Source of the DNA: an uncultured bacterium | GTDB lineage: Bacteria > Fidelibacterota > Marinisomatia > Marinisomatales > UBA1611 | Assembly: GCA_964561495.1 (NCBI GenBank) | Contig: CAZLPW010000006.1 | Coordinates: 1-62,867, forward strand | Direction of reading: 5' to 3' | Length of the DNA stretch: 62,867 nt | Part shown: positions 1 through 62,867 of the stretch, one piece after another | Numbering within the stretch: position 1 is the first letter of the stretch | Layout of the letters: every line of letters begins with the position of its first letter | The notes under the pieces: generated by a model | The model's input: the letters and a program-made list of their open reading frames with translations, nothing else | Told to the model about the DNA's origin: nothing | Database searches by the model: none | Translations under genes and position numbers: made by a program

Positions 1-254
1 ATATGTACTTATAGTATTATTTGGCATAAAGAAGGGGCGTCTCAAAAGCATTAATCAAAAAACGACCAAAAGCCTGAAAATACTGACATTTTATCAGTCG
101 TCAATAGATTAAAGGTAGCCAAGAAATATTTTCCACGTACAGTTATTATTGCTTATTTAGGAGTAGCTAAATCAATACTAAGAATGGTCTCAAATATGCA
201 GCTTAGACGAGCAATAAAAGTGATAAAAAAAATATTTTAGATCATCGAATAAAA

Positions 255-1364
255 ATGAATCAAGTTATTCTAAATGCGACCTGCATAGGCTCAAAACCAG
301 ATGGGATAGGAGTCTATTGTCGGAATATAATTGAGAGAATTATCATAAAAAATACATTGGTTAAATATATTATATATATTAACCAAGAAGCATTGGAGAT
401 GATGCCACACCTTACAAATACAGATCAGGTCATTATAAAAGTAATCCCTAGGTTCCTTTCACCAAAATACGGTTTTTTTGGCCACTTACTTCGTTTTCTA
501 TTTAGTAATTACTTGTCATTGGTTTACCCTCGAACAATCATATTTAACCCTAGCCAGCTAGAGGCATCTTTAAATAATAAGAATCAAATTCTAATGGTCC
601 ATGATTTGATACCTCTTCTTTTTCATAATGACCCAATTTTAAGGAACCCAATACAATTTTTCTTTTTTAAATATATTTTAGGTACTGCAATTAGAAATTC
701 TGCTGCTGTTCTTGCTCCGTCTAAACATACAATGACATTAATTAAAAAAGAATATTATCCAAAATCAGAAAAAACGTTTGTGATTCCAAATGGTATAGAT
801 AGCCCAGAAAGTATTAAGGCTCCAAAAAAGGAAGAAAATTTCATTCTTTATGTTGGTAGACTCTCAGTAACAAAAAATATAACAGCTTTAATTGATGCAT
901 ATCGAAAAATTGCAGATAAAGTTTCTCATAAGCTGATTATTGCAGGTGGTGGTAATAATAAATTTCTAATTGATGGTGACCCAGGAGGTCCAGGAACTAT
1001 TGAATATGTTGGCTATGTATCTGATAAAAAGAAGGATCTTCTTTTATCTAAAGCATCGTTATTTGTTTTCCCCTCGTTTTATGAGGGTTTTGGATTCCCT
1101 CCTTTAGAGGCAATGGGACATGGTTGTCCAACCATAGTCTCTAAAGTTTCCAGTTTACCTGAAATATGTGGAGAGGCAAGCCTATATATTGACCCAAATA
1201 ATACTTACAATATTGCAAATGTGATGATTAAGCTTCTGTCAAATAATAAATTAAAGAATCAATTAGTAAAGTTAGGATATGATCAAGTAAAAAAATATAC
1301 ATGGGAGCGATCTGCAGTTGGACATGTAAATGTTATTGATCTTATAAAAAGTAGGGAAAAATGA
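255..1364 (+). CDS. Glycosyltransferase, GT-B fold, family 4 type
   Basis: 369-aa ORF. C-terminal half has the GT4 signature YVGRL...FPSFYEGFGFPPLEAMGHGCPTIVS (E-x7-E region). Stop overlaps the next start (ATGA). Confidence 0.8.
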   Translation: MNQVILNATCIGSKPDGIGVYCRNIIERIIIKNTLVKYIIYINQEALEMMPHLTNTDQVIIKVIPRFLSPKYGFFGHLLRFLFSNYLSLVYPRTIIFNPSQLEASLNNKNQILMVHDLIPLLFHNDPILRNPIQFFFFKYILGTAIRNSAAVLAPSKHTMTLIKKEYYPKSEKTFVIPNGIDSPESIKAPKKEENFILYVGRLSVTKNITALIDAYRKIADKVSHKLIIAGGGNNKFLIDGDPGGPGTIEYVGYVSDKKKDLLLSKASLFVFPSFYEGFGFPPLEAMGHGCPTIVSKVSSLPEICGEASLYIDPNNTYNIANVMIKLLSNNKLKNQLVKLGYDQVKKYTWERSAVGHVNVIDLIKSREK

Positions 1365-2482
1365 AAGTTGCTATTATTCATTATTGGTTTTATGGTATGC
1401 GAGGTGGTGAAAAAGTAGTAAAAGAAATTTTAAAAATATTTCCTGAAGCTGATATTTTTTCTCACCTATTTATTCCTGAAAATCTCGATGAAGAGATTTT
1501 AAAGCATCGGGTGAATACAACTTTTATCAATTCTATGCCATTATCCAAGAAATTATATCAAGCATATTTACCTCTAATGCCATGGGCGTTAAAGATGCTA
1601 GAACTGGATAATTATGATTTAATCATATCAAGTGAATCTGGACCAGCAAAAGGCGTTGCAAAGAACCCTAAGGCAAAACATATTTGTTATTGTCACTCAC
1701 CCATGAGATATATTTGGGACCAGCAATCAGTATACCTTGAACAGAGCGGAATTTTTAAACGATGGTACCTGAAAAGCATAACACCTTTTATGCGCAGGTG
1801 GGATATCCAATCATCGGAGAAAGTAGATCACTTTATTGCTAATTCATCTTTTGTTAGTAAACGGATCAAGCGTATATATAATAGGCCCTCTAATGTAATA
1901 CATCCCCCAGTTGATCTTGATTCCTTTAAAATATTAAAACCTAAAGAGAACTACTTTATACTAGCTGGGCAGCTGGTATCTTACAAGCGTCCAGATATTG
2001 CGATAGAAGCATTTAACGAGCTTAAACTCCCTCTTAAAGTGATTGGTACTGGGGATATGGTTAAGCATCTTAAAGGAATCGCTAAAGAAAATATAGAGTT
2101 TCTTGGTTTTATCAGTGATCAGGAGTACCAATCTATTTTATCTAAAGCAAGAGCATTAATATTTCCTGGGGTAGAGGATTTTGGTATTGTACCTGTTGAA
2201 GCCCAAGCCGCGGGAACACCTGTGATCGCTCTTGCAGAAGGGGGCGCACTTGAGACAGTAGCGGGGTTTTATGCTCAAAAAGGGCCAGAACCAGATAAAA
2301 ATTATTCGGGTCTCTTTTTTGAAAAACCTATTTCTGGGGATTTAATCAATGGTATACGTATATTTATCGATAATGAGAGTATTTTTTCTTCAAATTTTTG
2401 TCAAGAAAATGCAAAACAATTTTCAAAAGAAAAATTTTATAAAGAATTTTCAAACTTTGTTGATAGAGTTCTAAAAAAATGA
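1361..2482 (+). CDS. Glycosyltransferase, GT-B fold, family 4 type
   Basis: 373-aa ORF with FPGVEDFGIVPVEAQAAGTPVIALAEGGALETV, typical of GT4 retaining transferases. Translationally coupled on both sides. Confidence 0.8.
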   Translation: MKVAIIHYWFYGMRGGEKVVKEILKIFPEADIFSHLFIPENLDEEILKHRVNTTFINSMPLSKKLYQAYLPLMPWALKMLELDNYDLIISSESGPAKGVAKNPKAKHICYCHSPMRYIWDQQSVYLEQSGIFKRWYLKSITPFMRRWDIQSSEKVDHFIANSSFVSKRIKRIYNRPSNVIHPPVDLDSFKILKPKENYFILAGQLVSYKRPDIAIEAFNELKLPLKVIGTGDMVKHLKGIAKENIEFLGFISDQEYQSILSKARALIFPGVEDFGIVPVEAQAAGTPVIALAEGGALETVAGFYAQKGPEPDKNYSGLFFEKPISGDLINGIRIFIDNESIFSSNFCQENAKQFSKEKFYKEFSNFVDRVLKK

Positions 2483-3894
2483 AGCGCCCGCGCGGAATAT
2501 TAAAAAATAATGCTACGGCATTATTATTTATATCCAAAATAATTAATCCTGTAATAGTCATGCTCGCAGGCAATCTTTCTTTTTATTATTATTTATTTCC
2601 AAAAGATGAGTTTGATTTTTTACCACCACGCTATCAAATGGCAATATTGATTGGGACATTATTCACGATCCTTATTTTTAATTGGTTTGATCTATATAAA
2701 CCTTGGAGAGGAATAAGTATTTGGCAAGAATTAAGGTTGGTTTTTTTATCATGGGGTATGGTTATTCTAGTCTTAACACTTATTTCTTTCTTTACAAAGA
2801 CCAGTCAAGATTTTTCAAGGGTATGGATAATTAGTTGGTGGGTTTTTTCTCTTTTGTTAATGGTGTCATTTCGTTTATTTGTCCGATTGAGCCTAAACTA
2901 CTTTCGAGCACAGGGCTTTAACCAGCGTCAGGTTATCATTGCGGGGGCAGGTTCATTAGGTAAAAAGATATCTTCTAGACTTCAAATTGCTCCGTGGACT
3001 GGAATTGATATCATCGCTTATTTTGATGATGACGGCTCAAAAGAAGGACAATTGATCAATAATATTCCTGTCAAGGGTAACCTAGGTGAGATTGGTAGCT
3101 TTCTTGAAAAAAATACTGTGGATCAGGTCTGGATTGCCCTTCCGATTGATGCTGGGAAAAAAATCTCAGAGCTTATGCGTTTGATATCTACTTATGATTC
3201 TGTTGAAATACGCCTTGTTCCTGATATTTTTGATTTTCGTTTGCTAAATTTTTCTGTATCAGAAATAGTTGGTTTACCAGTCCTTAATCTTACTGACTCA
3301 CCCATGTATGGAATAAATAAAGTCTCGAAAAAAATTGAAGATCTGGTTGTGTCAATTTTAGCTCTTCTTTTATTGCTACCTGTTTTTAGTATTATAGCGT
3401 TAGGAGTCAAGCTAAGCTCTAGAGGTCCAGTCTTTTATAAACAAGAGAGAATGAGCTGGAATGGTTCTACTTTTAATATGTTAAAATTCAGATCTATGCC
3501 ACAAAATGCTGAAGAAGAAACAGGCGCTAAGTGGGCAAATAAAGATGATAATAGAGCCACCAGATTCGGAGGATTTTTGCGACGGACAAGTCTTGATGAA
3601 CTGCCTCAACTTATCAATGTTATAAAAGGTGATATGTCGATCGTGGGGCCCCGTCCAGAGCGCCCAATTTTTATAGAAAAATTCAAAAAGGAAATCCCAG
3701 ATTATATGAACAAGCACCTTGTGAAAGCTGGCATAACTGGTTGGGCTCAAGCTAACGGATGGAGGGGTGATACAGATTTAGCTACCAGAATTGAATATGA
3801 TTTATATTATATTGAGAATTGGTCAATCCTTTTTGATATAAAAATTATGCTCATAACATTGTTTGGAGGCATGACAGGCAAGAATGCCTACTAA
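2479..3894 (+). CDS. Polyprenyl-phosphate hexose-1-phosphate transferase (WcaJ/WbaP/EpsL-type priming sugar transferase)
   Basis: 471 aa with N-terminal TM helices and a central Rossmann-like VIIAGAGSLGKK. C-terminal bacterial sugar-transferase domain: RGPVFYKQERMSWNG..F.MLKFRSM...DELPQLINVIKGDMSIVGPRPERP. Confidence 0.85.
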   Translation: MKRPRGILKNNATALLFISKIINPVIVMLAGNLSFYYYLFPKDEFDFLPPRYQMAILIGTLFTILIFNWFDLYKPWRGISIWQELRLVFLSWGMVILVLTLISFFTKTSQDFSRVWIISWWVFSLLLMVSFRLFVRLSLNYFRAQGFNQRQVIIAGAGSLGKKISSRLQIAPWTGIDIIAYFDDDGSKEGQLINNIPVKGNLGEIGSFLEKNTVDQVWIALPIDAGKKISELMRLISTYDSVEIRLVPDIFDFRLLNFSVSEIVGLPVLNLTDSPMYGINKVSKKIEDLVVSILALLLLLPVFSIIALGVKLSSRGPVFYKQERMSWNGSTFNMLKFRSMPQNAEEETGAKWANKDDNRATRFGGFLRRTSLDELPQLINVIKGDMSIVGPRPERPIFIEKFKKEIPDYMNKHLVKAGITGWAQANGWRGDTDLATRIEYDLYYIENWSILFDIKIMLITLFGGMTGKNAY

Positions 3895-3994
3895 TTACTG
3901 CTACATTAAATAAACCAAATTCTTTAATTCTATATTTTGTTATTTTTACGATATTAAATTATAGAACTGAAAAAAACTTTGTATTTTCAGGTAA

Positions 3995-5000
3995 ATGGAA
4001 TCTGTCTTTACAGTTGCTCAGCCTTGTTTTCTTGCAAATCAGGTTGAGTCCGTTATTTATAAATATTATGGTTTCAAATGTTTTGCTGAAGATATTTACA
4101 GTGATCGTGATCAAAACTTTTATATTCGAACTCCCGATGATAAAGAGTATATATTTAAAATTTCTAATTTATTGGAAAAAAAGTCTGTAATTATTATGCA
4201 AAACGAGTCTATCAAGTTTATTTTTAGAAAAGACCCCAAATTAATGATCCCATTACTATGTAAATCTATGTTGGGAGATGAAATATTGGAATATCATTAT
4301 AAAGACAATCTGTTTTATATGCGACTATTACATTTTATCCCTGGTAATTTTATAAAGGACCAAAAGAAAAATAAAGATAGTCTTTTTAAAATTGGTTCTT
4401 TTTTAGCGAGGCTTGATAACGCATTAGATGGCTTTGACCATAAAGCAGGTCACAGAAATTTTCCCTGGAATTTATCTCAAAATGGGTTTTTAATTGATTT
4501 TGGTGATGGTCTAAAGAAAAAAAAATGCAGGTCGATTGTTGAATCATTTTTAATAAAAAAAATGGATTATTTAAATGAAAATCATTTTTATTTGAGAAAA
4601 GGAATTATTCATAATGATGGAAATGATCATAATATTATCGCAGATGATTATGGAAATGCTATTGGTATAATTGATTTTGGTGACATGGCATATTCATACA
4701 TAGCTTCAGAGCCTGCGATTGCAATGGCGTATGTCTCTATTGATAGCAAAGATCCTTTCTTAGATATGGCAAGTGTTTTAAAAGGGTTTCATAAGTTTTA
4801 TAAACTATCAGATGCTGAGTTGTGTTTTACAATCTATCTAGTATGCCTCCGTTTATCTATATCAGTCACAATGTCGAGCTATCGTAGCGGACTTTTCCCT
4901 GATAATAAGTATTTGACAATTTCCGAAAATCACGCCTGGAATTTTTTAAAAAAAATGCAAAATGAAAATTTAGAAGATTGGGGCGATAGACTTCTTAATT

Positions 5001-5014
<14 letters not shown>
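3995..5014 (+). CDS. APH-fold (aminoglycoside phosphotransferase / homoserine kinase II-like) small-molecule kinase; possibly amino-alcohol (hydroxylysine-type) kinase
   Basis: 339 aa. Catalytic loop IIHNDGNDHNII (HxDxxxxN) and metal-binding IIDFGDM. 14-nt overlap with the downstream class-III PLP enzyme. Substrate not determinable from sequence. Confidence 0.6.
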
Positions 5015-9483
<4,469 letters not shown>

Positions 9484-9541
9484 TTAATATAATATGGGTG
9501 GATCTATTTAATTATTAAATTATCATCAAATATTTATAATT

Positions 9542-10549
9542 ATGAGATATTCTGATAAGTACTTTATGAAAAAAGCTATCGCCGAAGCTTTAAAAGCAGA
9601 TTCTGAGGTATATCCAAATCCAAAAGTTGGATGTGTAATTGTGAAAGATGAAAAAATAATTGGGCGAGGCTATCATAGAAAATTTGGTTCTGCACATGCA
9701 GAGGAAGTAGCGGTTAAATCAGCACCTAAAAAATTGCATAATGCAAGTATATATATAACCTTAGAGCCATGTGCGCATTTTGGTAAGCGCCCTCCATGCA
9801 TTGACTTGATTAATAAATATAATTTTAAAAAAGTTGTTATAGCAAATTTGGATCCTAGTCCAATAGCAGAGGGTGGGATTAAGAATCTGAGAACTAATGG
9901 TGTAAAAGTTATTACTGGTGTTTGTGAATCGGAGGCAAAACAAATTAATCGTAGATTTTTTACTTTTCATGAAAAGGGGAGGCCATATGTTATTTTAAAA
10001 TACGCTTCAACACTGGACGGTTTTTTAGCGAAAAAAAATGGCAACTCTAAATGGATTACTGGAAAATCGGCTCGCCGATCAGGCTACAAATTAAGAGCCG
10101 AATGTGATGCAATACTTTTAGGTTCAAAAACCATTTTAAAAGATAATCCCGATTTATCTAGTCATGGAGTTGGTAGGGACCCCTTAATTGTTGTAGTAAA
10201 TCCTAACACCTCTATACCAACTGACTTTAGTATTCACAAAAAAAAACCATTATTTATAAAAAATGGGTTAACAAAGGATAAGAAAAGAAATATTCCCATT
10301 ATTTTAGATCAGTTGAAATTTAATGGTATTCAGTCATTGCTTGTTGAAGGAGGCGGTCAGACTATTGGTGCTTTCATAGAGTCCGAAATATTTGATGAAA
10401 TCAACCTATATCTTGCCCCTAAATTTTTAGGCGCAGGTATACCAGTTTATTCAAAAATTGGTAATTTAGAAGATGTATATAATTTAACAATTGATAAAGT
10501 AGAAATTTTTGAGAAGGACGTTCGGATAAAATATTTTAGGAATTGGTAA
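9542..10549 (+). CDS. ribD: Bifunctional diaminohydroxyphosphoribosylaminopyrimidine deaminase / 5-amino-6-(5-phosphoribosylamino)uracil reductase
   Basis: 335 aa. Zn-deaminase motifs HAEEVA and PCAHFGKRPPC. C-terminal reductase domain with LLVEGGGQT. Confidence 0.9.
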   Translation: MRYSDKYFMKKAIAEALKADSEVYPNPKVGCVIVKDEKIIGRGYHRKFGSAHAEEVAVKSAPKKLHNASIYITLEPCAHFGKRPPCIDLINKYNFKKVVIANLDPSPIAEGGIKNLRTNGVKVITGVCESEAKQINRRFFTFHEKGRPYVILKYASTLDGFLAKKNGNSKWITGKSARRSGYKLRAECDAILLGSKTILKDNPDLSSHGVGRDPLIVVVNPNTSIPTDFSIHKKKPLFIKNGLTKDKKRNIPIILDQLKFNGIQSLLVEGGGQTIGAFIESEIFDEINLYLAPKFLGAGIPVYSKIGNLEDVYNLTIDKVEIFEKDVRIKYFRNW

Positions 10550-11136
10550 TGTTTACTGGTATAGTGGAGGAAAAAGGAATAGTTAGATCTGTAAGTCAGA
10601 ATTCAGATGGTTTAGTGGTTGATGTCCAGGGTAGCCTGATTTTTAATGATCTCAATATTAATGATAGTATCTCTTGTTCAGGAATTTGTCTAACGGTAAT
10701 TAAAATAAAAGATAATATTTTTACGGTTCAGATAGTTGATGAGACCATTAATCGGTCTAATGCAGGCAATTGGCAGAAAGGGACTCAAATAAATTTAGAA
10801 CGCGCATTGCTACCAACTACCAGGCTTGGAGGACATTTTATTCAAGGGCATATTGATTCTATTATCTCGGTAATTAAGGTATATGAAAAAGATCGCTCAG
10901 CTTGGATGAGATTTGAATTAGAAAATTCATTCGAAAAGTACATTATTCAAAAGGGTTCGGTCGCATTAGATGGGGTTAGTTTAACAGTCGCAAAGAAGAA
11001 TACTAAGGACTTTGAAGTGGCGGTTATTCCACATACAATGGAGCTTACCACTTTTGGTTCCTTAAAGACTGGCTGTACTGTTAATTTGGAAGTAGATATG
11101 ATGGCTAAATATTTAGAAAACCTAATAAAAAAATAG
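10549..11136 (+). CDS. ribE: Riboflavin synthase (alpha chain)
   Basis: Starts MFTGIVEEKG at ATG 10549, in a TAATG overlap with the ribD stop. The track's TTG at 10543 adds two unlikely residues. Internal duplicated lumazine-binding halves (second half GHFIQGHID...GSVALDGVSLTV). Confidence 0.9.
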   Translation: MFTGIVEEKGIVRSVSQNSDGLVVDVQGSLIFNDLNINDSISCSGICLTVIKIKDNIFTVQIVDETINRSNAGNWQKGTQINLERALLPTTRLGGHFIQGHIDSIISVIKVYEKDRSAWMRFELENSFEKYIIQKGSVALDGVSLTVAKKNTKDFEVAVIPHTMELTTFGSLKTGCTVNLEVDMMAKYLENLIKK

Positions 11137-11138
11137 AA

Positions 11139-12338
11139 ATGAAATTCCACACTATTCCAGATGCTGTGAAAGATATTAGCAATGGCAAAATGATAATTGT
11201 CGTAGATAACGAAGATCGTGAAAATGAAGGTGACATAGTTATGGCATCTGAACTAATCACTCCAGACGCTGTTAATTTTATGGCTAGGGAAGCTCGAGGT
11301 TTGATTTGTGTTTCAATTAGCGAGAAAAGAGCAAAAGAGTTATATCTTGAACAAATGAATCGTAGAAATACAAGCTTACATGAGACTGCTTTTACCGTTA
11401 GCGTTGATGCAAAGAATAATACAACTACTGGAATTTCAGCTTTTGACCGGGCTGAAACAATACGCGTATTAATCTCAGAAAATTCTTCGCCAGATGATTT
11501 GGCAAAGCCAGGTCATATTTTTCCAATTGTTGGAAAAGAGGGGGGCGTTTTAAGGAGGGCAGGTCATACGGAAGCCAGTATGGATTTATCTGTTCTCGCT
11601 GGATTAAAGGCTAGTGGTGTCATTTGTGAGATTATGTCAAAAGATGGTTCAATGGCTAGGCGTGATGAACTTCTATCGTTTGCCAAAAATCATAAATTGA
11701 AGATTATAACTATATCTGATTTAATTCGATACCGTAGAAAAATTGAGACCATTGTTAATAAAGTTGAGCAAATTAACTTACCAACTCTTTATGGTGATTT
11801 TCAATTACACCTTTTTGATGATCTCTATGGAGGTGGAACCCACTTAGCTCTTACTCTAGGTGAAGTAGGGAATAAACAACCTACTCTTGTGAGAGTTCAT
11901 TCTGAATGTTTGACAGGAGATGTATTTGGTTCTCAAAGATGTGATTGTGGGGCTCAATTAGATTTAGCAATGAAAACTATTTCAGATAAGGGATCAGGAA
12001 TTATTGTCTATTTAAGACAAGAAGGACGTGGCATTGGCTTGAAGCATAAAATTCAAGCATACAAATTACAAGAAGGTGGTATGGATACAGTAGAGGCTAA
12101 TGAAAAATTAGGTTTCCCGCCTGATATGCGCGATTATGGGGTAGGTGCAGAGATTTTAAAAAACCTAGGCGCTAAGGAACTAATCGTAATGACAAATAAT
12201 CCCAAAAAGTTAATTGGGCTTGAAGGGTATGGTTTAAATATTGTTGATCGGATACCAATAGTTACTACGCCGACTAATGAAAACTCTAAATATTTAAAAA
12301 CCAAAAAAGAAAAACTAGATCATAAATTAGAATTATGA
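11139..12338 (+). CDS. ribBA: Bifunctional 3,4-dihydroxy-2-butanone-4-phosphate synthase / GTP cyclohydrolase II
   Basis: 399 aa. DHBPS motif VVDNEDRENEGD...GHTEAS. GCH-II zinc motif VRVHSECLTGDVFGSQRCDCG and YLRQEGRGIGL. Confidence 0.92.
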   Translation: MKFHTIPDAVKDISNGKMIIVVDNEDRENEGDIVMASELITPDAVNFMAREARGLICVSISEKRAKELYLEQMNRRNTSLHETAFTVSVDAKNNTTTGISAFDRAETIRVLISENSSPDDLAKPGHIFPIVGKEGGVLRRAGHTEASMDLSVLAGLKASGVICEIMSKDGSMARRDELLSFAKNHKLKIITISDLIRYRRKIETIVNKVEQINLPTLYGDFQLHLFDDLYGGGTHLALTLGEVGNKQPTLVRVHSECLTGDVFGSQRCDCGAQLDLAMKTISDKGSGIIVYLRQEGRGIGLKHKIQAYKLQEGGMDTVEANEKLGFPPDMRDYGVGAEILKNLGAKELIVMTNNPKKLIGLEGYGLNIVDRIPIVTTPTNENSKYLKTKKEKLDHKLEL

Positions 12339-12760
12339 TTGCAATTGTAGTCAGCAAATTTAACGGTGAGATTACTAATGGTCTTTTAGATGGTTGTTTA
12401 AAAGCATTTAAAAAATTTCATTTTTCCTCAGAAAATGTTACGGTAGAATATGTTCCAGGTGCGTTTGAATTACCAGCATCAGTTCTTAACCTCTGCCGTG
12501 ATTCAGAAAATCATATAGTTATTGCTTTGGGCTGCGTTATAAAAGGGGAGACTGACCATTATCACTACATATGTGAATCAGTCTCAAAAGGACTAATGGA
12601 TGTTTCTTTAAAAGTAAAAACGCCTACATTATTTGGTGTATTGACTTGTCAAAATGTAAAACTTGCTACTGATCGTAGTAGTGACAATCTAGACAAGAAT
12701 AAAGGATATGAGGTTGGTATATCAGCAATGCGTTTAATGGAGAAAAATCAATTAATTTGA
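12335..12760 (+). CDS. ribH: 6,7-dimethyl-8-ribityllumazine synthase
   Basis: 141 aa. Motifs IAIVVSKFNGEIT, VPGAFELP, LGCVIKGETDHYHYI. ATGA overlap with ribBA. Confidence 0.85.
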   Translation: MIAIVVSKFNGEITNGLLDGCLKAFKKFHFSSENVTVEYVPGAFELPASVLNLCRDSENHIVIALGCVIKGETDHYHYICESVSKGLMDVSLKVKTPTLFGVLTCQNVKLATDRSSDNLDKNKGYEVGISAMRLMEKNQLI

Positions 12761-13010
12761 TAAATAAGGAATATATATTTTCTATTCAAAAAATTCTTTT
12801 TTTATAACTAGTATTTTCATAGTCAATCTTTCTTTTATTTTTGGCCAAGAATCGGTTCGTCAGTCTGTAAAATATAAAAAAATTCAAAAACGAATACAAA
12901 AAGGCTGGAATACATGGAATAACCAAAGTGTATTACAACATGTTTTATTACCACAGGGGTTCGGAATTAATTTATCATTTAAAAAGCAAGATAATTTAAA
13001 TGAGCAATTT

Positions 13011-14630
13011 TTGACGAAATCTGTTATTCACGAAAGCAAAGATAATTCCTGCAAAATTATTCTTGGTAGCCATAGTCTCGATGGTAGCTACACTGAGTTA
13101 GATATAGAATTGGGAAAAATTAATTTTAATATTAAGTCTGCACATGTAGGAAAGGATTTGGTAATTCTTATTGATCCTGGTGAATTGCCGAAAAATGAAG
13201 TAAAACTAGTTTTGGAGACTATGCTATTATGGAATAGTAAGGGAAACTTTAGTCGGAATCAAACAATGCTTAAAGCAGTTCTACCTGGGAAAATTGTTAA
13301 AATTTTTACAACAGAAAAAGAAGTCGTCGAAGATCCTTATATTCCGACAAAAACACCCTATCTTTGCTTTTGGCTTAATAGGAAGATTGGTATCTCAACT
13401 GGAATAAAAAGATCCATTCCTCAGATACAGTCTATAATCAATCTAGAAAAAAAAAGAATGCAAAATCGTGCAAGTATTTATGACGATCTTTCTAAAATAT
13501 ATTCGGCCATTGAATCATCATTAGGATGGAGCCTCGTTTTTGAACCTAGGTTTCATCGTGTAATATCAACAATGGATCGTTCAAATGGTGGAAGGAATGA
13601 AGGCCAATATTCTCTTAATTGGGACAACTTCTTTTTATCTTATTTATCAGGAATTTTCAGTCAAGACCTTGCCTATGTTAATATAATAGAACTTTTCCAC
13701 GTTCAGGAAGGGGAGGACTCTATTATAAAAAATAACATATTAAATAAAATTGAAGATATTGAGATGCCCACAATTCCAATAGGTAGTGTTTTAGTTAAAG
13801 AAATATATAAGATGCATCCAAACATGTGGTTTCTAGAATCTTGTTTTGAAGGCTTGCTTGGCTGGAATAGATGGTGGCCAAGAAATAGAATAAATAATGG
13901 ACTTCTTAGCTATAGCCAATCAGATATAAAAAAATATATAAATAAATCCAAAAATGGCACTTCTAATGGGAATGATAATAGTATGTATCTTTTTCCAATT
14001 TACAATGATGTCAATTACAATAAAAAAACAGGGAATTTCTTATTGCAGGATGTTGGGTTAAACAGTTTATATATAGCTGACTGTGTTGCCTTACTTGAAA
14101 TTGCAAAAATATTAAATCGGAATGAGGAGGCTTTGGAGCTGGAGTCTCGTATTAAATATTTTAAAAGGGAGATGGAGGGTCTTTGGGGTAAATATTATGG
14201 TGCATATCTTAATTATAATACAGAATCTGATACACTATCTAAGAGCATTCATGGTACAATATTTTTCCCATTATTAGCTCAATTAGGAGACGCTGAGCAA
14301 AAAGAAAGTATTTTAAATAAATTTAATAATGAAAAGTTTATTCTTTATGAAGATGGAATGTGGCCAGCTATTAATTTTTTAACTTATTTAAGCTTTCGCA
14401 AATCTGGTTTTATTAAAGAAGCAAAAGAGTTGTCATTTAAATCTAATCAATTATTAAAATTGGGTTTAAATAAAGAAGAATATTTAATTGCAAATCCTTT
14501 TAATAATTCAAACACTTTAGATTTGGCTGGTCTGGTATCAAAAAAATATAGTTTTGACATTGCTCTGCTTGGTATAATGGAGTTTATTGAAAGGGGTTTG
14601 ATTCCAAAACCAGAATTATTAATAAAATGA
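13011..14630 (+). CDS. Putative (alpha/alpha)6-barrel glycoside hydrolase (GH63/GH37-like glucosidase type); true start probably upstream (see findings)
   Basis: Motifs resemble clan GH-G/L enzymes: NWDNFFLSYL, LLGWNRWW, VGLNSLYIADCVALLEIAKIL, FFPLLAQLGD, MWPAINFLTY. The frame stays open back to 12768 and there encodes a signal-peptide-like segment and GWNTWN. 13011 is only the first canonical (TTG) start. Confidence 0.5.
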   Translation: MTKSVIHESKDNSCKIILGSHSLDGSYTELDIELGKINFNIKSAHVGKDLVILIDPGELPKNEVKLVLETMLLWNSKGNFSRNQTMLKAVLPGKIVKIFTTEKEVVEDPYIPTKTPYLCFWLNRKIGISTGIKRSIPQIQSIINLEKKRMQNRASIYDDLSKIYSAIESSLGWSLVFEPRFHRVISTMDRSNGGRNEGQYSLNWDNFFLSYLSGIFSQDLAYVNIIELFHVQEGEDSIIKNNILNKIEDIEMPTIPIGSVLVKEIYKMHPNMWFLESCFEGLLGWNRWWPRNRINNGLLSYSQSDIKKYINKSKNGTSNGNDNSMYLFPIYNDVNYNKKTGNFLLQDVGLNSLYIADCVALLEIAKILNRNEEALELESRIKYFKREMEGLWGKYYGAYLNYNTESDTLSKSIHGTIFFPLLAQLGDAEQKESILNKFNNEKFILYEDGMWPAINFLTYLSFRKSGFIKEAKELSFKSNQLLKLGLNKEEYLIANPFNNSNTLDLAGLVSKKYSFDIALLGIMEFIERGLIPKPELLIK

Positions 14631-15664
14631 TTACAGAAAAAATAATAAATTGGAAACAACCATCAGATTGGATAAAAATAGAAACCCTTGATACCCATAC
14701 AGCGGGTGAACCATTAAGGATAATAATAGGTGGATTTCCTAATTTAAAAGGTGAAACTGTTTTAGAAAAAAGGTCTTATTTAAAAGAAAATCATGATGAC
14801 CTAAGAAGTTTAATTATGTCAGAACCTAGAGGGCATAGGGACATGTATGGAGCTCTTTTGGTAAGTCCAGACAACGAAGATTCGGACTTGGGAGTAATCT
14901 TTATGCATAACGATGGTTATTCAACTGGTTGTGGGCACGCTATTATCGCAATAGCAAAAGTTATATTTGGAATAGAAATGTCTAAGTCTAAATTTTTTAA
15001 GCCTTATATAAACATAGATGTTCCTTCAGGAAGAGTAAGGGCGGATGCAATATTAGAAAAAAATAATTTAATGGGCGTTAGATTTAAAAACGTACCTTCT
15101 TTTGTATATAAGATAGATGGTGAATTAAATATAAATGGTTTAGGAAGGATTAAATATGATATAGCTTATGGTGGTGCATATTATGCGATTGTGAATTCTG
15201 AGGATGTGGGTTTGAAATGTGAACCAATGTACCAAAGGGAATTAATTAGTATTGGAATGAAAATAAAAAATACTATTCAAAGTACAATAGATTTAATATG
15301 TCCAATAGATAATAAAAATTTTAATTTGTATGGTACAATCTTTACAGGTCCTCCTGAATATCAAAGCAATCATAGTCGTAATGTTTGCGTTTTTGCGGAT
15401 GGGCAAATAGATAGAAGCCCAACAGGCACTGGGGTGAGTGCCAGAGCTGCTATCCTTTATGAAAGAGGTAAGATAACTTTGAATGAAGAATTAATTATTG
15501 AGAGTATTATTGGTTCAACTTTTAAAGTTTCAATTTCAGAGGCGAATGAAGAAGGTTCGCGTAATACGGTAATCCCAAATGTTAGTGGAGAGGCTTTTAT
15601 AACATCTCGCAATAGTTATATTTTAGATCCAAAAGACCCATATAAGAATGGATTTTTGATATAG
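14627..15664 (+). CDS. Proline racemase-family enzyme, Cys/Thr catalytic pair (trans-3-hydroxy-L-proline dehydratase type)
   Basis: 345 aa. Motifs THTAGEP, SEPRGHRDMYGA; first catalytic Cys in STGCGH (TGT 14930-14932). The second catalytic position reads DRSPTGTGVSA (Thr, ACA 15422-15424) rather than DRSPCGTG. Confidence 0.7.
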   Translation: MITEKIINWKQPSDWIKIETLDTHTAGEPLRIIIGGFPNLKGETVLEKRSYLKENHDDLRSLIMSEPRGHRDMYGALLVSPDNEDSDLGVIFMHNDGYSTGCGHAIIAIAKVIFGIEMSKSKFFKPYINIDVPSGRVRADAILEKNNLMGVRFKNVPSFVYKIDGELNINGLGRIKYDIAYGGAYYAIVNSEDVGLKCEPMYQRELISIGMKIKNTIQSTIDLICPIDNKNFNLYGTIFTGPPEYQSNHSRNVCVFADGQIDRSPTGTGVSARAAILYERGKITLNEELIIESIIGSTFKVSISEANEEGSRNTVIPNVSGEAFITSRNSYILDPKDPYKNGFLI

Positions 15665-15810
15665 AAAGTTTTTGGTCTGTAAATTGAGTTGCGAATAATT
15701 ATTAGTTATGTAGTCTTATGGAAATGAATTTTTTATTATTAACCATTGAAATTAAAAAAACAAGAATTATTATTTAACTTAACGATAGAATTTTTTGGGG
15801 AAATATTTTT

Positions 15811-16701
15811 ATGAGTGATATTACTTTATTGGTGATGGCAGCTGGCATGGGATCAAGGTATGGAGGGTTAAAGCAGCTTGATCCTGTTGGGCCAAATAGA
15901 GAAACTATTATTGATTATTCAATATATGATGCGATTCAGTCAGGATTTAGCCAAGTCGTTTTTATAATAAGAAAAGAATTTGAGAATCAATTCCGTGAAA
16001 ATATAAGTAATAAATATTTAGAAAGAATTGATGTTAAACATGTCTTTCAAGAGTTAGAAAATTTGCCAGATGGATATAAATGCCCGGGCGATAGAAAAAA
16101 ACCGTGGGGTACTGGTCATGCTATATTATGTGCGCAAAAAATTATTAAAAATCCATTTGTAGTAATCAATGGAGATGACTTTTATGGTCTTCATTCATTT
16201 AAGGTCATATATGACTACTACTCCTCTAAAAAACCAAAAGACCCGGGCCTATGCATGGTATCTTATAAACTTGATAACACTCTCTCTAAGCATGGGGCTG
16301 TTACTCGAGGTCTTTGTACGGTCGAATCCTCTTCTTTGACTTCAGTAAAAGAAGTTTCTGGTTTAAAGCGGGCAGATAATGGGGTGCTGTCCGAACTAGA
16401 TTATTTCCTTACCGGGCAAGAGCCCGTCTCTATGAATTTTTGGGGATTCACTCCTGAAATTTTTCAATATTTAAATTATGGATTCAAGGAGTTTATGGAT
16501 AATGAGGGATTAGATTTAAAATCCGAATTTTTGATTCCTACTATTATTAATAATTTAATTAGCAGTGGAAAAGAAAAGATTGAAGTTCTAAATAGTGATT
16601 CAAAATGGTTTGGGGTTACATATTTAGAAGATAAAAAGAATGTTATTGATAAAATTAAAAAATTAACCGATAACAATACTTATCCAAGTCCACTTTTCTA
16701 A
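15811..16701 (+). CDS. Sugar-phosphate nucleotidyltransferase family protein
   Basis: 296 aa. N-terminal LVMAAGMGSRYGGLKQL (GxGxR nucleotide-binding loop) and INGDDFYG. Specificity unknown. Confidence 0.6.
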   Translation: MSDITLLVMAAGMGSRYGGLKQLDPVGPNRETIIDYSIYDAIQSGFSQVVFIIRKEFENQFRENISNKYLERIDVKHVFQELENLPDGYKCPGDRKKPWGTGHAILCAQKIIKNPFVVINGDDFYGLHSFKVIYDYYSSKKPKDPGLCMVSYKLDNTLSKHGAVTRGLCTVESSSLTSVKEVSGLKRADNGVLSELDYFLTGQEPVSMNFWGFTPEIFQYLNYGFKEFMDNEGLDLKSEFLIPTIINNLISSGKEKIEVLNSDSKWFGVTYLEDKKNVIDKIKKLTDNNTYPSPLF

Positions 16702-16703
16702 AC

Positions 16704-17633
16704 GTGCAACCTCAAACACTAAATAAGCAAGAAATATTCTCTCATATTTCTATGAAAGATGCTATCAAACAGATGGAATGGGCTTTCAAAAATATATATG
16801 AAAATTCTTCTATTATTCCAATTAGATCCAACATTGATTTTACCAAAACAGAATCCACTTTGATTATGCCTGGGTTTATCCCTAATAATCCCTTTTATAT
16901 TGTTAAAATAATTAACATAAGCTCAGTTCGAAAACCTTCAATTGTTGGGACTGTTAACGTCTTTGATTTTGAATCTGGTAAACTAATTGCTTTAATGGAT
17001 GCCGCTTCTATCACACAAATAAGAACTGGAGCTGCCTCTGGGTTGGCGACAAAATATTTGTCTCATAAAAATTCCAAATATTTGTGTGTTTTCGGTACTG
17101 GTGTGCAAGCTTTCTCTCAAATAGAAGCTATTCTAGAGGTTAGAGATATCTCTTCTATAGGTATAATTAGCACCAGTTATTCTAAAGGGTTCTCCTTTTC
17201 AAAAAAAATTGAAAAAAAATTCTCTATTGAGTGTCGCCCTCTTAAATGTTTTGATATACCACCTAATTCTATTATTTGCACGGCAACTACCTCACAACTA
17301 CCATTATTTTCAGATCCTTATGTTCCTAATGGTTGCCATATTAATGCTATCGGTTCCTACAAGCCAAGCTCAAGAGAAATTCCTTCAGATACTGTTGTTA
17401 GAGGGAAGATCGTTGTTGATGATCTGAAGTCCTGCTCTTTAGAGGCTGGTGACCTTTTAATTCCAGAAAAAGAAGGTAAGTGGTCCATGGGAAAAATTTA
17501 TTGTGAATTAGGTGAGTTGGTATTAGGATTCGCCTCTCCAAGAGAAAATAATAAAGAAATTACTCTATTTAAGTCTGTTGGCAATGTGATACAGGATCTT
17601 GCTATTGTTAACTATATTATGGATCAATTGTAA
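16704..17633 (+). CDS. Ornithine cyclodeaminase / mu-crystallin family NAD(P)H oxidoreductase (candidate delta1-pyrroline-2-carboxylate reductase)
   Basis: 309 aa from a GTG start. The conserved family N-terminus ([23 protein letters not shown]) precedes the first ATG, supporting GTG. Motifs [33 protein letters not shown]. Confidence 0.75.
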
Positions 17634-17656
17634 AAAACCACTTTAAGAAAAAAAAT

Positions 17657-18595
17657 ATGAAAATTCTTGTAACAGGAGGAGCTGGATTTATAGGATCCCA
17701 TCTATGCGAAAAAGTTCTAGAGGAAGGGAACGAAGTCATATGTTTAGACAACTTTTTTACTGGTTCCAAAAAAAATGTTAAACTTTTAGAAAAATTTAAA
17801 TCTTTCCAGGTTGTTGAGCATGATATAACAGAACCCATTGATATTTCTGTTGATCAAATTTACAATCTAGCATGTCCAGCTAGTCCAAAATATTATCAGG
17901 AAGATCCAGTTAAAACCATTAAAACTAATGTTCATGGGTCAATTAATATGCTTGAATTAGCCATGAATAATAATGCTAAAATTCTTCAGGCTTCAACCTC
18001 TGAAGTTTATGGAAACCCAACTGTGCATCCTCAATATGAAAATTATCATGGAAGTGTTAATCCTATTGGCCCTAGAGCATGCTATGATGAAGGTAAGCGT
18101 GCTTCTGAAACTTTGTTTTCCGATTATCATAGGCAATACGAAATTGACATTAGTATTGCCAGAATTTTCAATACCTATGGCCCAAGAATGGAAATAAATG
18201 ATGGCAGAGTAATTTCAAATTTTTTTGTCCAAGCTATCAATAATATGCCTATAACTATCTATGGTGCTGGTGATCATTCAAGATCATTTTGTTATATTGA
18301 TGATTTAGTTGATGGGTTAACTAGGTTAATGCATAGTAGCATTTCTGAACCAATTAATTTAGGAAACCCTAGCGAAGTTTCAATATTAGAATTGGCCAAA
18401 GAAATTAAAGAAATTTCTGGATCTTCTAGCGAAATCGTCTTCAGTGAATTACCTGTAGATGACCCTTTAAAGCGCAAACCTGATATAAAAAGAGCGCGAA
18501 AATTATTAAAATGGGAACCACGTATTTCAAGATCAGAAGGCTTGTTAAAGACCTATGAATATTATAATAGGCTCATTCAAAATTCAAATTCATAG
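17657..18595 (+). CDS. uxs: UDP-glucuronate decarboxylase (UDP-xylose synthase)
   Basis: 312 aa. Motifs [48 protein letters not shown] (YxxxK), [11 protein letters not shown]. Confidence 0.88.
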
Positions 18596-18622
18596 AAAAA
18601 TAGAGTATCCATAAAATTTTTT

Positions 18623-19456
18623 ATGAAAGTTTCGGTCATTATACCTACCTATAATCGTATTCAATTCGTTGGAACAGCAATAAAATCAATAATAAATCAA
18701 ACTTATAAGCCTCTAGAAATAATTCTAATTGATGATGGTTCTAACGATGGAACATCTGATATGGTGAAAAAACAATTTCCTTTTGTTGAATTGTTTTATC
18801 AGCCTAATAGTGGAGTTAGTTGCGCTAGAAATAAAGGTATTAAAATGGCTCGGGGTGATTGGATTGCCTTTCTCGATTCAGATGATGAATGGCTTCCTCA
18901 AAAGTTAAACAAACAAACTCATTCCATTCGTAATAACCCTAATATTTTATTTTTTCATTCGAATGAAATCTGGATAAAGGATGGCTTGCGAATTAATCAA
19001 GGGAAAAAACACGCAAAATACGGGGGGTGGATATTTGAAAAATGTTTGGATATATGTCGAATTTCACCATCTTCTGTAGTTATGCATAAATCAATATTTC
19101 AAAATATTGGTTTGTTTGATGAGGACCTTCAAATTTGTGAGGATTACGATATGTGGTTGCGTGTAACCGCTAGGTACAAAGTATTTTATTCGAATGAATT
19201 TTTAATTAACAAATATGGTGGGCATGATGATCAGCTTTCAAAAGCTCTAAATGGAATAGAAAATTATAGAGCCTATGCAATCGAAAAATTACTTAGGCAA
19301 GGAGGATTGAATAAAATGCAATATATGATAGCTATGGATATGTTAATAAAAAAATTAGAAGTATATAAAGCAGGGCTACTAAAAAGAGATAAGGAAAAAG
19401 AAGCAATAAAAATAGAAAAAAAGATTCGATTTTGGGCTAGCAAATCCAATTATTAG
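18623..19456 (+). CDS. Glycosyltransferase family 2
   Basis: 277 aa. Motifs VSVIIPTYNR, IDDGSNDGT, FLDSDDEW (DxD). Confidence 0.8.
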   Translation: MKVSVIIPTYNRIQFVGTAIKSIINQTYKPLEIILIDDGSNDGTSDMVKKQFPFVELFYQPNSGVSCARNKGIKMARGDWIAFLDSDDEWLPQKLNKQTHSIRNNPNILFFHSNEIWIKDGLRINQGKKHAKYGGWIFEKCLDICRISPSSVVMHKSIFQNIGLFDEDLQICEDYDMWLRVTARYKVFYSNEFLINKYGGHDDQLSKALNGIENYRAYAIEKLLRQGGLNKMQYMIAMDMLIKKLEVYKAGLLKRDKEKEAIKIEKKIRFWASKSNY

Positions 19457-19545
19457 TTAAAAAAACATTTTTTTATAATTAATTAACTTTTTAGTTAATA
19501 ATAATCGTAAAATAGCTAGACAGAACTAAAATAAATGTTTAATTA

Positions 19546-20502
19546 ATGTTAATTATAGATAAGATAAAAAATAACCCATCCTCAGTTCTCGTTTTTGGTG
19601 ATATTATGTTAGATGAGTTTATTATTGGTAGTGTTGATCGGATCTCTCCTGAAGCTCCTGTTCCTATTGTTGTGGGTGAGGAAAACTTAACCACTCTTGG
19701 TGGGTGTGGAAATGTAATCAGAAATTTATTTAACATCGGGGTTAATATTAATTTGATTAGTGCTGTAGGAGATGATTCCACGGGGGAGATAATAAAGAAA
19801 AAAATAGATGAAATGGGTTTAAAGTATGACGGGCTTTCAATATGTAAAAAAACTAAATCTACTAGGAAAATGCGGGTAATTGCTGAAAGACAACACATCG
19901 TGCGTGTTGACTGGGATTCTAATGGTTTAAATAAATTAGATTCCAGAAAGACCTTGGATGTGATTTCGAAAGGCCTTCAATATTCTGATGGAGTTATTAT
20001 TAGTGATTATGATAAAGGTTTTTGTACTAATGAAATAACAAGTTTTTTAATTAAAGAAGCTCAAAAAAACCAGACAGATGTTTTTATTGATCCTAAGGGC
20101 AGAGACTGGACTAAATATTCTGGTGCAACTGTAATTACGCCTAATTTAAAGGAAGCCGAAATGATTCTTGGTGATTCTATTGGAAATGATACAGCGGTTG
20201 AGTTAGCTGGGAAAAAAATATGTGGTCTTTATAATATTAAAACATGTATTATTACTCGAGGTTCAGAGGGTATTTCAGTAATTAATAAAAATCAGTGTTT
20301 GCATATTCCTTCAAATGCAAGAGAAGTCTTTGATGTAAGTGGCGCTGGTGATACAGTAATAGCATGTTTAACTTCAGCTTTATTATCTGGCATTGATCTA
20401 ATTCAAGCAGTAACTTTCGCAAATAGCGCGGCGGGATTAGTTGTGGGGCACGTTGGAACTGTACCTATTAGAATGGATGAATTAAAGTCAATAGAGTTTT
20501 AA
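19546..20502 (+). CDS. hldA: D-glycero-beta-D-manno-heptose-7-phosphate kinase (RfaE/HldE domain I only; PfkB family)
   Basis: 318 aa. VLVFGDIMLDEFIIGSVDRISPEAPVPIV...LGGCGNV closely parallels the HldE N-terminus. C-terminal VFDVSGAGDTVIA (PfkB motif). No adenylyltransferase domain. Confidence 0.75.
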   Translation: MLIIDKIKNNPSSVLVFGDIMLDEFIIGSVDRISPEAPVPIVVGEENLTTLGGCGNVIRNLFNIGVNINLISAVGDDSTGEIIKKKIDEMGLKYDGLSICKKTKSTRKMRVIAERQHIVRVDWDSNGLNKLDSRKTLDVISKGLQYSDGVIISDYDKGFCTNEITSFLIKEAQKNQTDVFIDPKGRDWTKYSGATVITPNLKEAEMILGDSIGNDTAVELAGKKICGLYNIKTCIITRGSEGISVINKNQCLHIPSNAREVFDVSGAGDTVIACLTSALLSGIDLIQAVTFANSAAGLVVGHVGTVPIRMDELKSIEF

Positions 20503-20513
20503 TAAGAAATTAT

Positions 20514-23500
20514 ATGGATAAAATTAAAATATTTAGAAGCCTTTCGGGTATTTTTTGGCTATGTATATGTCTCAATGCTCAGTCTTGGGTTGAAGTAAGT
20601 TCATCAGACCCAAAAGAATCTGCTTGGACTGTGAATTCTTTATCAAATAACACAACTCAGGTCTTTTTTGAGTTGTCTGGTTTTTACATGGTTGATAATA
20701 AGGATAATAAAAAAAGTATCAACTTTCCTGATAGTGCACCAATATTAGAATCTGGAGATCCAGACCTTCCGCAAGTCGCGAGATCAATAATTATTCCTGA
20801 TGTGGCAAACATGATTCTAGAGGTAATTAAATCGGAATTTATTGATATACCAGATGTTGATATTATTTCTTCCAAGGGCAACTTATACCGGAACACCCCT
20901 ATTTCTTCAGTCCCCTTTACTTACAGTGAAGTCTATGAAAAGGATCTTTTCTATCCAGAAAAGATTGCCTTTCTTAGAGACCCATACATTTTAGGTTTTG
21001 TGAGGGGGCAAACAATAGTTATCCGCCCTATTCAATATAATCCAATAAGTAATACTTTGCGTGTATATACTAAGATTGAATTAAAAATCAAAGAAGATGG
21101 AGTGAGTACAATTAATCCGCTAGTCCAGTATCCTTCAAAAAATATTATTAATCGCAGTCATCACCTTATTTACGAGGATCATTTTTTAAATTATTCTAGT
21201 ACTGCTTTGAGGTATGATCCTCTAGGTGAACTAGGTAAGATGCTTGTAATTTGTCATGGCCCCTTTATGGATGCAATGGCTCCCTTCATAGAATGGAAAA
21301 ATGTTAAAGGCATTCCTACTGAAATTATAGACGTTAATGATATTGGTAGTAGTTCTGATGAAATAAAAGAGTTTGTAGAAAATTATTATTACCAAGAGAG
21401 CTTGGCTTTTTTGCTTTTAGTGGGTGATATAGAGCATATCCCATCGCCACGTTTTTCACTTGGGAACGGATCCAATAGTCCAGCCGATCCTTCTTATGGT
21501 TTTCTAGCAGGTGATGATTTTTATCCTGAGGTTTTTGTAGGGCGGTTTTCTGCTGAAGATACGGTACATGTAAATACAATGGTATCTCGAACGATTGCTT
21601 ATGAAAGATATCCAGAACCTAATGGTGATTGGTTCAAAAAAGGTTCAGGTTTTGCTTCCAATCAAGGCCCTGGAGATGATGGGGAGTATGATGATGATCA
21701 CTTGGATATAATCAGAGAAAAACTTCTGGACTATAATTATATAGAGATTGATCAGATATATGACCCTACTGGGACTGTTTCTCAAGGCGAAAGCGCAATT
21801 AACGAAGGAAGGTCAATTATAAACTATACTGGGCACGGTTCAAATTCAGGTTGGGGCAATGGTTGTCCTATGAACAATACAGATGTAAATAGTTTAGTGA
21901 ATACAGATGGGAAATGGCCGTTTATATGGACCGTTGCCTGTGTTACTGGAGAGTTCCATGTAGGCACATGTTTTGCCGAAACTTGGCTGAGGGCAACACA
22001 TGACGATCAGCCTTCGGGGGCATTAGCAAAATTTGCATCTACAGTAAATGCCGCATGGAATCCTCCAATGGATGCTCAGGATGAAATGAATTCAATTTTT
22101 GTTGAGTCCTATGAAAATAATATAAAGCGTACTTTTGGAGGCCTTTCATTAAACGGTTGTATGGAAATGAATGATAACTATGGAACTGCTGGTTACCATG
22201 AAACTTTATTTTGGACAATCTTTGGTGATCCTTCTGTTGTTGTCCGTTCTGATATACCTCAGGAATTAAATATAAATTTTGAAAGTATATTGATCATTGG
22301 TGAGACTGAATATAGTCTTAATACAGGTGCTGGAGGGGCTAATGTTGCAATCTCTAGGAACGGGAACTTATTAGGTGGGGCTATTTCTGATGTTAGTGGA
22401 AATGCTTTAGTCGTTTTTGAAAATCCTATAGAAGTCCCAGGTGAGCTCCTGTTGGTTGTTACTGGATATAACTCGATTCCTTTTGAAGCATCAATAAATG
22501 CTATTGCACCTGAAGGCCCGTATGTTCTATTAGAAGAATTTAATGTTTATTCAAGTGGGTGGTCAGACGAAAACGATAATTTAAATTTTGGAGAGACAGG
22601 TTACATGATGGTAAATGTAAATAATTCAGGAAATGAGGATGCAAATGGTTTAATATTAAATCTATACAACCCAGATGGGTTAGTAAGTTTAGATGTTAGT
22701 TCATTTGAAATAGATTCGCTTCTATCTGGTCAAGATAGTTTGGTCGGACCTTTCCAATTTCAGATTGGAGTCAATATTGAAGATCAGCAGGAAATTAATT
22801 TTATCTTGGATGCTGTATCGGGTGAGCAGAGCTGGGAATATGAAATTGATATATCGGCGAATGCGCCAAACTTTGATATTGTTAGTTTAAGTTTTGCCAA
22901 TTTAAGTTTAGATCCTGGGGATTCGGACAGCCTTAACATTGTAATTGAAAATATTGGCCATGCTCCCCTTCATCTCCCAGATTTTAATTTAAATACTATT
23001 GACCCAAATTTTACAATAAATGGTGATTTTAATAGTAGTAATAATGATCCTTATTGGGATATTGAAAGTCAAATCAGTATAAATTGTCTTTTGACGGCAG
23101 AGGAAGAGGTGTTGCCTGGTTATACTGGCTTAATTAGTTTAAACATAGGATCGTTAAATAATTCATCCTATGGATTTTATTTGTCAATACCAGTTACAGT
23201 TGGTCTAATGGTTGAAGATTTTGAGGATGGTGACTTTAATTCATTTAATTGGTTGCATGATGGTCCATCTAATTGGTTTATTTCTAATGACGAAAGCTAT
23301 CAGGGTGAATTTGCAGCTAGGTCTGGAGAAATTGGGAATAGTGAATTTACAACCCTTAAAATAGAATTAAATCTTCCGTATAGTGGCGAGTTGAGTTTCA
23401 GAGCCAAAACATCCACCCAGTCAGGCGATATTTTGGCATTTTTTGTAAATGATGTGCAATATGGATCTGATTTGATGGGTGTTTCAGGTTGGGCTGAGTA

Positions 23501-23813
23501 TAGTTTTGATATAGATGCTGGTGAAAAGATATTTTCATGGGTTTATAAAAAAGATCAATTTGGAAGCGCTGGGGAAGATATGGTTATGTTAGATTGGATA
23601 ACATTCCCAGCTGGTGCGCGGCCCCATATTGATTATGGTGATCTTAATCAGGATAGCAATGTTAATGTTCTAGACATTATACTAACTGTTGCAAATATAA
23701 TTGGCCAGCTTGTTTTGGATGAAGACCAATTGTTAGCTGCAGATATGAATTCAGATGGTGCTGTCGATGTATTTGATGTGATGCTAATCGTTGATGCGGC
23801 ATTCCAGCAATAG
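20514..23813 (+). CDS. Secreted peptidase C25 (gingipain-like cysteine protease) with C-terminal beta-sandwich and dockerin-like module
   Basis: 1099 aa with a signal peptide. The catalytic block closely parallels my recollection of RgpB: INYTGHGSNSGWG (His), WTVACVTGEF (Cys), CFAETWLRA, AAWNPPMDAQDEMNSIF, NIKRTFGG, FWTIFGDPSVVVRS. The C-terminus GDLNQDSNVNVLDIILTV...ADMNSDGAVDVFDVMLIV is a duplicated Ca-binding dockerin repeat. Confidence 0.85.
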   Translation: MDKIKIFRSLSGIFWLCICLNAQSWVEVSSSDPKESAWTVNSLSNNTTQVFFELSGFYMVDNKDNKKSINFPDSAPILESGDPDLPQVARSIIIPDVANMILEVIKSEFIDIPDVDIISSKGNLYRNTPISSVPFTYSEVYEKDLFYPEKIAFLRDPYILGFVRGQTIVIRPIQYNPISNTLRVYTKIELKIKEDGVSTINPLVQYPSKNIINRSHHLIYEDHFLNYSSTALRYDPLGELGKMLVICHGPFMDAMAPFIEWKNVKGIPTEIIDVNDIGSSSDEIKEFVENYYYQESLAFLLLVGDIEHIPSPRFSLGNGSNSPADPSYGFLAGDDFYPEVFVGRFSAEDTVHVNTMVSRTIAYERYPEPNGDWFKKGSGFASNQGPGDDGEYDDDHLDIIREKLLDYNYIEIDQIYDPTGTVSQGESAINEGRSIINYTGHGSNSGWGNGCPMNNTDVNSLVNTDGKWPFIWTVACVTGEFHVGTCFAETWLRATHDDQPSGALAKFASTVNAAWNPPMDAQDEMNSIFVESYENNIKRTFGGLSLNGCMEMNDNYGTAGYHETLFWTIFGDPSVVVRSDIPQELNINFESILIIGETEYSLNTGAGGANVAISRNGNLLGGAISDVSGNALVVFENPIEVPGELLLVVTGYNSIPFEASINAIAPEGPYVLLEEFNVYSSGWSDENDNLNFGETGYMMVNVNNSGNEDANGLILNLYNPDGLVSLDVSSFEIDSLLSGQDSLVGPFQFQIGVNIEDQQEINFILDAVSGEQSWEYEIDISANAPNFDIVSLSFANLSLDPGDSDSLNIVIENIGHAPLHLPDFNLNTIDPNFTINGDFNSSNNDPYWDIESQISINCLLTAEEEVLPGYTGLISLNIGSLNNSSYGFYLSIPVTVGLMVEDFEDGDFNSFNWLHDGPSNWFISNDESYQGEFAARSGEIGNSEFTTLKIELNLPYSGELSFRAKTSTQSGDILAFFVNDVQYGSDLMGVSGWAEYSFDIDAGEKIFSWVYKKDQFGSAGEDMVMLDWITFPAGARPHIDYGDLNQDSNVNVLDIILTVANIIGQLVLDEDQLLAADMNSDGAVDVFDVMLIVDAAFQQ

Positions 23814-23837
23814 GGAATTGATTTTTCATCTTTAAAA

Positions 23838-24000
23838 TAATAGTAGTTGTTTTATATATTTTATTTTATCCTGTTTAATTTTAATTATGATAACTACCAA
23901 TAATAAAAAAAATATTTAAAAATACTGGTAGTTGACTTGGTAGTTGTATATTTATATTTAAATTATATGGTTTTTTTAATAGTAGTTGTTTAGGTAGTTA
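23838..24000. promoter_or_regulatory. Array of six (T/A)GGTAGTT-type motifs (five direct, one inverted) upstream of the wbpE-like operon
   Basis: Copies at 23841-23849 (TAGTAGTTG), 23892-23899 (inverted AACTACCA), 23926-23934 and 23938-23946 (TGGTAGTTG x2, 12-bp phase), 23980-23988 (TAGTAGTTG) and 23992-24000 (AGGTAGTTA, 12-bp phase). In addition, the 15-mer TAATAGTAGTTGTTT occurs at both 23838-23852 and 23977-23991. Confidence 0.6.
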
Positions 24001-24029
24001 ATAAAGAATTTTAAAAGTTTTATGTAATT

Positions 24030-25145
24030 ATGCAGTTTATTGATCTAGGTGCTCAACAAAAAAGAATTCGCTCTAATATCCAAAAAAGGATATGCGATGT
24101 TTTGGATCATGGAAAGTATATTATGGGGCCAGAGGTTTATGAGTTAGAATCTAAATTGGCTGAATATGTTGGAAGAAAACACTGCGTTTCTTGTTCATCG
24201 GGTACTGATGCTCTTCTTATTCCATTGATGGCAAAAAATATTGGTGTTGGCGATGCTGTGATAACTACACCATTTACCTATATCGCTACCGCTGAAGTAA
24301 TTAAACTATTAGGTGCTACTCCTATTTTTGTTGATATTTATACTGATACATTCAATATTAATCCAGAAGGTATTCCTAATGCAATAAAACATGCTAAAGA
24401 ATTGGGTCTCAAAACAAAAGCCATAATTCCTGTTGATCTATTTGGCCTTCCTGCCAGATTCCGCTTAATAGAAGAGTATTCTTTGAAGTATGATCTTTTT
24501 TTAATTGAAGATGCTGCTCAGGGATTTGGTGGATCTATAAGAGGTAAAAAAGCTGGGTCTTTTGGCCATTGCTCATCCACATCTTTCTTTCCTGCTAAAC
24601 CCTTAGGCTGTTACGGGGATGGAGGGGCCATTTTTACTGATGATGATGAACTTGCAACCATAATGAGGTCAATTAGAGCCCATGGGGGAGGTGAAGATAA
24701 ATATGATAATGTTAGGCTTGGGATTAATGGGAGGCTTGATACTATACAAGCTGCCATTTTACTTGAGAAATTAACAATATTTGAAGAAGAGGTAAAACTG
24801 AGGAACCAAATAGCTTTATTTTATTTAAATAATTTAAAATCAAGTTTTAAAAATCCATTTGTACCTAACAAATATAAATCGTGTTGGGCTCAATTTTCAA
24901 TTGTTGCTAATTCTAAAGTTGAGAAAGAAGCATGTACTAATTTGTTAAATATAAATGGTATACCTACTATGAATTATTACCCAATCCCTTTGCATTTACA
25001 AAAGGTTTTTTCATACCTAGGTTATAAAAAAACTCAATTTACTATAACTGAAAAAATTTCTGATACTGTTTTTTCTATTCCTATGCATCCATATTTAAAA
25101 GAATCTGATCAAAGCATAATTGTGGATATAATAAATGAATTCTAA
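24030..25145 (+). CDS. wbpE: DegT/DnrJ/EryC1-family sugar aminotransferase (WbpE/WlbC-like UDP-2-acetamido-2-deoxy-3-oxo-glucuronate aminotransferase)
   Basis: 371 aa. The N-terminus MQFIDLGAQQKRI...HGKYIMGPEV.ELE..LAEYVG.KHCVSCSSGTDAL parallels WbpE. Operon context includes WbpB/D/A-like genes. Confidence 0.72.
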   Translation: MQFIDLGAQQKRIRSNIQKRICDVLDHGKYIMGPEVYELESKLAEYVGRKHCVSCSSGTDALLIPLMAKNIGVGDAVITTPFTYIATAEVIKLLGATPIFVDIYTDTFNINPEGIPNAIKHAKELGLKTKAIIPVDLFGLPARFRLIEEYSLKYDLFLIEDAAQGFGGSIRGKKAGSFGHCSSTSFFPAKPLGCYGDGGAIFTDDDELATIMRSIRAHGGGEDKYDNVRLGINGRLDTIQAAILLEKLTIFEEEVKLRNQIALFYLNNLKSSFKNPFVPNKYKSCWAQFSIVANSKVEKEACTNLLNINGIPTMNYYPIPLHLQKVFSYLGYKKTQFTITEKISDTVFSIPMHPYLKESDQSIIVDIINEF

Positions 25146-26094
25146 AAATATTTGTGTTGTTGGCGCGGGATATTGGGGAAAAAATCATTTACGAACTTTA
25201 AATAATTTGGGTGTGTTATCTGGCGTAGTTGAGAATAATAGTGATGTGCTAGGAGAAATACTAAATGAATATTCAAATATCAAAGGGTTTTCTTCTATTG
25301 AAGAGTCATTAATTGATGATTCTTTCGATGGGTATACTATTGCTACTCCAGCGGAAACGCATTTTGATTTAGCAAAAAAAGTTATATTGTCTAAGAAGCA
25401 TGTTTTGGTTGAAAAACCTTTAGCGCTGAATATACAAGATGTGCAACAATTAATTAGCCTTTCAGAAAAAAATTCGGTAAGGCTTATGGTTGGGCATGTA
25501 TTATTATTTCACCCAGCTATAAGGAAAATAAAAGAAATAATAAAGAGTGGAGCTATAGGAAGGCTCCAATATCTTTATAGTAATCGCTTAAATTTAGGAC
25601 AAGTAAGGACTGAGGAAAATGTGTTTTGGAGTCTTGCGCCTCATGATATTGCCATTTTTCAATATTTTACGGAAACATACCCGCTAAAGATTCAGGCTAA
25701 TGGTAGCACATTTTTGCAAAAAGGGATACCAGACTCTACTTTGACTCAGTTAGAATATAAAAAAAATATCAAAGCTCATATATTTGTAAGTTGGTTGCAT
25801 CCATTCAAAGAGCACCGCCTTGTTGTTGTTGGGTCAGATGGTATGATTTCTTTTGAAGACTCTATGGAGGGGAAACCATTGAAGCTGTATTCCAAAGGTA
25901 TTATATTCAATAATAAGATACCAGAAAAAGTAGATGGCCCTGTAGAATTAATTGATTATGAAAAAAAAATGCCTTTGACTGAAGAGCTTTCTTGTTTTAT
26001 AGAAAGTTTTGATGGAGGGAACATTTCTTCAGTTGATGGGTTTCATGCGTTAGAGGTGGTTAGGATACTAGTTGAAGCAAGTAGGCAATTATAA
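25135..26094 (+). CDS. wbpB: Gfo/Idh/MocA-family oxidoreductase (WbpB/WlbA-like)
   Basis: 319 aa. Motifs ICVVGAGYWGKNH, VLVEKPLAL. Located between the WbpE-like and WbpD-like genes. Confidence 0.68.
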   Translation: MNSKNICVVGAGYWGKNHLRTLNNLGVLSGVVENNSDVLGEILNEYSNIKGFSSIEESLIDDSFDGYTIATPAETHFDLAKKVILSKKHVLVEKPLALNIQDVQQLISLSEKNSVRLMVGHVLLFHPAIRKIKEIIKSGAIGRLQYLYSNRLNLGQVRTEENVFWSLAPHDIAIFQYFTETYPLKIQANGSTFLQKGIPDSTLTQLEYKKNIKAHIFVSWLHPFKEHRLVVVGSDGMISFEDSMEGKPLKLYSKGIIFNNKIPEKVDGPVELIDYEKKMPLTEELSCFIESFDGGNISSVDGFHALEVVRILVEASRQL

Positions 26095-26095
26095 A

Positions 26096-26599
26096 ATGAA
26101 AAGTTTAAAATATTTTGTACATGATTCTTCATTCGTTGATAAAAATGTTTCAATAGGAGAAGGAACCAAAGTCTGGCATTTCTCACACATCCAGTCTGGT
26201 TCAAGATTGGGCAAAAATTGTGTCCTTGGGCAAAATGTAAATATAGCTAACAATGTAAAAATTGGGAATTACGTGAAAATACAAAATAATGTTTCTGTTT
26301 ATGAAGGTGTTGAATTGGAAGATTATGTATTCTGTGGTCCTTCAATGGTATTTACTAATGTTAAAATCCCTAGATCGGAATTTCCTCAGCGAGGCAGTGA
26401 TTATTATAAAAAAACACTTGTAAGGAAATCGGCTAGTATTGGTGCTAATGCAACAATAATTTGTGGTGTTACAATTGGCAAATATTCTTTAATTGGATCT
26501 GGATCGGTTGTAACAAAAGATGTGCCTGACTACTCTCTTGTTTTAGGGAATCCAGCCAAAATTATTTGTGAAATCGATAAATACGGTAATCGTATTTAA
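26096..26599 (+). CDS. wbpD: Left-handed beta-helix N-acetyltransferase (WbpD/WlbB-like)
   Basis: ATG at 26096 lies just after the wbpB-like stop (26092-26094). The track's TTG at 26072 would overlap it. Hexapeptide repeats are present (IGEGTKVWHFSHI, LGQNVNIANNVKIGNYVKIQNNVSV). Confidence 0.7.
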   Translation: MKSLKYFVHDSSFVDKNVSIGEGTKVWHFSHIQSGSRLGKNCVLGQNVNIANNVKIGNYVKIQNNVSVYEGVELEDYVFCGPSMVFTNVKIPRSEFPQRGSDYYKKTLVRKSASIGANATIICGVTIGKYSLIGSGSVVTKDVPDYSLVLGNPAKIICEIDKYGNRI

Positions 26600-26616
26600 A
26601 AAATATTTTTTTAAAA

Positions 26617-27906
26617 GTGAAAAAAGATACAAAAATAGCTATAATTGGTTTGGGCTATGTAGGTTTACCATTAGCCATAGAGTTCAGTAAGTATTTTAGT
26701 GTAATCGGGTTTGATTTATCTGAAAAAAGGGTTGAAGATTTAAAAAGCGGCTTGGACATTAATAAGCAAATAAAAAAAGAAAGATTATTTCATTCACAGA
26801 ATCTTTTATTTTCTTCAAATATAAAAAGTATTTCTAAATCAAATGTATTTATTGTTACCGTCCCTACTCCTGTAGATATTCATAATATTCCAGATTTATC
26901 ACCGCTAAAATTAGCTTCAGAGATGGTTGGGGATTTTCTTAAGGAAGGTGATATGGTAATTTACGAGTCAACAGTTTATCCTGGGGCAACTGAAGAAATT
27001 TGTGTACCTATATTAGAAAAAAAATCATGTCTTAAGTATAATGCCGAATTTTTTTGTGGCTATAGCCCTGAAAGGATTAATCCAGGTGATAAAAAACACG
27101 GTATAACTAATACTATAAAAATAACTTCAGGTTCAAATTCCAGAGCTGCCAAATTTGTTGATGATCTGTATAAGAAAATTGTGAAAGTAGGTACTCATCC
27201 AGCTGGTTCAATACGTGTAGCAGAGGCCGCAAAAGTAATTGAAAATGTTCAAAGGGATGTCAATATAGCCTTAGTCAATGAATTAGCTATTATATTTAAT
27301 AAACTTGGGATTGATAGTAATGAAGTGTTTAAAGCGGCTGAAACAAAATGGAATTTCATGCCTTTTAGGCCAGGCTTAGTTGGTGGGCATTGTATTAGCG
27401 TAGATCCGTATTATCTTACCCACAAAGCCACTGAGGTCGGATATAAGCCTGATGTTATACTTGCAGGTAGAAGAATTAATGAAGGCATGGGCTCCTATAT
27501 TGCAGATGTAGCAATCTCTGAAATGACAAAACAGAGCATAAATCCAATAGATGCAAGTGTCGCGATACTTGGTATTACATTCAAAGAAAATTGTCCTGAT
27601 ATACGGAATACTAAGGTAGTTGATATATTTTATAAACTTAAAGATTTTAAATCGAAAATATTTGTAAATGATCCATGGGCAGATAAGAAAGAGGTGAAAA
27701 ATGTACTTAATATTGATTTAGTCGATTTGAAAAAAATTAATAAGGTTCATTGTCTAATTATTTGTGTAGCGCACGATGAATATAAAAAAATAGATATTGA
27801 TTCTTGGAAAGATATGGTTGTTGAGAATGGAGTAGTGATAGATGTTAAATCAATTTTTAACAAGTTATATTTTTCGAGCATTCAAATTACTCATAAGAGA
27901 ATATGA
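26617..27906 (+). CDS. wbpA: UDP-N-acetyl-hexosamine 6-dehydrogenase (WbpA/TviB/WecC family nucleotide-sugar dehydrogenase)
   Basis: 429 aa from a GTG start. Motifs IAIIGLGYVGLPLAIEF, YSPERINPGD, GGHCISVDPYYL (catalytic Cys). Confidence 0.75.
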   Translation: MKKDTKIAIIGLGYVGLPLAIEFSKYFSVIGFDLSEKRVEDLKSGLDINKQIKKERLFHSQNLLFSSNIKSISKSNVFIVTVPTPVDIHNIPDLSPLKLASEMVGDFLKEGDMVIYESTVYPGATEEICVPILEKKSCLKYNAEFFCGYSPERINPGDKKHGITNTIKITSGSNSRAAKFVDDLYKKIVKVGTHPAGSIRVAEAAKVIENVQRDVNIALVNELAIIFNKLGIDSNEVFKAAETKWNFMPFRPGLVGGHCISVDPYYLTHKATEVGYKPDVILAGRRINEGMGSYIADVAISEMTKQSINPIDASVAILGITFKENCPDIRNTKVVDIFYKLKDFKSKIFVNDPWADKKEVKNVLNIDLVDLKKINKVHCLIICVAHDEYKKIDIDSWKDMVVENGVVIDVKSIFNKLYFSSIQITHKRI

Positions 27907-27977
27907 TATATTATTGTACTATGCAAATTAATCTGTTATTTGGGTTATTTGAATTTTAAAGGGTCAGTCAGTTTTTA

Positions 27978-29657
27978 ATGAGCAAAAAATTTAAGCCTCC
28001 ATCAAATTTAACTGCAATCAAAAACGATTCTTTAAAATACCCTTCGTTGGTACTTACAGGTCGGCAAGTATGTGATTTGGAATTATTGATGAATAAAGGT
28101 TTTAGGCCTTTAAAAGGTTTCATGAATAGACAAGATTATTTTTCTGTATTAAATAACATGAGATTATCAAATGGGCTTTTATGGCCTATCCCTATTATCT
28201 TAGATGTTAATAAAAAAATTGGAGAATCATTTTGCGTTGGTGAAAAGTTGACTTTAAAAAATCAAGAAGGGTTCCCATTAGCTATTCTCAATATTAATGA
28301 TATTTGGAAACCGAACTATAATGAGGAGGCTCATTTGGTTTATGGTACAACTGATCCATCTCATCCTGGAGTATCGTATATACTTAATCGTAATGAAGTA
28401 TATTGTCTGGGTGGTGAAATTGACAATATTTCTCTCCCTTATCATTATGACTTCCAAAAAGATAGGCACACTCCAAAAGCCTTAAAAAAAATATTTAAAG
28501 ATAAAAATTGGGATGAAGTTGTTGCATTTCAAACCCGTAACCCTATGCATAAGGCACATGTAAAAATGACTCTAGAAGCGATAAGGGATTTAAAAGCTAA
28601 ATTATTAATACATCCAGTGATTGGTGAAACAAAACCTGGAGATATTGATTATTTTACTAGGGTAAGGTGTTATAAAATGATTATGGGTGAGTATCGTACC
28701 AATACCGCGATATTGAGTCTTTTACCTTTGTCAATGCGAATGGCAGGCCCAAGAGAGGCAATTTGGCATGCTCTAATTAGAAAAAACTATGGTTGTACTC
28801 ATTTGATAGTAGGTAGAGATCATGCTGGGCCAGGTGTTGATTCTAGGGGATCGTCCTTTTATGGACCATATGATGCGCAAAATCTACTAGAGAAATATCA
28901 AAACGAAATTGGTATTAATATAGTTCAATTTAAGACAATGGTCTATGTTCCTAGCTTAAATAAGCACATGAAATTGGAAAAAATTAATAAAAAAGAAGAA
29001 TATAAAAACCTTTCTGGAACAGAGATGCGTAAACTACTTGATAAAGGATTAAAAATACCCAATTGGTTTACATTTGAAAATGTTGCAGAAGAGCTAAGAA
29101 AGAGCACTCCTCCAATACACAAAAGAGGATTTACTGTTTTTTTTACTGGGCTATCTGGTTCTGGAAAGTCAACTCTTGCAAATGGTTTAATGATAAAACT
29201 GCTTGAGGAGGGGAGTAGATCTGTTTCTTTATTGGATGGAGATATTATCAGAACAAATTTATCAAGTGAGTTAGGTTTTTCTAAAAATCATCGTTCTATT
29301 AATGTTAGACGTATTGGATTTGTAGCAAGTGAAATAACAAAAAATGGTGGAGTTGCCATATGTGCTCCTATAGCACCCTATGAGGCTGATAGGCTTGCCA
29401 ATAGACAAATAATCTCAAAGTATGGTATATTTATTGAGGTTTATGTAAGTACTCCTTTGGAAATATGCGAGGAGCGTGATTCTAAGGGATTATATGAATT
29501 AGCTAGGAAAGGTGAATTGAAAGAATTTACAGGTATTTCAGATCCATATGAAAAACCAAATAATCCTGATATATCCATTAATTCAAGTGGTCTTTCTCCT
29601 GATAAGCTAGTTGAAAAAATCTATAGGAGTATCAAAAACCTTGGGTTAGTAAAATAG
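27978..29657 (+). CDS. sat-cysC: Bifunctional sulfate adenylyltransferase / adenylylsulfate kinase (PAPS synthesis)
   Basis: 559 aa. ATP-sulfurylase motifs FQTRNPMHKAH and VGRDHAGPG. The C-terminal APS kinase is intact: FFTGLSGSGKSTLA, LLDGDIIR, NVRRIGFVA, EVYVSTPLEICEERDSKGLY. Confidence 0.9.
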   Translation: MSKKFKPPSNLTAIKNDSLKYPSLVLTGRQVCDLELLMNKGFRPLKGFMNRQDYFSVLNNMRLSNGLLWPIPIILDVNKKIGESFCVGEKLTLKNQEGFPLAILNINDIWKPNYNEEAHLVYGTTDPSHPGVSYILNRNEVYCLGGEIDNISLPYHYDFQKDRHTPKALKKIFKDKNWDEVVAFQTRNPMHKAHVKMTLEAIRDLKAKLLIHPVIGETKPGDIDYFTRVRCYKMIMGEYRTNTAILSLLPLSMRMAGPREAIWHALIRKNYGCTHLIVGRDHAGPGVDSRGSSFYGPYDAQNLLEKYQNEIGINIVQFKTMVYVPSLNKHMKLEKINKKEEYKNLSGTEMRKLLDKGLKIPNWFTFENVAEELRKSTPPIHKRGFTVFFTGLSGSGKSTLANGLMIKLLEEGSRSVSLLDGDIIRTNLSSELGFSKNHRSINVRRIGFVASEITKNGGVAICAPIAPYEADRLANRQIISKYGIFIEVYVSTPLEICEERDSKGLYELARKGELKEFTGISDPYEKPNNPDISINSSGLSPDKLVEKIYRSIKNLGLVK

Positions 29658-29705
29658 CTTTGCTATGTGTTTTAATTATTAAACTGTATATAATGGTAAG
29701 TTTTT

Positions 29706-30251
29706 ATGTTTGTAGAACAATCTATCTTAAAAGAAGTTAAAATAATAAAGCCTCAGATTCACACTGATGAAAGGGGTAGTTTTTTGGAGCTATTTAAATC
29801 ATCAAATTTTAAGAAATTTGGGTTGCCTCATAAATTTGTTCAAGAAAACCAAGTCTTTTCTAAGAAGGGGGTTTTAAGAGGCCTGCATTACCAATTGAAT
29901 TATCCGCAGGGTAAACTAGTCAGATGTATAACAGGCGCTATTCTTGATGTTGTTGTTGATATTAGAAAAGGATCGCCTAATTTTGCTAAATTTACTATTA
30001 TTGAAATATCAGCTGAAAACCAGATTTCTGTTTATGTCCCTGAGGGTTTTGCCCATGGTTATATAGTTAAATCTAACGAATCTGTAGTCTTGTACAATTG
30101 CACCAGTGAGTATAATCCCGAAGATGAATATGGAATTATTTGGAATGACTCAAGAATAAATATTAATTGGGGTAATCAAAGTCCAGTTGTATCAAAAAAA
30201 GACTCGTGTTTGCCCTCTCTTTCCAATCAAAATTTTTTACCAGTATATTAA
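29706..30251 (+). CDS. rfbC: dTDP-4-dehydrorhamnose 3,5-epimerase
   Basis: 181 aa. Motifs DERGSFLE, RGLHYQ, PEGFAHGY. Confidence 0.9.
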   Translation: MFVEQSILKEVKIIKPQIHTDERGSFLELFKSSNFKKFGLPHKFVQENQVFSKKGVLRGLHYQLNYPQGKLVRCITGAILDVVVDIRKGSPNFAKFTIIEISAENQISVYVPEGFAHGYIVKSNESVVLYNCTSEYNPEDEYGIIWNDSRININWGNQSPVVSKKDSCLPSLSNQNFLPVY

Positions 30252-30252
30252 A

Positions 30253-31305
30253 ATGGATAGTATATTGGTAACTGGTGGTTGTGGTTTTATAGGTTCAAAC
30301 TTTATTAAATATTATTTAGATAATTATCATAATATAAGTTTAGTCAATCTTGATAAACTGACATACGCTGGAAACTCTAGTAACCTTAAGGGAATCAAGG
30401 ATTTAAACTATACTTTTGTTAATGGAGATATCTGTGATTCTGACCTTGTTAAATCTTTATTTAAAAAATATAATTTCTCAACATTAGTCAATTTTGCTGC
30501 TGAAAGCCATGTAGATAGATCTATAGATGGCCCAGCTGATTTTATAAACACAAATGTTATTGGAACATTAAATTTACTAGAGCAAGCTAGGCATTTTTTC
30601 GATTCAAAAAAAAATCCTAAGAAATTTAAATTTATTCATATATCTACTGATGAGGTATATGGTTCTTTGGGTGAAAAAGGCAGCTTTTCAGAGGAGAGTC
30701 CTTTTCAGCCTAATTCGCCTTATTCTGCGTCGAAGGCTAGTTCTGATCATTTGGTGAAGTCATGGTATAAAACATTTGGGTTGCCTACTTTAATTACAAA
30801 TTGTTCTAATAATTATGGACCATACCAATTTCCTGAAAAACTAATTCCTCTTACGATTATTAATTGTATTGAGGACAATCCCTTGCCTGTATATGGTGAC
30901 GGAAGAAATATACGAGATTGGTTATATGTAGATGATCATTGTAAAGCAATTGATTTGATATCGAAAAATGGAGTTGTAGGTGAGACTTACAATATTGGTG
31001 GTTTGAGTGAGTTAACTAATATTGATGTTGTAAAAAAAATTTGTAGCATGTTAGATATTATATCTCCAAAGAAAGATGGAACTAGTTATTCAAAATTAAT
31101 AACTTTTGTACAAGATAGGCCTGGTCATGACAGGAGATATTCGGTCAATATAGATAAGATTCAAAAAAAAATGAGTTGGACTCCAGAAGAATCATTTGAT
31201 AGCGGAATAGAAAAGACAATTAAATGGTATTTAAATAATAAAAGTTGGTGGAAAAGTCTCAAGGGGAAATATAATCAACAAAGACTTGGGGTTATAAAAA
31301 AATGA
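30253..31305 (+). CDS. rfbB: dTDP-glucose 4,6-dehydratase
   Basis: Start at ATG 30253 ([17 protein letters not shown]). The track's 30187 start overlaps rfbC and adds a non-homologous leader. Motifs [25 protein letters not shown]. Confidence 0.92.
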
Positions 31306-32171
31306 AAGCAATAATTCTTGCAGGCGGTAGTGGAACTCGATTGTATCCAACTACCATCGTTGTTTCTAAGCAACTTATGCCGATATTTGATAAACCAATG
31401 ATTTATTATCCTTTATCTACTATTATGCTATCTGGGATAAGGGAAATTTTGATTATTTCATCGCCCTTTGATTTGCCGTTATATGAAAAATTATTAGGAT
31501 CGGGTGATGAATTGGGGCTAAGGATATCATACGCAATTCAGCCTAGTCCAGATGGATTGGCACAAGCTTTTTTAATCGGGGAAAGTTTTATCGGAAAAGA
31601 TAATGTCGCTCTTATTCTTGGGGATAATATTTTTTATGGTCATGGCATGGCTAAAACTCTCCAGTCTTGTGTTAATAAAGTTCAGTCTAAAAATACTGCT
31701 ACAGTTTTTGGGTATAATGTGAAAAATCCAGAAGATTATGGTGTTGTGACATTTGATGAAAAAAACAAGGTAACTGATATTGTTGAAAAGCCAGATCATC
31801 CAAAATCTAACTATGCAGTTACAGGGCTTTATTATTACCCAAATGATGTAGTGGAAATAGCAAAAAAAGTTAAACCTTCGAATCGAGGAGAGCTAGAAAT
31901 CACTTCGGTAAACAAAAGATTTTTAGATCAAGGTAGGCTAAATGTTGAAATTATGGGCCGTGGTTACGCTTGGTTAGATACTGGAACAATTGAGTCGATG
32001 TATGCTGCGTCAAGTTTTATACAAGCAATAGAGGGGAGGCAGGGTCTGAAGGTTGCATGCATTGAAGAAATTGCATTTAAAATGGGATATATTAACCGAT
32101 CAATGTTGAAAAAAAGTGCCTCAAAATATAATAATCAATATGGGCGCTATTTAAAGTCTTTGTTGGTATAA
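31302..32171 (+). CDS. rfbA: Glucose-1-phosphate thymidylyltransferase
   Basis: 289 aa. Motifs [54 protein letters not shown]. Confidence 0.93.
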
Positions 32172-32243
32172 TAACAGCAAGAGTTTGCTAATTAATCATA
32201 ATTTATTTATTGGATAAAAATCTGATTATAGTGTTTTAATTGA

Positions 32244-32346
32244 TGGTAGCTATATGGTAGTTTAGAAAAAACATATAAATTCATTGATTTCAACTTAAAT
32301 TTCATTAGGATAATAATGGCGCAAATGGTAGTTTTAATGGTAGTTG
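32244..32346. promoter_or_regulatory. Second array of four TGGTAG(T/C)T motifs as two phased pairs, upstream of ORF 32374
   Basis: Copies at 32244 (TGGTAGCT) and 32255 (TGGTAGTTT), 11 bp apart. Further copies at 32326 (TGGTAGTTT) and 32338 (TGGTAGTTG), 12 bp apart. The last copy ends 28 nt before ATG 32374, against 30 nt in the first array. Confidence 0.55.
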
Positions 32347-32373
32347 CCCTAGATGGAAAGGAAATTTTAAAAC

Positions 32374-33171
32374 ATGAGCAGTATATATAGAAAAAATAGA
32401 GATGGCTATTTTTATTATCAGACTTATGTATATAATCCTAAGTCAAAAAAGAAAGATAAGAGAATTTTTCATGCTTTGGCGACTAAAAGTGAATCTGAGG
32501 CAAAAATAAAACAGGCCAATTACGATAGAAAATACAAAAGAGCCACCAACAATAAACAGTCTAGCTTTTTTAAGGCTTGGCTTCAAGCAAATAAAAAAAC
32601 CATTCTAACAGTAGCTTTTTCTTCTATATGTACTTTTTTAATTACCCAGAATTTTCAAAAAACACAAGAAAGTTTTCCAAATGCTAAAACCAATTATCAA
32701 TTAGAATCTGTAATAATTGATAAAATTGACGAGGACTACTCTCAAGTAAAAAAAGAAGAACTTCAAAATAAAAAAATACAAATAATTGATAAAAATAAAA
32801 TAGGGGAACAAAAAGAACGAAAACAAAAAATAGTTAAAAATTTGACTATTCCCCAATATAAGATTATGCGAAAAGAACAGCTTTCGGAAGCCTTTGACCA
32901 ATGGAAAATTTTTGTTGTCGTTGAAACTATTCTTGATTCTAAAAGTTTAAGAAACATTTGTAATATGATTTCAAAAGATTATTCTAATTATCAAAACCTA
33001 GTGATTTGTATTTATCTTAACAATGATGTAGGTATGAAAATTGCATTAGGAAGGAAAAATAATTTCAGTCTTGAACAAGAAAAAGATTCATGGTTGGCTA
33101 TGTATACCTATAACTCTGTAGAAGGTGCCTTTTTTGATGATAATCCTGGCCAATATATATGGACCAATTAA
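32374..33171 (+). CDS. Hypothetical single-pass membrane protein with N-terminal integrase-arm/AP2-like putative DNA-binding domain
   Basis: 265 aa. N-terminus IYRKNRDGYFYYQTYVYNPKSKKKDKRIFHALATKSESEAKIKQANYD resembles the lambda Int arm-binding fold (LYIRNNGYYCYRDP...AITEAIQANIE). One TM helix (ILTVAFSSICTFLITQNF), then about 170 aa of unknown domain. No recombinase catalytic domain. Confidence 0.4.
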   Translation: MSSIYRKNRDGYFYYQTYVYNPKSKKKDKRIFHALATKSESEAKIKQANYDRKYKRATNNKQSSFFKAWLQANKKTILTVAFSSICTFLITQNFQKTQESFPNAKTNYQLESVIIDKIDEDYSQVKKEELQNKKIQIIDKNKIGEQKERKQKIVKNLTIPQYKIMRKEQLSEAFDQWKIFVVVETILDSKSLRNICNMISKDYSNYQNLVICIYLNNDVGMKIALGRKNNFSLEQEKDSWLAMYTYNSVEGAFFDDNPGQYIWTN

Positions 33172-33197
33172 TAAATAATTCTTTGAGCGAGGTATAA

Positions 33198-35882
33198 ATG
33201 TTAAAAAAAATAATTTTGGCAAAATTTTTTATAATTTGTCTAATTAAATCACAAAGCCCTGAACAAATCAAGGCAATAGAAAAAGTTGTCAAAAATAAAG
33301 GAATGTCAAAACAGCAGGTTATAAATGCAGCTAAAACTCAGGGTTATACTGAGGACCAAATTAAAGCTATTGAAACAAAATATAATTCTAGAGATAAATC
33401 TGATAATAATGATGCAATGAAAAATAGTTTTGATGATGATTTAGAAGTTGTGGAATTAGAAGACCCAAATTCCCCTCAAGAAAAAGAAGGAAATTTAGAT
33501 GAAGAAGAAAAATTGGAAATTGAAACTAAAATACAAGAAGCCAGAGAAGCCCCTAGTTACTTTGGTTATGATATTTTCCAACGAGATCCTTCTGCATTTC
33601 AATCTTCATCTGTTGGTGCCGTTGAACCTGATTATCTAATCGGACCAGGTGATGAAATAATTGTAATGCTTTGGGGTGAAACTCAGTTCAGGCAAGTTCT
33701 TACAGTAAATCGAGAAGGTTTTATTTTTATTCCTGAAGTTGGTCAGGTTTTTGTTAATGGACTAAACTTGAATCTACTTGAATCCAAATTATTTCGTGTT
33801 ATGTCTCAGTCTTATGCGAGTTTAAACCCACGCGGTGGAAAATCATCTACATTTCTTGATGTTAGTCTTGGAAACTTAAGACCCCTTCGTATTCAAGTTT
33901 TAGGTGAGGTGGCTCAGCCAGGAGCATATACTGTAAATCCTTCTGCAACTCTTTTTTCTGCTTTGTATTATTTTAATGGTCCTACTACGTTAGGTTCACT
34001 TAGAGATATAAGGCTTATCCGTGGAGGGAAAGAAATTAGCCGAATAGATTTTTATGATTATTTATTTACGGGGAAAAAACCTAAAGATCAAAAATTACAG
34101 CTTGATGATGTTATTTTTATACCAAAAAGAATGAAAACGGTCACGATTCAAGGTGAAATAAATAGGCCAGGAATATATGAGCTGAAGCCCGATGAAACAT
34201 TAAATGATATAATTAAAATGGCTGGAGATTTAAAAATTACGGCTTATATGAATAGAATTCAGATTGATCGTATTGTACCTTTTGATAAGCGAGAAGAGTT
34301 GGGCTTAGAGAGGGTACTTTCAGATATCAATTTAGGAAGTGTAATTAAAAACAATAAAAAATATTATTTGCAAGATGCAGATCACATCCAGATTTTTTCA
34401 ATTTTAGATTCTAGGTTAAATACTGTGCAAATTTCTGGTGCGGTTACAAGGCCAGGTAGCTACGAATTAAAAGATTCATTATCTTTAAATCAATTAATCG
34501 AAAAAGCAGATGGCTTGCTAGGTGATGCTTATTTAAAGCGTGTTGATATTATACGAATCATGCCAGATCTTAAAGAACAATTAATCAAATTAAATCTTGA
34601 AAAAGTAATTTTAGATGATCAAGAGCATAATATTCAATTACAAAATTTAGATAGAGTAAGAATTTTCAGTTTAACAGAGATGGTGTCTCGGAACTCTGTT
34701 GAGATCAGAGGTCATGTTAAAAATCCTGGCAGATATCCTTTGCAAGGCGGAATGCGCATAAGAGATATTATATTTAAATCTGGAGGTTTTGTTGATGGAG
34801 AGTTTTTAAAGAGAACCTATTTAGGTAGAGCAGATTTGATCCGATATGATGAAAATAATATAACTCAAAATATCACCTCTTTTAATTTGGGAGATTTGAT
34901 AAATAATAATAATTATGATTCAAATGTTCTGCTTCTTCCAGGCGATATAGTTAGGATATATCCAAAAACATTATTTAAATCAGCATATGAGGCTACTATT
35001 TTAGGATCAATAAAAGAACCAGGCAGTTTCACTGTGAAGAATAAAATGACTCTTAGAGATTTGATTTTGGAAGCTGGTGGTTTTGACAAGGATGTTTATA
35101 GGTATAGAATTGAAATTTCTAGGATTGATCCAAAAAATAAATCTATTGATGTCTATTCAACCCTTTCTGAAATATTTATTGATAAAGATTTTTTTGAATC
35201 ATTTGCAAGTAGCGAGGATCATGACAATATATCCAAACTTAATCCAATAATAATGCCATATGATATAGTTTTTGTAAGACCAGATCCTAATTTTTCGATG
35301 CAAAGAACTATTTCAATTGAAGGAATGGTAATGTATCCTGGAGTTTATCCACTGCTTAGTCCAAATGAAACAATAAGGGACGTAGTTATAAGGGCAGGGG
35401 GCCCCAATAGTAACGCATACCTTCCCGCATCAAAATTTATAAGAAGTGGTATTGAAGTAAAATTATCTTTAGAAAATATTTATAATGGTAAAGACGATTT
35501 AAATTCAAATTTTAAGGTTGCAAATGGAGATCGGATTATAATTGCAGGTCGCACCAAAATCTTTTCTATCTTTGGAGAAGTCAATAGTCCAGGCCGATAC
35601 CCGCATAATAGAAATAAAAGAGTCAATGACGCTATCAGATTATCTGGAGGATTTACTCCAAATGCAGACAAAAAAAATATTTTTATTACTTTTCCTAATG
35701 GAGATTCTAAAAAATATAACAGATTCTTAAATAATCCTAGGCTAATGGATAGTTCTACTATAACCGTTGGAAGAAAGCCTGATGAAGAGCCTTTTGATCG
35801 TACGGAATATGCCAAAGAACTAACTGCAATTGTTGCTAATATAGCACAAGCAATTTCATTGGTGATTCTTGCAAAAAACTAA
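33198..35882 (+). CDS. wza: Polysaccharide export protein (Wza-like Poly_export domain plus multiple SLBB repeats)
   Basis: 894 aa with a signal peptide. Motif YLIGPGDEIIVMLWGE, and repeated V.I.G.V..PG.Y.L soluble-ligand-binding beta-grasp units throughout. Confidence 0.8.
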   Translation: MLKKIILAKFFIICLIKSQSPEQIKAIEKVVKNKGMSKQQVINAAKTQGYTEDQIKAIETKYNSRDKSDNNDAMKNSFDDDLEVVELEDPNSPQEKEGNLDEEEKLEIETKIQEAREAPSYFGYDIFQRDPSAFQSSSVGAVEPDYLIGPGDEIIVMLWGETQFRQVLTVNREGFIFIPEVGQVFVNGLNLNLLESKLFRVMSQSYASLNPRGGKSSTFLDVSLGNLRPLRIQVLGEVAQPGAYTVNPSATLFSALYYFNGPTTLGSLRDIRLIRGGKEISRIDFYDYLFTGKKPKDQKLQLDDVIFIPKRMKTVTIQGEINRPGIYELKPDETLNDIIKMAGDLKITAYMNRIQIDRIVPFDKREELGLERVLSDINLGSVIKNNKKYYLQDADHIQIFSILDSRLNTVQISGAVTRPGSYELKDSLSLNQLIEKADGLLGDAYLKRVDIIRIMPDLKEQLIKLNLEKVILDDQEHNIQLQNLDRVRIFSLTEMVSRNSVEIRGHVKNPGRYPLQGGMRIRDIIFKSGGFVDGEFLKRTYLGRADLIRYDENNITQNITSFNLGDLINNNNYDSNVLLLPGDIVRIYPKTLFKSAYEATILGSIKEPGSFTVKNKMTLRDLILEAGGFDKDVYRYRIEISRIDPKNKSIDVYSTLSEIFIDKDFFESFASSEDHDNISKLNPIIMPYDIVFVRPDPNFSMQRTISIEGMVMYPGVYPLLSPNETIRDVVIRAGGPNSNAYLPASKFIRSGIEVKLSLENIYNGKDDLNSNFKVANGDRIIIAGRTKIFSIFGEVNSPGRYPHNRNKRVNDAIRLSGGFTPNADKKNIFITFPNGDSKKYNRFLNNPRLMDSSTITVGRKPDEEPFDRTEYAKELTAIVANIAQAISLVILAKN

Positions 35883-35902
35883 AAATATAATTTTTTACCC
35901 TA

Positions 35903-36973
35903 ATGTCTAAAATAAAAGAAAAAATAGAACCTCTTAGCGAAAAACCATCCAAAGGAGATATCCTTTCTTTTTCAGAGATTATACTTACACTAGCAAAAAA
36001 TTTCAAAATAATTATTTTTCTACCTTCTGTTTTATGTGTTCTGCAAATTATATACGTTCAGTTTTTAGCTGCCCCAGTTTTTATTTCCCAAGCAAAAATA
36101 TTATCTTCCTCTAATAGTGGTGTTTCTCAGGCCGCTGGTATTGCTGCTCAATTTGGAATTTCAATACCGCAAATATCAGATGAACAGGAGTGGGTTTATC
36201 CAGAAATAGTGAAAAGCAGAAAAATTTCTAAACTAATGTTAAAAAGGAGGTTTGATACGAATGAATTTGGTTCTCAAAAATTATTACTACAAATTTTGAC
36301 ATACGGAAATAGGCAGCCTGAATTTGGTATCGATACTTTGATCAAGTTTGGTGTGGGAAAGATGCAATCGATGATTGAGATTAAAAAAAATGGAAATTTT
36401 TACGATCTATCTATAAAAGCCAAAGAACCAATTTTTGCGCGAGACTTAGCAACTGCGTTAATTGAAGAACTTGATGCTCATCAAAAAAAGTATAATAAAT
36501 CTAAAACCAGTGAGGCTAGATTATTTATTGAAGAAAGGATTGATGAAACTCGTAAAGAACTAGAATCAGCAGAAGAAAAGTTGAAAAACTTCAGAGATAG
36601 GAATAGGAGAATTGAAAATTCCCCATCATTGCAATTAGAGGAAACTCGCTTGGTTAGAGAGGCCTCTGTTTTAACTGGAGTATACACTACTCTCAAGCAA
36701 CAGTTAGAAACCACAAAAATAGAGGAGGTGAAAGAATCTAATTATGTTATTGTCCTAGACCCACCAGAAGCTCCATTAGATAGAGCTTATCCTAGAAAAA
36801 AAATGATGGTAATTTTTACAGGTATAATTGGTCTATTTCTGGGTGTTGCTTTTGCTTTAATTAGGGGTTATTTAGAGGATAGTAGTTTGCATGATAAAAA
36901 TATTGTCAGAAAAGCAAAAAAAATACTTTTTAATAATATTTTTGATCTTACACCAAATTTTTTGAAAAGATAG
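35903..36973 (+). CDS. wzz: Polysaccharide chain-length determinant (Wzz/PCP family, no kinase domain)
   Basis: 356 aa. TM helices near both termini (IIIFLPSVLCVLQIIYV; MMVIFTGIIGLFLGVAFALI) flank a coiled-coil periplasmic region. It follows wza. Confidence 0.72.
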   Translation: MSKIKEKIEPLSEKPSKGDILSFSEIILTLAKNFKIIIFLPSVLCVLQIIYVQFLAAPVFISQAKILSSSNSGVSQAAGIAAQFGISIPQISDEQEWVYPEIVKSRKISKLMLKRRFDTNEFGSQKLLLQILTYGNRQPEFGIDTLIKFGVGKMQSMIEIKKNGNFYDLSIKAKEPIFARDLATALIEELDAHQKKYNKSKTSEARLFIEERIDETRKELESAEEKLKNFRDRNRRIENSPSLQLEETRLVREASVLTGVYTTLKQQLETTKIEEVKESNYVIVLDPPEAPLDRAYPRKKMMVIFTGIIGLFLGVAFALIRGYLEDSSLHDKNIVRKAKKILFNNIFDLTPNFLKR

Positions 36974-36985
36974 TTCAAGCAAATT

Positions 36986-37010
36986 AAATCAGAAATAGAT
37001 ACTGATTTTT
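36986..37010 (+). terminator. Weak A/T-rich hairpin plus T-run after wzz
   Basis: AAATCAG-aaatagata-CTGATTT followed by TT. The 7-bp stem has only 2 G:C pairs and is marginal. Confidence 0.25.
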
Positions 37011-37081
37011 AATATTAACTGGTTATTACACTAAAACCTAAAATCTTAAAAATCATCTTTCAAAAAAAATAAAAACAATAT

Positions 37082-38104
37082 ATGTTGAAAGAAAATATTT
37101 TGGTTACTGGATGTGCTGGTTTTGTAGGTTTTCATCTTTGCAAATCGTTAATTGCAGATGGATATCAAGTTACTGGTTTAGATGATTTGAATGAATATTA
37201 TGATGTTAATTTGAAATATTCGAGGTTGAAAGAATTAGGGTTGCAAAAAGACCAGGTCATTAATTCTAAGAATAAAATAGAAGATTCAAAAAAATATAAA
37301 AATTTTTATTTTTCTAAAATAAATATAATGGATCGAGAATCAATTCAAGCTATTTTTAATGAATTTTCACCACGAAAGGTAGTACACCTTGCTGCTCAGG
37401 CAGGTGTTCGATATAGTATTGATAACCCTTATATATACGCGGAATCCAATTTGGTTGGATTTTTAAATATTATTGAATCATGTAGAAGAAATAAAGTAAG
37501 GGGCCTTATTTATGCATCTAGTTCATCAGTATATGGAGGTAATAAAAGTAGGTTCTATAATGCTAAAGACAGAGTAGATTCACCTATCTCGTTATATGGG
37601 GCCACTAAGAGAGCTAATGAGCTTATGGCCCATTCATATTCTCATTTATATGGTTTGAATACAACAGGCTTACGTTATTTTACTGTTTATGGACCTTGGG
37701 GGCGACCTGATATGGCTTGTTATATTTTCACAAAAAAGATTTTAGCTGAAGAATCTATACCTGTATTTAATAATGGAAAAATGGCTAGGGATTTTACCTA
37801 TATCGATGATGTAATATCTGGCACAAGATCTGCTATTGAAAAAAACTATAAATGTGAGATTTTCAATTTAGGGAACAATAAAAGCGAAAATTTGATGAAT
37901 TTTATTTCAACTATAGAAAAACAGTTAAGAAAAAAAGCTAAAATTAAATTTTTGCCAATGCAACCAGGAGATATAGCTGAAACTTATGCTGATATAGAAA
38001 AATCTACTGAGATGTTAAATTTTAAACCTGCTGTAAATATTGAGATTGGGATCAAAAATTTTATTAAATGGTATTTATCATATCACTACCAAATCAAGCA
38101 ATAA
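37082..38104 (+). CDS. NAD-dependent epimerase (UDP-glucuronate 4-epimerase type)
   Basis: 340 aa. Motifs ILVTGCAGFVGFHL, ASSSSVYG, YGATKRANE (YxxxK), RYFTVYGPWGRPDMA. This pattern is typical of Cap1J/LpsL-like UDP-GlcA 4-epimerases. Confidence 0.7.
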   Translation: MLKENILVTGCAGFVGFHLCKSLIADGYQVTGLDDLNEYYDVNLKYSRLKELGLQKDQVINSKNKIEDSKKYKNFYFSKINIMDRESIQAIFNEFSPRKVVHLAAQAGVRYSIDNPYIYAESNLVGFLNIIESCRRNKVRGLIYASSSSVYGGNKSRFYNAKDRVDSPISLYGATKRANELMAHSYSHLYGLNTTGLRYFTVYGPWGRPDMACYIFTKKILAEESIPVFNNGKMARDFTYIDDVISGTRSAIEKNYKCEIFNLGNNKSENLMNFISTIEKQLRKKAKIKFLPMQPGDIAETYADIEKSTEMLNFKPAVNIEIGIKNFIKWYLSYHYQIKQ

Positions 38105-38292
38105 AACCTAGAAAATTTTTAGAGAATATGCTTTAAAGTGAATCTAAAAATAATTAATATCAAGTAAGTTTCTTGTTCAATTAAATCATCTTTATTTTGG
38201 CGTAAATAAAATTGTAATTTCGGGCTAAATAACCTTTTCAAATACCTATATAGTTCTATATTCAAAAAAATAATTTTCAAGGATTGAAAAAT

Positions 38293-38481
38293 ATGATAAG
38301 ATTAATATTTTTTTTATTTATATTGGTTCCATCAAGCAGTTTATTTGCTTATTTAGACCCAGGCTCATTTAGTTATTTTTTACAAATTATAGTGATGGTT
38401 TTTGTAGGTGGTATTGTAGCAGTAAAAAATTTTTGGCATAATATAACAAGTTTCTTTAAAAGTATATTTAAAAAAAAATAA
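38293..38481 (+). CDS. Small hydrophobic protein (62 aa) at head of phosphonate operon
   Basis: MIRLIFFLFILVPSSSLFAYLDPGSFSYFLQIIVMVFVGGIVAV...: two hydrophobic segments around a YLDPGS motif. ATG 38293 is preferred over the track's TTG 38284. Confidence 0.4.
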   Translation: MIRLIFFLFILVPSSSLFAYLDPGSFSYFLQIIVMVFVGGIVAVKNFWHNITSFFKSIFKKK

Positions 38482-38485
38482 TCTA

Positions 38486-39793
38486 GTGAAGAAGAAAATT
38501 GTATATGTTGGGATGAGTGCTGACCTCATTCATCATGGGCATTTAAATATAATAAATAAAGCTAGTCAGCTAGGATATGTAATTATTGGTTTACTTACTG
38601 ATGAGGCAATTGCTAGTTATAAGCGTTTGCCGCTTATACCCTTTAAAGAAAGGAAAGTTATCCTTTCAAGCATTAAAGGTGTAGACGAAGTTCGTGAGCA
38701 GAATACTCTTGATTATGTACCTAACCTACGCATTATTAAACCCAATTATGTTGTTCATGGTACAGATTGGAGAACTGGAGTGCAAAAAGAAACTCGTCAA
38801 AGAGTTATTGAGACCTTAAGGGAGTGGGATGGGGAATTAATTGAGCCAGATTATACGCAAGGGATCTCCTCTACAGTTTTAAATACTGCAATTAAAAGTA
38901 GGGGTATAACTCCAGCAAGAAGATTAGAATCATTGAAAAGATTAATAGATGCAAAGCCATTATTGAATTTTATGGAAACTCACAATGGTTTATCTGGTCT
39001 AGTTGTTGAAAAAACATCTGTTCAAAAAGGGAATCAAAAAAAAGAATTTGATGGATTTTGGCTAAGTAGCCTTACCCTTTCTACCTCTAAAGGTAAACCA
39101 GATACAGAGTTAGTTGACTTTTCTTCTCGATTCAGCATAGTTGAAGAAATTTTAGAGGTTTCTACAAAACCTATGATTGTTGATGGCGATTCAGGTGGGA
39201 AAACTGAGCATTTCCAATTTACAGTTAGGACACTTGAGCGATTGGGTGTATCTGCTATTATAATTGAAGACAAAATTGGCGATAAAAGAAATTCATTATT
39301 TGGAACTGATGTAGTTCAGCATCAAGATTCGATTGAAAACTTTTGTGAGAAAATAAAAGAGGGCAAACGCGCACTTGTGACTGATGATTTTATGATTATT
39401 GCCCGAATAGAAAGTTTAATTCTTGAGAAGGGGATGGATGATGCTATTACCAGAGCACATTCTTATATTAAAGCAGGTGCCGATGGAATTATGATCCATA
39501 GCAAAGAAAAAAGTGGGGACGAAATAATTAAATTTTGTAATGAATATAAACTATTTAAAAGAAAAGTTCCTCTTGTAGTCGTTCCTTCCACTTTTTCACA
39601 TATAACAGAGACTGAATTTAAGGAGCTCGGGGTAAACATAGTGATATATGGGAATCATTTAATTCGAAGTGCATACCCTGCAACGGTTGAGGTTGCAAAA
39701 TCGATATTGAAAGAAGAATCTTGTTCAAAAGCATCTGACGAGCATTGTATGCCTATAAAAGAAATACTAACACTTATTCCTGAAAAATATTAG
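38486..39793 (+). CDS. pepM: Fusion of cytidylyltransferase-family domain (HxGH) with phosphoenolpyruvate mutase
   Basis: 435 aa from a GTG start. N-terminal domain VYVGMSADLIHHGHLNII...TQGISSTVL (TagD/CCT-type HxGH and RTxGISTT-like motifs). C-terminal domain carries the PEP-mutase signature IIEDKIGDKRNSLFG (EDKxxxxxNS). Confidence 0.85.
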   Translation: MKKKIVYVGMSADLIHHGHLNIINKASQLGYVIIGLLTDEAIASYKRLPLIPFKERKVILSSIKGVDEVREQNTLDYVPNLRIIKPNYVVHGTDWRTGVQKETRQRVIETLREWDGELIEPDYTQGISSTVLNTAIKSRGITPARRLESLKRLIDAKPLLNFMETHNGLSGLVVEKTSVQKGNQKKEFDGFWLSSLTLSTSKGKPDTELVDFSSRFSIVEEILEVSTKPMIVDGDSGGKTEHFQFTVRTLERLGVSAIIIEDKIGDKRNSLFGTDVVQHQDSIENFCEKIKEGKRALVTDDFMIIARIESLILEKGMDDAITRAHSYIKAGADGIMIHSKEKSGDEIIKFCNEYKLFKRKVPLVVVPSTFSHITETEFKELGVNIVIYGNHLIRSAYPATVEVAKSILKEESCSKASDEHCMPIKEILTLIPEKY

Positions 39794-40932
39794 TGAGTAT
39801 TAGCCCAGAAAATTTTTATAATGTCTTACAAAAAGAAGGTGTAATATTCTATACTGGAGTACCCGACTCTTTGTTAAAGCCTTTCTGTTTTTATGTTAAT
39901 GATAATGTTCCAGAAGAAAGACATTTAATTGCAGCAAATGAAGGGAATGCAATTGCAGTAGCAGCGGGTTATAATTTAGGTACTGGTAAAATACCGCTTG
40001 TCTATATGCAAAACTCTGGTTTAGGGAATGCTGTAAATCCGTTATTATCTTTGTGCGATCCTGATGTTTATTCAATCCCTATGATTTTACTGATTGGATG
40101 GAGAGGCTGTCCAGGTATTCCTGATGAGCCTCAGCATATTAAACAGGGTAAAATTCAAATTGCATTATTAGAAACGATGGGGATACCCCATTGCACTATT
40201 TCAAATGACGATGATCAATTTGAAGAAAAATTAAAAAATGGAGTGAACACTGCCCATACTAATAAAATGCCATATGCAATTTTAGTTAAAAAAGGTTCAT
40301 TTAATGAATATAGCCCTCGCTCGGTCAATAAAAATATAAGCTCATTATTTCGAGAGGAAGCACTTGAAATAATTTTATCAAGATTGCCAAGTGATACGAT
40401 AATAATCTCAACCACAGGCAAAACCTCAAGAGAAGTTTTTGAAATTAGACAAAGAAATAATTCTGATCATGATTCTGATTTCCTAACAGTTGGTTCAATG
40501 GGACATTGTTCCTCAATTGCATTGGGAATTGCAATTTCAAGGCCAAGTTTAAAAATAATTTGTATAGATGGTGACGGGTCCCTTATTATGCATATGGGTG
40601 GGCTTTCTACAATAGGGAAAATTAAACCAAAAAACTTTTTTCACATTCTGATGAATAATGAGGTACATGAATCTGTTGGTGGCCAGAGTACTGCATCAAA
40701 AAATATAGATATGCAGGCTTTAGCAAAAGCGAATGGTTATGAAAAGTTATTTTTTGCTGAAGATACTAACAGTCTTAAAAACCAATTTAATAATTTAATT
40801 TTACAGAATGGGCCAAGTTTTTTAGAGATTAAGGTTGAGCCTGGTTCTCGAGATGACCTTGGTCGGCCTTCTCTGAGCCCTGCTGAGAACAAAGAGCTTT
40901 TTGTTCGTTCTTTAAGGAAAGAGAATCCTTGA
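39793..40932 (+). CDS. ppd: Phosphonopyruvate decarboxylase (ThDP-dependent)
   Basis: 379 aa from a GTG start overlapping the upstream TAG. N-terminus FYTGVPDSLLK. ThDP motif IDGDGSLIMHMGGLSTIG...HILMNNEVHESVGGQ. Confidence 0.85.
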   Translation: MSISPENFYNVLQKEGVIFYTGVPDSLLKPFCFYVNDNVPEERHLIAANEGNAIAVAAGYNLGTGKIPLVYMQNSGLGNAVNPLLSLCDPDVYSIPMILLIGWRGCPGIPDEPQHIKQGKIQIALLETMGIPHCTISNDDDQFEEKLKNGVNTAHTNKMPYAILVKKGSFNEYSPRSVNKNISSLFREEALEIILSRLPSDTIIISTTGKTSREVFEIRQRNNSDHDSDFLTVGSMGHCSSIALGIAISRPSLKIICIDGDGSLIMHMGGLSTIGKIKPKNFFHILMNNEVHESVGGQSTASKNIDMQALAKANGYEKLFFAEDTNSLKNQFNNLILQNGPSFLEIKVEPGSRDDLGRPSLSPAENKELFVRSLRKENP

Positions 40933-42035
40933 ACTATATTTATAACCCAGTAGAGGTTGTAGTAGGGAGTGGCTCTATAATTGAAGTTTCAAAAGCAATT
41001 AATTCAAGAAAATATATCGTTGTTAGTAGTAAAGGGTATAGTTCAAGAGGTTGGAATAAATATTTTCCAGATGCTGAGTTTATTATTGATAATATCAGTC
41101 CAAATCCAACCATAACTCAGTTGTTTGAGAATATTAAACTTTTAAGAAAAAAAAGCTTTGATATTATTGTCGCTATTGGTGGTGGAAGCGTTATTGATAT
41201 TTCAAAAGGATTAAGTGTTCTTAAAATTGATAATAAAAGCAGTCTTATAGACTGTTTAAATGGTTCTATGTCTGTATCAAGAAAAGAACATGATTTGATT
41301 GCGATACCAACTACTTCAGGCACAGGTGCAGAGGTTACACCTTTTGCAACTATATGGGATGATCAAAATAAAAGAAAGCTATCGTTACAGTCAAAATTTT
41401 TGTTCCCAAATCATGCAATTATTGATGGAGGTCTTTCATCATCTCTTGGGTTTAGGATGACTGCTATATCGGGTTTAGACGCGTTGTCACATTCTTTTGA
41501 ATCACTTTGGAATAAAAACTCCACTCCATATTCAAAGTCTATTGCATTTCATGCTATAGAAATTATACTTCAAACTCTGCCAGATGTTTTGGATAACCCA
41601 AATAGTTTAGAAAAAAGAACCAGAATGGCATGGGCTAGTATGTTAGCGGGGCTATGTATATCTCAAACTAAAACAGCAATAGCTCATTCGATGTCTTATC
41701 CCTTGACTAGCCATTTAGGTGTGCCTCATGGTTTAGCTTCGGGCATATTTCTTCGCCAAATCTTGCATTATAATAAAGCAAATGATAATACCGGAAGCGT
41801 TGATGAGATTTATAGCAAACTTTCAGATGAAGTTAATTTAGAAGAGAAGCTGAAATCATTGTATCGAAAATTGAATCAAAAAAACCTTTTTGAATCTATA
41901 AAATCAAGTCAATCAAAAGTTTACTCATTAGCGCCTGAAATGAATAACCCAACACGATCTGTTAACAATATAGTAAAAGTTTCTCCTGAGGGTATTAAAA
42001 ATATTTTAGATAATTTTTTCAATGAATATTGTTAG
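40929..42035 (+). CDS. Iron-containing (group III) alcohol dehydrogenase; candidate phosphonoacetaldehyde reductase
   Basis: 368 aa from a TTG start; the conserved N-terminus YNPVEVVVGSGSI precedes any ATG. Motifs GGGSVIDISKG, PTTSGTGAEVT; His-rich metal site (LSHSFESLW, AIAHSMSYPL, VPHG). Positioned directly after ppd. Confidence 0.7.
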   Translation: MNYIYNPVEVVVGSGSIIEVSKAINSRKYIVVSSKGYSSRGWNKYFPDAEFIIDNISPNPTITQLFENIKLLRKKSFDIIVAIGGGSVIDISKGLSVLKIDNKSSLIDCLNGSMSVSRKEHDLIAIPTTSGTGAEVTPFATIWDDQNKRKLSLQSKFLFPNHAIIDGGLSSSLGFRMTAISGLDALSHSFESLWNKNSTPYSKSIAFHAIEIILQTLPDVLDNPNSLEKRTRMAWASMLAGLCISQTKTAIAHSMSYPLTSHLGVPHGLASGIFLRQILHYNKANDNTGSVDEIYSKLSDEVNLEEKLKSLYRKLNQKNLFESIKSSQSKVYSLAPEMNNPTRSVNNIVKVSPEGIKNILDNFFNEYC

Positions 42036-42038
42036 TTT

Positions 42039-43157
42039 ATGTCTTTAATCAGAGAGATTACGGATATTCGAATGTTTTTTAAGCTTGCCAAAGATAATTC
42101 GGATATAACATTTTATTCGGAGAGTGGTATCTATTATCAAAATTTTAGAGGCACTATTAAAGAAATAATAGCAGGATCAGATTTGTATATTTATTATATA
42201 ACATCAGACATCAAGGATCCTATTTTTGATTTTAAACACGAGCGTCTAACTTCATTTTATATTAATAGACTTATATCCTTTTTTTTTCCATTTATTAATA
42301 CAAAAACCTTGATAATGACTATGGCAGATTTAGATCAATACCATATTAAAAGATCTATAAATAAAGTCAATCATATTTATATGTTCCATGCTATAAATAG
42401 TGTCCACATGCAATACAACCAAAAAGCTTTTGACTCATATGATACAATATTTTGCGTTGGTCCGCATCACATAAATGAAATTAGAGAAACCGAAAAACTA
42501 TATAATCTTCCCAAAAAAAAATTAGTTGAAGTTGGATATAGTCTCCTTGAAGATATTGAAAAAAAATATGATGATTCCTTAATCGCTAAGAATAAAATTT
42601 TAATTGCTCCATCTTGGAATTCTGGAAACATTTTAGAATCTTGTATTGACGAAATTTTGGAAAAGCTTATTCCATCTAGCTATCAGGTTGTTGTGCGTCC
42701 CCATCCGGAATTTTTAAGGAGAAGTAAAGATAAAGTCATTGAATTACAAAAACAGTATGTTAATTATGGAAATATTAAAATAGAAACAGAATTGACTAAT
42801 TCAAAAAATATATTAGAATCGGCGATCTTGATAACTGATTGGTCTGGAATTGCCATCGAATTTCTATGGGGTATGTTGAAACCTGTAATATACATCAATA
42901 CAGAAAAAAAAATTCATAATAGTGAATATAAGAAAATCAATTTAGAACCAATTGAAGATTCAATTCGTTATTCCAGTGGCATTACATTGGAAATGTCTGA
43001 GATTGCAAAGATTGAGGAAAAAATAAATATGTCTTTTGAGGATATAAATCGGATTCGTGAAAAACTTATATTTGATCGCCAAAAAAACATTTTTAATTGG
43101 GGAAATTCCTCTAAAATTGCATCAGATTATATTATTGAATACTGTAAAGAAAGCTGA
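42039..43157 (+). CDS. Putative CDP-alcohol-type phosphotransferase of the TagB/TagF (Glyphos_transf) family
   Basis: 372 aa. ILIAPSWNSGN (cf. YAPTWR), VVVRPHPEF (conserved His), ILITDWSGIAIEF (cf. LITDYSS). The assignment rests on weak motif similarity only. Confidence 0.45.
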   Translation: MSLIREITDIRMFFKLAKDNSDITFYSESGIYYQNFRGTIKEIIAGSDLYIYYITSDIKDPIFDFKHERLTSFYINRLISFFFPFINTKTLIMTMADLDQYHIKRSINKVNHIYMFHAINSVHMQYNQKAFDSYDTIFCVGPHHINEIRETEKLYNLPKKKLVEVGYSLLEDIEKKYDDSLIAKNKILIAPSWNSGNILESCIDEILEKLIPSSYQVVVRPHPEFLRRSKDKVIELQKQYVNYGNIKIETELTNSKNILESAILITDWSGIAIEFLWGMLKPVIYINTEKKIHNSEYKKINLEPIEDSIRYSSGITLEMSEIAKIEEKINMSFEDINRIREKLIFDRQKNIFNWGNSSKIASDYIIEYCKES

Positions 43158-43166
43158 TAATAAAAA

Positions 43167-44744
43167 TTGAATCTAAAAACTTATCCATACCATCCCTATT
43201 TTGTAGTTTTTTTTCAGGTCCTTTCAATTGCATCAATAAATATAAATGAGATTAGCTTCACTGTTTTATTTTACGTCTTCTCTTTTTTTTTAATATCGGT
43301 TCCAATTTTATTGTTTGTAAGCAATTTAATTATTGAAGCAAGAATTTCTGCTATAATTATTTCAATAAGTACTTTTTTTTTCTTTTCCTATGGTAGAGTT
43401 CTTGATTATTTTATAAAAAATCCTGTTGAAATAATTGATTTAGCAAGAAATAAGTTTTTTTTACCAATCTTTTTATTTTGCTTGATAATTACTTGGTTTT
43501 TAATAATAAAAAGTTATTTCATTAAAAATTATGCTGATTCAATAACTACATACGCGAATCAATTTTCAATTGGTCTTGTATTTATTGCTATTTTTACAAC
43601 CTGCCTAAATTATGACTGGACTCTTCTATTTTCTCAAAAAAATCAAGATGAAAAGAGTGAAATTTATGTTGATATGCAAACATTAGATAAATTGAATTAT
43701 CAGGGGATTTCACCAAAACCAAATATTTATTTTCTAATTTTTGATAGTTATCCGAGTTCAAATGTGTTAAATAATTACTATGCATTTAATGATAGTAATT
43801 TAGTTAATGATCTTAAAATACGTGGGTTTGATGTAAACCAGAATGCAAGAAGTAATTACTGTTTTACTGGTGGTTCCATCGGCTCTACATTGAGCATGCG
43901 GTATTTACATCTAGATAATGAATTTAAATCTTCTTACAACCAAGATAGTTATATTGATAGATTTTATGAAAATAATTATGTAATAAACAGATTGAAATCA
44001 GATGGCTATGATATAATTACGAATCTTTCTAAAAAATATAATAACAATAAAATAAAAAAGTCATTATTTTCTGATGATTTTATACAGTTAGTCATTCATC
44101 TTTCTATGTTTAGAATAATTGAAAAAGATTTAGTTGTTAATCAGCTCAGGAATGATATTCAATCCAAACTCAAGTTTCTTAAAAGTTTTATTCCAAATAA
44201 TCAACCAGTTTTTATTAATATCCATATAATGGTTCCTCATTCACCATTTGTTTTTAGGTATGATGGCTCTAGACCTAAATATTTTGAAAGTGCTTTTGGT
44301 AAATTTGAAGATAAAGCTAAGTTTATTGAACAGGTAAGGTTCGCGGGTAGAGAAATAATAAAAATTGTTGACAACATAAAATTTAATGACCCTGATGCAA
44401 TAATAATTGTCCAAGCTGACCATGGTTACGGAGGTGAGGATGATATGAAATATCTTAACAGAAACTCAATTGCGGCTATCGAAAATAAACGTGATCAAGT
44501 GCCGCCTTCAGATTATCTCGATCAAAGGTTTGGTATACTAAGTGCAATTTATTCTCCTATTGATCTTGGTATTAAAAAAAATTCTACACCTGTTAACCTA
44601 TTTAGATTTATTTTTAATAAGCTGTATGAAGAAAATAATGAATATTTGCCTGACAATTCATATTTCGCATTGATAAAACAACCATATAAATTTCACAACA
44701 TTACTGATAGCTTAAACAATATTAGTAGGCAATTAGCTGATTGA
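43167..44744 (+). CDS. Polytopic membrane protein with extracytoplasmic alkaline-phosphatase/sulfatase-fold domain (LtaS/EptA-like transferase)
   Basis: 525 aa from a TTG start. About 5 N-terminal TM helices, then NIYFLIFDSYPSS, NIHIMVPHSPFVF, IIVQADHGYGG, typical of the metal-dependent AP superfamily. Confidence 0.55.
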   Translation: MNLKTYPYHPYFVVFFQVLSIASININEISFTVLFYVFSFFLISVPILLFVSNLIIEARISAIIISISTFFFFSYGRVLDYFIKNPVEIIDLARNKFFLPIFLFCLIITWFLIIKSYFIKNYADSITTYANQFSIGLVFIAIFTTCLNYDWTLLFSQKNQDEKSEIYVDMQTLDKLNYQGISPKPNIYFLIFDSYPSSNVLNNYYAFNDSNLVNDLKIRGFDVNQNARSNYCFTGGSIGSTLSMRYLHLDNEFKSSYNQDSYIDRFYENNYVINRLKSDGYDIITNLSKKYNNNKIKKSLFSDDFIQLVIHLSMFRIIEKDLVVNQLRNDIQSKLKFLKSFIPNNQPVFINIHIMVPHSPFVFRYDGSRPKYFESAFGKFEDKAKFIEQVRFAGREIIKIVDNIKFNDPDAIIIVQADHGYGGEDDMKYLNRNSIAAIENKRDQVPPSDYLDQRFGILSAIYSPIDLGIKKNSTPVNLFRFIFNKLYEENNEYLPDNSYFALIKQPYKFHNITDSLNNISRQLAD

Positions 44745-44753
44745 AAGATAAAA

Positions 44754-45737
44754 ATGAAGAATGAGGGAAAAATATTTATCACTGGTGCTACAGGGTTTAT
44801 CGGTTCACATCTATCAGAGTTATTGGTTAAAGAAGGGTATGAAGTCGTAGCTTTTGACAGGTATAACCCAAACAACAATTGGGGATGGCTAGAGCATTCA
44901 GATTTGAAAAATGAAATGGATGTTATCTTAGGTGATATCAGAGATTTTGATTCAGTAAATAAATCAATGGAAGGCTGTAGAACTGTATTTCACCTCGCTG
45001 CGTTGATCGGCATTCCATATTCATATGTTTCACCCTTAGCCTATATCCGCACAAATATTGAAGGCACCTATAATATACTTGAGGCCGCTAAGGGTAGGGA
45101 TCTTACGCAGGTTTTAATTACTTCCACCAGCGAGACCTATGGCACAGCTCAATATACGCCAATGGATGAAAGCCATCCTTTGGTAGGGCAATCGCCTTAC
45201 TCTGCATCTAAAATTTCGGCTGATCAACTGGCTATTAGTTATATTAAATCTTATGATTTACCCGTAAAAATTGTTCGTCCTTTTAATACTTATGGACCAA
45301 GACAATCAGCTAGGGCTATTATACCGACAGTAATTTCTCAATTATTGAATAATGAAAAGACGATTAATCTAGGAAATCTAAGCCCCACAAGAGATTTAAC
45401 TTTTGTAAAAGACACATGCAATGGCTTTATAGAAATATATAGATCTGAGACCTTGTTTGGTGAAGTAATAAATATTGGAATGAATGAAGAAATTTCAATT
45501 GAAGATTTGGTTAGTTTAATAGCAAAACAAATGGGTAAAAAAGTTAAAATCATTTCAACTCACGAACGTGTTCGTCCAAAAAGTAGCGAGGTTGAGAGTT
45601 TGATCTGCGATAATAAAAAAATAAAGGTTAATACTAGATGGGAACCAGAATACAGCCTTGAGAAGGGAATATCCGAGACAATTGAATGGATGAAAAAAAA
45701 CCATAATCTTTACAAATCAGATCAGTACAATGTCTAG
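44754..45737 (+). CDS. legB: NAD-dependent nucleotide-sugar 4,6-dehydratase (LegB-like)
   Basis: 327 aa. Motifs IFITGATGFIGSHL, TSTSETYG, YSASKISAD (YxxxK), RPFNTYGPRQ. First gene of a Leg-type gene order. Confidence 0.62.
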   Translation: MKNEGKIFITGATGFIGSHLSELLVKEGYEVVAFDRYNPNNNWGWLEHSDLKNEMDVILGDIRDFDSVNKSMEGCRTVFHLAALIGIPYSYVSPLAYIRTNIEGTYNILEAAKGRDLTQVLITSTSETYGTAQYTPMDESHPLVGQSPYSASKISADQLAISYIKSYDLPVKIVRPFNTYGPRQSARAIIPTVISQLLNNEKTINLGNLSPTRDLTFVKDTCNGFIEIYRSETLFGEVINIGMNEEISIEDLVSLIAKQMGKKVKIISTHERVRPKSSEVESLICDNKKIKVNTRWEPEYSLEKGISETIEWMKKNHNLYKSDQYNV

Positions 45738-46890
45738 TATACCATTATCTATCCCAAATTTTAATGGAAATGAATGGAAATACGTAAAAGAATGTTTAGA
45801 TACAAACTGGATTTCTTCCGCTGGAAAATATGTTGAATTATTCGAAAGGAAAATTTGCCAATATACTATGGCAAAATACGCTGTTGCTTGTGTTAACGGC
45901 ACATCTGCAATACAGATAAGTCTTCAGCTGGCAGGGGTTCAGAAAGGTGATGAAGTTATTGTTCCTTCGCTAACTTTTATTGCGCCTGTAAACGCAATTT
46001 CCTATAATGGGGCTAATCCCATTTTCATGGATTCTGATGATTTTTATAATATTGATGTAAAAAAAACCAATGATTTTATAAGGAATGAAACTGTTTTTAA
46101 AAATGGATTTACATATAATAAAAAGACAAAGAATAGAATATCAGCAATTTTGCCTGTGCATGTTTGGGGAAACGCGGTAAACATAGATGAACTTGTTCCT
46201 ATTTGCGAAGAAAGAAATATTGTTATTATTGAGGATGCAAGTGAGAGTTTGGGGACCTTTTATAATTCTGGGACTTATAAAGGAAAGCATACTGGCACGA
46301 TAGGTTTACTTGGTTGTTTGTCATTTAATGGGAATAAAATTATTACCACAGGTGGAGGAGGAATGATTCTGACAAATGATAAAAAATTAGCGCAAAAAGC
46401 CAAATATTTGACCACCCAGGCAAAAGATGATTCAATAAGGTATGTACATGATGAAATTGGTTACAACTTCCGCCTCACCAATATTCAGGCAGCTATTGGA
46501 CTTGCTCAACTTGAACAATTATCAGATTTTTTAAAAAATAAAAAATTTTTGTATAGATCTTATAAAAAAGCTATCCAAAAAATAGAAGGTCTCAGCATAT
46601 CAAAAACCCCAGTATATGCAAATAATAACCATTGGATAAATGTATTAAGAATTGAATATCATTTATATAAAAAAGATAGGGAAGGGCTTATGTTTTTATT
46701 AGAAAAAAATAAAATACAAACACGGCCTGTATGGATGCTAAATCATTTTCAAAAGCCATATAAAAAATATCAATCCTATAAAGTAAATAAATCAAAAAAG
46801 CTAATTGAAAAAAGTTTGTGTTTACCATCATCCTCCAGTTTAACCAAAGACGAATTCAAAAATATAATAAATTGTTTAAGGGTTAATTAA
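45730..46890 (+). CDS. legC: DegT-family sugar 4-aminotransferase (LegC-like)
   Basis: 386 aa. Motifs NGTSAIQISL, EDASESLG, LSFNGNKIITTGGGGM (PLP Lys). 8-nt overlap with the dehydratase gene. Confidence 0.72.
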   Translation: MSSIPLSIPNFNGNEWKYVKECLDTNWISSAGKYVELFERKICQYTMAKYAVACVNGTSAIQISLQLAGVQKGDEVIVPSLTFIAPVNAISYNGANPIFMDSDDFYNIDVKKTNDFIRNETVFKNGFTYNKKTKNRISAILPVHVWGNAVNIDELVPICEERNIVIIEDASESLGTFYNSGTYKGKHTGTIGLLGCLSFNGNKIITTGGGGMILTNDKKLAQKAKYLTTQAKDDSIRYVHDEIGYNFRLTNIQAAIGLAQLEQLSDFLKNKKFLYRSYKKAIQKIEGLSISKTPVYANNNHWINVLRIEYHLYKKDREGLMFLLEKNKIQTRPVWMLNHFQKPYKKYQSYKVNKSKKLIEKSLCLPSSSSLTKDEFKNIINCLRVN

Positions 46891-46946
46891 CTATTTTCTT
46901 ACTTTTAAATGATTATAAAAAAATTAATGTTTTTAGTATTTGAGAA

Positions 46947-47606
46947 TTGAAAAAGAATATTATTATAGTTGGCACTGGAGGAGTAGCTAAAGAGGTTTTA
47001 TTCCTAATAAGAGAAATTAATAAAGTAAAACCTCAGTGGGATCCAATAGGTTTAATCGATCAAAACCCAGAAAAAGTTGGGAACAAATTTTGTGATATTA
47101 AGATTATTGGTACTGACGATTACATATTAAATTATTTAGAAGAAATAAATATTGTAATTGCTATAGGAAATCCATCTTTGAGGAAAAAAGTTTTTGAATT
47201 ATATAGAGATAATAAATTTTTAAATTTTCCAAACTTAATTCATCCCAATGTAGTTGGTGATTGGGAAAATATCGATATTGGAATTGCGAATATAATATGC
47301 CCTGGAACTGTTTTTACCACTTCACTGGAGATTGGCAATTGCAATTATTTTAACATGACATGTACTATTGGGCATGATGTTAAAATGGGAAGTTATAATG
47401 TCCTTAACCCAATGGTTTCTTTATCTGGCGGTGCAAATTTAAAGGATGAAAATCTATTTGGAACTGGTTCAAGAGTTTTACAACGTATAGAAATATGTAA
47501 TAATTGCATCATAGGGGCGGATGCTTTGGTTACAAAAAATATTAAAATCTCTGGAACTTACATTGGCTCACCTGCGAGATTGATATTAAAAAATGAGAAG
47601 GAATAA
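46947..47606 (+). CDS. NeuD/PglD/LegH-family sugar N-acyltransferase (N-terminal Rossmann-like + hexapeptide beta-helix)
   Basis: 219 aa from a TTG start. Motif IIIVGTGGVAKEV, followed by left-handed beta-helix repeats (IGHDVKMGSYNVLNPMVSLSGGANL...). Confidence 0.7.
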   Translation: MKKNIIIVGTGGVAKEVLFLIREINKVKPQWDPIGLIDQNPEKVGNKFCDIKIIGTDDYILNYLEEINIVIAIGNPSLRKKVFELYRDNKFLNFPNLIHPNVVGDWENIDIGIANIICPGTVFTTSLEIGNCNYFNMTCTIGHDVKMGSYNVLNPMVSLSGGANLKDENLFGTGSRVLQRIEICNNCIIGADALVTKNIKISGTYIGSPARLILKNEKE

Positions 47607-47609
47607 TTA

Positions 47610-47912
47610 ATGAAAGAAAAAATATTAGACATTATATATGAAACTTTAGATGAAATAAATGAAGTTTTAGGGGAAAGACAAAAAATTGAAAAAACAAAAG
47701 GAGCAAAATTATATGGCAAAAATGGACCACTTGATTCATTGGGGTTAGTTAATTTAATGGCTAGTCTTGAACAAAATTTTGAAGATTATTTTGATGTTAG
47801 TATAATTATTGCAAGCGAAAAAGCAATGTCTCAAAAAAATAGTCCATTTAGAACCATTGATTCACTCTCTAATTATATAAAAGAGCTAATTGAGGAAGAA
47901 TTAAATGAATGA
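47610..47912 (+). CDS. Acyl carrier protein
   Basis: 100 aa, acidic. The phosphopantetheine attachment motif LDSLGLVNLM sits at the expected helix-2 position. Confidence 0.75.
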   Translation: MKEKILDIIYETLDEINEVLGERQKIEKTKGAKLYGKNGPLDSLGLVNLMASLEQNFEDYFDVSIIIASEKAMSQKNSPFRTIDSLSNYIKELIEEELNE

Positions 47913-48606
47913 TAATCAGATTATGATAATTACTGGAGCGAGTAAAGGTATTGGAAAATATCTTGCTGAATATTACTCTAAGAAGGGGTTTCATGTCATC
48001 GGTTGTAGTAGAAAAAGTATTGATCATAAATTAGATAATTATCACCATTTTATACTTGATGTTTCAGATGAGTCGGAAGTTAAGAATATGATTTCATCTA
48101 TAAGGAAAAAACATGGTAAAGTAGATATTTTGATTAACAATGCTGGAATAGCTTCTATGAATCATGCATTGCTTACAGATATTAGAACAGTAAATAAAAT
48201 TTATAATACAAATTTTTTTGGTACTTTTCTTTTTTGTAGAGAAGCATCAAAAATAATGGCTAGAAAAAAATTTGGTAGAATTATAAATTTTGTTACTGTT
48301 GCAGTTCCTCTAAATTTAGAAGGTGAGGCAATCTACGCATCCTCAAAGTCATCTGTGTTATCATTTACTAAAATTTTAGCTAAAGAGGTTGCAGAAAATG
48401 GTATAACCGTTAACGCTATCGGCCCTACCCCAGTTAAAACTGATTTGATTCGATCAGTTCCTGAGGAGAAAATAAAAAATTTGATACAAATGCAAGCAAT
48501 AAAAAGGTTTGGAGAATTTTCTGATATCTCTAATATAGTTGATTTTTATATTAGTCCTCGAAGCGGGTTTATTACAGGTCAAGTGATGTATTTAGGAGGA
48601 GTTTGA
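47905..48606 (+). CDS. Short-chain dehydrogenase/reductase (FabG-like 3-oxoacyl reductase)
   Basis: 233 aa. Motifs ITGASKGIGK, NNAG, YASSKSS (YxxxK). Overlaps the ACP gene by 8 nt. Confidence 0.8.
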   Translation: MNDNQIMIITGASKGIGKYLAEYYSKKGFHVIGCSRKSIDHKLDNYHHFILDVSDESEVKNMISSIRKKHGKVDILINNAGIASMNHALLTDIRTVNKIYNTNFFGTFLFCREASKIMARKKFGRIINFVTVAVPLNLEGEAIYASSKSSVLSFTKILAKEVAENGITVNAIGPTPVKTDLIRSVPEEKIKNLIQMQAIKRFGEFSDISNIVDFYISPRSGFITGQVMYLGGV

Positions 48607-49943
48607 TGTCTATAAAATTTTTAACTGAAATTTTTTATCACAATTCATCAAATACCGCGATAGTTTGGAAAGATAAAATTTTTAGTTATGGTTGGCTTTT
48701 GGATCGTGTAAAATATTGGATAGAAGAAATAAAAAAAAAAGAAATAAAACCTGGATCCGTGGCTGTTGTTGAAGCAGATTTTTCTCCAAACTCAGTCTCC
48801 CTTATGTTGGCATTAATTGATCATAATTGTATTTTTGTTCCAATAACAAAGTCAGTTGCTAATAAAAAAAAAGATTTCATAAAAATATCCCAGGCAGAAG
48901 TATTATTTTTTATTGATGATAATGATATAGCTGAAATTTCCTTTTTAGATAATATTTCGAATAGTAATTATTATATTCAATTAAGAGCACTGAATCATCC
49001 AGGGTTAGTTTTATTTTCTTCTGGCTCAACTGGAGTGAGTAAAGGTTCAGTACATGATGTAATTAAAATTTTCAAAAAATTTAAAGTTAAAAGGCATAGG
49101 CTTAGTGCAATTTCTTTTTTGCTTTACGATCATATAGGGGGGTTCAATACTTTACTTTACATATTGTCAAACGCAGGGAAATTAGTAACTATACAAGATA
49201 GGAGTCCTGATAGTGTATTAAGCATAGTTGAAAAATATAAAGTAGAGTTACTCCCTACATCACCTACTTTTATTAACTTAATTTTGTATAGTGAAGCATA
49301 TAAGCGCCACAGTTTAAAATCTCTTAAAACTATAACCTACGGCACTGAACCAATGCCGGAAAGTACTCTTAAAAAATTCAATAGTTTATTCCCCCAAATA
49401 AAGCTCTTGCAAACATATGGATTATCAGAAGTAGGTATATTAAGATCAAAGTCGAAGAGTTCTGACTCTTTATGGGTGAAAGTTGGTGGAGAGGGGTTCA
49501 AGACAAGAGTAGTAGATGGCATGTTAGAAATAAAGGCTGATTCTGCTATGCTTGGATATCTCAATGCTAAAAGTCCATTTACTGAAGATGGATGGTTCAA
49601 AACTATGGATGCGGTTGAATTAGATGGTGAATATCTTAAAATTAAAGGGAGGAAATCAGAGATTATTAATGTAGGAGGAGAAAAAGTATATCCACAAGAG
49701 GTTGAGGATAAAATATTAGAAATAGAGGAAGTTTTAGAAGCAAAAGTTTTTTCAGAAAAAAATATTATAATGGGGAATATCATATGTGCAGAGATTAATG
49801 CTAAAATAAATATGGAACCTAAAGACATTAAAAAGAAGGTTATTGCACATTGTAGAAATAGTTTAGCGCCATTTATGGTCCCAGTTAAAGTAATTGTGAG
49901 TAATCAAAATCAGCATAGTAGTCGGTTTAAGAAAAAAAGGTAA
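48603..49943 (+). CDS. AMP-dependent synthetase/ligase (acyl-ACP/CoA ligase, ANL superfamily)
   Basis: 446 aa. Motifs LFSSGSTGVSKGSV (A3), QTYGLSE (A5), GWFKTMD (A7), KGRKSEIINVGGEKVYPQEVE (A8). Confidence 0.8.
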   Translation: MMSIKFLTEIFYHNSSNTAIVWKDKIFSYGWLLDRVKYWIEEIKKKEIKPGSVAVVEADFSPNSVSLMLALIDHNCIFVPITKSVANKKKDFIKISQAEVLFFIDDNDIAEISFLDNISNSNYYIQLRALNHPGLVLFSSGSTGVSKGSVHDVIKIFKKFKVKRHRLSAISFLLYDHIGGFNTLLYILSNAGKLVTIQDRSPDSVLSIVEKYKVELLPTSPTFINLILYSEAYKRHSLKSLKTITYGTEPMPESTLKKFNSLFPQIKLLQTYGLSEVGILRSKSKSSDSLWVKVGGEGFKTRVVDGMLEIKADSAMLGYLNAKSPFTEDGWFKTMDAVELDGEYLKIKGRKSEIINVGGEKVYPQEVEDKILEIEEVLEAKVFSEKNIIMGNIICAEINAKINMEPKDIKKKVIAHCRNSLAPFMVPVKVIVSNQNQHSSRFKKKR

Positions 49944-49951
49944 TTTATAGT

Positions 49952-50959
49952 ATGAAAACAATTATTATTGCTGAAGCCGGGGTAAATCATAATGGTTCCA
50001 TAGAAACAGCAAAAAAATTAATTGATGTAGCTTCAAACGCTAAACCTGATTTTGTCAAATTCCAAACTTTTGTAACCGAAGAAGGTATAATGAAAATTGC
50101 AGAAAAGGCTGAATACCAAAAAAACAACACTAATAAAAATGAATCACAGTTTGATATGGTAAAAAAACTTGAGCTTGACCGAGAAGCGCACGAAGAATTG
50201 ATTCAATATTGTAAGAAAAAGAAAGTTAAATTTTTGTCTACTGCTTTTGATCTTCCAAGCATTAATCTTCTAAATGATCTGGATATCCCTCTATATAAAA
50301 TTCCATCAGGTGAGATAACCAATCTACCTTATCTAAGACGTATTGGTAGTATGGGAAAGCCGATTATAATGTCTACAGGGATGTGTACGCTTCAGGAGGT
50401 GCTTACCGCATTAAATATTTTATTGGATGTTGGAGCAAAAAAAGATCAAATCACTATACTACACTGTAATACTGAATATCCAACGCCTTTTGAACATGTG
50501 AATTTAAAAGCTATGCTTACAATCAGAGATAAATTAGGTGTATCTGTAGGCTACTCTGACCATACTTTAGGAATTAATGTACCCATAGCAGCTGTAGCAA
50601 TGGGCGCTTCAGTTATTGAAAAACATTTTACCTTAGATAGAAATTTACCTGGTCCTGACCATAAAGCTAGTTTGGAGCCAGAAGAGTTAAAAGCGATGGT
50701 AAGTGGAATTAGAAATATAGAAAAATCTTTAGGCAATGGGGTTAAAATACCAACTCCGAGTGAACATAATAATATTTCTGTAGCACGGAGATCAATTGTT
50801 GCTAGAGAATATATTAAAAAGGGCGAAATTTTTACAAATGAGAACCTTACAACCAAACGACCAGGCATAGGTATTTCGCCAATGGATTGGGATAATGTAA
50901 TAGGTAAAAAAGCCGAAAAAGATTATCTGCCAGACACATTAATAGAGCAAACCTTATAA
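49952..50959 (+). CDS. neuB: Nonulosonic acid synthase (NeuB/LegI family)
   Basis: 335 aa. Motifs IIAEAGVNHNGS, KFQT, YSDHTLG, and a C-terminal SAF domain (ARRSIVA...G..FT.ENL..KRPG.GISP). Confidence 0.88.
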   Translation: MKTIIIAEAGVNHNGSIETAKKLIDVASNAKPDFVKFQTFVTEEGIMKIAEKAEYQKNNTNKNESQFDMVKKLELDREAHEELIQYCKKKKVKFLSTAFDLPSINLLNDLDIPLYKIPSGEITNLPYLRRIGSMGKPIIMSTGMCTLQEVLTALNILLDVGAKKDQITILHCNTEYPTPFEHVNLKAMLTIRDKLGVSVGYSDHTLGINVPIAAVAMGASVIEKHFTLDRNLPGPDHKASLEPEELKAMVSGIRNIEKSLGNGVKIPTPSEHNNISVARRSIVAREYIKKGEIFTNENLTTKRPGIGISPMDWDNVIGKKAEKDYLPDTLIEQTL

Positions 50960-51020
50960 TGGATAAATCATAATAAATTGGTTTAATATGCTAATTAATA
51001 ATTTTAATGAATAATTATTA

Positions 51021-51722
51021 ATGATTATATCAATTCATCAACCTCAATATTTACCGTGGCTACCGTTTTTTGATAAAGTCGATAAAAGTGATTATTTTAT
51101 ATATTTAGATAATGTTCAATTTCAAAAAAATGGCGTCCAAAATAGAAACAAGATTAAGACTCCACATGGAGAGTTATGGTTAACTGTTCCTGTCAGTAGA
51201 TCAGGGTTAGATACTAAAATTAAAGATGTTAAAATAAATGGAGAATTATTTAAGAAAAAGCATATTAAATCAATTAAGCAAAATTATTCTAGCGCTCCCT
51301 ACCTTAATAATTATTTAGATCAAATTGAAAAAATTATTGATATTGATTATTCCAATTTGGCAGATCTTAATATTGCGTTAAGCGAATGGTTTTTTAAACA
51401 ATTTCAGATTAATACAATTAGATTAAGAGCTTCAGAATTGGATGCAAGAGGATCAAAGGGTGATTTAGTGCTAGATATTTGTGAAAAACTTGATGCAAGT
51501 GTGTATATATCTGGTCGCGGAGCAAAAGACTACCAAGATGAAGAAAAATTTTCCAGAAAAAATATTACTATCAAATATCAACAATATAATTCACCAATCT
51601 ACAAACAATGTTGGCCAAAACTGGGATTCGTCAAAGATCTTTCATCTTTAGATTTGTTGTTGAACGAAGGGCCAAAGAACTCAAGATCAATTTTATTGAA
51701 AGGTAGAAATGGTTATAAATAG
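51021..51722 (+). CDS. WbqC-family protein (function unknown)
   Basis: 233 aa. ISIHQPQYLPWLPFFDKV...YLDNVQFQKNGVQNRNKIKT is the characteristic WbqC N-terminus. Confidence 0.7.
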   Translation: MIISIHQPQYLPWLPFFDKVDKSDYFIYLDNVQFQKNGVQNRNKIKTPHGELWLTVPVSRSGLDTKIKDVKINGELFKKKHIKSIKQNYSSAPYLNNYLDQIEKIIDIDYSNLADLNIALSEWFFKQFQINTIRLRASELDARGSKGDLVLDICEKLDASVYISGRGAKDYQDEEKFSRKNITIKYQQYNSPIYKQCWPKLGFVKDLSSLDLLLNEGPKNSRSILLKGRNGYK

Positions 51723-51761
51723 CAGCGCTCATAAAACTGGACGACTTTTTTTTATTGTTCT

Positions 51762-52832
51762 ATGAATATTATTCCCCATTCTTCATCTGACATTACAAAG
51801 AATGATATTGAATCTGTAATCAGTGTTCTTGAAGGCAATTTTGTTGGCTATGGTAGCAAGACAATTTCTTTAGAAAAGCAATTAGGTAAATTTATTAATG
51901 CTGATTATGTCTATGCTGTGAACACAGGATCATCTGCTTTATGGTTAGCTTTTAAAATTCTTAACTTACCCATAGGGTCAAAGGTTATCACTACGTCATA
52001 TTCATGTGTGGCTATAATTAATTCAATTTGCAATGCAGGATTAATACCAACTTTCGTTGATTTAGATTTAAATACTGTTAATGCTGATGTTGAAACAATA
52101 TTTAATGTTTGCAAATCATCTAGTGATATATGTGCTATTGTATTTCCTCATATAGGTGGTTATCCTTCTGAAATATCAATTCTAAAAAATTTAGATATAC
52201 CAATTATAGAAGATTGTGCAGCATCAATTGGGTCACTTACTTCAAATGGTCTTGTTGGTGCTCTTGGTGATATAGCAATTTTTTCTTTTGGTTCTACAAA
52301 GTTAATTACTGGTGGTAATGGTGGTGCTATTGCATTTAATAATAGGAAAAATGCTGAGCAAATGGAAAAGTTTCTTGATTATGAATTAAAAAATTTTAAT
52401 TATTTTGACGATAAGTTTGAAAATAAGGTTAATGAGCGAATGTCCAATTTGACTGCTGCTTTAACGCTATCTCAATTATCAAATTTGGATAATAATATAA
52501 GTTTAAGGCGTAAATATGCAAGTATGTATTCTGAGGAAATTAGTTTACATGATGATGCAACTTTTCCAAAAGAACCGCCTAATCAATGTTCTTTTTGGCG
52601 CTATATTTTCTTTTCATCACGTAGAGATGACTGGATATCTCATATGAAAAGTTTGGGAATTGATGCTCGACCATCTATTGCACATCAACTTTATAAATAT
52701 TTTGATTTAAAAAATAAAGATTTTCCTAATAGTGTCCGAGTTAATAATGATTTAGTTTCACTCCCTATTTACACCAGATTAACAGAGGGAGAGGTGAAAA
52801 GAATTATAAACGCTATAAAATCATTTAGATAA
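51762..52832 (+). CDS. DegT/DnrJ/EryC1-family aminotransferase
   Basis: 356 aa. Motifs NTGSSALWLA, EDCAASIG, FSFGSTKLITGGNGGA (PLP Lys). Confidence 0.7.
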   Translation: MNIIPHSSSDITKNDIESVISVLEGNFVGYGSKTISLEKQLGKFINADYVYAVNTGSSALWLAFKILNLPIGSKVITTSYSCVAIINSICNAGLIPTFVDLDLNTVNADVETIFNVCKSSSDICAIVFPHIGGYPSEISILKNLDIPIIEDCAASIGSLTSNGLVGALGDIAIFSFGSTKLITGGNGGAIAFNNRKNAEQMEKFLDYELKNFNYFDDKFENKVNERMSNLTAALTLSQLSNLDNNISLRRKYASMYSEEISLHDDATFPKEPPNQCSFWRYIFFSSRRDDWISHMKSLGIDARPSIAHQLYKYFDLKNKDFPNSVRVNNDLVSLPIYTRLTEGEVKRIINAIKSFR

Positions 52833-52834
52833 AT

Positions 52835-54049
52835 ATGTCCAAAATTAAAAAAATTAGCAAAGTATTAGCTATTACTTATAGCAGGTCAGAGTATGACTTA
52901 TTGAGTTATTTGTATAACGCTTTATCAGAAGATAATGAAATTGATTTTAGAATTTTAGCAGGTGGTGCGCATCTTAGTTCGCAATATAATTTATCTATCA
53001 ATCAGATTGTAGATGATGGGCATCAAATTTTAACAAAGATTGAGACACTTCTTGATAGTGATTCTGATGTTGGAAGAATAAAAAGTGCTGCTATACTAAT
53101 GATGGGAGCAATAGAGCCTATATCGGAATTTAATCCAGACCTTATAATTTATGCAGGTGATAGAGAAGAGGTCATGGTAGGAGCAATGATTTCTGGTTAT
53201 CTTAAAGTTCCAAGTATGCATTTTTTTGCTGGAGATCATGATTTAGATGGTTTAATTGATAATCCAATACGGCATGCAACATCAAGACTTTCTTCTTATC
53301 AAATAGTTTCAATTGATGAACATTACAAAAGGCTGATTGCAACTGGTTTAAATCCAGAACGTATTTATTGCATTGGCAGTTGTGCATTAGATAAATTTCG
53401 TTTAGAACCAAAATTATCTAAGAAAGAACTAATTAATAGATTAGGAAAGAAATATATCTTTGAAAGACCCTATGCTTTGGTTATTCATCATTCATTAATG
53501 GGCAAAGAGGATAGATCTATAATTGAACTGTCTAATATTATAGAATCACTTGATGAAAGAGGAATACCTATAGTAATAAATTCACCAAATATAGACCCAG
53601 GATCTAAAAAGTTGTTAAGGCTTATTAGTGATTATAATAATGATGATAAAAAACTTTTTATTAATAATCTTTCAAGATTAGAATTTGTAAATATTTATAG
53701 GCATGCAAATTTTCAGATCGGAAATTCAAGTTCAGGCATATGTGAAGCTGCTTCTATACCATTGCCTGTCGTTAATGTTGGTGATCGAATGATTGGGCGT
53801 AAATCTATGGGGAATGTCATATGGTGTAATGGTGATAAGAAAGTGATTGGTTCTTCGATTGATAAGGCCGTTAGTGAAGATTTCTACCTTAAAAAAGTTA
53901 AGGGAATAAAAAATATATATGGAGATGGTCATGCTTCAGAAAGAGCATTTAATTTGATAAAATCAATTGACCTAAGCAATTATGAAGAATTTAGGATTGA
54001 AGACCCTCTTAAGGTATTTAATGATTCAATGAAAAATAACAACAAATAA
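52835..54049 (+). CDS. neuC: Hydrolysing nucleotide-sugar 2-epimerase (NeuC/LegG family)
   Basis: 404 aa. Motifs AITYSRSEYDLL, YAGDREE, GNSSSGICEA. Lies in NulO gene context. Confidence 0.75.
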   Translation: MSKIKKISKVLAITYSRSEYDLLSYLYNALSEDNEIDFRILAGGAHLSSQYNLSINQIVDDGHQILTKIETLLDSDSDVGRIKSAAILMMGAIEPISEFNPDLIIYAGDREEVMVGAMISGYLKVPSMHFFAGDHDLDGLIDNPIRHATSRLSSYQIVSIDEHYKRLIATGLNPERIYCIGSCALDKFRLEPKLSKKELINRLGKKYIFERPYALVIHHSLMGKEDRSIIELSNIIESLDERGIPIVINSPNIDPGSKKLLRLISDYNNDDKKLFINNLSRLEFVNIYRHANFQIGNSSSGICEAASIPLPVVNVGDRMIGRKSMGNVIWCNGDKKVIGSSIDKAVSEDFYLKKVKGIKNIYGDGHASERAFNLIKSIDLSNYEEFRIEDPLKVFNDSMKNNNK

Positions 54050-54089
54050 TAATGATAAGAGTATTTTAGATAATGATTAAAAAAAAACA

Positions 54090-54755
54090 ATGAAAAAAAC
54101 CCTCGTAATTGCGCCACACCCTGATGATGAAACTCTAGGGTGCGGAGGAACACTTTTTCGTCATAAGTTAGAAGGGGATGATTTATATTGGTTAATTGTT
54201 ACATGCATTAGTAATAATTCAGGTTGGTCAAAGGATGAAGTAAATAGACGCAATGAAGAGATAGATAAAGTATCAAAAAAGTTTGCTTTTAAAGATGTTT
54301 TTAACCTTTCAATCCCTACAACGAAAATAGATACAATCCCTTTATCTGAATTAATTTCAAAAATAACAAATATTTACAAAAAGGTGGAACCAGAGATTAT
54401 TTATATGCCTTTTGTGGATGATGTGCATACAGATCATCGAATAATAGCTGAAGTTGTACAATCAACTTTTAAATGGTTTCGCAATCCCTTTATAAATAAA
54501 ATATTAATGTATGAAACTCCTTCTGAAACAGATTTTAATTTTATATCGCAGAGGAAATTTCATGCTAATGTATTTATAGATATATCCAACCATATAAAAG
54601 ATAAAATTGAAGCAATGAAGATCTATGAAAGTGAAATGGGTGAATTCCCCTTTCCGCGAAGTGAAAAAAGTATACGCTCGTTAGCAGCTTTGAGAGGTAG
54701 CCAGAGTGGATTTAAATCAGCGGAAGCCTTTGAACTTGTATTTGAACGAAAATAA
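54090..54755 (+). CDS. PIG-L/LmbE-family N-deacetylase
   Basis: 221 aa. Motifs LVIAPHPDDETLGCGGTL and VHTDHR (zinc ligands). Confidence 0.8.
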   Translation: MKKTLVIAPHPDDETLGCGGTLFRHKLEGDDLYWLIVTCISNNSGWSKDEVNRRNEEIDKVSKKFAFKDVFNLSIPTTKIDTIPLSELISKITNIYKKVEPEIIYMPFVDDVHTDHRIIAEVVQSTFKWFRNPFINKILMYETPSETDFNFISQRKFHANVFIDISNHIKDKIEAMKIYESEMGEFPFPRSEKSIRSLAALRGSQSGFKSAEAFELVFERK

Positions 54756-55802
54756 ATGAAGGATATTACAGTAAATCAAAGTATCAGTATTCGAGATGCT
54801 ATGAAAGCTCTTGATTCAACAGCAGAAAAATGTCTTTTAGTAGTAGATGAAAATAATAAATTGCTTGGAACTCTTACTGATGGTGATATTAGACGAAGTA
54901 TTCTTTCAGGAGCGAAATTTTCAGTAGATATTTCAGATTGTTATAATTCCAAACCGATTACATTGGTTAAAGGAAAATATAAAGTAAATGATGTTAAAAA
55001 ATTGTTTAATGATAAAAAAATCGATTTAATTCCCATTATAGATCAAGAATTTGTTGTCGTAGATTTTGTTACATGGTCAACAATTAACGGAACCAAAAAA
55101 CCATCAAAATCACTTAATGATGTTAGCATTATTATAATGGCAGGTGGTAAAGGTAGTCGTTTACAACCCTTCACCAATGTATTACCAAAGCCATTAGTGC
55201 CTGTACAAGAAAAGCCGATTATAGAACATATTATTGATCGATTTTCTGAATTTGGATGCTCTCATTTTTACTTATCAATAAACTATAAAGGAAAAATACT
55301 TAAAGCTTATTTTGAAGATTTGGAACCTGCTTATAAAGTAAATTATATTGAGGAGAAAGAACCTCTTGGGACGGCTGGTAGCTTGCGTTTAATCTCTGGA
55401 AAATTCAATAAACCTTTTTTTGTGACCAACTGTGATATCATTATCAAAACGGATTACGCAAAACTATATGATTTCCATTGCAAGGGTGGTTATGATGTGA
55501 CTCTGGTTGCTTCATTAAAAGAGCATATTATTCCTTATGGAACTTGCGAATTAAATAGTGATGGTAATCTCTCTCATATTAATGAGAAACCGCATTACGA
55601 TTTTCTCATTAATACTGGTCTGTATGTGCTTAATCCTGATGTCTTAAATCTGATCCCAAAAGACAAGTTTTATCATATTACTCATCTTATTGAAGATGTA
55701 AAAAACAATGGAAAGAAGGTGGGTATTTTCCCTGTTGATGATGATAAATGGATTGATGTGGGTCAGTGGAATGAATATAAGAAGGTTATAGATTTATTAT
55801 GA
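54756..55802 (+). CDS. ptmE: CBS-pair + sugar-1-phosphate nucleotidyltransferase (PtmE-like)
   Basis: 348 aa. N-terminal tandem CBS region (LLVVDENNKLLGTLTDGDIRR), then IIMAGGKGSRLQPFTNVLPKPLVPV. Confidence 0.78.
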   Translation: MKDITVNQSISIRDAMKALDSTAEKCLLVVDENNKLLGTLTDGDIRRSILSGAKFSVDISDCYNSKPITLVKGKYKVNDVKKLFNDKKIDLIPIIDQEFVVVDFVTWSTINGTKKPSKSLNDVSIIIMAGGKGSRLQPFTNVLPKPLVPVQEKPIIEHIIDRFSEFGCSHFYLSINYKGKILKAYFEDLEPAYKVNYIEEKEPLGTAGSLRLISGKFNKPFFVTNCDIIIKTDYAKLYDFHCKGGYDVTLVASLKEHIIPYGTCELNSDGNLSHINEKPHYDFLINTGLYVLNPDVLNLIPKDKFYHITHLIEDVKNNGKKVGIFPVDDDKWIDVGQWNEYKKVIDLL

Positions 55803-56536
55803 TTGATGGAAAAACAGTTTTATCAGTTATTCCTGCCAGAGGAGGGAGCAAGGGTTTGCCCAAAAAAAATATTCTACCTCTTGCTGGGAAACCTTTAATC
55901 GGTTGGTCAATAGAAGCAGCAAAAAAATCAAAATATATTGATAAGCTCATCGTTTCCACTGATGATGTGGAGATTGCTAATGTAGCAAAATCATATGATT
56001 GTGAAGTCCCATTTTTGCGACCTAATGATTTTGCTCTTGATGATTCACCATCATCTGAAGTTATTATTCATTCGATTGATTTTTTTGAGAAGATGGGTTT
56101 AATATTTGATTATATTGTTCTTCTTGAGCCAACATCCCCTTTGCGAGAAACAAGCGATATAGATAAAGCGATAGAAATATTACATTCAAATATAGACTTA
56201 GCTGATTCAATTGTTGGTGTTTCAAAAGTCGAAGCTACACATCCAGCATTTGATCTTCGTATAAATGATAAAGGTCTTATAGAGCCCTATCTTGGAGGAA
56301 GTTTTTCATTATTCAGGAGGCAAGAAATAGAATCGTTATATTATTTTGAAGGATCCTTATATATTTCAGATACGCAAGTATATTTAAAGGAAAAGAACTT
56401 TTATCATGATAGAACCATGCCATTTATCTTGCCAAGATGGAAAGCAATTGAAATAGATGAATACATTGATATGATTGTTGCTGAGGCAATAATTAATAAT
56501 CTAGATGAAATTCGAAACAGGACTAAAAATGTCTAA
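55799..56536 (+). CDS. neuA: Acylneuraminate/legionaminate cytidylyltransferase (NeuA/LegF family)
   Basis: 245 aa. Motifs VLSVIPARGGSKGLPKKNI, LLEPTSPLR. Confidence 0.8.
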   Translation: MIDGKTVLSVIPARGGSKGLPKKNILPLAGKPLIGWSIEAAKKSKYIDKLIVSTDDVEIANVAKSYDCEVPFLRPNDFALDDSPSSEVIIHSIDFFEKMGLIFDYIVLLEPTSPLRETSDIDKAIEILHSNIDLADSIVGVSKVEATHPAFDLRINDKGLIEPYLGGSFSLFRRQEIESLYYFEGSLYISDTQVYLKEKNFYHDRTMPFILPRWKAIEIDEYIDMIVAEAIINNLDEIRNRTKNV

Positions 56537-57839
56537 AAGAGGGCCAAAGCTTTGGGAAAAAGCAAAAACCATTATTCCTGGTGGCAATCAGCTGTTATCC
56601 AAAAGAGGGGAGCTTTTTATTCCCGGACTTTGGCCGTCCTATTATAAAAAGGCTAAGGGTTGTGAAATTTGGGATCTAGATGACAATCGTTACTTTGATT
56701 TTGCAGGAATGGGCGTCACAGCCTGTGTTCTTGGTTATGCAGATGACGATATTGATAATGCGGTAAAGAATGCTATAACTAATGGTTCAATGGGAACATT
56801 GAATTCTTTTGAAGAAGTACAGCTTGCTGAAAAATTAATTGAGCTCCACCCGTGGGCAGAGATGGTTCGATATGCGAGGACAGGAGGTGAAGCATGTGCG
56901 ATAGCTGTTCGTATAGCTAGGGCAGCATCAGGTAAAGACCATATTGCGTTTTGTGGATATCATGGATGGCATGATTGGTATTTATCTGCGAATTTATCTG
57001 AGGATTCTAATTTAAATGAACAACTTCTTCCTGGATTGGATACAAAAGGTGTACCAAAAGGACTTAAAGGGACTGCCCATCCTTTTTTCTACAATAATAT
57101 TGATTCTTTCTTTGATGTTTTTAATAAATATGGGGATGATATTGGGGTAATTATTATGGAACCGATAAGGGAAAAACCTCCAAAAGATAATTTTCTTCAA
57201 GAAATCAGAAATTTTGCAAAAGAAAAAAATGTTGTCCTTATTTATGATGAGGTTACATCTGGATTTCATAATAATATTGGAGGTATCCATCTTACGCTAG
57301 GAGTTCTTCCCGATATTTGTATTTTTGCTAAAGCTATGGGTAATGGTTATCCTATTTCAGCCATAATAGGGAAAAAAGATATAATGGATGTAGCTCAAAA
57401 TACATTTATTAGTTCAACTATGTGGACAGAACGTTTGGGCTTCGCTGCTAGTTTGGCTACTATTAAAAAGATGCAAGAACAATCTGTACATAAGCTATTG
57501 ATGCAATATGGAATAAAGATTAAAAAAGGTTGGTCGAAAGCAGCTAAAGAGGCGGGAGTTAAGATTATCATAAGTGGGTTAGATTCAATTCCTTATTTCT
57601 CATTTGATTATAAAAATGGTATTGAATTATTAACATATTTTAATCAAGAAATGTTAGATAGGGGTTTCCTTGCTAGTGGAAGTACAGCAACTACATTTGC
57701 ATATACAAATAAAATAATAGATAATTATATTAACAATGTTTTCAAAGTTTTCAAGAAAATAAATAAGCTAGATTTTGATACTAGTCAACATTTAAAAGGA
57801 TCTGTTAAACATACAACTTTTGCCAGATTAACTAGCTAA
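56529..57839 (+). CDS. Class-III aminotransferase, glutamate-1-semialdehyde aminomutase-like
   Basis: IIPGGNQLLSKR near the N-terminus, YDEVTSGFH, IFAKAMGNGYPISAI (PLP Lys). The start is either ATG 56529 (8-nt overlap with neuA) or ATG 56505. Confidence 0.75.
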   Translation: MSKRGPKLWEKAKTIIPGGNQLLSKRGELFIPGLWPSYYKKAKGCEIWDLDDNRYFDFAGMGVTACVLGYADDDIDNAVKNAITNGSMGTLNSFEEVQLAEKLIELHPWAEMVRYARTGGEACAIAVRIARAASGKDHIAFCGYHGWHDWYLSANLSEDSNLNEQLLPGLDTKGVPKGLKGTAHPFFYNNIDSFFDVFNKYGDDIGVIIMEPIREKPPKDNFLQEIRNFAKEKNVVLIYDEVTSGFHNNIGGIHLTLGVLPDICIFAKAMGNGYPISAIIGKKDIMDVAQNTFISSTMWTERLGFAASLATIKKMQEQSVHKLLMQYGIKIKKGWSKAAKEAGVKIIISGLDSIPYFSFDYKNGIELLTYFNQEMLDRGFLASGSTATTFAYTNKIIDNYINNVFKVFKKINKLDFDTSQHLKGSVKHTTFARLTS

Positions 57840-58624
57840 TGTTTGAAAAAGTCAATTATTCAGAAGTTTTTTCATTAAAAGGATCCGTCGTCTATATTAT
57901 TGGTGGGAAGGGTTTAATTGGTAAAGAAATAACAAAAGCTATTTCATCAAACAATGCAAATACCATAGTGCTTGATATTGAAAACGATAACTCAAATGGA
58001 TTGGATAATATTGTTAATTTAAATTTTGATTGTTCTAAGCTTGAAGACATAGAAAATAACTTTAAATCAATTATTGAAGATTTTGGTTGTCCTGATATCT
58101 ATATTAATTGTTCTTATCCTAGAACTGAAGATTGGAGTAAAAATACATTTTCTGATATTTCGCTTCAATCTTTTCGTCAAAATATTGAAATGCACTTAAA
58201 TAGTTATGCTTGGTTAGCTAAGTTGGTAGCAGATGCCATGGTCAAGAACAAAATTGAAGGTAGCATTATTCAATTAGGATCTATATATGGTATTTTAGGT
58301 CAGGATCTTACAATATATGAAGGAACAGAGATGAAAGAAAATATGCCTTACTCTATAATTAAAGGCGGAATAACTAATTTGACCCGGCAAATGGCATCTT
58401 TCTACGGTAAAAATGGCATCAGGGTGAATACGGTATCTCCTGGAGGAGTTTATGATGGTACCCAACCTCAAAAATTTGTAAAACAATATAGCAATAAAGT
58501 CCCTCTTGGTCGGCTAGCCGACCCTTCTGAAATAGCCAGTGCTGTGTTGTTTTTAGCTTCTGAGGCATCATCTTATATAACTGGTACGAACTTAATTGTT
58601 GATGGCGGTTGGTCTATTATCTAA
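57839..58624 (+). CDS. Short-chain dehydrogenase/reductase (PtmA-like)
   Basis: 261 aa. Motifs IIGGKGLIGKE, YSIIKGG (YxxxK), VNTVSPGG. TAATG overlap with the upstream gene. Confidence 0.78.
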   Translation: MFEKVNYSEVFSLKGSVVYIIGGKGLIGKEITKAISSNNANTIVLDIENDNSNGLDNIVNLNFDCSKLEDIENNFKSIIEDFGCPDIYINCSYPRTEDWSKNTFSDISLQSFRQNIEMHLNSYAWLAKLVADAMVKNKIEGSIIQLGSIYGILGQDLTIYEGTEMKENMPYSIIKGGITNLTRQMASFYGKNGIRVNTVSPGGVYDGTQPQKFVKQYSNKVPLGRLADPSEIASAVLFLASEASSYITGTNLIVDGGWSII

Positions 58625-58649
58625 AAAAATAATACTAAGAGTAAATGAA

Positions 58650-59795
58650 ATGAAAATAGTTGCAATGATACCAGCTCGCTTAGGTAGTAAAAGAGTAAAG
58701 AATAAAAACCTAAGACTAATTAATGGCAAACCACTTATACAATACATAATTGATTCTGCAAAAAAATCAAAATATCTAAATAAAATTTATATTAATTCGG
58801 AGGCATCAATTTTTAAAGAGATCGCAGACAATAATGGAATTAATTTTTATCATAGGAATGCAGAATTGGCATCTGATAGCGCTACAAATGATGATTTTTC
58901 CTTAGATTTTATTAATAATGTTGACTGTGATATTTTGATTCAGCTTCTAGCAACGTCACCATTTTTGTCAGTCGAGGAAATAGATTCATTTATTGACAAA
59001 ATGATAAATAATGACTTTGATACTATGGTCTCAGTCTCAGATATAAGGATTGAATGTATTTTTAATGGAACCCCTATTAATTTTGATTCAAAAAAGCAAA
59101 CCCCACCATCACAACTTTTAGAGCCTATAAAAGCTTATGCCTGTGGTATAATGGGTTGGGATACGAATAATTTTAAAAATAATATGGATAAATATGGAGC
59201 TGCATATCATGGTGGGGATGGAAAGATTGGGTTTTATGGGATAAAAGGTTTCTCAACTGTAGATATTGATAATGAAGAAGATTTTATATTAGCTGAAGCA
59301 ATTGCTAGGTCTCAGGATTTAGTGAGAGATAAACCGAAATATTATTCATCAAACCAAGTTCAAAAAATTTACGATGCAGATGTTGCTCAAATTTTAGAAG
59401 GCGATGGGGTGAGCAAAAATAATCAGTTATCTTACAATCTTGAAAAAGTCAGTTTGCAAAAACTTATAGATAAATATGGCCGAAAAGAATCATGGTCTCA
59501 TACTGTGATAAACTCTCCGTCCAATAGTGCTACACTTATTGCTCAATTACCAGGAGAGGGGAATCGAATGCACTATCACCATGATTGGGATGAATGGTGG
59601 TACATACTTGAGGGAGAATGGGAATGGTTAGTTGAAGGTCAAAAAAAACAAATTCTTGCGGGTGAAGTTATTTTTATTGAGAGGAACAGAAAGCATAAAA
59701 TTACAGCCTCAGGCGATAAAATGGCAATAAGACTCGCGGTTAGCAGGTATGATGTAGATCATGTCTATACAGAAAATGATTACAAAAGCAATTAA
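58650..59795 (+). CDS. Fusion: CMP-nonulosonate synthetase-like cytidylyltransferase + C-terminal cupin
   Basis: Start at ATG 58650 (MKIVAMIPARLGSKRVKNKNL). The C-terminus has an exact cupin motif 1, G-EGNRM-H-Y-H-HDWD-E-WWYILE-G, and a degenerate motif 2 (GEVIFIERNRKHKITA). Confidence 0.7.
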   Translation: MKIVAMIPARLGSKRVKNKNLRLINGKPLIQYIIDSAKKSKYLNKIYINSEASIFKEIADNNGINFYHRNAELASDSATNDDFSLDFINNVDCDILIQLLATSPFLSVEEIDSFIDKMINNDFDTMVSVSDIRIECIFNGTPINFDSKKQTPPSQLLEPIKAYACGIMGWDTNNFKNNMDKYGAAYHGGDGKIGFYGIKGFSTVDIDNEEDFILAEAIARSQDLVRDKPKYYSSNQVQKIYDADVAQILEGDGVSKNNQLSYNLEKVSLQKLIDKYGRKESWSHTVINSPSNSATLIAQLPGEGNRMHYHHDWDEWWYILEGEWEWLVEGQKKQILAGEVIFIERNRKHKITASGDKMAIRLAVSRYDVDHVYTENDYKSN

Positions 59796-60468
59796 TTATT
59801 TAATAATTAAAGTAGAAAGATTTTTGCTTTGTACTGGGTATTATAACACTCATTATCGGCAAAAAAAATGGACCAAAATTGCAGTAAAAAATCATCAAAA
59901 AGGTTTACCTAGTTCTTGGGGAAAACAATTAGAAAAAGAGGTAGTTCTAGGCGATTATCTTAAGATTAGAGATGTATTTTTACTACCAAATATTGTAAAT
60001 AAAACGGTTTTAGAACTTGGATGTTTGGATGGGAAATGGAGTCAGTATATTGTGCCCAATGCGAAACATACATTTTTAGTTGATCTATCTAAAGATATCC
60101 TCCCGATATTATTAAATAAAATTAAAAACAGTAAAAATAATTTCACATTTTATGAAACCAAAGGGAATGAACTTCAAGGCATAGATAATAAAACAATTGA
60201 TTTTATATTTTGTATAGATACCTTAGTTCGTGTTAGTAAAAAATCTATAAAAAAATACTTTTTTGAATTTAAGAGAATACTAAAAGAGGATGGGAAAATG
60301 TTAATACATTTACCCTGCAATATTAAAGAGTTATCAGTTAAAAATCATTTTACTAATTTGTCAATTAATGAAATAAAGAAATTTCAATATGAAAATAATT
60401 TTAATGATTTTATTATTGATACCAAAACTATAAATCATGGGGTGCTTTTAAAATATGGTTATGAGTGA
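59761..60468 (+). CDS. Class I SAM-dependent methyltransferase (putative)
   Basis: 235 aa. Motif I-like VLELGCLDGKWS, acidic loop FLVDLS, motif II-like IDFIFCIDTL, GKMLIHLP. The start (59761 or 59776) overlaps the upstream gene. Confidence 0.55.
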   Translation: MSIQKMITKAINYLIIKVERFLLCTGYYNTHYRQKKWTKIAVKNHQKGLPSSWGKQLEKEVVLGDYLKIRDVFLLPNIVNKTVLELGCLDGKWSQYIVPNAKHTFLVDLSKDILPILLNKIKNSKNNFTFYETKGNELQGIDNKTIDFIFCIDTLVRVSKKSIKKYFFEFKRILKEDGKMLIHLPCNIKELSVKNHFTNLSINEIKKFQYENNFNDFIIDTKTINHGVLLKYGYE

Positions 60469-60515
60469 GAACATAATTGTATTCAGAAATTTTACTTTGA
60501 TACGAATCAAAAAAG

Positions 60516-61775
60516 ATGAATCCTTCAATAATAATTCATGGGATTTTATTTAAAAGTATGAACCGAAGTTCAATATTTAATAGGAAGATGGATTTTGAAA
60601 AAAGTCATGGTTCTTACTTGGTAGATAAAGGTAATAATGAAAAGTATCTGGATTTTTTCGGTCAATATTCAACTTTGGCAATAGGTTATAACCATAAAAT
60701 ATTCAACTCACATGAATATATAGAAGAGATAAAGCGTGTCGCACATCAAAAAATTACAAATTGCGAAATTTTATCTGATGAGTCTTCCGAATTTGATAAG
60801 ATGTTTAGAAAATATACTTCTAACGGTTATTTTAGTCACTATCATTATTCATGCACCGGTGCTTTAGCGATTGAGGCTGCAATTAAAACAGCTATGGATT
60901 ATAAAGGCAAAGGGCATCATTCTGTAATAACCTTCAAAGGCAGTTTTCATGGGATAAATTCGTATGGAGGATTTCTAACTTGCCGGTTTGAACCAGTAAA
61001 AAATCGTTTAAAAGATTTTCCTAAGATTATGGAGAAACCATTTGACAACCCAGTGATCAGATATAAGGATAGCAAGAAAATAGTTAATTCTAATTTTGTA
61101 AATGAAGTACTTAATAAAATCGAGCATCGAATTAAATCAAACAATAATGTGTGTGCTATTTTAGTTGAGCCAATTCAGTGCACATATGGAGATTATTATT
61201 TTCCTAATGAATTTTTCACTGGCATTAGAGAGATAGCAAATAGATATGATATTCCTCTTATTTTTGATGAGATTCAAATTGGTTTTGGAGGCACTGGTAA
61301 AATTTGGTTTCATGAGCATTTGCCTATCGTTCCAGATATTTTAGTATTTGGTAAAAAGACTCAACTATCTGGAATAGCTGTACAAAAACAATTCTCCAAA
61401 ATTTTTAAAAATTCAATCAGATTAGAAGTAACATGGGACGCAGATATTATTGATATGATTAGATGCAAATATATAATGAAAGTTTTAAAAGATGAATTAA
61501 TATTGCAAAATGTAAATAAGATGGCAAATAGATTAAAATCAGGCTTAGAGAATATCAAAGAATTAAAAAACTTAAGAAATAAGGGCTTAATATTTGCATT
61601 TGATTTTTCTGATAAACAAAAGAGAGATCTTTTTTTTAATGAATTAATTAATAATCAAATGTTGTGTAATCCAACCCGTGAAAAGACCATAAGACTTCGT
61701 CCGCATCTCTGCGTTAATAAAGATGAGATTGATCATGCCATTAAAATAATCAAAACAGTATCTGAAAAAATATGA
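60516..61775 (+). CDS. Class-III aminotransferase (lysine-6-/ornithine-type omega-aminotransferase-like)
   Basis: 419 aa. Motifs GSYLVDKGNNEKYLDFFGQ, FDEIQIGFGGTGKIWF, VFGKKTQLSG (PLP Lys). Confidence 0.72.
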   Translation: MNPSIIIHGILFKSMNRSSIFNRKMDFEKSHGSYLVDKGNNEKYLDFFGQYSTLAIGYNHKIFNSHEYIEEIKRVAHQKITNCEILSDESSEFDKMFRKYTSNGYFSHYHYSCTGALAIEAAIKTAMDYKGKGHHSVITFKGSFHGINSYGGFLTCRFEPVKNRLKDFPKIMEKPFDNPVIRYKDSKKIVNSNFVNEVLNKIEHRIKSNNNVCAILVEPIQCTYGDYYFPNEFFTGIREIANRYDIPLIFDEIQIGFGGTGKIWFHEHLPIVPDILVFGKKTQLSGIAVQKQFSKIFKNSIRLEVTWDADIIDMIRCKYIMKVLKDELILQNVNKMANRLKSGLENIKELKNLRNKGLIFAFDFSDKQKRDLFFNELINNQMLCNPTREKTIRLRPHLCVNKDEIDHAIKIIKTVSEKI

Positions 61776-62554
61776 AAGTTGCTGTAATCCAACTTAATGC
61801 TGGTAAAAATAAAAAAAAAAATATAGGAAAAGCCTGCTTATTGATAGAAAAAGCAGTCAGTAAAAAAGCAGATTTTGTGTTGTTGCCTGAAGTATTTAAT
61901 TACCGTGGGTCATTAAATGGGATAGAGTTATTTAATGATATTGGCGAACAGATTCCAGGCGAGTCATTATATCCTTTGATTGATATTGCTAAGAAGTACT
62001 GTATACATATCTTGGCTGGTTCAGTATACGAGTGTTCAACAGACGAGCGGAAAGTTTTTAATACAGCCGTGGTGATAAATGACTCGGGTGATATTATTTG
62101 TAAATATAGGAAAATTAATTTGTTCAAAGCTGTTATTGGTGGAAAAGAAATTAATGAAAACAAAACATACTTAGCTGGCGAAGAACCTGCGGCTTTTAAT
62201 ATTAATAAATTTAAGATAGGGCTTGCGATATGCTTTGATCTTAGATTTCCTGAATTGTTCCGTGAATATTTTAATAAAGGCGTAGATATTATAGTATTGC
62301 CTAGTTCTTTCACCACAAGGACTGGGAAGTTACATTGGGAAGTTTTATTGCGTGCAAGAGCCATTGAAAATTATTGTTATATTTTAGCTCCAAACCAATA
62401 TGGTTTTGATGGAAATAGTGTTGAAACTTATGGCCATAGTATGATAGTTAATCCACTTGGCCAAGTTATTGATGTATTACCTGATCAGCAGGATGGTATA
62501 ATTTTGCATGACATATTACCACCAAAACAAAAACTTTTCCCAACTTTAGATTAG
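61772..62554 (+). CDS. Carbon-nitrogen hydrolase (nitrilase superfamily, Nit/omega-amidase-like)
   Basis: 260 aa. The Glu-Lys-Cys triad is in the expected contexts: VLLPEVFN, YRKINLF, GLAICFDLRFPE. ATGA overlap with the aminotransferase. Confidence 0.85.
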   Translation: MKVAVIQLNAGKNKKKNIGKACLLIEKAVSKKADFVLLPEVFNYRGSLNGIELFNDIGEQIPGESLYPLIDIAKKYCIHILAGSVYECSTDERKVFNTAVVINDSGDIICKYRKINLFKAVIGGKEINENKTYLAGEEPAAFNINKFKIGLAICFDLRFPELFREYFNKGVDIIVLPSSFTTRTGKLHWEVLLRARAIENYCYILAPNQYGFDGNSVETYGHSMIVNPLGQVIDVLPDQQDGIILHDILPPKQKLFPTLD

Positions 62555-62555
62555 T

Positions 62556-62867
62556 ATGAATCATAAGAAAATAGAATATCTTAATTATAATTTATCAGAG
62601 GATACCCCACTATATGGTAATGGAGATGGAATTCAATTCAAGCCTGAAAAGGAAATAGCAAAAGGGGATAGTTGTAATACTCTAATATTAACTTTTCCTA
62701 ATCATAGTGGAACCCATATTGATTTCCCTTGTCATTTCAAGCCTAATGGTGAAACAAATAATGATTATCCTCCTGATTTTTGGGAATTTGAAAATGTCGA
62801 GCTTATTGATTTTTCAAATAAAATAAAGGATAACCAGCTTATTGGTCCAGATTTATTTTTGGATAAT
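62556..62867 (+). CDS. Putative cyclase / kynurenine-formamidase-family metal hydrolase (5' fragment, runs off window)
   Basis: Not in the ORF track because no stop lies within the window. My translation from ATG 62556 is open for all 104 codons and contains FPNHSGTHIDFPCHF (the HxGTHxDxPxH zinc motif). Confidence 0.6.
   Translation, partial: MNHKKIEYLNYNLSEDTPLYGNGDGIQFKPEKEIAKGDSCNTLILTFPNHSGTHIDFPCHFKPNGETNNDYPPDFWEFENVELIDFSNKIKDNQLIGPDLFLDN

What the first reader, a model, noticed from the sequence alone, without database searches (positions are those of the whole stretch)
23838..24000. Six copies of a TGGTAGTT-type motif, arranged as 12-bp phased pairs, in the 216-nt gap preceding the wbpE-like operon
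Seen: TGGTAGTTG occurs at 23926 and again at 23938. TAGTAGTTG occurs at 23980 and AGGTAGTTA at 23992. There is another TAGTAGTTG at 23841 and an inverted TGGTAGTT at 23892-23899. The 15-mer TAATAGTAGTTGTTT is duplicated exactly (23838-23852 and 23977-23991). The last copy ends 30 nt before the ATG.

Scanning the window by eye, I found the GGTAGTT core in coding DNA only at about 27614, and I could not scan exhaustively. A 7-mer containing three G in this AT-rich DNA should be rare in about 200 nt, so six copies is far beyond chance. The spacing of roughly one helical turn suggests cooperative binding of a protein to one face of the DNA (operator or activator array, or arm-type sites). The only other large gap with this motif heads the next operon (32244-32346).
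Basis: seen in the sequence. Interest (0 to 1): 0.7.

Follow-up and report, generated by a model that had tools for sequence, protein, structure and literature searches.

The report
Conserved paired regulator sites before glycan operons
The repeated GGTAGTT boxes are real, and the same paired boxes recur across the uncultured marine phylum Marinimicrobia in front of sugar-coat (polysaccharide) operons; they are most likely docking sites for a regulator, possibly the unusual membrane-anchored protein encoded right beside them.

Summary
Six GGTAGTT-type boxes lie at 23841-24000 and four more at 32244-32346. That is 10 hits in 418 nt of two gaps, against 61 in the other 62.4 kb (Poisson 2e-11).

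The boxes form head-to-tail pairs with an 11-12 bp period. The window comes from a Marinimicrobia (SAR406) glycan locus. In 22 distinct related loci from this phylum, sampled in two ways, such pairs always precede a 250-275-aa family (window ORF 32374-33171) that is always followed by a Wza-like exporter. Pairs also head other sugar-nucleotide operons.

In the 18 loci scanned, 44 pairs are intergenic and 4 coding. The spacing is 12 bp in 32 pairs and 11 bp in 11. All six sites of the reported gap keep their positions in an orthologous gap, although the flanks have diverged.

In most clades the proximal pair overlaps the -35 of a promoter-like TTGnnn-N16-18-TAnnTT (17 of 18 loci). The window's clade has an extra pair 24-40 nt before the ATG.

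ORF 32374 has an invariant N-terminal three-strand-plus-helix domain that resembles phage integrase arm-binding domains (weak scores). It is followed by one membrane helix and a conserved C-terminal domain.

Best reading: phased binding sites for a dedicated regulator, probably this protein. Binding itself is untested.

The parts
23841..23849 (+). Distal single box TAGTAGTTG, inside the exact 15-mer 23838-23852.
   Evidence: The 12-nt block AGTAGTTGTTTT is invariant in the orthologous gap of L150.
23891..23899 (-). Inverted single box (TGGTAGTTA on the minus strand; AACTACCA on the plus strand).
   Evidence: The block CATGATAACTACCA is invariant in L150. Comparable inverted singles lie about 70-130 bp upstream of the proximal pair in L009, L010, L012, L013 and L156-L158.
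23926..23946 (+). Pair A: TGGTAGTTG-ACT-TGGTAGTTG, 12-bp period, ending 84 nt before the ATG at 24030. This is the canonical distance of promoter-proximal pairs in other clades.
   Evidence: Its TTG is followed after 19 nt by TATGGT, read here as a possible weak -10 (inference). The pair is degenerate in L150.
23980..24000 (+). Pair B: TAGTAGTTG-TTT-AGGTAGTTA, 12-bp period, ending 29-30 nt before the ATG. It probably lies in the initially transcribed region.
   Evidence: It is conserved as GGTAGTT-ATAAC-GGTAGTT, 24 nt before the ATG, in L150. No promoter-like box follows it.
32244..32263 (+). Pair C: TGGTAGCTA-TA-TGGTAGTTT, 11-bp period, 111 nt before the ATG at 32374.
   Evidence: It sits at the same position and has the same GGTAGCT/GGTAGTT composition in L014 and L015.
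32306..32315 (+). Conserved TAGGATAATA box between pairs C and D. Candidate -10 element (inference).
   Evidence: It is the only invariant block besides the motif copies in the three-way alignment.
32326..32346 (+). Pair D: TGGTAGTTT-TAA-TGGTAGTTG, 12-bp period, ending 27-28 nt before the ATG at 32374.
   Evidence: It is conserved 28 nt before the ATG in L014 and L015.
32374..33171 (+). ORF 32374 (265 aa), the candidate cognate regulator. It has an invariant N-terminal three-strand-plus-helix domain (aa 1-58), a membrane helix (aa about 74-97), a disordered linker, and a conserved C-terminal alpha/beta domain (aa 160-262) with two invariant cysteines.
   Evidence: No Pfam family reaches threshold.
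24030..32171 (+). Operon headed by gap 1. It encodes a DegT aminotransferase (WbpE-like), a GFO oxidoreductase, a hexapeptide acyltransferase, a UDP-sugar dehydrogenase, a fused ATP sulfurylase/APS kinase, and rmlC, rmlB and rmlA.
33198..36973 (+). Wza-like exporter (Poly_export plus 7 SLBB domains) and a Wzz/GNVR chain-length protein, co-transcribed with ORF 32374 (inferred).
   Evidence: The exporter follows the ORF 32374 homologue in every locus examined.
17284..17303 (-). Perfect inverted pair (11-bp period) inside the OCD/mu-crystallin ORF. Whether it belongs to the system is uncertain.
   Evidence: It is kept in an 80%-identical orthologue and half-kept in a 72%-identical one.

Best explanation
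The GGTAGTT boxes are double-stranded-DNA binding sites for a dedicated regulator of surface-polysaccharide operons in Marinimicrobia.

Site structure. The functional unit is a head-to-tail pair, consensus wTGGTAGTT-ATAAw-(G/A)GTAGTTG. Its 11-12 bp period places two protein subunits on one face of the helix. Extra pairs and an inverted single box further upstream would allow cooperative or looped binding.

Position. In most clades the promoter-proximal pair overlaps the -35 (the TTG of the second repeat) of a TTGnnn-N16-18-TAnnTT promoter. That is an activator position, like pho boxes. In the window's clade pair A has that position. A further pair (B, D) sits about +3 to +29, just downstream of the likely start site of both operons. 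Occupancy there would repress, giving feedback.

Likely binder. The most likely binder is the product of ORF 32374, the first gene of the exporter operon. It would be a single-pass inner-membrane protein. Its cytoplasmic N-terminal domain has the three-strand-plus-helix shape of integrase arm-binding domains. Its conserved C-terminal domain would face the periplasm and could couple envelope or export status to transcription, as ToxR-type proteins do. The regulator would control its own operon (gap 2) and the precursor operon (gap 1).

What is shown and what is inferred. Shown: the existence, pairing, spacing, enrichment and conservation of the motif, its position relative to promoter-like boxes, its linkage with the gene family, and the predicted fold. 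Inferred: binding, the sign of regulation, membrane topology and the signal. My sub-confidences are about 0.8 that these are protein-binding regulatory sites on DNA, and about 0.45 that ORF 32374 is the binder.
For: Enrichment. 10 hits in 418 nt against 61 in 62.4 kb.

Distribution across 18 Marinimicrobia loci (310 kb).
- 44 pairs are intergenic and 4 coding.
- Spacing is 12 bp in 32 pairs, 11 bp in 11, 10 bp in 1, and 13 bp in none of the intergenic pairs.
- 39 pairs are co-oriented with the genes and 5 are inverted.
- Downstream genes are the ORF 32374 family, DegT, GalE-like epimerases and UDP-sugar dehydrogenase.

Phylogenetic footprints.
- Window, L014 and L015 (regulator 70% and 48% identical) share only the four boxes and one TAGGATA-type box in gap 2.
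- Window and L150 (44% identical) share all six site positions in gap 1.

Linkage with the gene family. 13 species-level genomes found through the ORF all carry the pair upstream. Four loci sampled independently through the exporter also have the ORF and the pairs.

Promoter context. 17 of 18 proximal pairs are followed by TTGnnn-N16-18-TAnn[T/A]T, against 2 of 24 other pairs.

Inverted copies. Conserved inverted singles and inverted pairs fit recognition of duplex DNA.

The protein.
- 25 of the first 62 residues are invariant in the N-terminal alignment, against about 40% identity over the whole protein.
- AlphaFold gives three strands plus a helix at pLDDT 86.
- The best BFVD matches are phage integrases. 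Mx8 Int scores TM 0.74, rmsd 1.8 A over 59 columns, probability 1.0.
- In Mx8 Int the first 65 residues lie upstream of the core-binding domain and begin VGNVYRKKATRYLW (GTG start).
- DUF6538 is the top sub-threshold Pfam match in 17 of 18 members.

No competing regulator. No other DNA-binding or NusG-type domain is found in the 53 window ORFs scanned.
Against: - No binding data exist.
- The fold matches are not statistically significant (E 0.1-0.8). Foldseek against the PDB found nothing, and profile searches against PDB sequences were empty.
- Only about 15 residues separate the N-terminal domain from the membrane helix, which would hold the DNA close to the membrane.
- The gene-motif linkage could simply reflect that this gene is the first gene of a regulated operon.
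- In the window's own clade none of the pairs is followed by the strict promoter-like box, so promoter placement there is inferred from weak boxes only.
- The shared GGTAG core with ops elements of other polysaccharide operons keeps a transcription-elongation reading alive for the pairs near the ATG.
Confidence: 0.5

Rival explanations
1. The boxes are regulator binding sites, but the binder is an unlinked transcription factor encoded elsewhere (for example a response regulator that binds direct repeats). ORF 32374 would then be an export accessory protein that merely sits first in a regulated operon.
For: Direct repeats with a period of about 11 bp overlapping the -35 are the classic target of OmpR/PhoB-type regulators (established knowledge). 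The architecture fits. The DNA-binding assignment of ORF 32374 rests on non-significant fold matches. The gene is always next to the exporter, which also fits a structural role.
Against: No such regulator gene is in the window or in the flanks of the 22 loci. The period is mostly 12 bp, with 11 bp as a variant, which is looser than in response-regulator sites. The extreme conservation of a small, tyrosine- and lysine-rich cytoplasmic domain needs another explanation.
Confidence: 0.27
2. The boxes act during or after transcription. One version is an ops/JUMPStart-like signal in the non-template strand that recruits a specialised NusG paralogue (RfaH- or UpxY-like) to long polysaccharide operons. 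The other version is an RNA element in the 5' leader.
For: The core GGTAG equals ops positions 4-8 (GGCGGTAGCGTG). Substitutions at four of these five positions (G4C, G5A, A7T, G8C) abolish RfaH recruitment, and T6A reduces it about 3-fold (PMC5995543). ops lies in leaders of polysaccharide operons (PMC3438125). 39 of 44 pairs are co-oriented with the genes. In the window's clade pairs B and D lie 24-40 nt before the ATG, probably inside the transcript.
Against: - Conserved inverted copies exist.
- 17 of 18 proximal pairs overlap a -35-like element and so lie upstream of that start site.
- The helical 11-12 bp phasing has no role in an ops mechanism.
- The distance from GGTAG to TG is one base short of ops, and the C3 partner of the ops hairpin is absent.
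- No NusG-type domain is found in the window or in the called genes of the loci.
- Rfam finds nothing.
- Leader folds are no more stable than shuffles, with z-scores of -0.19, +1.59 and 0.02.
Confidence: 0.08
3. Each pair is itself a promoter for an alternative sigma factor with a -24/-12-like geometry (12 bp between two GG elements).
For: TGG-N9-TTGG in pair A superficially resembles TGGCACG-N4-TTGC. The 12-bp period matches the -24/-12 spacing (established knowledge).
Against: The second element is AGTAG in a whole clade (no GG or GC), and the spacing varies between 11 and 12 bp. Both halves are the same 7-mer, whereas the two sigma-54 elements differ from each other. Several pairs occur per region, some of them inverted. 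A sigma-70-like box follows the proximal pairs.
Confidence: 0.04
4. The boxes are recombination sites: arm-type or inverted-repeat sites of an integrase or invertase that flips a promoter (phase variation), or remnants of a mobile element.
For: Tandem direct repeats plus an inverted copy recall integrase arm sites. Polysaccharide promoters are invertible in Bacteroides (established knowledge). The neighbouring protein has an integrase-arm-like domain.
Against: ORF 32374 has no recombinase catalytic domain. No integrase is present in the window. Twenty independent assemblies of four populations show 100% identical upstream regions in one orientation. In gap 1 the inverted box and pair A are only about 27 bp apart. 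The sites are fixed in position across a whole phylum, unlike mobile-element scars.
Confidence: 0.03

Closest known systems
Arm-type sites and N-terminal arm-binding domains of tyrosine integrases (lambda Int, Tn916 Int, Mx8 Int)
   Same: Short (7-10 bp) sites occur as tandem direct repeats about one helical turn apart, with additional inverted copies. The putative binder has a small three-strand-plus-helix domain of about 60 aa at the extreme N-terminus. It begins with the same hYRK...aromatic-strand pattern as Mx8 Int.
   Different: There is no recombinase core-binding or catalytic domain, no core sites and no mobile element. The domain is fused to a membrane helix and a periplasm-type domain. 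The sites sit at promoters of housekeeping glycan operons and are conserved phylum-wide.
ToxR / TcpP / CadC-type membrane-bound one-component transcription regulators
   Same: The proposed architecture is an N-terminal cytoplasmic DNA-binding domain, a single membrane helix and a C-terminal periplasmic domain with conserved cysteines. The targets are direct repeats near the promoter. The regulator is encoded next to the envelope genes it controls.
   Different: The DNA-binding domain is not an OmpR-type winged helix (no Trans_reg_C match). The tether to the membrane is much shorter. No functional data exist.
Pho boxes and other OmpR/PhoB-family direct repeats overlapping the -35
   Same: Two direct repeats sit on one DNA face and abut or replace the -35 of the regulated promoter (17 of 18 loci). 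Further upstream copies are present.
   Different: The period is mostly 12 bp rather than 10-11 bp. The -35 TTG is retained inside the second repeat. No response regulator is linked.
ops / JUMPStart elements with RfaH, and UpxY of Bacteroides capsule loci
   Same: They head long polysaccharide operons, share the GGTAG core, and are mostly co-oriented with the operon. The first gene of the operon is a dedicated regulator candidate, as upxY is.
   Different: See the membership test: inverted copies exist, the pairs overlap a -35-like box, the TG distance is wrong, and no NusG-like protein was found.

Membership tests
ops/JUMPStart-RfaH type antitermination signal | 12-nt consensus GGCGGTAGCGTG, with essential central bases and a TG at positions 11-12. 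| tested here: not met
   The GGTAG core is shared, but the box reads GGTAG-T-TG, one base short. The position of C3 is T/A/G.
ops/JUMPStart-RfaH type antitermination signal | Located in the transcribed leader and read on the non-template strand only. | tested here: not met
   17 of 18 proximal pairs overlap a -35-like TTG upstream of a TAnnTT box. 5 inverted pairs and conserved inverted singles exist. Start sites are inferred, not mapped.
ops/JUMPStart-RfaH type antitermination signal | A specialised NusG paralogue in the genome. | not testable with these tools
   None was found in the window or in the loci fetched. Whole genomes could not be scanned.
Tyrosine-integrase arm-site system | The binder carries core-binding and catalytic (RHRY) domains. 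| tested here: not met
   ORF 32374 gives no Pfam or NCBIfam hit to Phage_integrase. Its C-terminal part is a 100-aa alpha/beta domain beyond a membrane helix.
Tyrosine-integrase arm-site system | N-terminal three-strand-plus-helix arm-binding fold. | tested here: inconclusive
   The topology is as predicted. The top BFVD hits are integrases, but with E 0.1-0.8. DUF6538 matches are sub-threshold in 17 of 18 members. Foldseek against the PDB gives no hit. That DUF6538 is an integrase N-terminal domain is my recollection and was not tested.
ToxR-like membrane-bound regulators | OmpR-type winged-helix DNA-binding domain (Trans_reg_C). | tested here: not met
   No Pfam match, and the fold is three strands plus a helix.
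ToxR-like membrane-bound regulators | Single-pass topology with a cytoplasmic N-terminus and a periplasmic C-terminal domain. | tested here: inconclusive
   One hydrophobic helix at about aa 74-97 is present in all 18 aligned members. Lysines precede the helix, and two invariant cysteines lie in the C-terminal domain. No dedicated topology predictor was available.
OmpR/PhoB-type direct-repeat boxes | Direct repeats with a fixed 10-11 bp period next to the -35, bound by a response regulator. | tested here: inconclusive
   The position is met. The period is 12 bp in 32 pairs and 11 bp in 11. No response regulator is linked.
Sigma-54 (-24/-12) promoter | GG and GC dinucleotides exactly 10 nt apart within TGGCAC-N5-TTGC. 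| tested here: not met
   The second element lacks GC and is AG in one clade. The spacing varies between 11 and 12 bp.
Known structured RNA (Rfam) | A match to a curated covariance model, or a stable conserved fold. | tested here: not met
   No Rfam hit in the window. Leader folds have z-scores of -0.19, +1.59 and 0.02.

The most novel reading that the evidence does not exclude
Marinimicrobia use a previously undescribed class of one-component, membrane-tethered transcription factor. Its DNA-reading head would be an integrase arm-type (AP2-like) domain rather than a helix-turn-helix. Dimers would read 12-bp-phased GGTAGTT pairs. This would couple the state of the envelope or exporter directly to transcription of the precursor and export operons of the cell-surface glycan, activating from the -35-adjacent pair and, in some clades, self-limiting from a pair just downstream of the start site.
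Probability: 0.4. Interest if true: 0.75.

Novelty: new variant of a known kind. Interest (0 to 1): 0.6.

Why it matters
Marinimicrobia (SAR406) are abundant in the dark ocean and oxygen-minimum zones, and none has been cultured. Nothing is known about how they regulate genes. Two literature searches found no description of this motif or of this protein family.

The result gives three things:
- A phylum-wide cis-element with a defined grammar.
- A candidate regulon: surface glycan synthesis and export, including sulfated and phosphonate-bearing sugars that matter for marine carbon and phosphorus cycling.
- A short, testable list of protein-DNA experiments that need only synthetic DNA and a 62-residue domain.

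If ORF 32374 is the binder, it would add a new DNA-binding module to the small set of membrane-bound one-component regulators. It would also be an example of an integrase arm-binding domain recruited for transcription control.

Tried and rejected
1. Metagenome-wide exact scan for GGTAGTT-N5-GGTAGTT. It returned 120 loci, but 110 of 138 matches lie inside long ORFs of unrelated organisms or in eukaryote-like tandem arrays. Only one locus (L092) has the gene family. These are chance hits in a huge collection and are uninformative.
2. Foldseek of the whole ORF 32374 model against the PDB gave only weak hits to the C-terminal domain (a T6SS immunity protein, DUF487). The N-terminal domain against the PDB gave nothing. 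PDB sequence searches with both profiles were empty.
3. PHROGs and NCBIfam scans gave no meaningful hit.
4. An exhaustive HMMER profile search with the N-terminal domain found 304 proteins. All 150 that were listed belong to the same family, so no bridge to integrases is visible at that depth. hhalign against Mx8 Int aligned only 14 residues, at negligible probability (0.55%, E 0.11).
5. The generic sigma-70 consensus scan of gap 1 found no more promoter-like sites than in shuffles. A search for TTG-N-TAnnTT in the other gaps of the window did not yield a house promoter consensus.
6. Invertible-promoter idea: no inverted variant among 20 assemblies.
7. RNA structure in the leaders: not more stable than shuffles. 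Rfam found nothing.
8. Sigma-54 reading: rejected on sequence.
9. The TATAAT-like spacer of many pairs (GGTAGTT-ATAAT-GG) was considered as a -10 element. It is absent from the window's pairs A, B and D and only moderately enriched, so it was not pursued.
It was rebuilt from database proteins.
Full report
THE OBSERVATION

- TGGTAGTTG at 23926 and 23938.
- TAGTAGTTG at 23841 and 23980.
- AGGTAGTTA at 23992.
- The inverted copy at 23892-23899.
- The exact 15-mer at 23838-23852 and 23977-23991.
- The gap is 23814-24029, and the last copy ends 29 nt before the ATG at 24030.

The second gap (32172-32373) holds TGGTAGCT/TGGTAGTT at 32244/32255 and TGGTAGTT twice at 32326/32338.

Allowing one mismatch to TGGTAGTT on both strands, the two gaps (418 nt) hold 10 hits and the other 62.4 kb hold 61. 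The expectation for 418 nt is 0.41 (P = 2.4e-11). Dinucleotide shuffles of gap 1 give a mean of 0.39 hits and never more than 4 in 5000. No other gap of the window has a pair.

The copies are organised as four head-to-tail pairs.
- A: 23926/23938, 12-bp period.
- B: 23980/23992, 12-bp period.
- C: 32244/32255, 11-bp period.
- D: 32326/32338, 12-bp period.
- In addition there is a distal single box (23841) and an inverted single box (23892).

CONTEXT

The window is a 62.9-kb, single-strand, 32% GC glycan locus. Homologues of its proteins carry names from Candidatus Marinimicrobia/Neomarinimicrobiota.

Gap 1 follows a gingipain-like C25 peptidase with a dockerin. It heads an operon that encodes:
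- a DegT (WbpE-like) aminotransferase,
- a GFO oxidoreductase,
- a hexapeptide acyltransferase,
- a UDP-sugar dehydrogenase,
- a fused ATP sulfurylase/APS kinase,
- rmlC, rmlB and rmlA.

Gap 2 heads ORF 32374 (265 aa, no Pfam family), a Wza-like exporter with Poly_export and seven SLBB domains, and a Wzz/GNVR protein.

Pfam scans of 53 window ORFs found enzymes only. There is no helix-turn-helix regulator, no NusG-like protein and no recombinase.

CONSERVATION ELSEWHERE

ORF 32374 has 392 full-length homologues, all 250-275 aa and all unnamed. Thirteen species-level genomes carrying it were fetched, plus closer relatives.

In every locus the gene is followed by the Wza-like exporter. In every locus it is also preceded by GGTAGTT-N4-5-(G/A)GTAGTT pairs.

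To avoid sampling through the candidate itself, I also sampled through the exporter. Four further loci, from contigs of 84-182 kb, all have a 262-269-aa MSSIY... gene just upstream and the same pairs.

Across 18 loci (310 kb; about 26 kb intergenic by a crude mask):
- 44 pairs are intergenic and 4 coding.
- The period is 12 bp in 32 pairs, 11 bp in 11, 10 bp in 1 and 13 bp in none of the intergenic pairs.
- 39 pairs are co-oriented with the downstream genes and 5 are inverted.

Pairs also head other sugar-nucleotide operons: GalE-like epimerase in L003 and L007, UDP-sugar dehydrogenase in L012, and DegT in the window and L150. Where the DegT orthologue is internal to an operon (L010), no motif precedes it. 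The element therefore goes with operon heads, not with a particular gene.

FOOTPRINTS

In gap 2 of the window, L014 (regulator 70% identical) and L015 (48% identical), the only invariant blocks are the four boxes and one TAGGATAATA/TAGTATATTA box. Pair C stays 111-112 nt and pair D 28 nt from the ATG in all three.

In gap 1 of the window and of L150 (44% identical, same C25-DegT synteny), all six sites keep their positions. The distal single box (AGTAGTTGTTTT), the inverted box (CATGATAACTACCA) and pair B are intact. Pair A is degenerate in L150.

The pair consensus is wTGGTAGTT-ATAAw-(G/A)GTAGTTG. The first repeat is usually followed by A and the second by G.

PROMOTER CONTEXT

In 17 of 18 loci outside the window's clade, the pair nearest the regulator gene is followed by TTGnnn-N16-18-TAnn[T/A]T. 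The TTG is the end of the second repeat, and the second box is usually preceded by TG. Only 2 of 24 other pairs show this. The proximal pair ends 60-89 nt before the ATG in these loci.

The pair thus occupies about -33 to -55 of a promoter-like element, an activator position. The implied leader is about 50 nt long.

The window's clade differs.
- Pair A keeps the canonical distance (84 nt) and is followed after 19 nt by a weak TATGGT.
- Pairs B and D (and their orthologues) lie 24-40 nt before the ATG, with no room for a promoter downstream.
- Pair D lies just after the conserved TAGGAT-type box. If that box is the -10, D covers about +6 to +29 and B about +3 to +23. The leader is again about 52-54 nt.

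These start sites are inferences from sequence only.

THE CANDIDATE BINDER

The family alignment shows four regions:
- a nearly invariant N-terminal 55 residues (MSSIYRKGRDGYYYYQTYVYNPxxGKKDKRIFHSLGTK..EAE.KQ..LD.KY),
- a hydrophobic helix at about residues 74-97,
- a variable linker that is modelled with very low confidence,
- a conserved C-terminal domain with two invariant cysteines.

AlphaFold models the N-terminal domain as three antiparallel strands plus a helix (pLDDT 86) and the C-terminal domain as alpha/beta (pLDDT above 90).

Evidence that the N-terminal domain resembles integrase arm-binding domains:
- Foldseek against viral models ranks phage integrases first. Mx8 Int scores TM 0.74, rmsd 1.8 A over 59 columns, probability 1.0. 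Six further named integrases appear among the listed matches. The E-values are only 0.1-0.8, as expected for so small a domain.
- In Mx8 Int the Pfam core-binding domain starts at residue 66. The preceding segment starts VGNVYRKKATRYLW (GTG start), so the match is most likely to the arm-binding N-terminus.
- Pfam DUF6538 is the best, sub-threshold match in 17 of 18 members (best E 3.8e-5). From memory this family sits at the N-terminus of integrases. I could not verify that here.

Evidence that fails to support this:
- Foldseek against the PDB and sequence searches against the PDB found nothing.
- An exhaustive profile search returned 304 proteins, and all 150 that were listed belong to the family itself.

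The fold assignment is therefore suggestive, not established.

MECHANISM I COMMIT TO

The boxes are duplex-DNA binding sites for a dedicated regulator of surface-glycan operons.
- Two subunits bind head-to-tail on one helical face.
- The -35-adjacent pair activates.
- Upstream pairs and the inverted box stabilise binding by cooperativity or looping.
- In the window's clade a pair just downstream of the start site limits expression.
- The most likely binder is ORF 32374. It would act like a ToxR-type membrane-bound regulator, but with an integrase-arm-like head, and would regulate its own export operon and the precursor operon.

I put about 0.8 on 'protein-binding regulatory DNA sites' and about 0.45 on 'ORF 32374 is the binder'.

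RIVALS

(a) An unlinked regulator binds the sites. This cannot be excluded.

(b) An ops/JUMPStart-like elongation signal. This rival is attractive because the GGTAG core equals the essential centre of ops, and ops heads polysaccharide operons. Several results argue against it:
- conserved inverted copies,
- overlap of the proximal pair with a -35-like box,
- the helical phasing,
- a TG one base too close,
- no NusG paralogue in any locus fetched.

(c) A structured leader RNA. No Rfam hit was found, and the folds are no better than shuffles.

(d) A sigma-54-like promoter. Rejected on sequence and on the variable spacing.

(e) Recombination or inversion sites. There is no recombinase. Twenty independent assemblies of four populations are identical and in a single orientation.

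NOVELTY AND SCORE

Operator arrays of phased direct repeats are a known kind. This particular element, its phylum-wide grammar and its linkage to an undescribed membrane protein family are not in the literature I could search.

I rate it a new variant of a known kind, with interest 0.6. If the membrane protein proves to be the binder, that would be a new architecture for a bacterial transcription factor.

Noticed in passing
window 17284-17303 (minus strand), inside ORF 16704-17633: A perfect GGTAGTT-N4-GGTAGTT pair (11-bp period) lies in coding DNA of an ornithine cyclodeaminase/mu-crystallin gene. The two copies are in different reading frames (peptide TATTSQLP). My estimate of the chance expectation is about 0.003 per window. 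Both copies are kept in an 80%-identical orthologue (L162), and one is altered in a 72%-identical orthologue (L163).
   Followed up: partly
window 38486-42035: A phosphonate branch sits inside the glycan locus: PEP mutase fused to a cytidylyltransferase-like domain, a TPP-dependent decarboxylase and an Fe-alcohol dehydrogenase. A similar fusion lies next to the exporter in L156. This suggests phosphonate-decorated surface glycans.
   Followed up: no
window 27978-29657: A fused ATP sulfurylase/APS kinase (PAPS synthesis) lies inside the wbp/rml-type operon and is syntenic in L015 and L149-L151. This hints at a sulfated polysaccharide.
   Followed up: no
window 20514-23813: A gingipain-like peptidase (C25 propeptide, catalytic and Ig-like domains) carries a C-terminal type I dockerin. 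It lies directly upstream of gap 1 and is syntenic in L149, L150 and L163.
   Followed up: no
window 38284-38481: A 65-aa hydrophobic small ORF (TTG start) sits in the 381-nt gap ahead of the phosphonate genes. This gap has no GGTAGTT pair.
   Followed up: no
L011 and L012 (both from MAG SP3097): One genome carries two paralogous regulator-exporter loci, each with its own pairs (11-bp and 12-bp period). If both proteins read the same box, cross-talk between two glycan systems is expected.
   Followed up: no
L001, L002, L004, L005, L006 (about 40% GC clade), 350-690 nt upstream of the regulator gene: Unusually long non-coding regions hold three or four pairs at fixed distances from the ATG: about -450 (only L004 and L006), -350, an inverted pair at -200, and -87. 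The pattern is conserved across five species-level genomes.
   Followed up: partly
L139 about 5885-5900: A 16-nt perfect palindrome (TTGTAAATATTTACAA) overlaps the 3' end of the distal pair.
   Followed up: no
window 30187-30251: The TTG start listed for the rmlB-like ORF overlaps rmlC by 65 nt. The real start is probably the internal ATG that gives MDSILVTGG.
   Followed up: no
window 44754-51722: A block of nonulosonic-acid-type genes is present: 4,6-dehydratase, DegT aminotransferase, PglD-like acetyltransferase, NeuB synthase, WbqC-like protein, plus an acyl-AMP ligase and a short-chain dehydrogenase.
   Followed up: no

What the first reader, a model, noticed from the sequence alone, without database searches (positions are those of the whole stretch)
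32244..32346. The same TGGTAGTT pairs recur with the same geometry upstream of the wza/wzz operon leader gene
Seen: the pairs are TGGTAGCT/TGGTAGTTT (32244 and 32255, 11 bp apart) and TGGTAGTTT/TGGTAGTTG (32326 and 32338, 12 bp apart). The promoter-proximal copy ends 28 nt before ATG 32374, against 30 nt in the first array.

Two independent intergenic regions 8 kb apart share motif, pairing, phase and distance to the start codon. This argues for a shared cis-regulatory device coordinating two sub-operons of the glycan locus.

Alternative: some copies (TAGTTTTA) resemble the Bacteroidota -7 promoter box TAnnTTTG, so reiterated promoters are possible.
Basis: seen in the sequence. Interest (0 to 1): 0.65.

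Follow-up and report, generated by a model that had tools for sequence, protein, structure and literature searches.

The report
Paired regulator boxes before glycan-export operon
Two pairs of a 7-base box (GGTAGTT, repeated 11-12 bases apart) in front of the polysaccharide-export operon of an uncultured marine bacterium (Marinimicrobia/SAR406) are real, are conserved across the phylum at fixed positions around a promoter, and are most likely docking sites for a dedicated gene regulator, possibly the odd membrane-anchored protein encoded right behind them.

Summary
Observation confirmed. GGTAGCT/GGTAGTT (32245/32256, 11 bp apart) and GGTAGTT/GGTAGTT (32327/32339, 12 bp apart) lie on the + strand in the 202-nt gap before ORF 32374-33171, which precedes wza and wzz.

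Such pairs occur only five times in the 62.9-kb window. Across 446 kb of related Marinimicrobia loci I found 60 pairs, 57 of them in the 12% of DNA without ORFs. Shuffled sequence gave about 2.6.

Every homologous leader gene with upstream DNA has a pair in front. In 16 of 19 lineages, plus 9 of 10 metagenome replicates, the second repeat supplies the TTG of a -35 element and a TAnnTT -10 element starts 20-22 nt later. The pair therefore sits at about -52 to -34, upstream of the transcription start.

In the window's sub-clade both pairs are footprint-conserved (74-78% invariant columns, against 17-38% around them). A conserved -10 block lies between them. The distal pair is then upstream of the promoter and the proximal pair falls at about +7 to +25.

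Best reading: double-stranded-DNA sites of one regulator. The candidate binder is the 265-aa membrane-anchored leader protein, and that link is not shown. An ops/RfaH-like reading and a reiterated -7-box reading do not fit the geometry. No transcription start or binding data were available.

The parts
32245..32262 (+). Distal pair GGTAGCT-atat-GGTAGTT, 11-bp period. It lies 43-47 nt upstream of the conserved -10 block, at roughly -76 to -56 of the predicted transcription start.
   Evidence: It is conserved at -129 to -133 in L027, L028 and L029, including the C variant in the first half. 78% of its columns are invariant.
32306..32314 (+). Predicted -10 block TAGGATAAT (read as TAGGAT or GATAAT). 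The predicted start is near 32318-32321, giving a 5'UTR of about 53 nt. This is an inference.
   Evidence: The block is conserved in the window, L028 and L027. L029 has TATATT and L007 has TAGGTT at the same alignment place. In four lineages it lies exactly 12 nt before the proximal pair.
32327..32345 (+). Proximal pair GGTAGTT-ttaat-GGTAGTT(G), 12-bp period, at about +7 to +25 of the predicted start. This is an operator-like position.
   Evidence: It is conserved at -47 to -49 in four lineages, with 74% invariant columns. No TAnnTT element follows at the canonical 20-22 nt offset.
32374..33171 (+). Leader gene P0001 (265 aa), the candidate binder. It has a highly conserved N-terminal beta3-alpha domain (residues 1-58), a transmembrane helix (74-97), a disordered linker, and a C-terminal alpha/beta domain with two invariant cysteines.
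   Evidence: Sub-threshold PF20172 match in 19 of 20 members.
33198..35882 (+). wza-type polysaccharide export protein (Poly_export plus multiple SLBB domains).
35903..36973 (+). wzz-type chain-length determinant (Wzz plus GNVR).
23927..23945 (+). First array, distal pair. It abuts TTGTAT, and TATGGT follows 20 nt later, so it has the promoter-fused geometry.
23981..23999 (+). First array, proximal pair, starting 9 nt after the predicted -10. It would sit at about +4 to +22, and ends 30 nt before the DegT ATG at 24030.
23842..23848 (+). First array, single box AGTAGTT, conserved in L005 and L007.
23892..23898 (-). First array, single reverse-strand box within ATGATAACTACC, which is identical in the window, L005 and L007.
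17285..17302 (-). A perfect third pair (11-bp period) antisense inside an ornithine-cyclodeaminase-family ORF, 355 nt before the first epimerase/GT2 genes. Its status is unknown.

Best explanation
The GGTAGTT pairs are double-stranded-DNA binding sites for two tandem, head-to-tail copies of one dedicated transcription regulator. This regulator would control a small glycan regulon in Marinimicrobia: the leader-wza-wzz export operon plus nucleotide-sugar operons.

In the common, probably ancestral design, the pair overlaps the -35 element of a sigma-70/FCB-type promoter (TTG, 16-18 nt spacer, (TG)TAnnTT). It then sits at about -52 to -34. That is the geometry of pho boxes and of the TcpP site, and it suits direct contact with RNA polymerase.

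In the window's sub-clade each array has two pairs:
- An upstream pair. In array 2 it is displaced about two helical turns further upstream, to roughly -76 to -56.
- A second pair just downstream of the predicted start, at about +4/+7 to +22/+25. I read this as an operator that limits or shuts off transcription when the regulator is abundant.

The most likely binder is the protein encoded immediately downstream, P0001. It has a basic, tyrosine-rich N-terminal beta3-alpha domain facing the cytoplasm, one transmembrane helix and a periplasmic domain. It would be a ToxR-like membrane-tethered one-component regulator that autoregulates and couples an envelope signal to glycan synthesis and export.

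Shown: the motif, its pairing, its non-random distribution, its conservation, its fixed distance to -35/-10-like elements, and its linkage to the P0001 gene. Inferred: the transcription starts, activation versus repression, and the identity of the binder.
For: 1. Non-random and intergenic: 60 pairs in 446 kb, 57 of them in non-ORF DNA, against about 2.6 in shuffles. The spacing peak is sharp at 11-12 bp.

2. A pair lies upstream of every P0001-family gene that has upstream DNA.

3. Promoter geometry: TAnn[AT]T starts 20-22 nt after the second repeat in 16 of 19 non-redundant lineages, and TTG follows in 14 of 19. By reading the flanks printed, the same holds in 9 of 10 independent metagenome loci.

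4. In an unbiased exact-pattern scan of all metagenomes (120 hits), 10 hits lie 53-104 nt upstream of, and co-oriented with, a P0001-family ATG. Two more hits have a P0001 gene further away, and two are the known DegT and UDP-sugar-dehydrogenase sites. The rest are satellites, coding repeats or chance matches without glycan genes.

5. Phylogenetic footprint in the window's sub-clade: 74-78% invariant columns in the pairs against 17-38% around them. There is an exact 12-nt gap between the -10 block and the proximal pair in four lineages.

6. Conserved reverse-strand copies fit a duplex-binding protein and not a strand-specific signal. These are ATGATAACTACC in the DegT array and reverse pairs at about -200 in L003, L012, L013, L015, L016 and L017.

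7. The N-terminal 58 residues of P0001 are by far its most conserved part (72% mean column identity, 21 invariant residues), which mirrors the invariant GTAG core. AlphaFold gives a confident three-strand sheet plus helix (pLDDT 88), followed by a transmembrane helix. The N-terminal domain has net charge +11 in the window protein.

8. PF20172 matches 19 of 20 members, with a best E-value of 3e-5, below the family threshold. Several phage integrases are among the top weak fold matches.
Against: - There is no binding, transcription-start or expression evidence. No RNA run holds the window, and the metatranscriptome contigs on L019 are too fragmentary to place a start.
- The DNA-binding nature of the N-terminal domain is not established. 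There is no Pfam hit above threshold and no PDB sequence hit. Foldseek found nothing at E <= 0.001 in PDB or BFVD.
- The net charge of the domain is near zero in several lineages.
An unlinked soluble regulator, and the true size of the regulon, therefore remain open.
- In window array 2 the distal pair is not at the canonical distance from the -10 element, and the -10 assignment rests on conservation in only 4-5 sequences.
- Boxes that end 4-10 nt before an ATG (L026, L007 DegT) cannot act as class-II activator sites, so the regulator would need a second mode such as repression.
Confidence: 0.7

Rival explanations
1. ops/JUMPstart-like elements. The GGTAG-containing boxes would act on the non-template strand of transcribing RNA polymerase to pause it and load an RfaH/UpxY-type NusG paralogue. 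That factor would then suppress polarity through the long same-strand glycan locus and could help ribosome recruitment at the nearby start codons.
For: - The core is shared with E. coli ops: ops12 is GGCGGTAGCGTG and ops9 is GCGGTAGTC (PMC5995543).
- ops elements lie in the leaders of polysaccharide operons (PMC6391919).
- All four copies of this array are on the coding strand.
- No terminator-like site was found between the upstream rfb genes and the array, so read-through is possible.
- The proximal pairs of the window's sub-clade, and the boxes 4-30 nt before other start codons, would be transcribed.
Against: - The most conserved pair overlaps the -35 element and lies upstream of the predicted start in 16 of 19 plus 9 of 10 lineages, so it is not transcribed from that promoter.
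- A strict 11-12 bp pairing and conserved reverse-strand copies are not expected of ops.
- The GC-rich 5' half of ops (GGCGG) is absent.
- No NusG/KOW-domain gene appears in the gene tables of 14 neighbourhoods or among the small ORFs of the window.
- Rfam found nothing in the window.
Confidence: 0.07
2. The boxes are genuine regulator sites, but the binder is an unlinked soluble transcription factor or a specialised sigma factor. P0001 would then be a regulated target, for example an export accessory protein, and not the regulator.
For: The DNA-binding assignment for the P0001 N-terminal domain is not significant by any tool. Membrane tethering is unusual for a factor that must reach several promoters 8 kb or more apart. 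The genome could not be searched for other candidates.
Against: No other regulator gene is consistently linked in the neighbourhoods inspected. The P0001 N-terminal domain is as invariant as the box across the phylum. Every P0001 gene has boxes in front, which is typical of autoregulated factors. The -10 element looks like the housekeeping type (TGnTAnnTT), and the pair-to--10 spacing does not fit ECF-type promoters.
Confidence: 0.2
3. The boxes are reiterated core-promoter elements (Bacteroidota-type -7 TAnnTTTG or -33 boxes) or chance AT-rich repeats with no dedicated factor.
For: The second repeat plus G supplies the TTG of the -35/-33 element in most lineages. Marinimicrobia belong to the FCB group, and the -10 consensus here (TAnnTT) resembles the first six positions of the Bacteroidota -7 box.
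Against: - The repeat read as TAGTT(A/G)nn fails the TTTG half of the -7 box.
- The upstream repeat of each pair, the proximal pairs with no -10 element behind them, and the reverse copies have no role as core-promoter elements.
- The invariant GGTAG part lies outside any known sigma-70 or sigma-AB contact motif.
- Pairs are restricted to a few glycan-operon leaders, not to promoters in general.
Confidence: 0.03

Closest known systems
ToxR / TcpP / CadC membrane-bound one-component regulators and their direct-repeat sites (from my own knowledge: TcpP binds a direct repeat at about -53 to -38 of the toxT promoter)
   Same: The predicted topology is the same: cytoplasmic N-terminal DNA-binding domain, single transmembrane helix, periplasmic domain. 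The sites are tandem direct repeats about one helical turn apart that overlap or abut the -35 element. The regulator gene is linked to envelope functions.
   Different: The N-terminal domain is not an OmpR-type winged helix. It has no Trans_reg_C hit and a three-strand sheet plus helix fold. Binding is untested. Here the regulator gene heads the export operon itself.
pho boxes bound by PhoB (OmpR/PhoB family), from my own knowledge
   Same: Two 7-bp direct repeats with 4-5 bp spacers (11-12 bp period) are placed where the -35 element sits, at a fixed distance from the -10 element.
   Different: A good TTG -35 element is retained and overlaps the box. No response regulator or histidine kinase is linked. 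The window's lineage adds a second pair downstream of the start.
ops / JUMPstart elements with RfaH (ops12 GGCGGTAGCGTG; PMC5995543, PMC6391919) and Bacteroides UpxY
   Same: They share the GGTAG(T) core, the coding-strand orientation, and a position in front of polysaccharide operons.
   Different: The canonical pair lies upstream of the transcription start. The boxes are obligately paired and have conserved reverse-strand copies. No NusG paralogue is linked, and the GGCGG half is absent.
Arm-type sites and N-terminal arm-binding domains of tyrosine integrases (lambda Int, Tn916 Int, Mx8 Int)
   Same: A small beta-sheet-plus-helix N-terminal domain, and arrays of tandem direct repeats in both orientations. 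There are weak fold matches to phage integrases, including Mx8 Int, and a sub-threshold PF20172 match.
   Different: There is no recombinase catalytic domain, and no att-like core or sign of inversion or excision. The similarity is not significant.

Membership tests
Direct-repeat class-II activator boxes (pho-box / TcpP-site type) | Tandem direct repeats with a period of about one helical turn | tested here: met
   Spacing is 12 bp in 41 pairs and 11 bp in 19 of the 60 pairs. Other spacings are rare.
Direct-repeat class-II activator boxes (pho-box / TcpP-site type) | Fixed position overlapping or abutting the -35 element, at a constant distance from the -10 element | tested here: met
   TAnn[AT]T starts 20-22 nt after the second repeat in 16 of 19 lineages and in 9 of 10 metagenome replicates. 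This is not met by the distal pair of window array 2, which is 43 nt from the -10 block, or by the proximal pairs.
Direct-repeat class-II activator boxes (pho-box / TcpP-site type) | Bound by a winged-helix (OmpR/PhoB-type) protein that contacts RNA polymerase | tested here: not met
   There is no Trans_reg_C or other helix-turn-helix hit in P0001, and its fold is beta3-alpha. Binding itself cannot be tested with these tools.
ToxR-like membrane-tethered one-component regulators | Cytoplasmic N-terminal domain, single transmembrane helix, periplasmic C-terminal domain | tested here: met
   AlphaFold predicts a helix at 74-97 between a basic N-terminal domain and a C-terminal alpha/beta domain with invariant cysteines. 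This is a prediction only.
ToxR-like membrane-tethered one-component regulators | Sequence-specific DNA binding by the cytoplasmic domain | not testable with these tools
   It is inferred from linkage and co-conservation only.
ops / RfaH (NusG-paralogue) recruitment elements | Conserved GGTAG core on the non-template strand | tested here: met
   GGTAGTT compared with ops12 GGCGGTAGCGTG and ops9 GCGGTAGTC.
ops / RfaH (NusG-paralogue) recruitment elements | Located in the transcribed leader, downstream of the promoter | tested here: not met
   The canonical pair overlaps the -35 element and is therefore upstream of +1. Only the sub-clade-specific proximal pairs would be transcribed. Starts are predicted, not mapped.
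ops / RfaH (NusG-paralogue) recruitment elements | A specialised NusG paralogue in the genome | not testable with these tools
None was found in neighbourhood gene tables or among the small window ORFs.
Integrase arm-type site / arm-binding domain | Significant sequence or fold similarity of the binder to arm-binding domains | tested here: inconclusive
   PF20172 (DUF6538) matches 19 of 20 members, best E 3e-5, below the gathering score. Foldseek on BFVD gave Mx8 integrase at probability 0.97 but E 0.22. PDB gave nothing. That DUF6538 occurs in integrases is my recollection and was not verified (one search found no paper).
Integrase arm-type site / arm-binding domain | Linked tyrosine-recombinase catalytic domain and core recombination sites | tested here: not met
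   P0001 has no Phage_integrase domain. The orientation of the flanked segments is constant in all loci.
Bacteroidota -7 promoter box TAnnTTTG | The repeat matches TAnnTTTG | tested here: not met
   In TAGTT(A/G)nn, position 6 is A or G in the matrix of 60 pairs.

The most novel reading that the evidence does not exclude
P0001 and its roughly 400 relatives would be a previously unrecognised class of membrane-tethered one-component regulators. Their DNA-binding module would be a small integrase-arm-like beta-sheet domain rather than a helix-turn-helix. They would bind paired GGTAGTT boxes phylum-wide, at the -35 element to activate and just after +1 to repress. This would form an autoregulatory switch that reports the state of the envelope or export machinery to the promoters of surface-glycan synthesis in one of the ocean's most abundant uncultured phyla.
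Probability: 0.4. Interest if true: 0.72.

Novelty: new variant of a known kind. Interest (0 to 1): 0.55.

Why it matters
Nothing is known about transcription regulation in Marinimicrobia (SAR406), an abundant, almost entirely uncultured ocean phylum. The boxes give a precise and testable cis-element: a consensus, a geometry and a small target set. They also give one obvious candidate factor, which can be tested in vitro with synthetic DNA and a 60-residue domain, without cultivating the organism.

If the candidate holds, it adds a new DNA-binding module to the short list of membrane-bound transcription factors. It would also show how these cells coordinate nucleotide-sugar synthesis with polysaccharide export. 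The alignment anchored on the boxes also yields a promoter consensus for these loci (TTG, 16-18 nt, (TG)TAnnTT).

Tried and rejected
- **RNA evidence.** No RNA run holds the window. Four metatranscriptomes hold parts of L019, but only as short Logan contigs with gaps over the leader gene's 5' half, so no start could be read.
- **Known RNA families.** Rfam found none in the whole window.
- **Fold and sequence identification of P0001.**
  - Pfam and NCBIfam gave no hit.
  - A PDB profile search gave nothing.
  - Foldseek against PDB, with the full model and the N-terminal domain, found nothing at E <= 0.001.
  - Foldseek against BFVD gave only weak matches.
  - The profile search of 1.84 billion representatives returned only the same family among the 150 listed hits. 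About 39 weaker hits were not shown.
- **Plain duplication of one intergenic region.** Rejected. Outside the boxes the two arrays align poorly.
- **Proximal pair as a promoter for a leaderless mRNA.** Rejected. No conserved TAnnTT element lies 20-22 nt behind it in any of the four sub-clade sequences.
- **Generic promoter and terminator scan.** It gave chance-level hits only.
- **Literature.** No paper holds DUF6538, and none of the eight listed papers holding GGTAGTT or Marinimicrobia holds both. PMC179143 (JUMPstart) is not held.
- **Helical phasing between distal and proximal pairs.** Distances of 44, 54, 72, 82 and 99 bp are not consistently in phase, so I did not argue for a DNA loop.

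Full report
**1. The observation**

- TGGTAGCT at 32244 and TGGTAGTT at 32255, 11 bp apart.
- TGGTAGTT at 32326 and 32338, 12 bp apart.

They lie in the 202-nt gap between an rfbA-type gene (31302-32171) and ORF 32374-33171. That ORF is followed by wza (33198-35882) and wzz (35903-36973). The first array, before the DegT/WbpE-type gene at 24030, has pairs at 23927/23939 and 23981/23993.

In the whole 62.9-kb window, GTAG[TC]T pairs no more than 40 bp apart occur five times. These are the four pairs above and one minus-strand pair inside an ORF at 17285-17302. Outside the boxes the two gaps do not align well, so this is not a duplicated intergenic region.

**2. Organism and relatives**

The leader protein (P0001, 265 aa) has no Pfam or NCBIfam family. 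It has 392 relatives in metagenomes, named only as Marinimicrobia where named at all. I fetched 28 loci through these relatives. All 15 genome-derived loci are Marinimicrobia/Neomarinimicrobiota MAGs, apart from one contig filed under an archaeal bin.

The window's own genome could therefore not be scanned.

**3. The boxes are a conserved, paired, intergenic element**

I defined a pair as two GGTAGTT half-sites 11-12 bp apart, each with at most one mismatch and at most two mismatches in total.
- Every locus with DNA upstream of the leader gene has at least one pair in front of it.
- Non-redundant loci total 446,314 bp and hold 60 pairs. Of these, 57 lie in the 12% of DNA without an ORF of at least 100 aa. 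Shuffles gave 0-10 pairs, mean about 2.6.
- Start-to-start spacing peaks at 12 bp (41 pairs) and 11 bp (19 pairs).
- The consensus is GGTAGTT-A-t-n-a-n-GGTAGTT-G, with GTAG invariant.
- Other genes with boxes in front are the DegT operon (L005, L007), GalE-like genes (L014, L018) and UDP-sugar dehydrogenases (L023, L026). All are glycan genes.

I also ran an unbiased exact-pattern scan of all metagenome contigs with GGTAGTTANNNNGGTAGTTG. It returned 120 stretches, which break down as follows:
- 12 hold a P0001-family gene. In 10 of these the pair is co-oriented and 53-104 nt upstream of the ATG.
- 2 more are the DegT and UDP-sugar-dehydrogenase sites already seen.
- The rest are satellites, coding repeats, or chance hits with no glycan genes nearby.

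**4. Position relative to promoter elements**

I aligned 19 non-redundant leader promoters on the end of the second repeat.
- A TAnn[AT]T hexamer starts 20-22 nt later in 16 of them. At most other offsets the count is 0-2, with a minor cluster at offsets 3-4.
- It is usually preceded by TG, as in TGTAAATT, TGTACATT and TGTATATT.
- The last TT of the repeat plus the next base forms TTG in 14 of 19, as in TTGACA, TTGCCA and TTGTCA.
- Reading the flanks printed, 9 of the 10 metagenome replicates show the same arrangement.

This is a sigma-70/FCB-type promoter with a 16-18 nt spacer. The pair therefore occupies about -52 to -34 and is not transcribed from that promoter. The predicted start is about 52-54 nt before the ATG.

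**5. The array under review**

The window belongs to a sub-clade with L028 (84% leader-protein identity), L027 (70%) and L029 (48%). L007 and L005 are more distant members.
- In the four closest sequences the distal pair starts at -129 to -133. It always has the GGTAGCT variant in its first half and an 11-bp period.
- The proximal pair starts at -47 to -49 with a 12-bp period.
- 78% and 74% of the pair columns are invariant in all four sequences, against 17-38% in the other segments.
- Between the pairs there is one more conserved block, TAGGATAAT at window 32306-32314. L029 has TATATT there and L007 has TAGGTT.
- This block lies exactly 12 nt before the proximal pair in four lineages. In L007 the block is the -10 element at the canonical 21 nt behind its upstream pair.

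I therefore read 32306-32314 as the -10 element and place the start near 32318-32321. On this reading:
- The distal pair sits about 22 bp (two helical turns) further upstream than in the canonical design, at roughly -76 to -56.
- The proximal pair sits at about +7 to +25.

The first array gives the same picture. Its distal pair abuts TTGTAT, TATGGT follows 20 nt later, and the proximal pair starts 9 nt after that.

Both predicted 5'UTRs are about 52-53 nt. These starts are inferred and not mapped.

**6. The candidate factor**

The first 58 residues of P0001 are its most conserved part, with 72% mean column identity and 21 invariant residues. AlphaFold gives the following:
- Three strands and a helix in the N-terminal domain (pLDDT 88 for the domain alone).
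- A transmembrane helix at 74-97.
- A disordered linker.
- A C-terminal alpha/beta domain with two invariant cysteines.

The domain is rich in Lys, Arg and Tyr. Its net charge is +11 in the window protein but near 0 in some lineages.

Identification as a DNA-binding fold remained weak:
- PF20172 (DUF6538) matches 19 of 20 members, but below threshold.
- Foldseek found nothing significant in PDB.
- In BFVD it found only weak matches, which include phage integrases such as Mx8 Int.
- PDB sequence profiles gave nothing.

The link between protein and boxes rests on three things: strict adjacency, co-conservation, and the absence of any other linked regulator.

**7. Rivals**

*ops/RfaH-like.* The boxes share GGTAG(T) with the ops element of RfaH-controlled polysaccharide operons (ops12 GGCGGTAGCGTG, ops9 GCGGTAGTC; PMC5995543). 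I took this reading seriously. It does not fit for four reasons:
- The canonical pair lies upstream of the start.
- The pairing is strict.
- Reverse-strand copies are conserved. ATGATAACTACC is identical in three lineages, and reverse pairs lie at about -200 in six loci.
- No NusG-like gene is linked.

It cannot be excluded for the transcribed proximal pairs.

*Reiterated -7 boxes.* This reading fails on sequence.

*An unlinked regulator.* This remains a real alternative. I give it about 0.2.

**8. Comparison and verdict**

The element works like pho boxes or the TcpP site: tandem repeats fused to the -35 element. In this lineage it has an added operator-like pair after +1. The candidate factor has ToxR-like topology but a different, integrase-arm-like module.

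I found no paper describing this motif or the protein family. No paper holds DUF6538, and none of the eight listed papers holding GGTAGTT or Marinimicrobia holds both.

Two earlier reports of this scan, on the first array and on the leader protein, reached the same general reading. I re-derived their claims independently.
- the promoter geometry,
- the dual-site architecture of the window's sub-clade,
- the explicit test of the ops-like rival,
- the metagenome-wide pattern control.

I rate this a new variant of a known kind, of moderate interest. Binding and transcription starts are still untested.

Noticed in passing
window 17285-17302 (- strand): A perfect GGTAGTT pair (11-bp period, followed by GCC) lies antisense inside an ornithine-cyclodeaminase/mu-crystallin-family ORF (16704-17633). 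It is 355 nt upstream of the first epimerase and GT2 genes of the glycan region. No TAnnTT element follows at the canonical distance. It could be a relic, an antisense promoter or a boundary site.
   Followed up: partly
L003 9534-9810; also L012, L013, L015, L016, L017, L020: Many lineages have extra + pairs at about -370 and -470 and a reverse pair at about -200. These flank a roughly 170-bp segment with conserved blocks: ATCGTCGG right after the -370 pair, and TTGATGG-AAAAATGAT-TGTGGTTGCTG. This could be a small transcript, a leader peptide or a looped nucleoprotein region. The window's proximal pair (GGTAGTTGCCCTAGAT) resembles the -370 pair of these loci.
   Followed up: no
L002 5040-5098; L012, L016 and others (5'UTR of the leader gene): The predicted 53-nt 5'UTR of canonical leader genes holds a small conserved hairpin (for example AGGAActtaTTTCCT) followed by AAAAAATAACA. 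This may be a translational or attenuation element. It is absent from the window's sub-clade.
   Followed up: no
L146 5900-5960; L059: In some lineages the -10 element ends only 7 nt (L146) or 17 nt (L059) before the leader ATG. This implies a leaderless or nearly leaderless mRNA.
   Followed up: no
L022 and L023 (same MAG, SP3097): One genome carries two paralogous leader-wza loci, both with the same boxes at about -95 to -98. This argues for a shared factor or cross-talk.
   Followed up: no
L026 (PAOZ01000046.1): A contig filed under a 'Methanobacteriota archaeon' MAG carries a typical Marinimicrobia leader-wza locus with boxes. It is probably a mis-binned contig.
   Followed up: no
Promoters aligned: The -10 consensus of these Marinimicrobia promoters is (TG)TAnnTT, with T rather than A at position 5, and the -35 element is TTG. 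This lies between the E. coli -10 element and the Bacteroidota -7 box TAnnTTTG.
   Followed up: partly
window 32374-33171, residues 160-265: The C-terminal domain of the leader protein is a confident alpha/beta fold with invariant C196 and C212 and an NxVEGxYFDDxP motif. It has no significant structural neighbour. The best hit is a T6SS immunity protein at E 0.1.
   Followed up: partly
window 20514-23813: A C25 (gingipain-type) peptidase ends in a dockerin-type module directly upstream of the first box array. The same synteny is seen in L005 and L007.
   Followed up: no

What the first reader, a model, noticed from the sequence alone, without database searches (positions are those of the whole stretch)
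32374..33171. Membrane-anchored protein with an integrase arm-type (AP2-like) N-terminal domain: candidate cognate binder of the TGGTAGTT repeats
Seen: residues 4-52 (IYRKNRDGYFYYQTYVYNPKSKKKDKRIFHALATKSESEAKIKQANYDRKY) have the pattern of three beta-strands plus a helix. They also share several identities with the lambda Int arm-binding domain (LYIRNNGYYCYRDPRTGKEF...AITEAIQANIE). A Lys-rich linker follows, then one TM helix (residues about 76-93) and about 170 aa of C-terminal domain with no motif I recognise. There is no tyrosine-recombinase catalytic domain.

Established: arm-type domains bind short, directly repeated sites.

Inference: this may be a ToxR/CadC-style one-component membrane regulator. 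It would use an arm-type DNA-binding domain to read the repeated motif upstream of itself and of the 24030 operon, coupling an envelope signal to capsule and glycan expression. It occupies the position held by UpxY/UpxZ-type regulators in Bacteroides loci but is unrelated to them.
Basis: inference. Interest (0 to 1): 0.7.

Follow-up and report, generated by a model that had tools for sequence, protein, structure and literature searches.

The report
Membrane-tethered integrase-arm-like glycan-locus regulator candidate
A small membrane protein heading the polysaccharide-export operon of marine Marinimicrobia has a cytoplasmic domain remotely related to the N-terminal domain of some integrases, and always sits behind paired GGTAGTT repeats, so it is a plausible but untested new kind of membrane-anchored gene regulator.

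Summary
The 265-aa ORF at 32374-33171 is real and built as described: a conserved, basic beta-beta-beta-alpha N-domain (1-60), one hydrophobic helix (about 74-94), a variable linker and a conserved C-domain (159-265).

It belongs to an unnamed family confined to Candidatus Marinimicrobia. In 16 of 16 loci with downstream sequence it directly precedes wza and, where sequence continues, usually wzz.

The N-domain gives no significant hit to lambda Int, P4-type arm domains or any solved structure. It is a remote homologue (hhalign 90%, Pfam below threshold) of DUF6538. I show DUF6538 to be the N-terminal domain of some tyrosine recombinases.

Sense-strand pairs of GGTAGTT, 11-12 bp apart, lie within 200 nt upstream of the gene in 20 of 20 loci. 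Chance is about 0.0006 per locus. They also precede other sugar operons.

The most likely reading is a ToxR-like transmembrane regulator with an exapted integrase N-domain. DNA binding, topology and the link between protein and repeats are all inferred. The main rival is an export-machinery accessory protein with the repeats read by another factor.

The parts
32374..33171 (+). Gene X: 265-aa single-pass membrane protein, family confined to Candidatus Marinimicrobia
   Evidence: ORF and translation. There are 392 homologues of about 250-278 aa, and the only names any source gives are 'hypothetical protein'.
32374..32553 (+). N-domain (residues 1-60): three strands plus a helix, 16 K+R against 5 D+E, the most conserved part of the protein; remote homologue of DUF6538
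   Evidence: AF2 pLDDT about 90. Mean column identity 72%. DUF6538 sub-threshold hits in register in 51 of 63 members. hhalign 89.9%.
32593..32655 (+). Predicted transmembrane helix (residues about 74-94)
   Evidence: AF2 helix 74-94. It is the only hydrophobic segment in all 63 members.
32656..32847 (+). Variable, low-complexity linker (residues about 95-158), presumably periplasmic
   Evidence: pLDDT below 50 for 96-119 and 125-157. No consensus in the alignment.
32848..33168 (+). Conserved C-domain (residues 159-265), alpha/beta, two invariant cysteines (C196, C212), no known family or fold match
   Evidence: pLDDT above 90. Invariant columns. Best Foldseek PDB match has E 0.064. It also occurs alone behind a signal anchor in L002 4462-5100.
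32245..32262 (+). Distal repeat pair GGTAGCTATATGGTAGTT (11-bp period), ending 111 nt before the ATG
   Evidence: Same position in L140 and L141.
32327..32345 (+). Proximal repeat pair GGTAGTTTTAATGGTAGTT (12-bp period) followed by G, ending 28 nt before the ATG
23927..23945 (+). Repeat pair GGTAGTTGACTTGGTAGTT upstream of the 24030 operon
23981..23999 (+). Repeat pair AGTAGTTGTTTAGGTAGTT, ending 30 nt before the ATG at 24030
23892..23899 (-). Single inverted unit (TGGTAGTT on the minus strand) in the same intergenic region
33198..35882 (+). wza-like outer-membrane polysaccharide export protein (Poly_export plus seven SLBB stretches), 26 nt after gene X
   Evidence: It follows X in 16 of 16 loci.
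35903..36973 (+). wzz-like chain-length determinant (Wzz plus GNVR)
   Evidence: synteny.
24030..32171 (+). Nucleotide-sugar and PAPS operon behind the second repeat array: DegT aminotransferase, GFO oxidoreductase, hexapeptide acyltransferase, UDP-sugar dehydrogenase, ATP sulfurylase/APS kinase, rmlC/B/A-like genes

Best explanation
Gene X most likely encodes a transmembrane one-component transcription regulator of the glycan export and biosynthesis locus.

**What the sequence and models show.**
- The protein has a small basic beta-beta-beta-alpha N-domain, one membrane helix, a variable linker and a conserved C-domain with two invariant cysteines.
- The N-domain is a remote homologue of DUF6538, the N-terminal domain of a group of tyrosine recombinases. 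That is the position where integrases carry their arm-site-binding domain.
- The gene always heads a wza (and usually wzz) operon.
- Sense-strand pairs of the 7-mer GGTAGTT, 11-12 bp apart, always lie just upstream of it and also precede other sugar operons in the same genomes.

**What is inferred.**
- The N-domain is cytoplasmic and the C-domain periplasmic.
- Two N-domains bind side by side to a GGTAGTT pair, as integrase arm domains bind paired arm-type sites.
- The periplasmic domain senses an envelope or export signal, perhaps through Wza or Wzz or through its cysteine pair, and changes oligomerisation or DNA occupancy.
- Occupancy activates transcription where the second unit overlaps a -35-like TTGnnn, about 17 nt before a TAnAtT element. 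It may repress or autoregulate where the pair sits 4-30 nt from the start codon.
For: **Fold and homology.**
- The N-domain fold is predicted with confidence.
- The DUF6538 match is in register in 51 of 63 members. The family consensus reaches E 1.2e-4 and 22 bits.
- hhalign of the N-domain alignment against real DUF6538 sequences gives 89.9% (E 1.7e-6) over 47 columns. Two other comparisons score far lower: 1.1% against the P4-type alignment and 19% against lambda Int.
- DUF6538 proteins on plasmids have a DUF6538 plus Phage_int_SAM architecture, with a Phage_integrase match in two of the three examined.
- Six phage integrases are among the top 50 BFVD structural neighbours, including rank 1 (Mx8 Int, probability 0.99). 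Their rmsd is 1.5-2.7 A over 45-56 columns.

**Conservation.**
- The N-domain is the most conserved part of the protein, with 72% column identity.
- The repeat core is conserved across loci whose proteins are only 34-41% identical to the window's.

**Repeats.**
- 20 of 20 loci have a sense-strand pair within 200 nt upstream. Chance is 0.0006 per locus.
- Pairs also precede other sugar operons: window 23927 and 23981, L003 1660, L007 821, L012 3333, L015 3455.
- In most of the -100-class loci, a TGTAnATT-like element follows at a fixed 18-20 nt.

**Context.**
- X is followed by wza in 16 of 16 loci.
- No other regulator or NusG paralogue is encoded in the 62.9-kb window.
- A paralogue with a signal anchor plus the C-domain only places that domain outside the cytoplasm.

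**Established knowledge.** Lambda, Tn916 and L5 integrase N-domains bind short, directly repeated arm-type sites about one helical turn apart. ToxR, CadC and PhoB-type activators read direct repeats that overlap or replace the -35.
Against: - No DNA-binding evidence exists for this family or for DUF6538.
- All Pfam scores are below the DUF6538 gathering threshold. The window protein scores only 10.6 bits.
- Foldseek against the PDB finds no arm-type or AP2 domain, and nothing with E <= 0.001. The BFVD integrase hits have E 0.16-2.2.
- There is no profile link to PF13356.
- The N-domain is only about 14 residues from the membrane helix. This is a much shorter tether than I recall for ToxR or CadC.
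- K+R counts flanking the helix do not decide the topology: the median is 3 on each side.
- The distance from pair to start codon ranges from 4 to 139 nt. No single promoter geometry fits.
- The same motif serves all loci, and one MAG has two X paralogues (L011 and L012). The system therefore offers no obvious locus specificity.
- C-domain-only paralogues show that the C-domain works without the N-domain.
- Co-occurrence of gene and motif is also expected if both are simply fixed parts of the locus.
Confidence: 0.45

Rival explanations
1. X is an accessory or assembly component of the Wza/Wzz export machinery, for example an inner-membrane anchor or periplasmic adaptor. Its basic N-domain contacts proteins, lipids or nucleic acid non-specifically. 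The GGTAGTT pairs are read by a different, unlinked factor such as a transcription factor or alternative sigma factor.
For: - X lies 20-170 nt upstream of wza in every locus and looks co-transcribed with it.
- The C-domain exists on its own behind a signal anchor next to the same loci.
- The tether between the N-domain and the membrane is very short.
- One motif serves several operons and several X paralogues, as expected for a general factor.
- There is no significant match to any characterised DNA-binding domain.
Against: - The N-domain is more conserved than the C-domain.
- It is homologous to an integrase N-terminal domain family.
- No other candidate reader of the motif is encoded in 62.9 kb of glycan genes.
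Confidence: 0.3
2. The repeat pairs act within the transcribed leader as an ops/JUMPStart-like signal, or as an RNA element containing UAG. This signal would recruit an antitermination factor, or the pairs would themselves be an unusual promoter. X need not touch them.
For: - The GGTAG core resembles the E. coli ops element GGCGGTAG (my knowledge).
- All gene-proximal pairs are on the sense strand.
- Some pairs end only 4-30 nt before start codons: L015 3455, L143, window 23981 and 32327. That is too close for a promoter to lie downstream of them.
- There is no plus-strand terminator-like site between rmlA and X.
Against: - No NusG, RfaH or UpxY-like gene is in the window.
- ops is a single element, not a tandem pair.
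- Inverted pairs occur in the same intergenic regions with no minus-strand gene to serve: L001 5226, L002 5785, L004 5779, L005 5786, L006 5780. This fits a DNA-binding protein better than a strand-specific signal.
- The first G of a unit can be A, unlike the near-invariant GG of sigma-54 -24 boxes.
- Rfam finds nothing.
Confidence: 0.15
3. X is an arm-site-binding accessory of a recombination system. It would bind the direct and inverted GGTAGTT pairs that flank a segment of about 140 bp upstream of the gene in some loci, and help a recombinase encoded elsewhere invert that segment, giving phase variation of the glycan locus.
For: - In L001, L002, L004, L005 and L006 a direct pair and an inverted pair bracket a conserved segment of about 140 bp upstream of the proximal pair.
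- The N-domain is of integrase origin.
- Bacteroides capsule loci are phase-varied by promoter inversion (my knowledge).
Against: - The window clade and most loci have only direct pairs.
- Arm-type sites are not crossover sites.
- No recombinase is nearby.
- No evidence of both orientations was available.
Confidence: 0.05
4. X is a decayed remnant of an integrase gene, or the ORF is spurious.
For: None beyond the integrase-like N-domain.
Against: - The 120 listed homologues cover 98-100% of the query at 36-84% identity.
- 265 clusters at 50% identity score E <= 1e-10.
- The C-domain fold is predicted with confidence.
- Synteny is fixed.
Confidence: 0.01

Closest known systems
ToxR / CadC / TcpP-type transmembrane transcription regulators (also ChiS and TfoS of Vibrio)
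   Same: The predicted layout matches: an N-terminal DNA-binding domain, a single membrane helix and a periplasmic sensor domain, all in one protein. The periplasmic domain has conserved cysteines, as in CadC (paper titles and abstracts). The candidate target is a set of direct repeats near or overlapping the -35.
   Different: The DNA-binding domain is not an OmpR-type winged helix, and no Trans_reg_C hit is found. The tether to the membrane is only about 14 residues. The sensor domain is unrelated. No function has been tested.
DUF6538 (PF20172) N-terminal domain of tyrosine recombinases
   Same: It is the best and only consistent sequence relative. The G-x-Y-Y...K-x-x-x-x-SLGTKD-x-x-EA pattern is shared. 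hhalign gives 89.9% over the whole domain.
   Different: Scores are below the Pfam threshold. In X the domain is followed by a membrane helix and a periplasmic domain instead of the SAM-like and catalytic domains. DUF6538 itself is uncharacterised.
Arm-type DNA-binding domains of lambda Int, Tn916 Int and P4-type integrases, and the AP2/ERF domain
   Same: The order of secondary structure is the same: three strands, then a helix. The size is about 55 aa and the strands are rich in basic and aromatic residues. The candidate sites are short direct repeats one helical turn apart, like paired arm-type sites (my knowledge). Phage integrases appear among the BFVD neighbours.
   Different: There is no significant sequence or structural match to lambda Int, PF13356 or PDB entries.
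UpxY / UpxZ (Bacteroides) and RfaH/ops control of polysaccharide operons
   Same: The regulator candidate is the first gene of the glycan operon. A conserved cis element with a GGTAG core lies in front of polysaccharide genes.
   Different: X has no NGN or KOW domain. It is membrane-anchored. The cis element is a tandem pair and also occurs inverted.
PhoB pho box
   Same: Both use 7-bp direct repeats with an A/T-rich spacer (11-12 bp period). In the loci where the pair lies about 100 nt upstream, the second unit overlaps the -35 position.
   Different: The protein family is different. The pair positions vary between loci.

Membership tests
Integrase arm-type / AP2-like DNA-binding domains | Three-stranded antiparallel sheet followed by one helix, in about 50-60 residues | tested here: met
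   AF2 gives strands 3-6, 13-21 and 26-34 and a helix at 40-61, with pLDDT 90.3. This shows the order of secondary structure only.
Integrase arm-type / AP2-like DNA-binding domains | Significant structural match to a solved arm-type or AP2 domain | tested here: not met
Integrase arm-type / AP2-like DNA-binding domains | Structural similarity to integrase N-termini in predicted structures | tested here: inconclusive
   BFVD rank 1 is the Mx8 integrase (E 0.16, probability 0.99). Five more integrases are in the top 50, with TMq 0.40-0.62. No hit reaches E <= 0.001, and the aligned region of the targets is not reported.
Integrase arm-type / AP2-like DNA-binding domains | Profile homology to a curated arm-type family | tested here: not met
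   No Arm-DNA-bind or AP2 Pfam hit even at E <= 10. hhalign gives 1.1% against a PF13356 alignment and 19% against lambda Int 1-70.
Integrase arm-type / AP2-like DNA-binding domains | Binds short, directly repeated DNA sites | not testable with these tools
   Only cis evidence exists: conserved GGTAGTT pairs upstream of the gene in 20 of 20 loci.
DUF6538 (PF20172) | Score at or above the Pfam gathering threshold (27 bits) | tested here: not met
   The best score is 22.1 bits for the family consensus. Natural members score 12-21 bits and the window protein 10.6 bits.
DUF6538 (PF20172) | Profile-profile homology across the domain | tested here: met
   hhalign gives 89.9% (E 1.7e-6) over 47 columns, residues 3-49. 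The comparison with the P4-type alignment A5 gives 1.1%.
DUF6538 (PF20172) | Followed by the SAM-like core-binding and catalytic domains of a tyrosine recombinase | tested here: not met
   Reference proteins: L017 and L019 have the SAM-like domain and a Phage_integrase match (the L019 match is just below the Pfam threshold); L018 shows only a weak SAM-like match. X has a membrane helix and an unrelated C-domain.
ToxR/CadC-like transmembrane regulators | Cytoplasmic N-terminal DNA-binding domain, single membrane helix, periplasmic C-domain | tested here: inconclusive
   There is one hydrophobic segment. The N region is strongly basic, with a median net charge of +7. A C-domain-only paralogue behind a signal anchor supports C-out. 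Flanking charges are equal, and no dedicated topology predictor was available.
ToxR/CadC-like transmembrane regulators | OmpR-type winged-helix DNA-binding domain | tested here: not met
   No Trans_reg_C or other HTH hit in 63 members.
NusG-like antiterminators (UpxY, RfaH) | NGN and KOW domains | tested here: not met
   No such Pfam or NCBIfam hit for X or for any ORF of 120 aa or more in the window.
Tyrosine recombinases | Catalytic Phage_integrase domain | tested here: not met
   Absent. The protein is only 265 aa.

The most novel reading that the evidence does not exclude
An integrase N-terminal, arm-site-type domain has been exapted in Marinimicrobia into the DNA-reading head of a new class of transmembrane one-component regulator. 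Bound to paired GGTAGTT sites, it would hold the promoters of glycan export and nucleotide-sugar operons at the inner membrane. It would also couple their transcription to a periplasmic signal sensed by a previously undescribed cysteine-containing domain. This would be a bacterial parallel to the recruitment of AP2-type domains as transcription factors in plants and apicomplexans.
Probability: 0.4. Interest if true: 0.75.

Novelty: new variant of a known kind. Interest (0 to 1): 0.6.

Why it matters
Marinimicrobia (SAR406) are abundant and uncultured ocean bacteria. Nothing is known about how they control their very large surface-glycan loci.

If the model holds, it adds a new DNA-binding domain type to the small set of membrane-tethered transcription factors. 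It also gives a clear case of an integrase DNA-targeting domain reused for gene regulation.

It would supply a defined protein-site pair: a domain of about 60 aa and a 19-bp site. That pair can be tested in vitro without culturing the organism.

The conserved repeat pair is useful regardless of what reads it. It marks the heads of glycan operons in this phylum.

Tried and rejected
**Direct family and structure searches.**
- Pfam and NCBIfam on the window protein gave nothing meaningful.
- Profile searches of PDB sequences with the full-length and N-domain alignments gave nothing.
- Foldseek of the full model against the PDB gave no significant match. The best was a T6SS immunity protein, E 0.064, so the C-domain fold stays unassigned.
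- Foldseek of the N-domain against the PDB gave no integrase or AP2 hit.

**Wider searches.**
- An exhaustive HMMER search of 1.84 billion representatives with the N-domain profile gave 307 hits. The 150 listed are all full-length family members or short products with the same N-terminus. The 42 weaker hits, which might include integrases, are not listed.
Of 80 loci, 78 are unrelated, and most of those checked (GC <= 0.37) lie inside ORFs. Only L044 and L095 are next to an X homologue. The scan therefore says nothing about whether the motif occurs without the protein.

**RNA and promoter scans.**
- Rfam on the window and on the L001 leader gave nothing.
- The sigma-70 consensus scan of 32100-33300 found no plus-strand promoter in the intergenic region and was not above the shuffled background.

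**Ideas considered and set aside.**
- A sigma-54-type reading of the pair (a 12-bp spacing like the -24/-12 boxes) was rejected. Both units share the whole 7-mer, the first G can be A, and the -12 C is absent.
- The HU-HIG hit of the C-domain paralogue (E 0.006, 17 bits against a threshold of 26.2) was treated as spurious.
- hhalign against P4-type arm domains and lambda Int was not significant.
- A search for papers mentioning DUF6538 found none.
- A search on Marinimicrobia polysaccharide and capsule genes listed no Marinimicrobia paper among its ten results.
Full report
**1. The observation**

AlphaFold2 with a 63-sequence alignment (A1) gives these elements:
- strands at 2-6, 13-21 and 26-34 and a helix at 40-59, with pLDDT about 90;
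- a long helix at 74-94;
- a disordered stretch at 96-157;
- a confident alpha/beta domain at 160-265.

The N-domain modelled alone gives pLDDT 90.3 and pTM 0.72. A single hydrophobic segment at about 76-94 is present in all 63 aligned members. The median Kyte-Doolittle mean is 2.15, and the window's own segment is weaker at 1.4. Pfam and NCBIfam give nothing for the window protein, and there is no recombinase catalytic domain.

**2. The family**

There are 392 homologues with E <= 0.01. The 120 listed are 248-278 aa. The only names any source gives are 'hypothetical protein', and the only organism named is Candidatus Marinimicrobia.

A scan of one genome per GTDB species found 15 loci. All are in Marinimicrobia/Neomarinimicrobiota or unclassified 'uncultured bacterium' MAGs, except one contig binned as an archaeon. 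An exhaustive HMMER search of 1.84 billion representative proteins with the N-domain profile found 307 proteins. The 150 listed all match through their first 50-61 residues and are either about 240-278 aa or shorter, probably truncated, products. The N-domain is therefore essentially confined to this architecture.

Conservation is bipartite. Residues 1-55 have 72% mean column identity. Residues 160-265 are also conserved and include two invariant cysteines, C196 and C212. The linker between them varies.

**3. Is the N-domain integrase-like?**

Direct tests against characterised arm-type domains did not reach significance:
- The PDB sequence profile search gave no hit.
- Foldseek against the PDB gave 57 matches, all with E >= 3.1, and no integrase or AP2 entry among the 50 listed.
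- hhalign against an alignment of P4-type arm domains (PF13356, built from E. coli IntA relatives) gave 1.1%.
- hhalign against lambda Int 1-70 gave 19% over 19 columns.
- BLASTP against lambda Int gave E 0.097 for the single comparison.

One Pfam family does recur. PF20172 (DUF6538) matches 51 of 63 members, always in register: residues about 24-57 against profile positions 23-54 of 60. The scores are 12-22 bits against a threshold of 27, and the family consensus reaches E 1.2e-4.

I fetched 27 real DUF6538 sequences (alignment A3). hhalign of the N-domain alignment against them gives probability 89.9% (E 1.7e-6) over 47 columns, residues 3-49. Both families share the pattern G-x-Y-Y...K-x-x-x-x-S-L-G-T-K-D-x-x-E-A.

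Three full-length 'DUF6538 domain-containing proteins' on alphaproteobacterial plasmids are 418-511 aa. All three carry DUF6538 at residues about 10-67 and a SAM-like core-binding match. Two of them also match the Phage_integrase catalytic domain: one at 30.2 bits, above the 27.1-bit threshold, and one at 25.7 bits, just below it. DUF6538 therefore sits where tyrosine recombinases carry their arm-binding domain.

In the library of predicted viral structures, the top neighbour of the N-domain model is the Mx8 integrase (E 0.16, probability 0.99). Five more phage integrases are in the top 50, with rmsd 1.5-2.7 A over 45-56 columns. None reaches E <= 0.001.

My reading is that the N-domain is a remote relative of an integrase N-terminal domain family. 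Membership of the characterised arm-type/AP2 group is plausible but not shown.

**4. Topology**

No dedicated predictor was available. K+R counts in the 15 residues on each side of the helix are equal, with a median of 3 on each side. Three things favour N-in and C-out:
- A folded N-terminal domain of 60-75 residues and strong positive charge (median net charge +7), with no signal peptide, is unlikely to be translocated.
- In L002 (4462-5100), and from the tblastn match at L001 3970-4530 probably there too, a paralogue consists of a short signal anchor (MKKVLFLLLAVVLFYGLFKF) followed by the same C-domain without the N-domain.
- The C-domain has two invariant cysteines.

The tether between the N-domain and the membrane helix is only about 14 residues. 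That is a point against a DNA-binding role.

**5. Genomic context**

The whole window is one plus-strand array of glycan genes. They include:
- glycosyltransferases, nucleotide-sugar enzymes and a PAPS-synthesis gene;
- a phosphonate cluster and a nonulosonic-acid cluster;
- wza and wzz.

I found no transcription factor, sigma factor or NusG paralogue among the 53 ORFs of 120 aa or more.

Gene X is followed 26 nt later by a wza-like gene of 894 aa, and then by a wzz-like gene. A wza-like gene directly follows X in 12 of 12 GTDB loci that extend downstream and in 4 of 4 further metagenomic loci. A wzz-like gene follows where sequence continues, except in L145, where a dTDP-sugar isomerase gene follows wza. 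One MAG (SP3097) carries two such loci, L011 and L012.

**6. The repeats**

TGGTAGTT occurs 9 times in the window against 1.66 expected. Six of the nine sense-strand GGTAGTT copies lie in the two intergenic regions 23813-24030 and 32171-32374. Only 4.7% of the window is intergenic.

The units come in tandem pairs with an 11- or 12-bp period:
- 32245-32262 and 32327-32345, upstream of X;
- 23927-23945 and 23981-23999, upstream of the 24030 operon, together with one inverted unit at 23892.

Across relatives, every one of 20 loci has a sense-strand pair within 200 nt upstream of the X start codon. The chance of that in shuffled sequence is about 0.0006 per locus. The repeat cores are among the few conserved islands in otherwise divergent upstream regions.

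Pairs also precede other sugar operons in the same contigs: L003 1660, L007 821, L012 3333 and L015 3455. Outside the regex-fixed positions, the base after the second unit is G in 19 of 22 pairs. The base after the first unit is A in 18 of 22.

There are two arrangements:
- In most GTDB loci one pair starts 83-108 nt before the ATG. Its terminal TT plus the following G starts a -35-like TTGnnn, and in most of these loci a TGTAnATT-like element follows 18-20 nt later. This geometry resembles a class-II activator site or a pho box.
- In the window's own clade there are two pairs. In the window, L140 and L141 they lie 82-83 nt apart and end 111-112 and 28 nt before the ATG. In L143 the spacing is 72 nt and in L145 it is 99 nt. 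The proximal pair is too close to the start codon to lie upstream of a promoter. In L015 a pair ends 4 nt before the start of a UDP-sugar dehydrogenase gene.

No single promoter model fits every case. Five loci also have an inverted pair about 215-222 nt upstream and a further direct pair about 370 nt upstream, which together bracket a conserved segment of about 140 bp.

**7. Most likely mechanism and its rivals**

The best-supported reading (confidence about 0.45) is a transmembrane one-component regulator. The cytoplasmic N-domain would bind GGTAGTT pairs at the heads of the export and nucleotide-sugar operons. The periplasmic C-domain would supply the signal. Section 8 separates what is shown from what is inferred.

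The main rival (about 0.3) is that X is an accessory protein of the Wza/Wzz machinery and another factor reads the repeats. Supporting this are the tight linkage to wza, the C-domain-only paralogues, the short tether and the lack of locus specificity.

A second rival (about 0.15) is an ops-like or leader element, or an unusual promoter, that acts independently of X. The start-codon-proximal pairs and the strict sense orientation fit this. The inverted pairs and the absence of a NusG paralogue do not.

A role as a recombination accessory in phase variation (about 0.05) is suggested only by the bracketed segment in five loci. An integrase remnant or spurious ORF is excluded by the conservation.

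**8. Comparison with known systems and novelty**

In its predicted working, the protein is closest to ToxR, CadC and TcpP. It fails their defining winged-helix domain, so it may work like them but is not a member. It is not a NusG-type regulator and not a recombinase. Its only sequence relative is an uncharacterised integrase N-terminal domain family.

I rate it a new variant of a known kind, conditional on function, with interest 0.6.
- **Computed here:** the architecture, the family's restriction to Marinimicrobia, the synteny, the repeat conservation and the DUF6538 relationship.
- **Inferred:** DNA binding, the protein-repeat link, topology and signal sensing.

Noticed in passing
L002 4462-5100 (212 aa); tblastn match at L001 3970-4530: In L002, a paralogue made of a signal anchor plus the same conserved C-domain, without the integrase-like N-domain, lies about 900 nt upstream of the full-length gene. 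L001 has a matching stretch that was not checked for an ORF. The match is 30-33% identical to the window protein over the C-domain.
   Followed up: partly
L001 5071-5245; same region in L002, L004, L005, L006 (alignment A4): A conserved segment of about 140 bp is bracketed by a direct GGTAGTT pair and an inverted pair. It starts with GCCCTAnATATCGTCG, and the window's proximal pair is followed by the same GCCCTAGAT. It could be an invertible or divergently read regulatory element or a small RNA. Rfam finds nothing.
   Followed up: partly
L011 and L012 (both from MAG SP3097): One genome carries two complete X-wza-wzz loci. Both have the same repeat motif, so the motif cannot give locus specificity.
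   Followed up: no
L015 (PAOZ01000046.1): A contig with a typical Marinimicrobia X-wza-wzz locus is filed under a 'Methanobacteriota archaeon' MAG. This is probably a binning error.
   Followed up: no
window 38486-42035: A phosphonate cluster: a PEP mutase fused to a cytidylyltransferase-like domain, a TPP-dependent decarboxylase-like enzyme and an Fe-alcohol dehydrogenase. It suggests a phosphonate-decorated glycan. A homologous cluster lies next to the X locus in L014.
   Followed up: partly
window 27978-29657: A bifunctional ATP sulfurylase/APS kinase lies inside the repeat-headed sugar operon, and is adjacent to X loci in L001, L002, L005 and L010. It suggests a sulfated polysaccharide.
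   Followed up: no
window 49952-56536: A nonulosonic-acid-type cluster: NeuB, WbqC, a DegT aminotransferase, a UDP-GlcNAc 2-epimerase, PIG-L, a CBS-nucleotidyltransferase and a CMP-sugar cytidylyltransferase.
   Followed up: no
window 20514-23813: A 1099-aa gingipain-like C25 peptidase with propeptide, Ig-like and C-terminal dockerin domains lies immediately upstream of the first repeat array.
   Followed up: no
window 17285-17303 (minus strand): A GGTAGTT pair lies on the minus strand inside the ornithine cyclodeaminase-like ORF 16704-17633. It may be chance or an internal antisense site.
   Followed up: no
window 47610-47912 and 38284-38481: Two small unannotated ORFs fill apparent gaps. One is a 100-aa acidic protein with a DSLG motif reminiscent of carrier proteins. 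The other is a 65-aa hydrophobic protein. Neither has a Pfam hit.
   Followed up: partly
window 43167-44744: A 525-aa ORF within the glycan cluster has no credible Pfam family. It was not examined further.
   Followed up: no
L038 5407-5510 (metagenome contig Ga0163153_10000781): An unrelated contig (GC 0.46) carries a run of at least six overlapping 12-bp-period GGTAGTT units. It looks like a tandem repeat with nothing to do with the Marinimicrobia loci.
   Followed up: no

Follow-up and report, generated by a model that had tools for sequence, protein, structure and literature searches.

An ACP-SDR-ligase cassette within a legionaminic-acid-type locus as a putative source of a non-acetyl N-acyl group

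The window, that is, the whole 62,867-nt stretch of DNA from an uncultured bacterium analysed here (GCA_964561495.1, CAZLPW010000006.1:1-62867), contains the plus-strand genes listed in Table 1, which by their domain and family models represent a legionaminic-acid-type pathway including LegB, LegC, a LegH-like acyltransferase, LegI, LegG, a PtmE-like enzyme and LegF. The seven genes which an earlier note, made from the sequence alone, had called between positions 44754 and 50959 were all recovered at their places on the plus strand with domain and NCBIfam models. For the LegB-like protein TIGR04180 is by far the top model, with the PseB model scoring 64 bits only, and membership of the NeuB family leaves the stereochemistry of the nonulosonate unfixed. 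The PIG-L family de-N-acetylase possibly prepares a second N-acylation site. An Fe-ADH gene at 40929 in the window is part of phosphonate genes.

Table 1 Genes of the legionaminic-acid-type locus and the evidence for their assignment.
Feature	Coordinates	Strand	Evidence
LegB-like NAD-dependent 4,6-dehydratase	44754..45737	+	TIGR04180 461 bits (cut-off 475); PF16363 GDP_Man_Dehyd E = 3e-72
LegC-family PLP aminotransferase (4-amine maker)	45730..46890	+	TIGR04181 484 bits (cut-off 420)
LegH-position NeuD/PglB/VioB-family LbH N-acyltransferase	46947..47606	+	TIGR03570 172.6 bits (cut-off 160.8); PglD_N domain
Divergent 100-aa ACP-like protein	47610..47912	+	LDSLGLVNLM; predicted fold; profile alignment
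FabG-like classical SDR, NADP(H) type	47905..48606	+	adh_short E = 3e-45
Compact 445-aa ANL adenylate-forming ligase	48606..49943	+	PF00501 94 bits (cut-off 29.9); PF13193 26.7 bits (cut-off 24.5)
NeuB/LegI nonulosonate synthase	49952..50959	+	TIGR03569 505 bits (cut-off 400)
WbqC-family protein and second DegT aminotransferase	51021..52832	+	PF08889 E = 2e-70; PF01041 E = 2e-62
NeuC/LegG-type hydrolysing 2-epimerase	52835..54049	+	TIGR03568 318 bits (cut-off 236)
PIG-L family de-N-acetylase	54090..54755	+	PF02585 E = 2e-22
PtmE-like CBS and nucleotidyltransferase protein (GDP-sugar supply)	54756..55802	+	PF00571 and PF00483
CMP-nonulosonate synthetase, LegF-like	55799..56536	+	PF02348 E = 2e-26

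The genes coding for the ACP, the SDR and the ligase overlap each other, as had been claimed, by 8 nt between the first two and by 1 nt (ATG at 48606) or 4 nt (TTG at 48603) between the last two, and the cassette they form is separated by only 3 nt from the acyltransferase gene. No plus-strand terminator and no shift in G+C content were found across the acyltransferase, ACP, SDR and ligase genes, the cassette being translationally coupled and lying within a one-strand gene run of matching G+C. According to the domain annotation of the window, there is no other acyltransferase within 20 kb of the cassette and no ketosynthase domain throughout the window; LuxE and LuxC domains are absent from it as well, with the NeuB gene following 8 nt after the ligase.

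The ACP gave no match in Pfam, including the PF00550 PP-binding model, at E ≤ 0.1, and its NCBIfam matches to ACP and DltC models are weak (E = 2e-4 to 3e-3, all below the cut-off). Within its family PF00550 is matched weakly by 10 of 35 members with the best E-value of 0.0022, and some of the homologues are labelled 'acyl carrier protein' or DltC by their sources. The LDSLGLVNLM motif on which the protein had been called a carrier is present, and its serine (LDS43L) is invariant in family alignments of 35 and of 30 sequences and is aligned by hhalign, using the family profile, with Ser36 of E. coli AcpP (E = 1.9e-4). The call agrees with the AF2 model (pLDDT 87.8), which consists of four helices (residues 2-19, 43-61, 70-74 and 83-98) with Ser43 at the N-terminus of helix 2, and ACPs account for eight of its ten best Foldseek matches in the PDB, the top ones being, e.g., 2lki, 9ihq_T and 3lmo. 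Ser43 is predicted, from the alignments and the model, to be the phosphopantetheine site.

The SDR contains ITGASKGIG and YASSK, corresponding to the TGxxxGxG and YxxxK motifs reported for it earlier, and has FabG proteins as its best PDB matches (E = 1e-38). It scores 173 bits with the FabG equivalog model TIGR01830, below the cut-off of 298, and is to be regarded, judging from its sequence, as a classical SDR that is kin to FabG but not its orthologue. Aligned to E. coli FabG, it keeps N86, T138, Y151 and K155 and has an arginine at the T37 position; in the family, N86, Y151, K155 and this arginine are invariant, and threonine replaces Ser138 in 82%. The catalytic N-(T/S)-Y-K set together with the NADP(H)-type arginine suits a reductive step. 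The ACP-docking residues R129 and R172 of FabG are not kept in the same alignment.

The ligase possesses all the core adenylation motifs ascribed to it, namely SSGSTGKSKA, YGLSE, TGD, GRKSEIINVGGEKV and the C-terminal KK, each of them invariant in a family with a mean column identity of 75%. Its ANL fold (AF2 model, pLDDT 86.6) was confirmed by Foldseek, which placed the stand-alone adenylation enzymes Thr1 and CytC1 first, followed by oxalyl- and malonyl-CoA synthetases, which are small-acid CoA ligases; these matches are uniform, with 16-20% identity and nearly flat E-values from 1e-29 to 1e-26. By sequence, the PDB matches are weak (E about 1e-16). The earlier note had proposed to predict the substrate, and comparison of sequence and fold yielded no substrate call. 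HMMER aligns Asp175, which is invariant in the family, with His207 of 4-chlorobenzoyl-CoA ligase, which we take to be a substrate-pocket residue; amino-acid-activating enzymes have aspartate at the matching position.

More than 600 genome stretches matched the search patterns for relatives of the ligase, and the first 600 of them included 581 confirmed relatives. The relatives are 53-69% identical to the window enzyme and come from Chloroflexota, Acidobacteriota, Planctomycetota, Verrucomicrobiota, Gammaproteobacteria, Cyanobacteria and others, with Algibacillus agarilyticus RQJ05 and Gayadomonas joobiniege G7 among the cultured carriers of the cassette family. Since about 75 of 83 loci, spread over many phyla, share the ACP-SDR-ligase gene order, the arrangement seen in the window is not due to chance, and the suggestion that the three genes form one module holds for a unit built round a dedicated carrier protein. 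Most of the loci are polysaccharide loci with genes coding for glycosyltransferases, Wzz/Wzy, sugar aminotransferases and deacetylases. An acyltransferase-like gene lies within 2.5 kb of the cassette in at least 38 of the 55 well-flanked loci (17 of GNAT kinds, eight AAC(3)-like, six plain LbH, five LbH/PglD_N, five PseH and one FemAB-like), and no recognised acyltransferase was found nearby in the other 17. Of the 55, 23 also have a deacetylase-like gene cluster, a count resting on three gene clusters, two of which were confirmed to be polysaccharide deacetylases of the NodB type. In some loci, e.g. L003 and L013, a PALP enzyme is accompanied by the ACP and the ligase only. Taken by gene content, the cassette is thus a portable unit usually paired with an N-acyltransferase gene.

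The cassette directly precedes PseH in five pseudaminic-acid loci, two of them from cultured strains. In Algibacillus agarilyticus the order is PseB-PseC-PseF-x-PseI-PseG-ACP-SDR-ligase-PseH, where each named Pse gene passes its own NCBIfam cut-off and the 321-aa product of x has no family match; in L014, L015, L059 and L088 a PseH-cluster GNAT directly follows the ligase. The neighbour of the cassette is in each case the sole PseH of the locus. Going by these gene neighbourhoods, the cassette appears beside the N4-acylation enzyme, acting on the 4-amine that becomes N7, in two nonulosonate pathways with transferases of unlike folds.

The window acyltransferase, with the conserved catalytic His143 (IGHD), has VioB (7txp, E = 1.9e-24) as its best PDB match. 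The comparison of synteny with Leg loci which had been recommended showed that about 16 canonical Leg loci have its closest relatives (40-53% identity) between LegC and NeuB, the latter coming directly after and no ACP module being present. The cassette is therefore an insertion at the LegH/LegI junction, and the acyltransferase is an ordinary LegH by descent and presumably a user of acetyl-CoA. At other loci, the PglD_N acyltransferases adjoining the cassette share only 21-32% identity with the window enzyme and so give no sign of a co-evolved acyltransferase clade. Other carrier modules do occur among its relatives: the metagenomic Leg locus L103 has the order LegC-KAS III-ACP-KR-AT-...-NeuB-NeuC-PtmE-LegF, and L146, with an unassigned sugar pathway, has AT-ACP-SDR-AMP ligase-LuxE. 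The latter, the only LuxE-containing set among the loci examined, is distant from the window cassette, with an SDR 36% identical to that of the window and a ligase of the window type not detected at the thresholds used. L092 and L098 keep a LegH-like acyltransferase (52% and 48% identity) and carry a separate GNAT-ACP-SDR set further downstream, which indicates that in a Leg-like locus the carrier module can work with a different transferase. A tblastn search of the loci of the acyltransferase relatives gave no match to WbqC or PIG-L and one weak match to the second DegT (L160, 27% identity).

The cassette most likely provides a non-acetyl acyl group for the legionaminic-type sugar. The ANL ligase would adenylate a small carboxylic acid and load it onto the Ser43-phosphopantetheine of the cassette's own ACP, where the NADPH-type FabG-like SDR would alter the tethered acyl group, most simply from 3-oxo to 3-hydroxy. 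Gene adjacency and comparative genomics suggest that the LegH-type LbH transferase would then use the acyl-ACP, and not acetyl-CoA, as its donor and acylate the 4-amine of the GDP-linked 4-amino-4,6-dideoxy-GlcNAc intermediate; once LegG and LegI have acted, the acylated nitrogen would be the nonulosonate's N7 and the sugar Leg5Ac7(acyl). The foremost candidate for the acyl group, and a plausible one, is 3-hydroxybutanoyl. This ACP-dependent N7 acylation is supported by the position of the cassette beside the enzyme acylating the 4-amine, which is PseH in the five Pse loci and LegH-like here, by the relatives of the acyltransferase that adjoin other ACP modules (L103 and L146), and by the window itself, in which four genes are tightly joined and no nearer transferase partner is present. 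The wide conservation of the cassette, its frequent pairing with acyltransferase genes and the published Vio and Wfp systems also speak for it. Against it count the cassette-free Leg loci of the closest acyltransferase relatives, the separate GNAT in L092 and L098, the low identity of the PglD_N enzymes adjoining the cassette elsewhere, the lack of a substrate call for the ligase and the loss of the ACP-docking residues of FabG in the SDR. The ACP-dependent acylation proposed in the earlier note is in this way partly supported. We regard the whole reading, from the inserted cassette through acyl-ACP and the LegH-like transferase to an N7-acylated nonulosonate, as evenly balanced between being right and wrong.

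A reading we consider rather doubtful keeps the same site and logic and has an amino acid, a 2-hydroxy acid or a C4 dicarboxylic acid loaded in place of a 3-hydroxyalkanoyl group, with the SDR tuning the oxidation state or stereochemistry of the acyl group. The top Foldseek matches, Thr1 and CytC1, are indeed amino-acid adenylation enzymes charging free carrier proteins, but the flatness of the structural E-values means that their ranking tells little. The alignment of Asp175 with the presumed pocket residue His207 and the DltC label of some ACP homologues fit such a substrate, whereas the closest solved relatives of the SDR are FabG 3-oxoacyl-ACP reductases, and the KAS III-ACP-KR analogue in L103 and the Pseudomonas syringae system point to 3-hydroxybutanoyl. 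An Aeromonas set with LuxE and LuxC is associated with a Pse derivative of 376.14 Da, which by our own arithmetic corresponds to a C4H7O3 acyl group and not to 3-hydroxybutanoyl, although sets of this type belong to a different and more distant family, as judged from L146.

It is unlikely, in our view, that the LegH-like enzyme acetylates N7 from acetyl-CoA while the acyl-ACP is used at another site, either at N5, in the nonulosonate or in its precursor, once PIG-L has removed the N-acetyl group, the transferase being the WbqC-family protein or one that was not recognised, or on some other amino sugar of the same polysaccharide. The nearest relatives of the acyltransferase sit in Leg loci without the cassette, L092 and L098 have a GNAT next to their ACP-SDR genes, and the window has PIG-L, WbqC and second DegT genes that are barely found near those relatives; the deacetylase-like genes accompanying the cassette would also fit a cycle of de-N-acetylation and re-acylation. 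However, WbqC accompanies the cassette in none of the 83 ligase-based loci and neither an acyltransferase signature nor a PDB relative could be recognised for it, the LegH-like gene is the only acyltransferase adjoining the cassette in the window, and in the Pse loci the cassette has the sole PseH as its neighbour. That the cassette serves a lipid or a small metabolite and came into the locus by an accident of insertion is highly improbable: the 17 loci without a recognised acyltransferase and the ACP-ligase pairs beside PALP enzymes would agree with it, but most cassette loci are polysaccharide loci, the same pathway step is involved in Pse and Leg loci, and the cassette is translationally coupled within a run of matching G+C.

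More broadly, the triad may be a general, horizontally mobile donor of one small non-acetyl acyl group to glycan N-acyltransferases in more than ten phyla and of at least four unrelated folds (GNAT/PseH, LbH/PglD/LegH, AAC(3)-like and FemAB-like), a proposal we put forward tentatively, holding it slightly less probable than its opposite. If it is true, PseH and LegH proteins annotated as acetyl-CoA-dependent would be acyl-ACP-dependent wherever the cassette adjoins them, and one genetic marker, the cassette, would serve to predict where bacterial surface glycans, nonulosonic acids among them, bear N-acyl groups other than acetyl. The N-acyl groups on legionaminic and pseudaminic acids affect serotype, recognition by phages and antibodies and mimicry of host sialic acids; we know of no genes assigned to most of the non-acetyl ones, and in Acinetobacter baumannii the Leg genes are, to our knowledge, the same for the acetyl and 3-hydroxybutanoyl forms. 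A cassette predicting a non-acetyl N-acyl group would improve the prediction of glycans from sequence, especially if several transferase folds are served, and would give enzymes for making modified nonulosonates; the cultured carriers make the idea directly testable.

The rfbK-O genes of Vibrio cholerae O1, named as a precedent in the earlier note, belong to an O-antigen locus in which an ACP and a ligase of the ANL type serve N-acylation of a 4-amino sugar; LuxC/LuxE-like and Fe-ADH enzymes take part there, and the set is not known to include a FabG-like SDR. The precedent stands as loosely comparable, with VioS/VioR/ACP/VioB, WfpC-G and Aeromonas orf1-3 being closer. The viosamine island of P. 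syringae comprises vioS (KAS III), acp, vioR (3-oxoacyl-ACP reductase) and vioB of the NeuD/PglB/VioB family, and deletion of vioB or vioR leaves flagellin without N-(3-hydroxybutanoyl)viosamine (PMC3927599). Features in common with the window are the ACP of its own, the FabG-like reductase and the transferase family, with a 4-amino-4,6-dideoxyhexose nucleotide as the acceptor (proposed for the window), and L103 reproduces the KAS III-ACP-KR-AT layout of that island. In contrast to it, the window lacks KAS III, the ANL ligase would instead prime the ACP, which is of the divergent 100-aa type, and the proposed acceptor is the GDP-linked Leg precursor instead of dTDP-viosamine.

The wfpC-G genes of the Flavobacterium psychrophilum O-antigen code for two KAS proteins, the ACP WfpD, the KR WfpF and the PglD homologue WfpG, which is predicted to draw the 3,5-dihydroxyhexanoyl group from WfpD, the product being N-(3,5-dihydroxyhexanoyl) on Qui2NAc4N (PMC6519341). 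Common features are the PglD-family transferase, the locus-specific ACP and, as predicted, the 4-amine of a 2-acetamido-4-amino-2,4,6-trideoxyhexose; there, however, ketosynthases build the chain, no ligase is involved, and the sugar is UDP-linked, of the bacillosamine type and not turned into a nonulosonate. Group II of the Aeromonas polar-flagellin glycosylation islands has the order pseH-orf1 (ACP)-orf2 (FabG)-orf3 (AMP ligase)-luxE-luxC, the same gene kinds (Acp/FabG/CaiC/LuxE/LuxC) are found in enterobacterial islands, and the authors proposed only a 'liposugar', leaving the function of the set open (PMC7874193, PMC4875605). Here too an ACP-SDR-AMP ligase run adjoins a nonulosonate N-acyltransferase gene, a likeness of gene kinds, but the pathway is that of Pse, PseH is a GNAT, and LuxE and LuxC, absent from the window, follow.

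With the canonical LegH/PglD/VioB acetyl-CoA-dependent N-acetyltransferases, the window enzyme shares the TIGR03570 family, the catalytic histidine and the position after LegC, but it is followed after 3 nt by a carrier-protein cassette instead of legI. Having no ketosynthase in the annotated window, the module falls outside the KAS III-primed Vio and Wfp types, and by analogy it may work like these systems without belonging to them. ACP-based acyl modules in glycan loci are already known (Vio, Wfp, RfbK-O and Aeromonas orf1-3), and the window cassette is a new variant of them.

The window is AT-rich (32% G+C) with nearly all genes on the plus strand, and sequence related to it is also found in JGI and ENA marine metagenomes. 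The seven genes of a legionaminic acid (Leg) run which an earlier note had read from the sequence were all recovered in their places with Pfam and NCBIfam models, and the packing is as tight as claimed, with 3 nt between the acyltransferase (AT) and acyl carrier protein (ACP) genes, an 8-nt overlap of the ACP and SDR genes, a 1-nt overlap of the SDR and ligase genes (ATG at 48606) and 8 nt between the ligase gene and NeuB. Downstream of NeuB, the same databases identify WbqC, a second DegT aminotransferase, NeuC (TIGR03568, 318 bits), PIG-L, a PtmE-like CBS-nucleotidyltransferase and a CMP-sugar synthetase, and the Leg-type assignment of the locus is sound. Nothing distinctive of a recent insertion was detected in per-gene G+C, GC3 or a terminator scan.

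Features of the Leg locus and its surroundings in the window
Feature	Position	Strand	Family match or content
WbpE/B/D/A-resembling set and further sugar genes	24030-32171		DegT, GFO_IDH_MocA, 175-aa LbH acetyltransferase, UDP-sugar dehydrogenase; fused ATP-sulfurylase/APS kinase; RmlC, RmlB, RmlA
Phosphonate genes, directly upstream of the Leg genes	38486-43157		PEP mutase fused to N-terminal cytidylyltransferase-like domain; phosphonopyruvate decarboxylase-like TPP enzyme; Fe-ADH; Glyphos_transf-like protein
525-aa ORF between phosphonate genes and LegB	43167-44744		no Pfam match; very low G+C (26.8%)
LegB-like 4,6-dehydratase	44754-45737	+	TIGR04180, 461 bits (cut-off 475)
LegC-family aminotransferase	45730-46890	+	TIGR04181, 484 bits (cut-off 420)
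NeuD/PglB/VioB-family acyltransferase with PglD_N (AT)	46947-47606	+	TIGR03570, 172.6 bits (cut-off 160.8)
100-aa protein	47610-47912	+	no Pfam match
Classical SDR	47905-48606	+	adh_short, E = 3e-45
ANL ligase	48606-49943	+	AMP-binding and AMP-binding_C
NeuB-type synthase	49952-50959	+	TIGR03569, 505 bits (cut-off 400)
WbqC-family protein, second DegT aminotransferase, PIG-L de-N-acetylase	51021-54755		interleaved with NeuC
Genes past the CMP-sugar synthetase	56505-62554		class-III aminotransferase, SDR, second cytidylyltransferase fused to cupin, methyltransferase, another class-III aminotransferase, CN-hydrolase

Judging from the phosphonate genes, the polysaccharide of this locus may also be decorated with a phosphonate such as hydroxyethyl- or aminoethylphosphonate, and the WbpE/B/D/A-like, ATP-sulfurylase/APS kinase and Rml sets show that the glycan is complex and probably sulfated.

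The 100-aa protein carries the motif LDSLGLVNLM and scores weakly against the NCBIfam ACP and DltC models. Its Ser43 is invariant in family alignments of 35 and of 30 members, corresponds to Ser36 of E. coli AcpP in a profile comparison and opens helix 2 of a four-helix bundle in the AF2 model (pLDDT 87.8), for which eight of the ten best Foldseek matches in the PDB are acyl carrier proteins; we take it to be a divergent ACP. The closest relative of the SDR is FabG. Among the SDRs of the window and of the loci L001-L090, which carry the ligase-based cassette, N86, Y151 and K155 are retained, FabG Ser138 is replaced by Thr in 82% of the family, and an invariant Arg occupies the position of FabG T37, where NADPH-dependent SDRs bind the 2′-phosphate, all of which would fit a biosynthetic reduction; the FabG ACP-docking residues R129 and R172 are not conserved.

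Homologues of the ligase number in the thousands, and the best 120 are 60-69% identical to it; an alignment of 25 sequences has a mean column identity of 75%. All ANL core motifs are present and the fold is confidently predicted by AF2, the nearest structural neighbours in Foldseek being Thr1 and CytC1, stand-alone adenylation enzymes which charge free carrier proteins, together with the oxalate and malonate CoA ligases. Searches against solved structures with phmmer and hmmsearch returned generic ANL matches alone (E = 1e-16 to 1e-25), and since the Foldseek list is flat as well (16-20% identity) despite a good model, the substrate cannot be named, so that the specificity prediction proposed in the earlier note yielded no call from either sequence or fold comparison. 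An HMMER alignment places the invariant D175-H176 pair at Y206-H207 of 4-chlorobenzoyl-CoA ligase, a site which lines the substrate pocket of that enzyme and which in amino-acid-activating enzymes carries the amine-binding Asp. Acyl-CoA ligases seldom have an Asp here. Judging from this alignment, Asp175 may contact a polar group of the substrate, which is likely to be polar itself, a hydroxy, amino or dicarboxylic acid being conceivable.

When one genome was scanned for each species, at least 600 pattern matches were returned, and 581 of the first 600 were confirmed as ligase relatives, those listed coming from Chloroflexota, Acidobacteriota, Planctomycetota, Verrucomicrobiota, Gammaproteobacteria, Cyanobacteria, Gemmatimonadota and Nitrospinota, among others. 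In the 83 non-redundant loci that were clustered, relatives of the window SDR are present in 77 and relatives of the ACP in 75, almost always in the order ACP-SDR-ligase on a single strand, with no further universally conserved neighbour. Two loci from Anaerolineae (L003, L013) have a reduced cassette, ACP and ligase without the SDR, beside a PALP-family enzyme instead of an acyltransferase. In five loci from Planctomycetota (L048, L052-L054, L074) a KAS III-like gene lies alongside the cassette, accompanied in L048, L052 and L053 by a second SDR and a PglD_N acyltransferase; KAS III and the second SDR may lengthen the acyl chain.

Most often the cassette has acyltransferase-like genes, of several unrelated folds, as its neighbours. 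Counted over the 55 loci with adequate flanks, these are GNAT enzymes of four kinds (17 loci), AAC(3)-like Antibiotic_NAT (8), plain LbH (6), LbH/PglD_N (5), PseH (5) and a FemAB-like protein (1), and at least 38 of the 55 have an acyltransferase-like gene within 2.5 kb of the cassette, singleton neighbours being left unclassified. A deacetylase-like cluster is also present in 23 of the 55 loci, two of the three such clusters counted being confirmed NodB-type polysaccharide deacetylases. From its gene neighbourhoods the triad appears to be an acyl-donor cassette shared across phyla and used with transferases of several folds, and the simplest reading is that it makes one particular acyl-ACP, used by whichever N-acyltransferase the locus carries. 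This wider point most deserves testing, for which cultured carriers are available.

One of them, Algibacillus agarilyticus RQJ05 (locus L039), has a pseudaminic acid (Pse) cluster with the order PseB-PseC-PseF-x-PseI-PseG-ACP-SDR-ligase-PseH, in which all named Pse genes exceed their NCBIfam cut-offs (PseH 121 bits against 93) and the 321-aa product of x has no family match. Clusters of nearly identical order are found in an Alteromonadaceae MAG (L059) and in Gayadomonas joobiniege G7 (L088), and in two further MAGs, from Tichowtungia (L014) and from Verrucomicrobiota (L015), a GNAT of the PseH cluster lies directly 3′ of the ligase. The synteny comparison with Leg and Pse loci called for in the earlier note thus gives five Pse loci with a PseH-cluster gene beside the cassette. 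The cassette therefore adjoins the enzyme acylating the 4-amine, the later N7, in two nonulosonate pathways whose transferases differ in fold, which is the strongest argument for the N7 acyl group as its target. The proposal that the ACP module serves N7 acylation is supported in part: comparative genomics speaks well for a coupling of the module with N-acylation and the N7 step, while use of the acyl-ACP by the LegH-like AT is plausible.

The best homologues of the AT (40-53% identity) were traced to their own contigs and 80 metagenomic loci. Among them are about 16 compact Leg loci with NeuB directly after the AT and no ACP module, several with the full order LegB-LegC-AT-NeuB-NeuC-PtmE-LegF, which bears out the description of the window gene order as interrupted, the cassette occupying the LegH/LegI junction. 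The window AT is not special by descent. Co-evolution of the AT with the cassette was considered and rejected, as its nearest relatives are LegH-position genes of cassette-free loci and the PglD_N enzymes beside the cassette elsewhere are just 21-32% identical to it.

That the LegH-like AT uses acyl-ACP has, in our view, an even chance. Its main rival, which we regard as rather unlikely, is that N7 is acetylated in the usual way and the special acyl group goes to another site, perhaps via the PIG-L, WbqC and DegT genes. These three genes do point to a second modification, possibly at N5, and in tblastn searches of the loci of AT relatives WbqC and PIG-L had no matches and the second DegT one weak match (L160). 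In a Leg-like locus the carrier module can also pair with a different transferase, as in L092 and L098, where a LegH-like AT (52% and 48% identity) follows LegC and a separate GNAT stands further downstream beside window-type ACP and SDR genes (13232-15005 and 10217-11996, respectively), with no ligase following in the sequence in view; in L092 there is no ligase-like start after the SDR stop in any frame. The ORF after the SDR in L098 resembles, by eye from its translation, a metallo-beta-lactamase-fold protein. Acyl-ACP use by the AT is favoured by two other loci, from which its clade is seen to associate repeatedly with carrier modules: the Leg locus L103, with LegC-KAS III-ACP (PP-binding)-KR-AT (46% identity)-...-NeuB-NeuC-PtmE-LegF, and L146, with AT (40% identity)-ACP-SDR-AMP ligase-LuxE. 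The stretch inserted between the AT and NeuB of L103 (5958-8179) carries an AAA_21 (AbiEii-like) ATPase gene and two unknown ORFs. As an alternative transferase WbqC was discarded, having no PDB relative, never accompanying the cassette in the 83 loci and yielding nothing useful in a literature search.

As the acyl group, 3-hydroxybutanoyl is the favoured candidate on four grounds which we infer: among the non-acetyl N-acyl groups of bacterial amino sugars it is to our knowledge the commonest, the Vio system and its analogue in L103 would produce it, an acetoacetate-loading ligase followed by a ketoreductase would be the shortest route to it, and in the loci with KAS III and a second SDR it could be elongated to 3,5-dihydroxyhexanoyl.

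ACP-dependent N-acylation of a 4-amino sugar by a NeuD/PglD-family enzyme is supported in P. syringae by mutants and MS (PMC3927599), and the same type of transfer was predicted in F. psychrophilum from the genes present together with the solved structure of the glycan (PMC6519341); the 3-hydroxybutanoyl transferases FdhC and QdhC were described with no mention of an ACP (PMC4869667). Outside subscription journals we found, beyond descriptive mentions, no paper which presents the ligase-primed triad as a cassette of general use, reports it from a Leg pathway or tests PseH or LegH with acyl-ACP. Such N-acylation by NeuD/PglD-family enzymes has thus already been proposed, and the triad in the Leg pathway seems, tentatively, not to have been described. 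The KAS III-ACP-KR-AT layout of L103 is that of the P. syringae Vio system, here set in a Leg pathway, and the gene set of L146 is, by kinds of gene, Aeromonas-type. In Aeromonas flagellin glycosylation islands ACP-FabG-AMP ligase runs are drawn beside pseH, and lists for enterobacterial islands include genes of these kinds, the authors reading these sets merely as ‘fatty acid synthesis’ genes or as a possible liposugar (PMC7874193, PMC4875605). The flagellar glycan of Aeromonas piscicola AH-3 contains a Pse derivative of 376.14 Da and an ‘unknown 102 Da’ unit (PMC7874193); by our arithmetic the former corresponds to Pse5Ac7Ac (residue mass 316.13 Da) in which a C4H7O3 acyl, for instance dihydroxybutanoyl or O-methylglyceroyl, takes the place of one acetyl, and the latter has the matching composition C4H6O3. 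Such an acyl group is consistent with synthesis by the ACP-FabG-ligase-LuxE-LuxC genes beside pseH.
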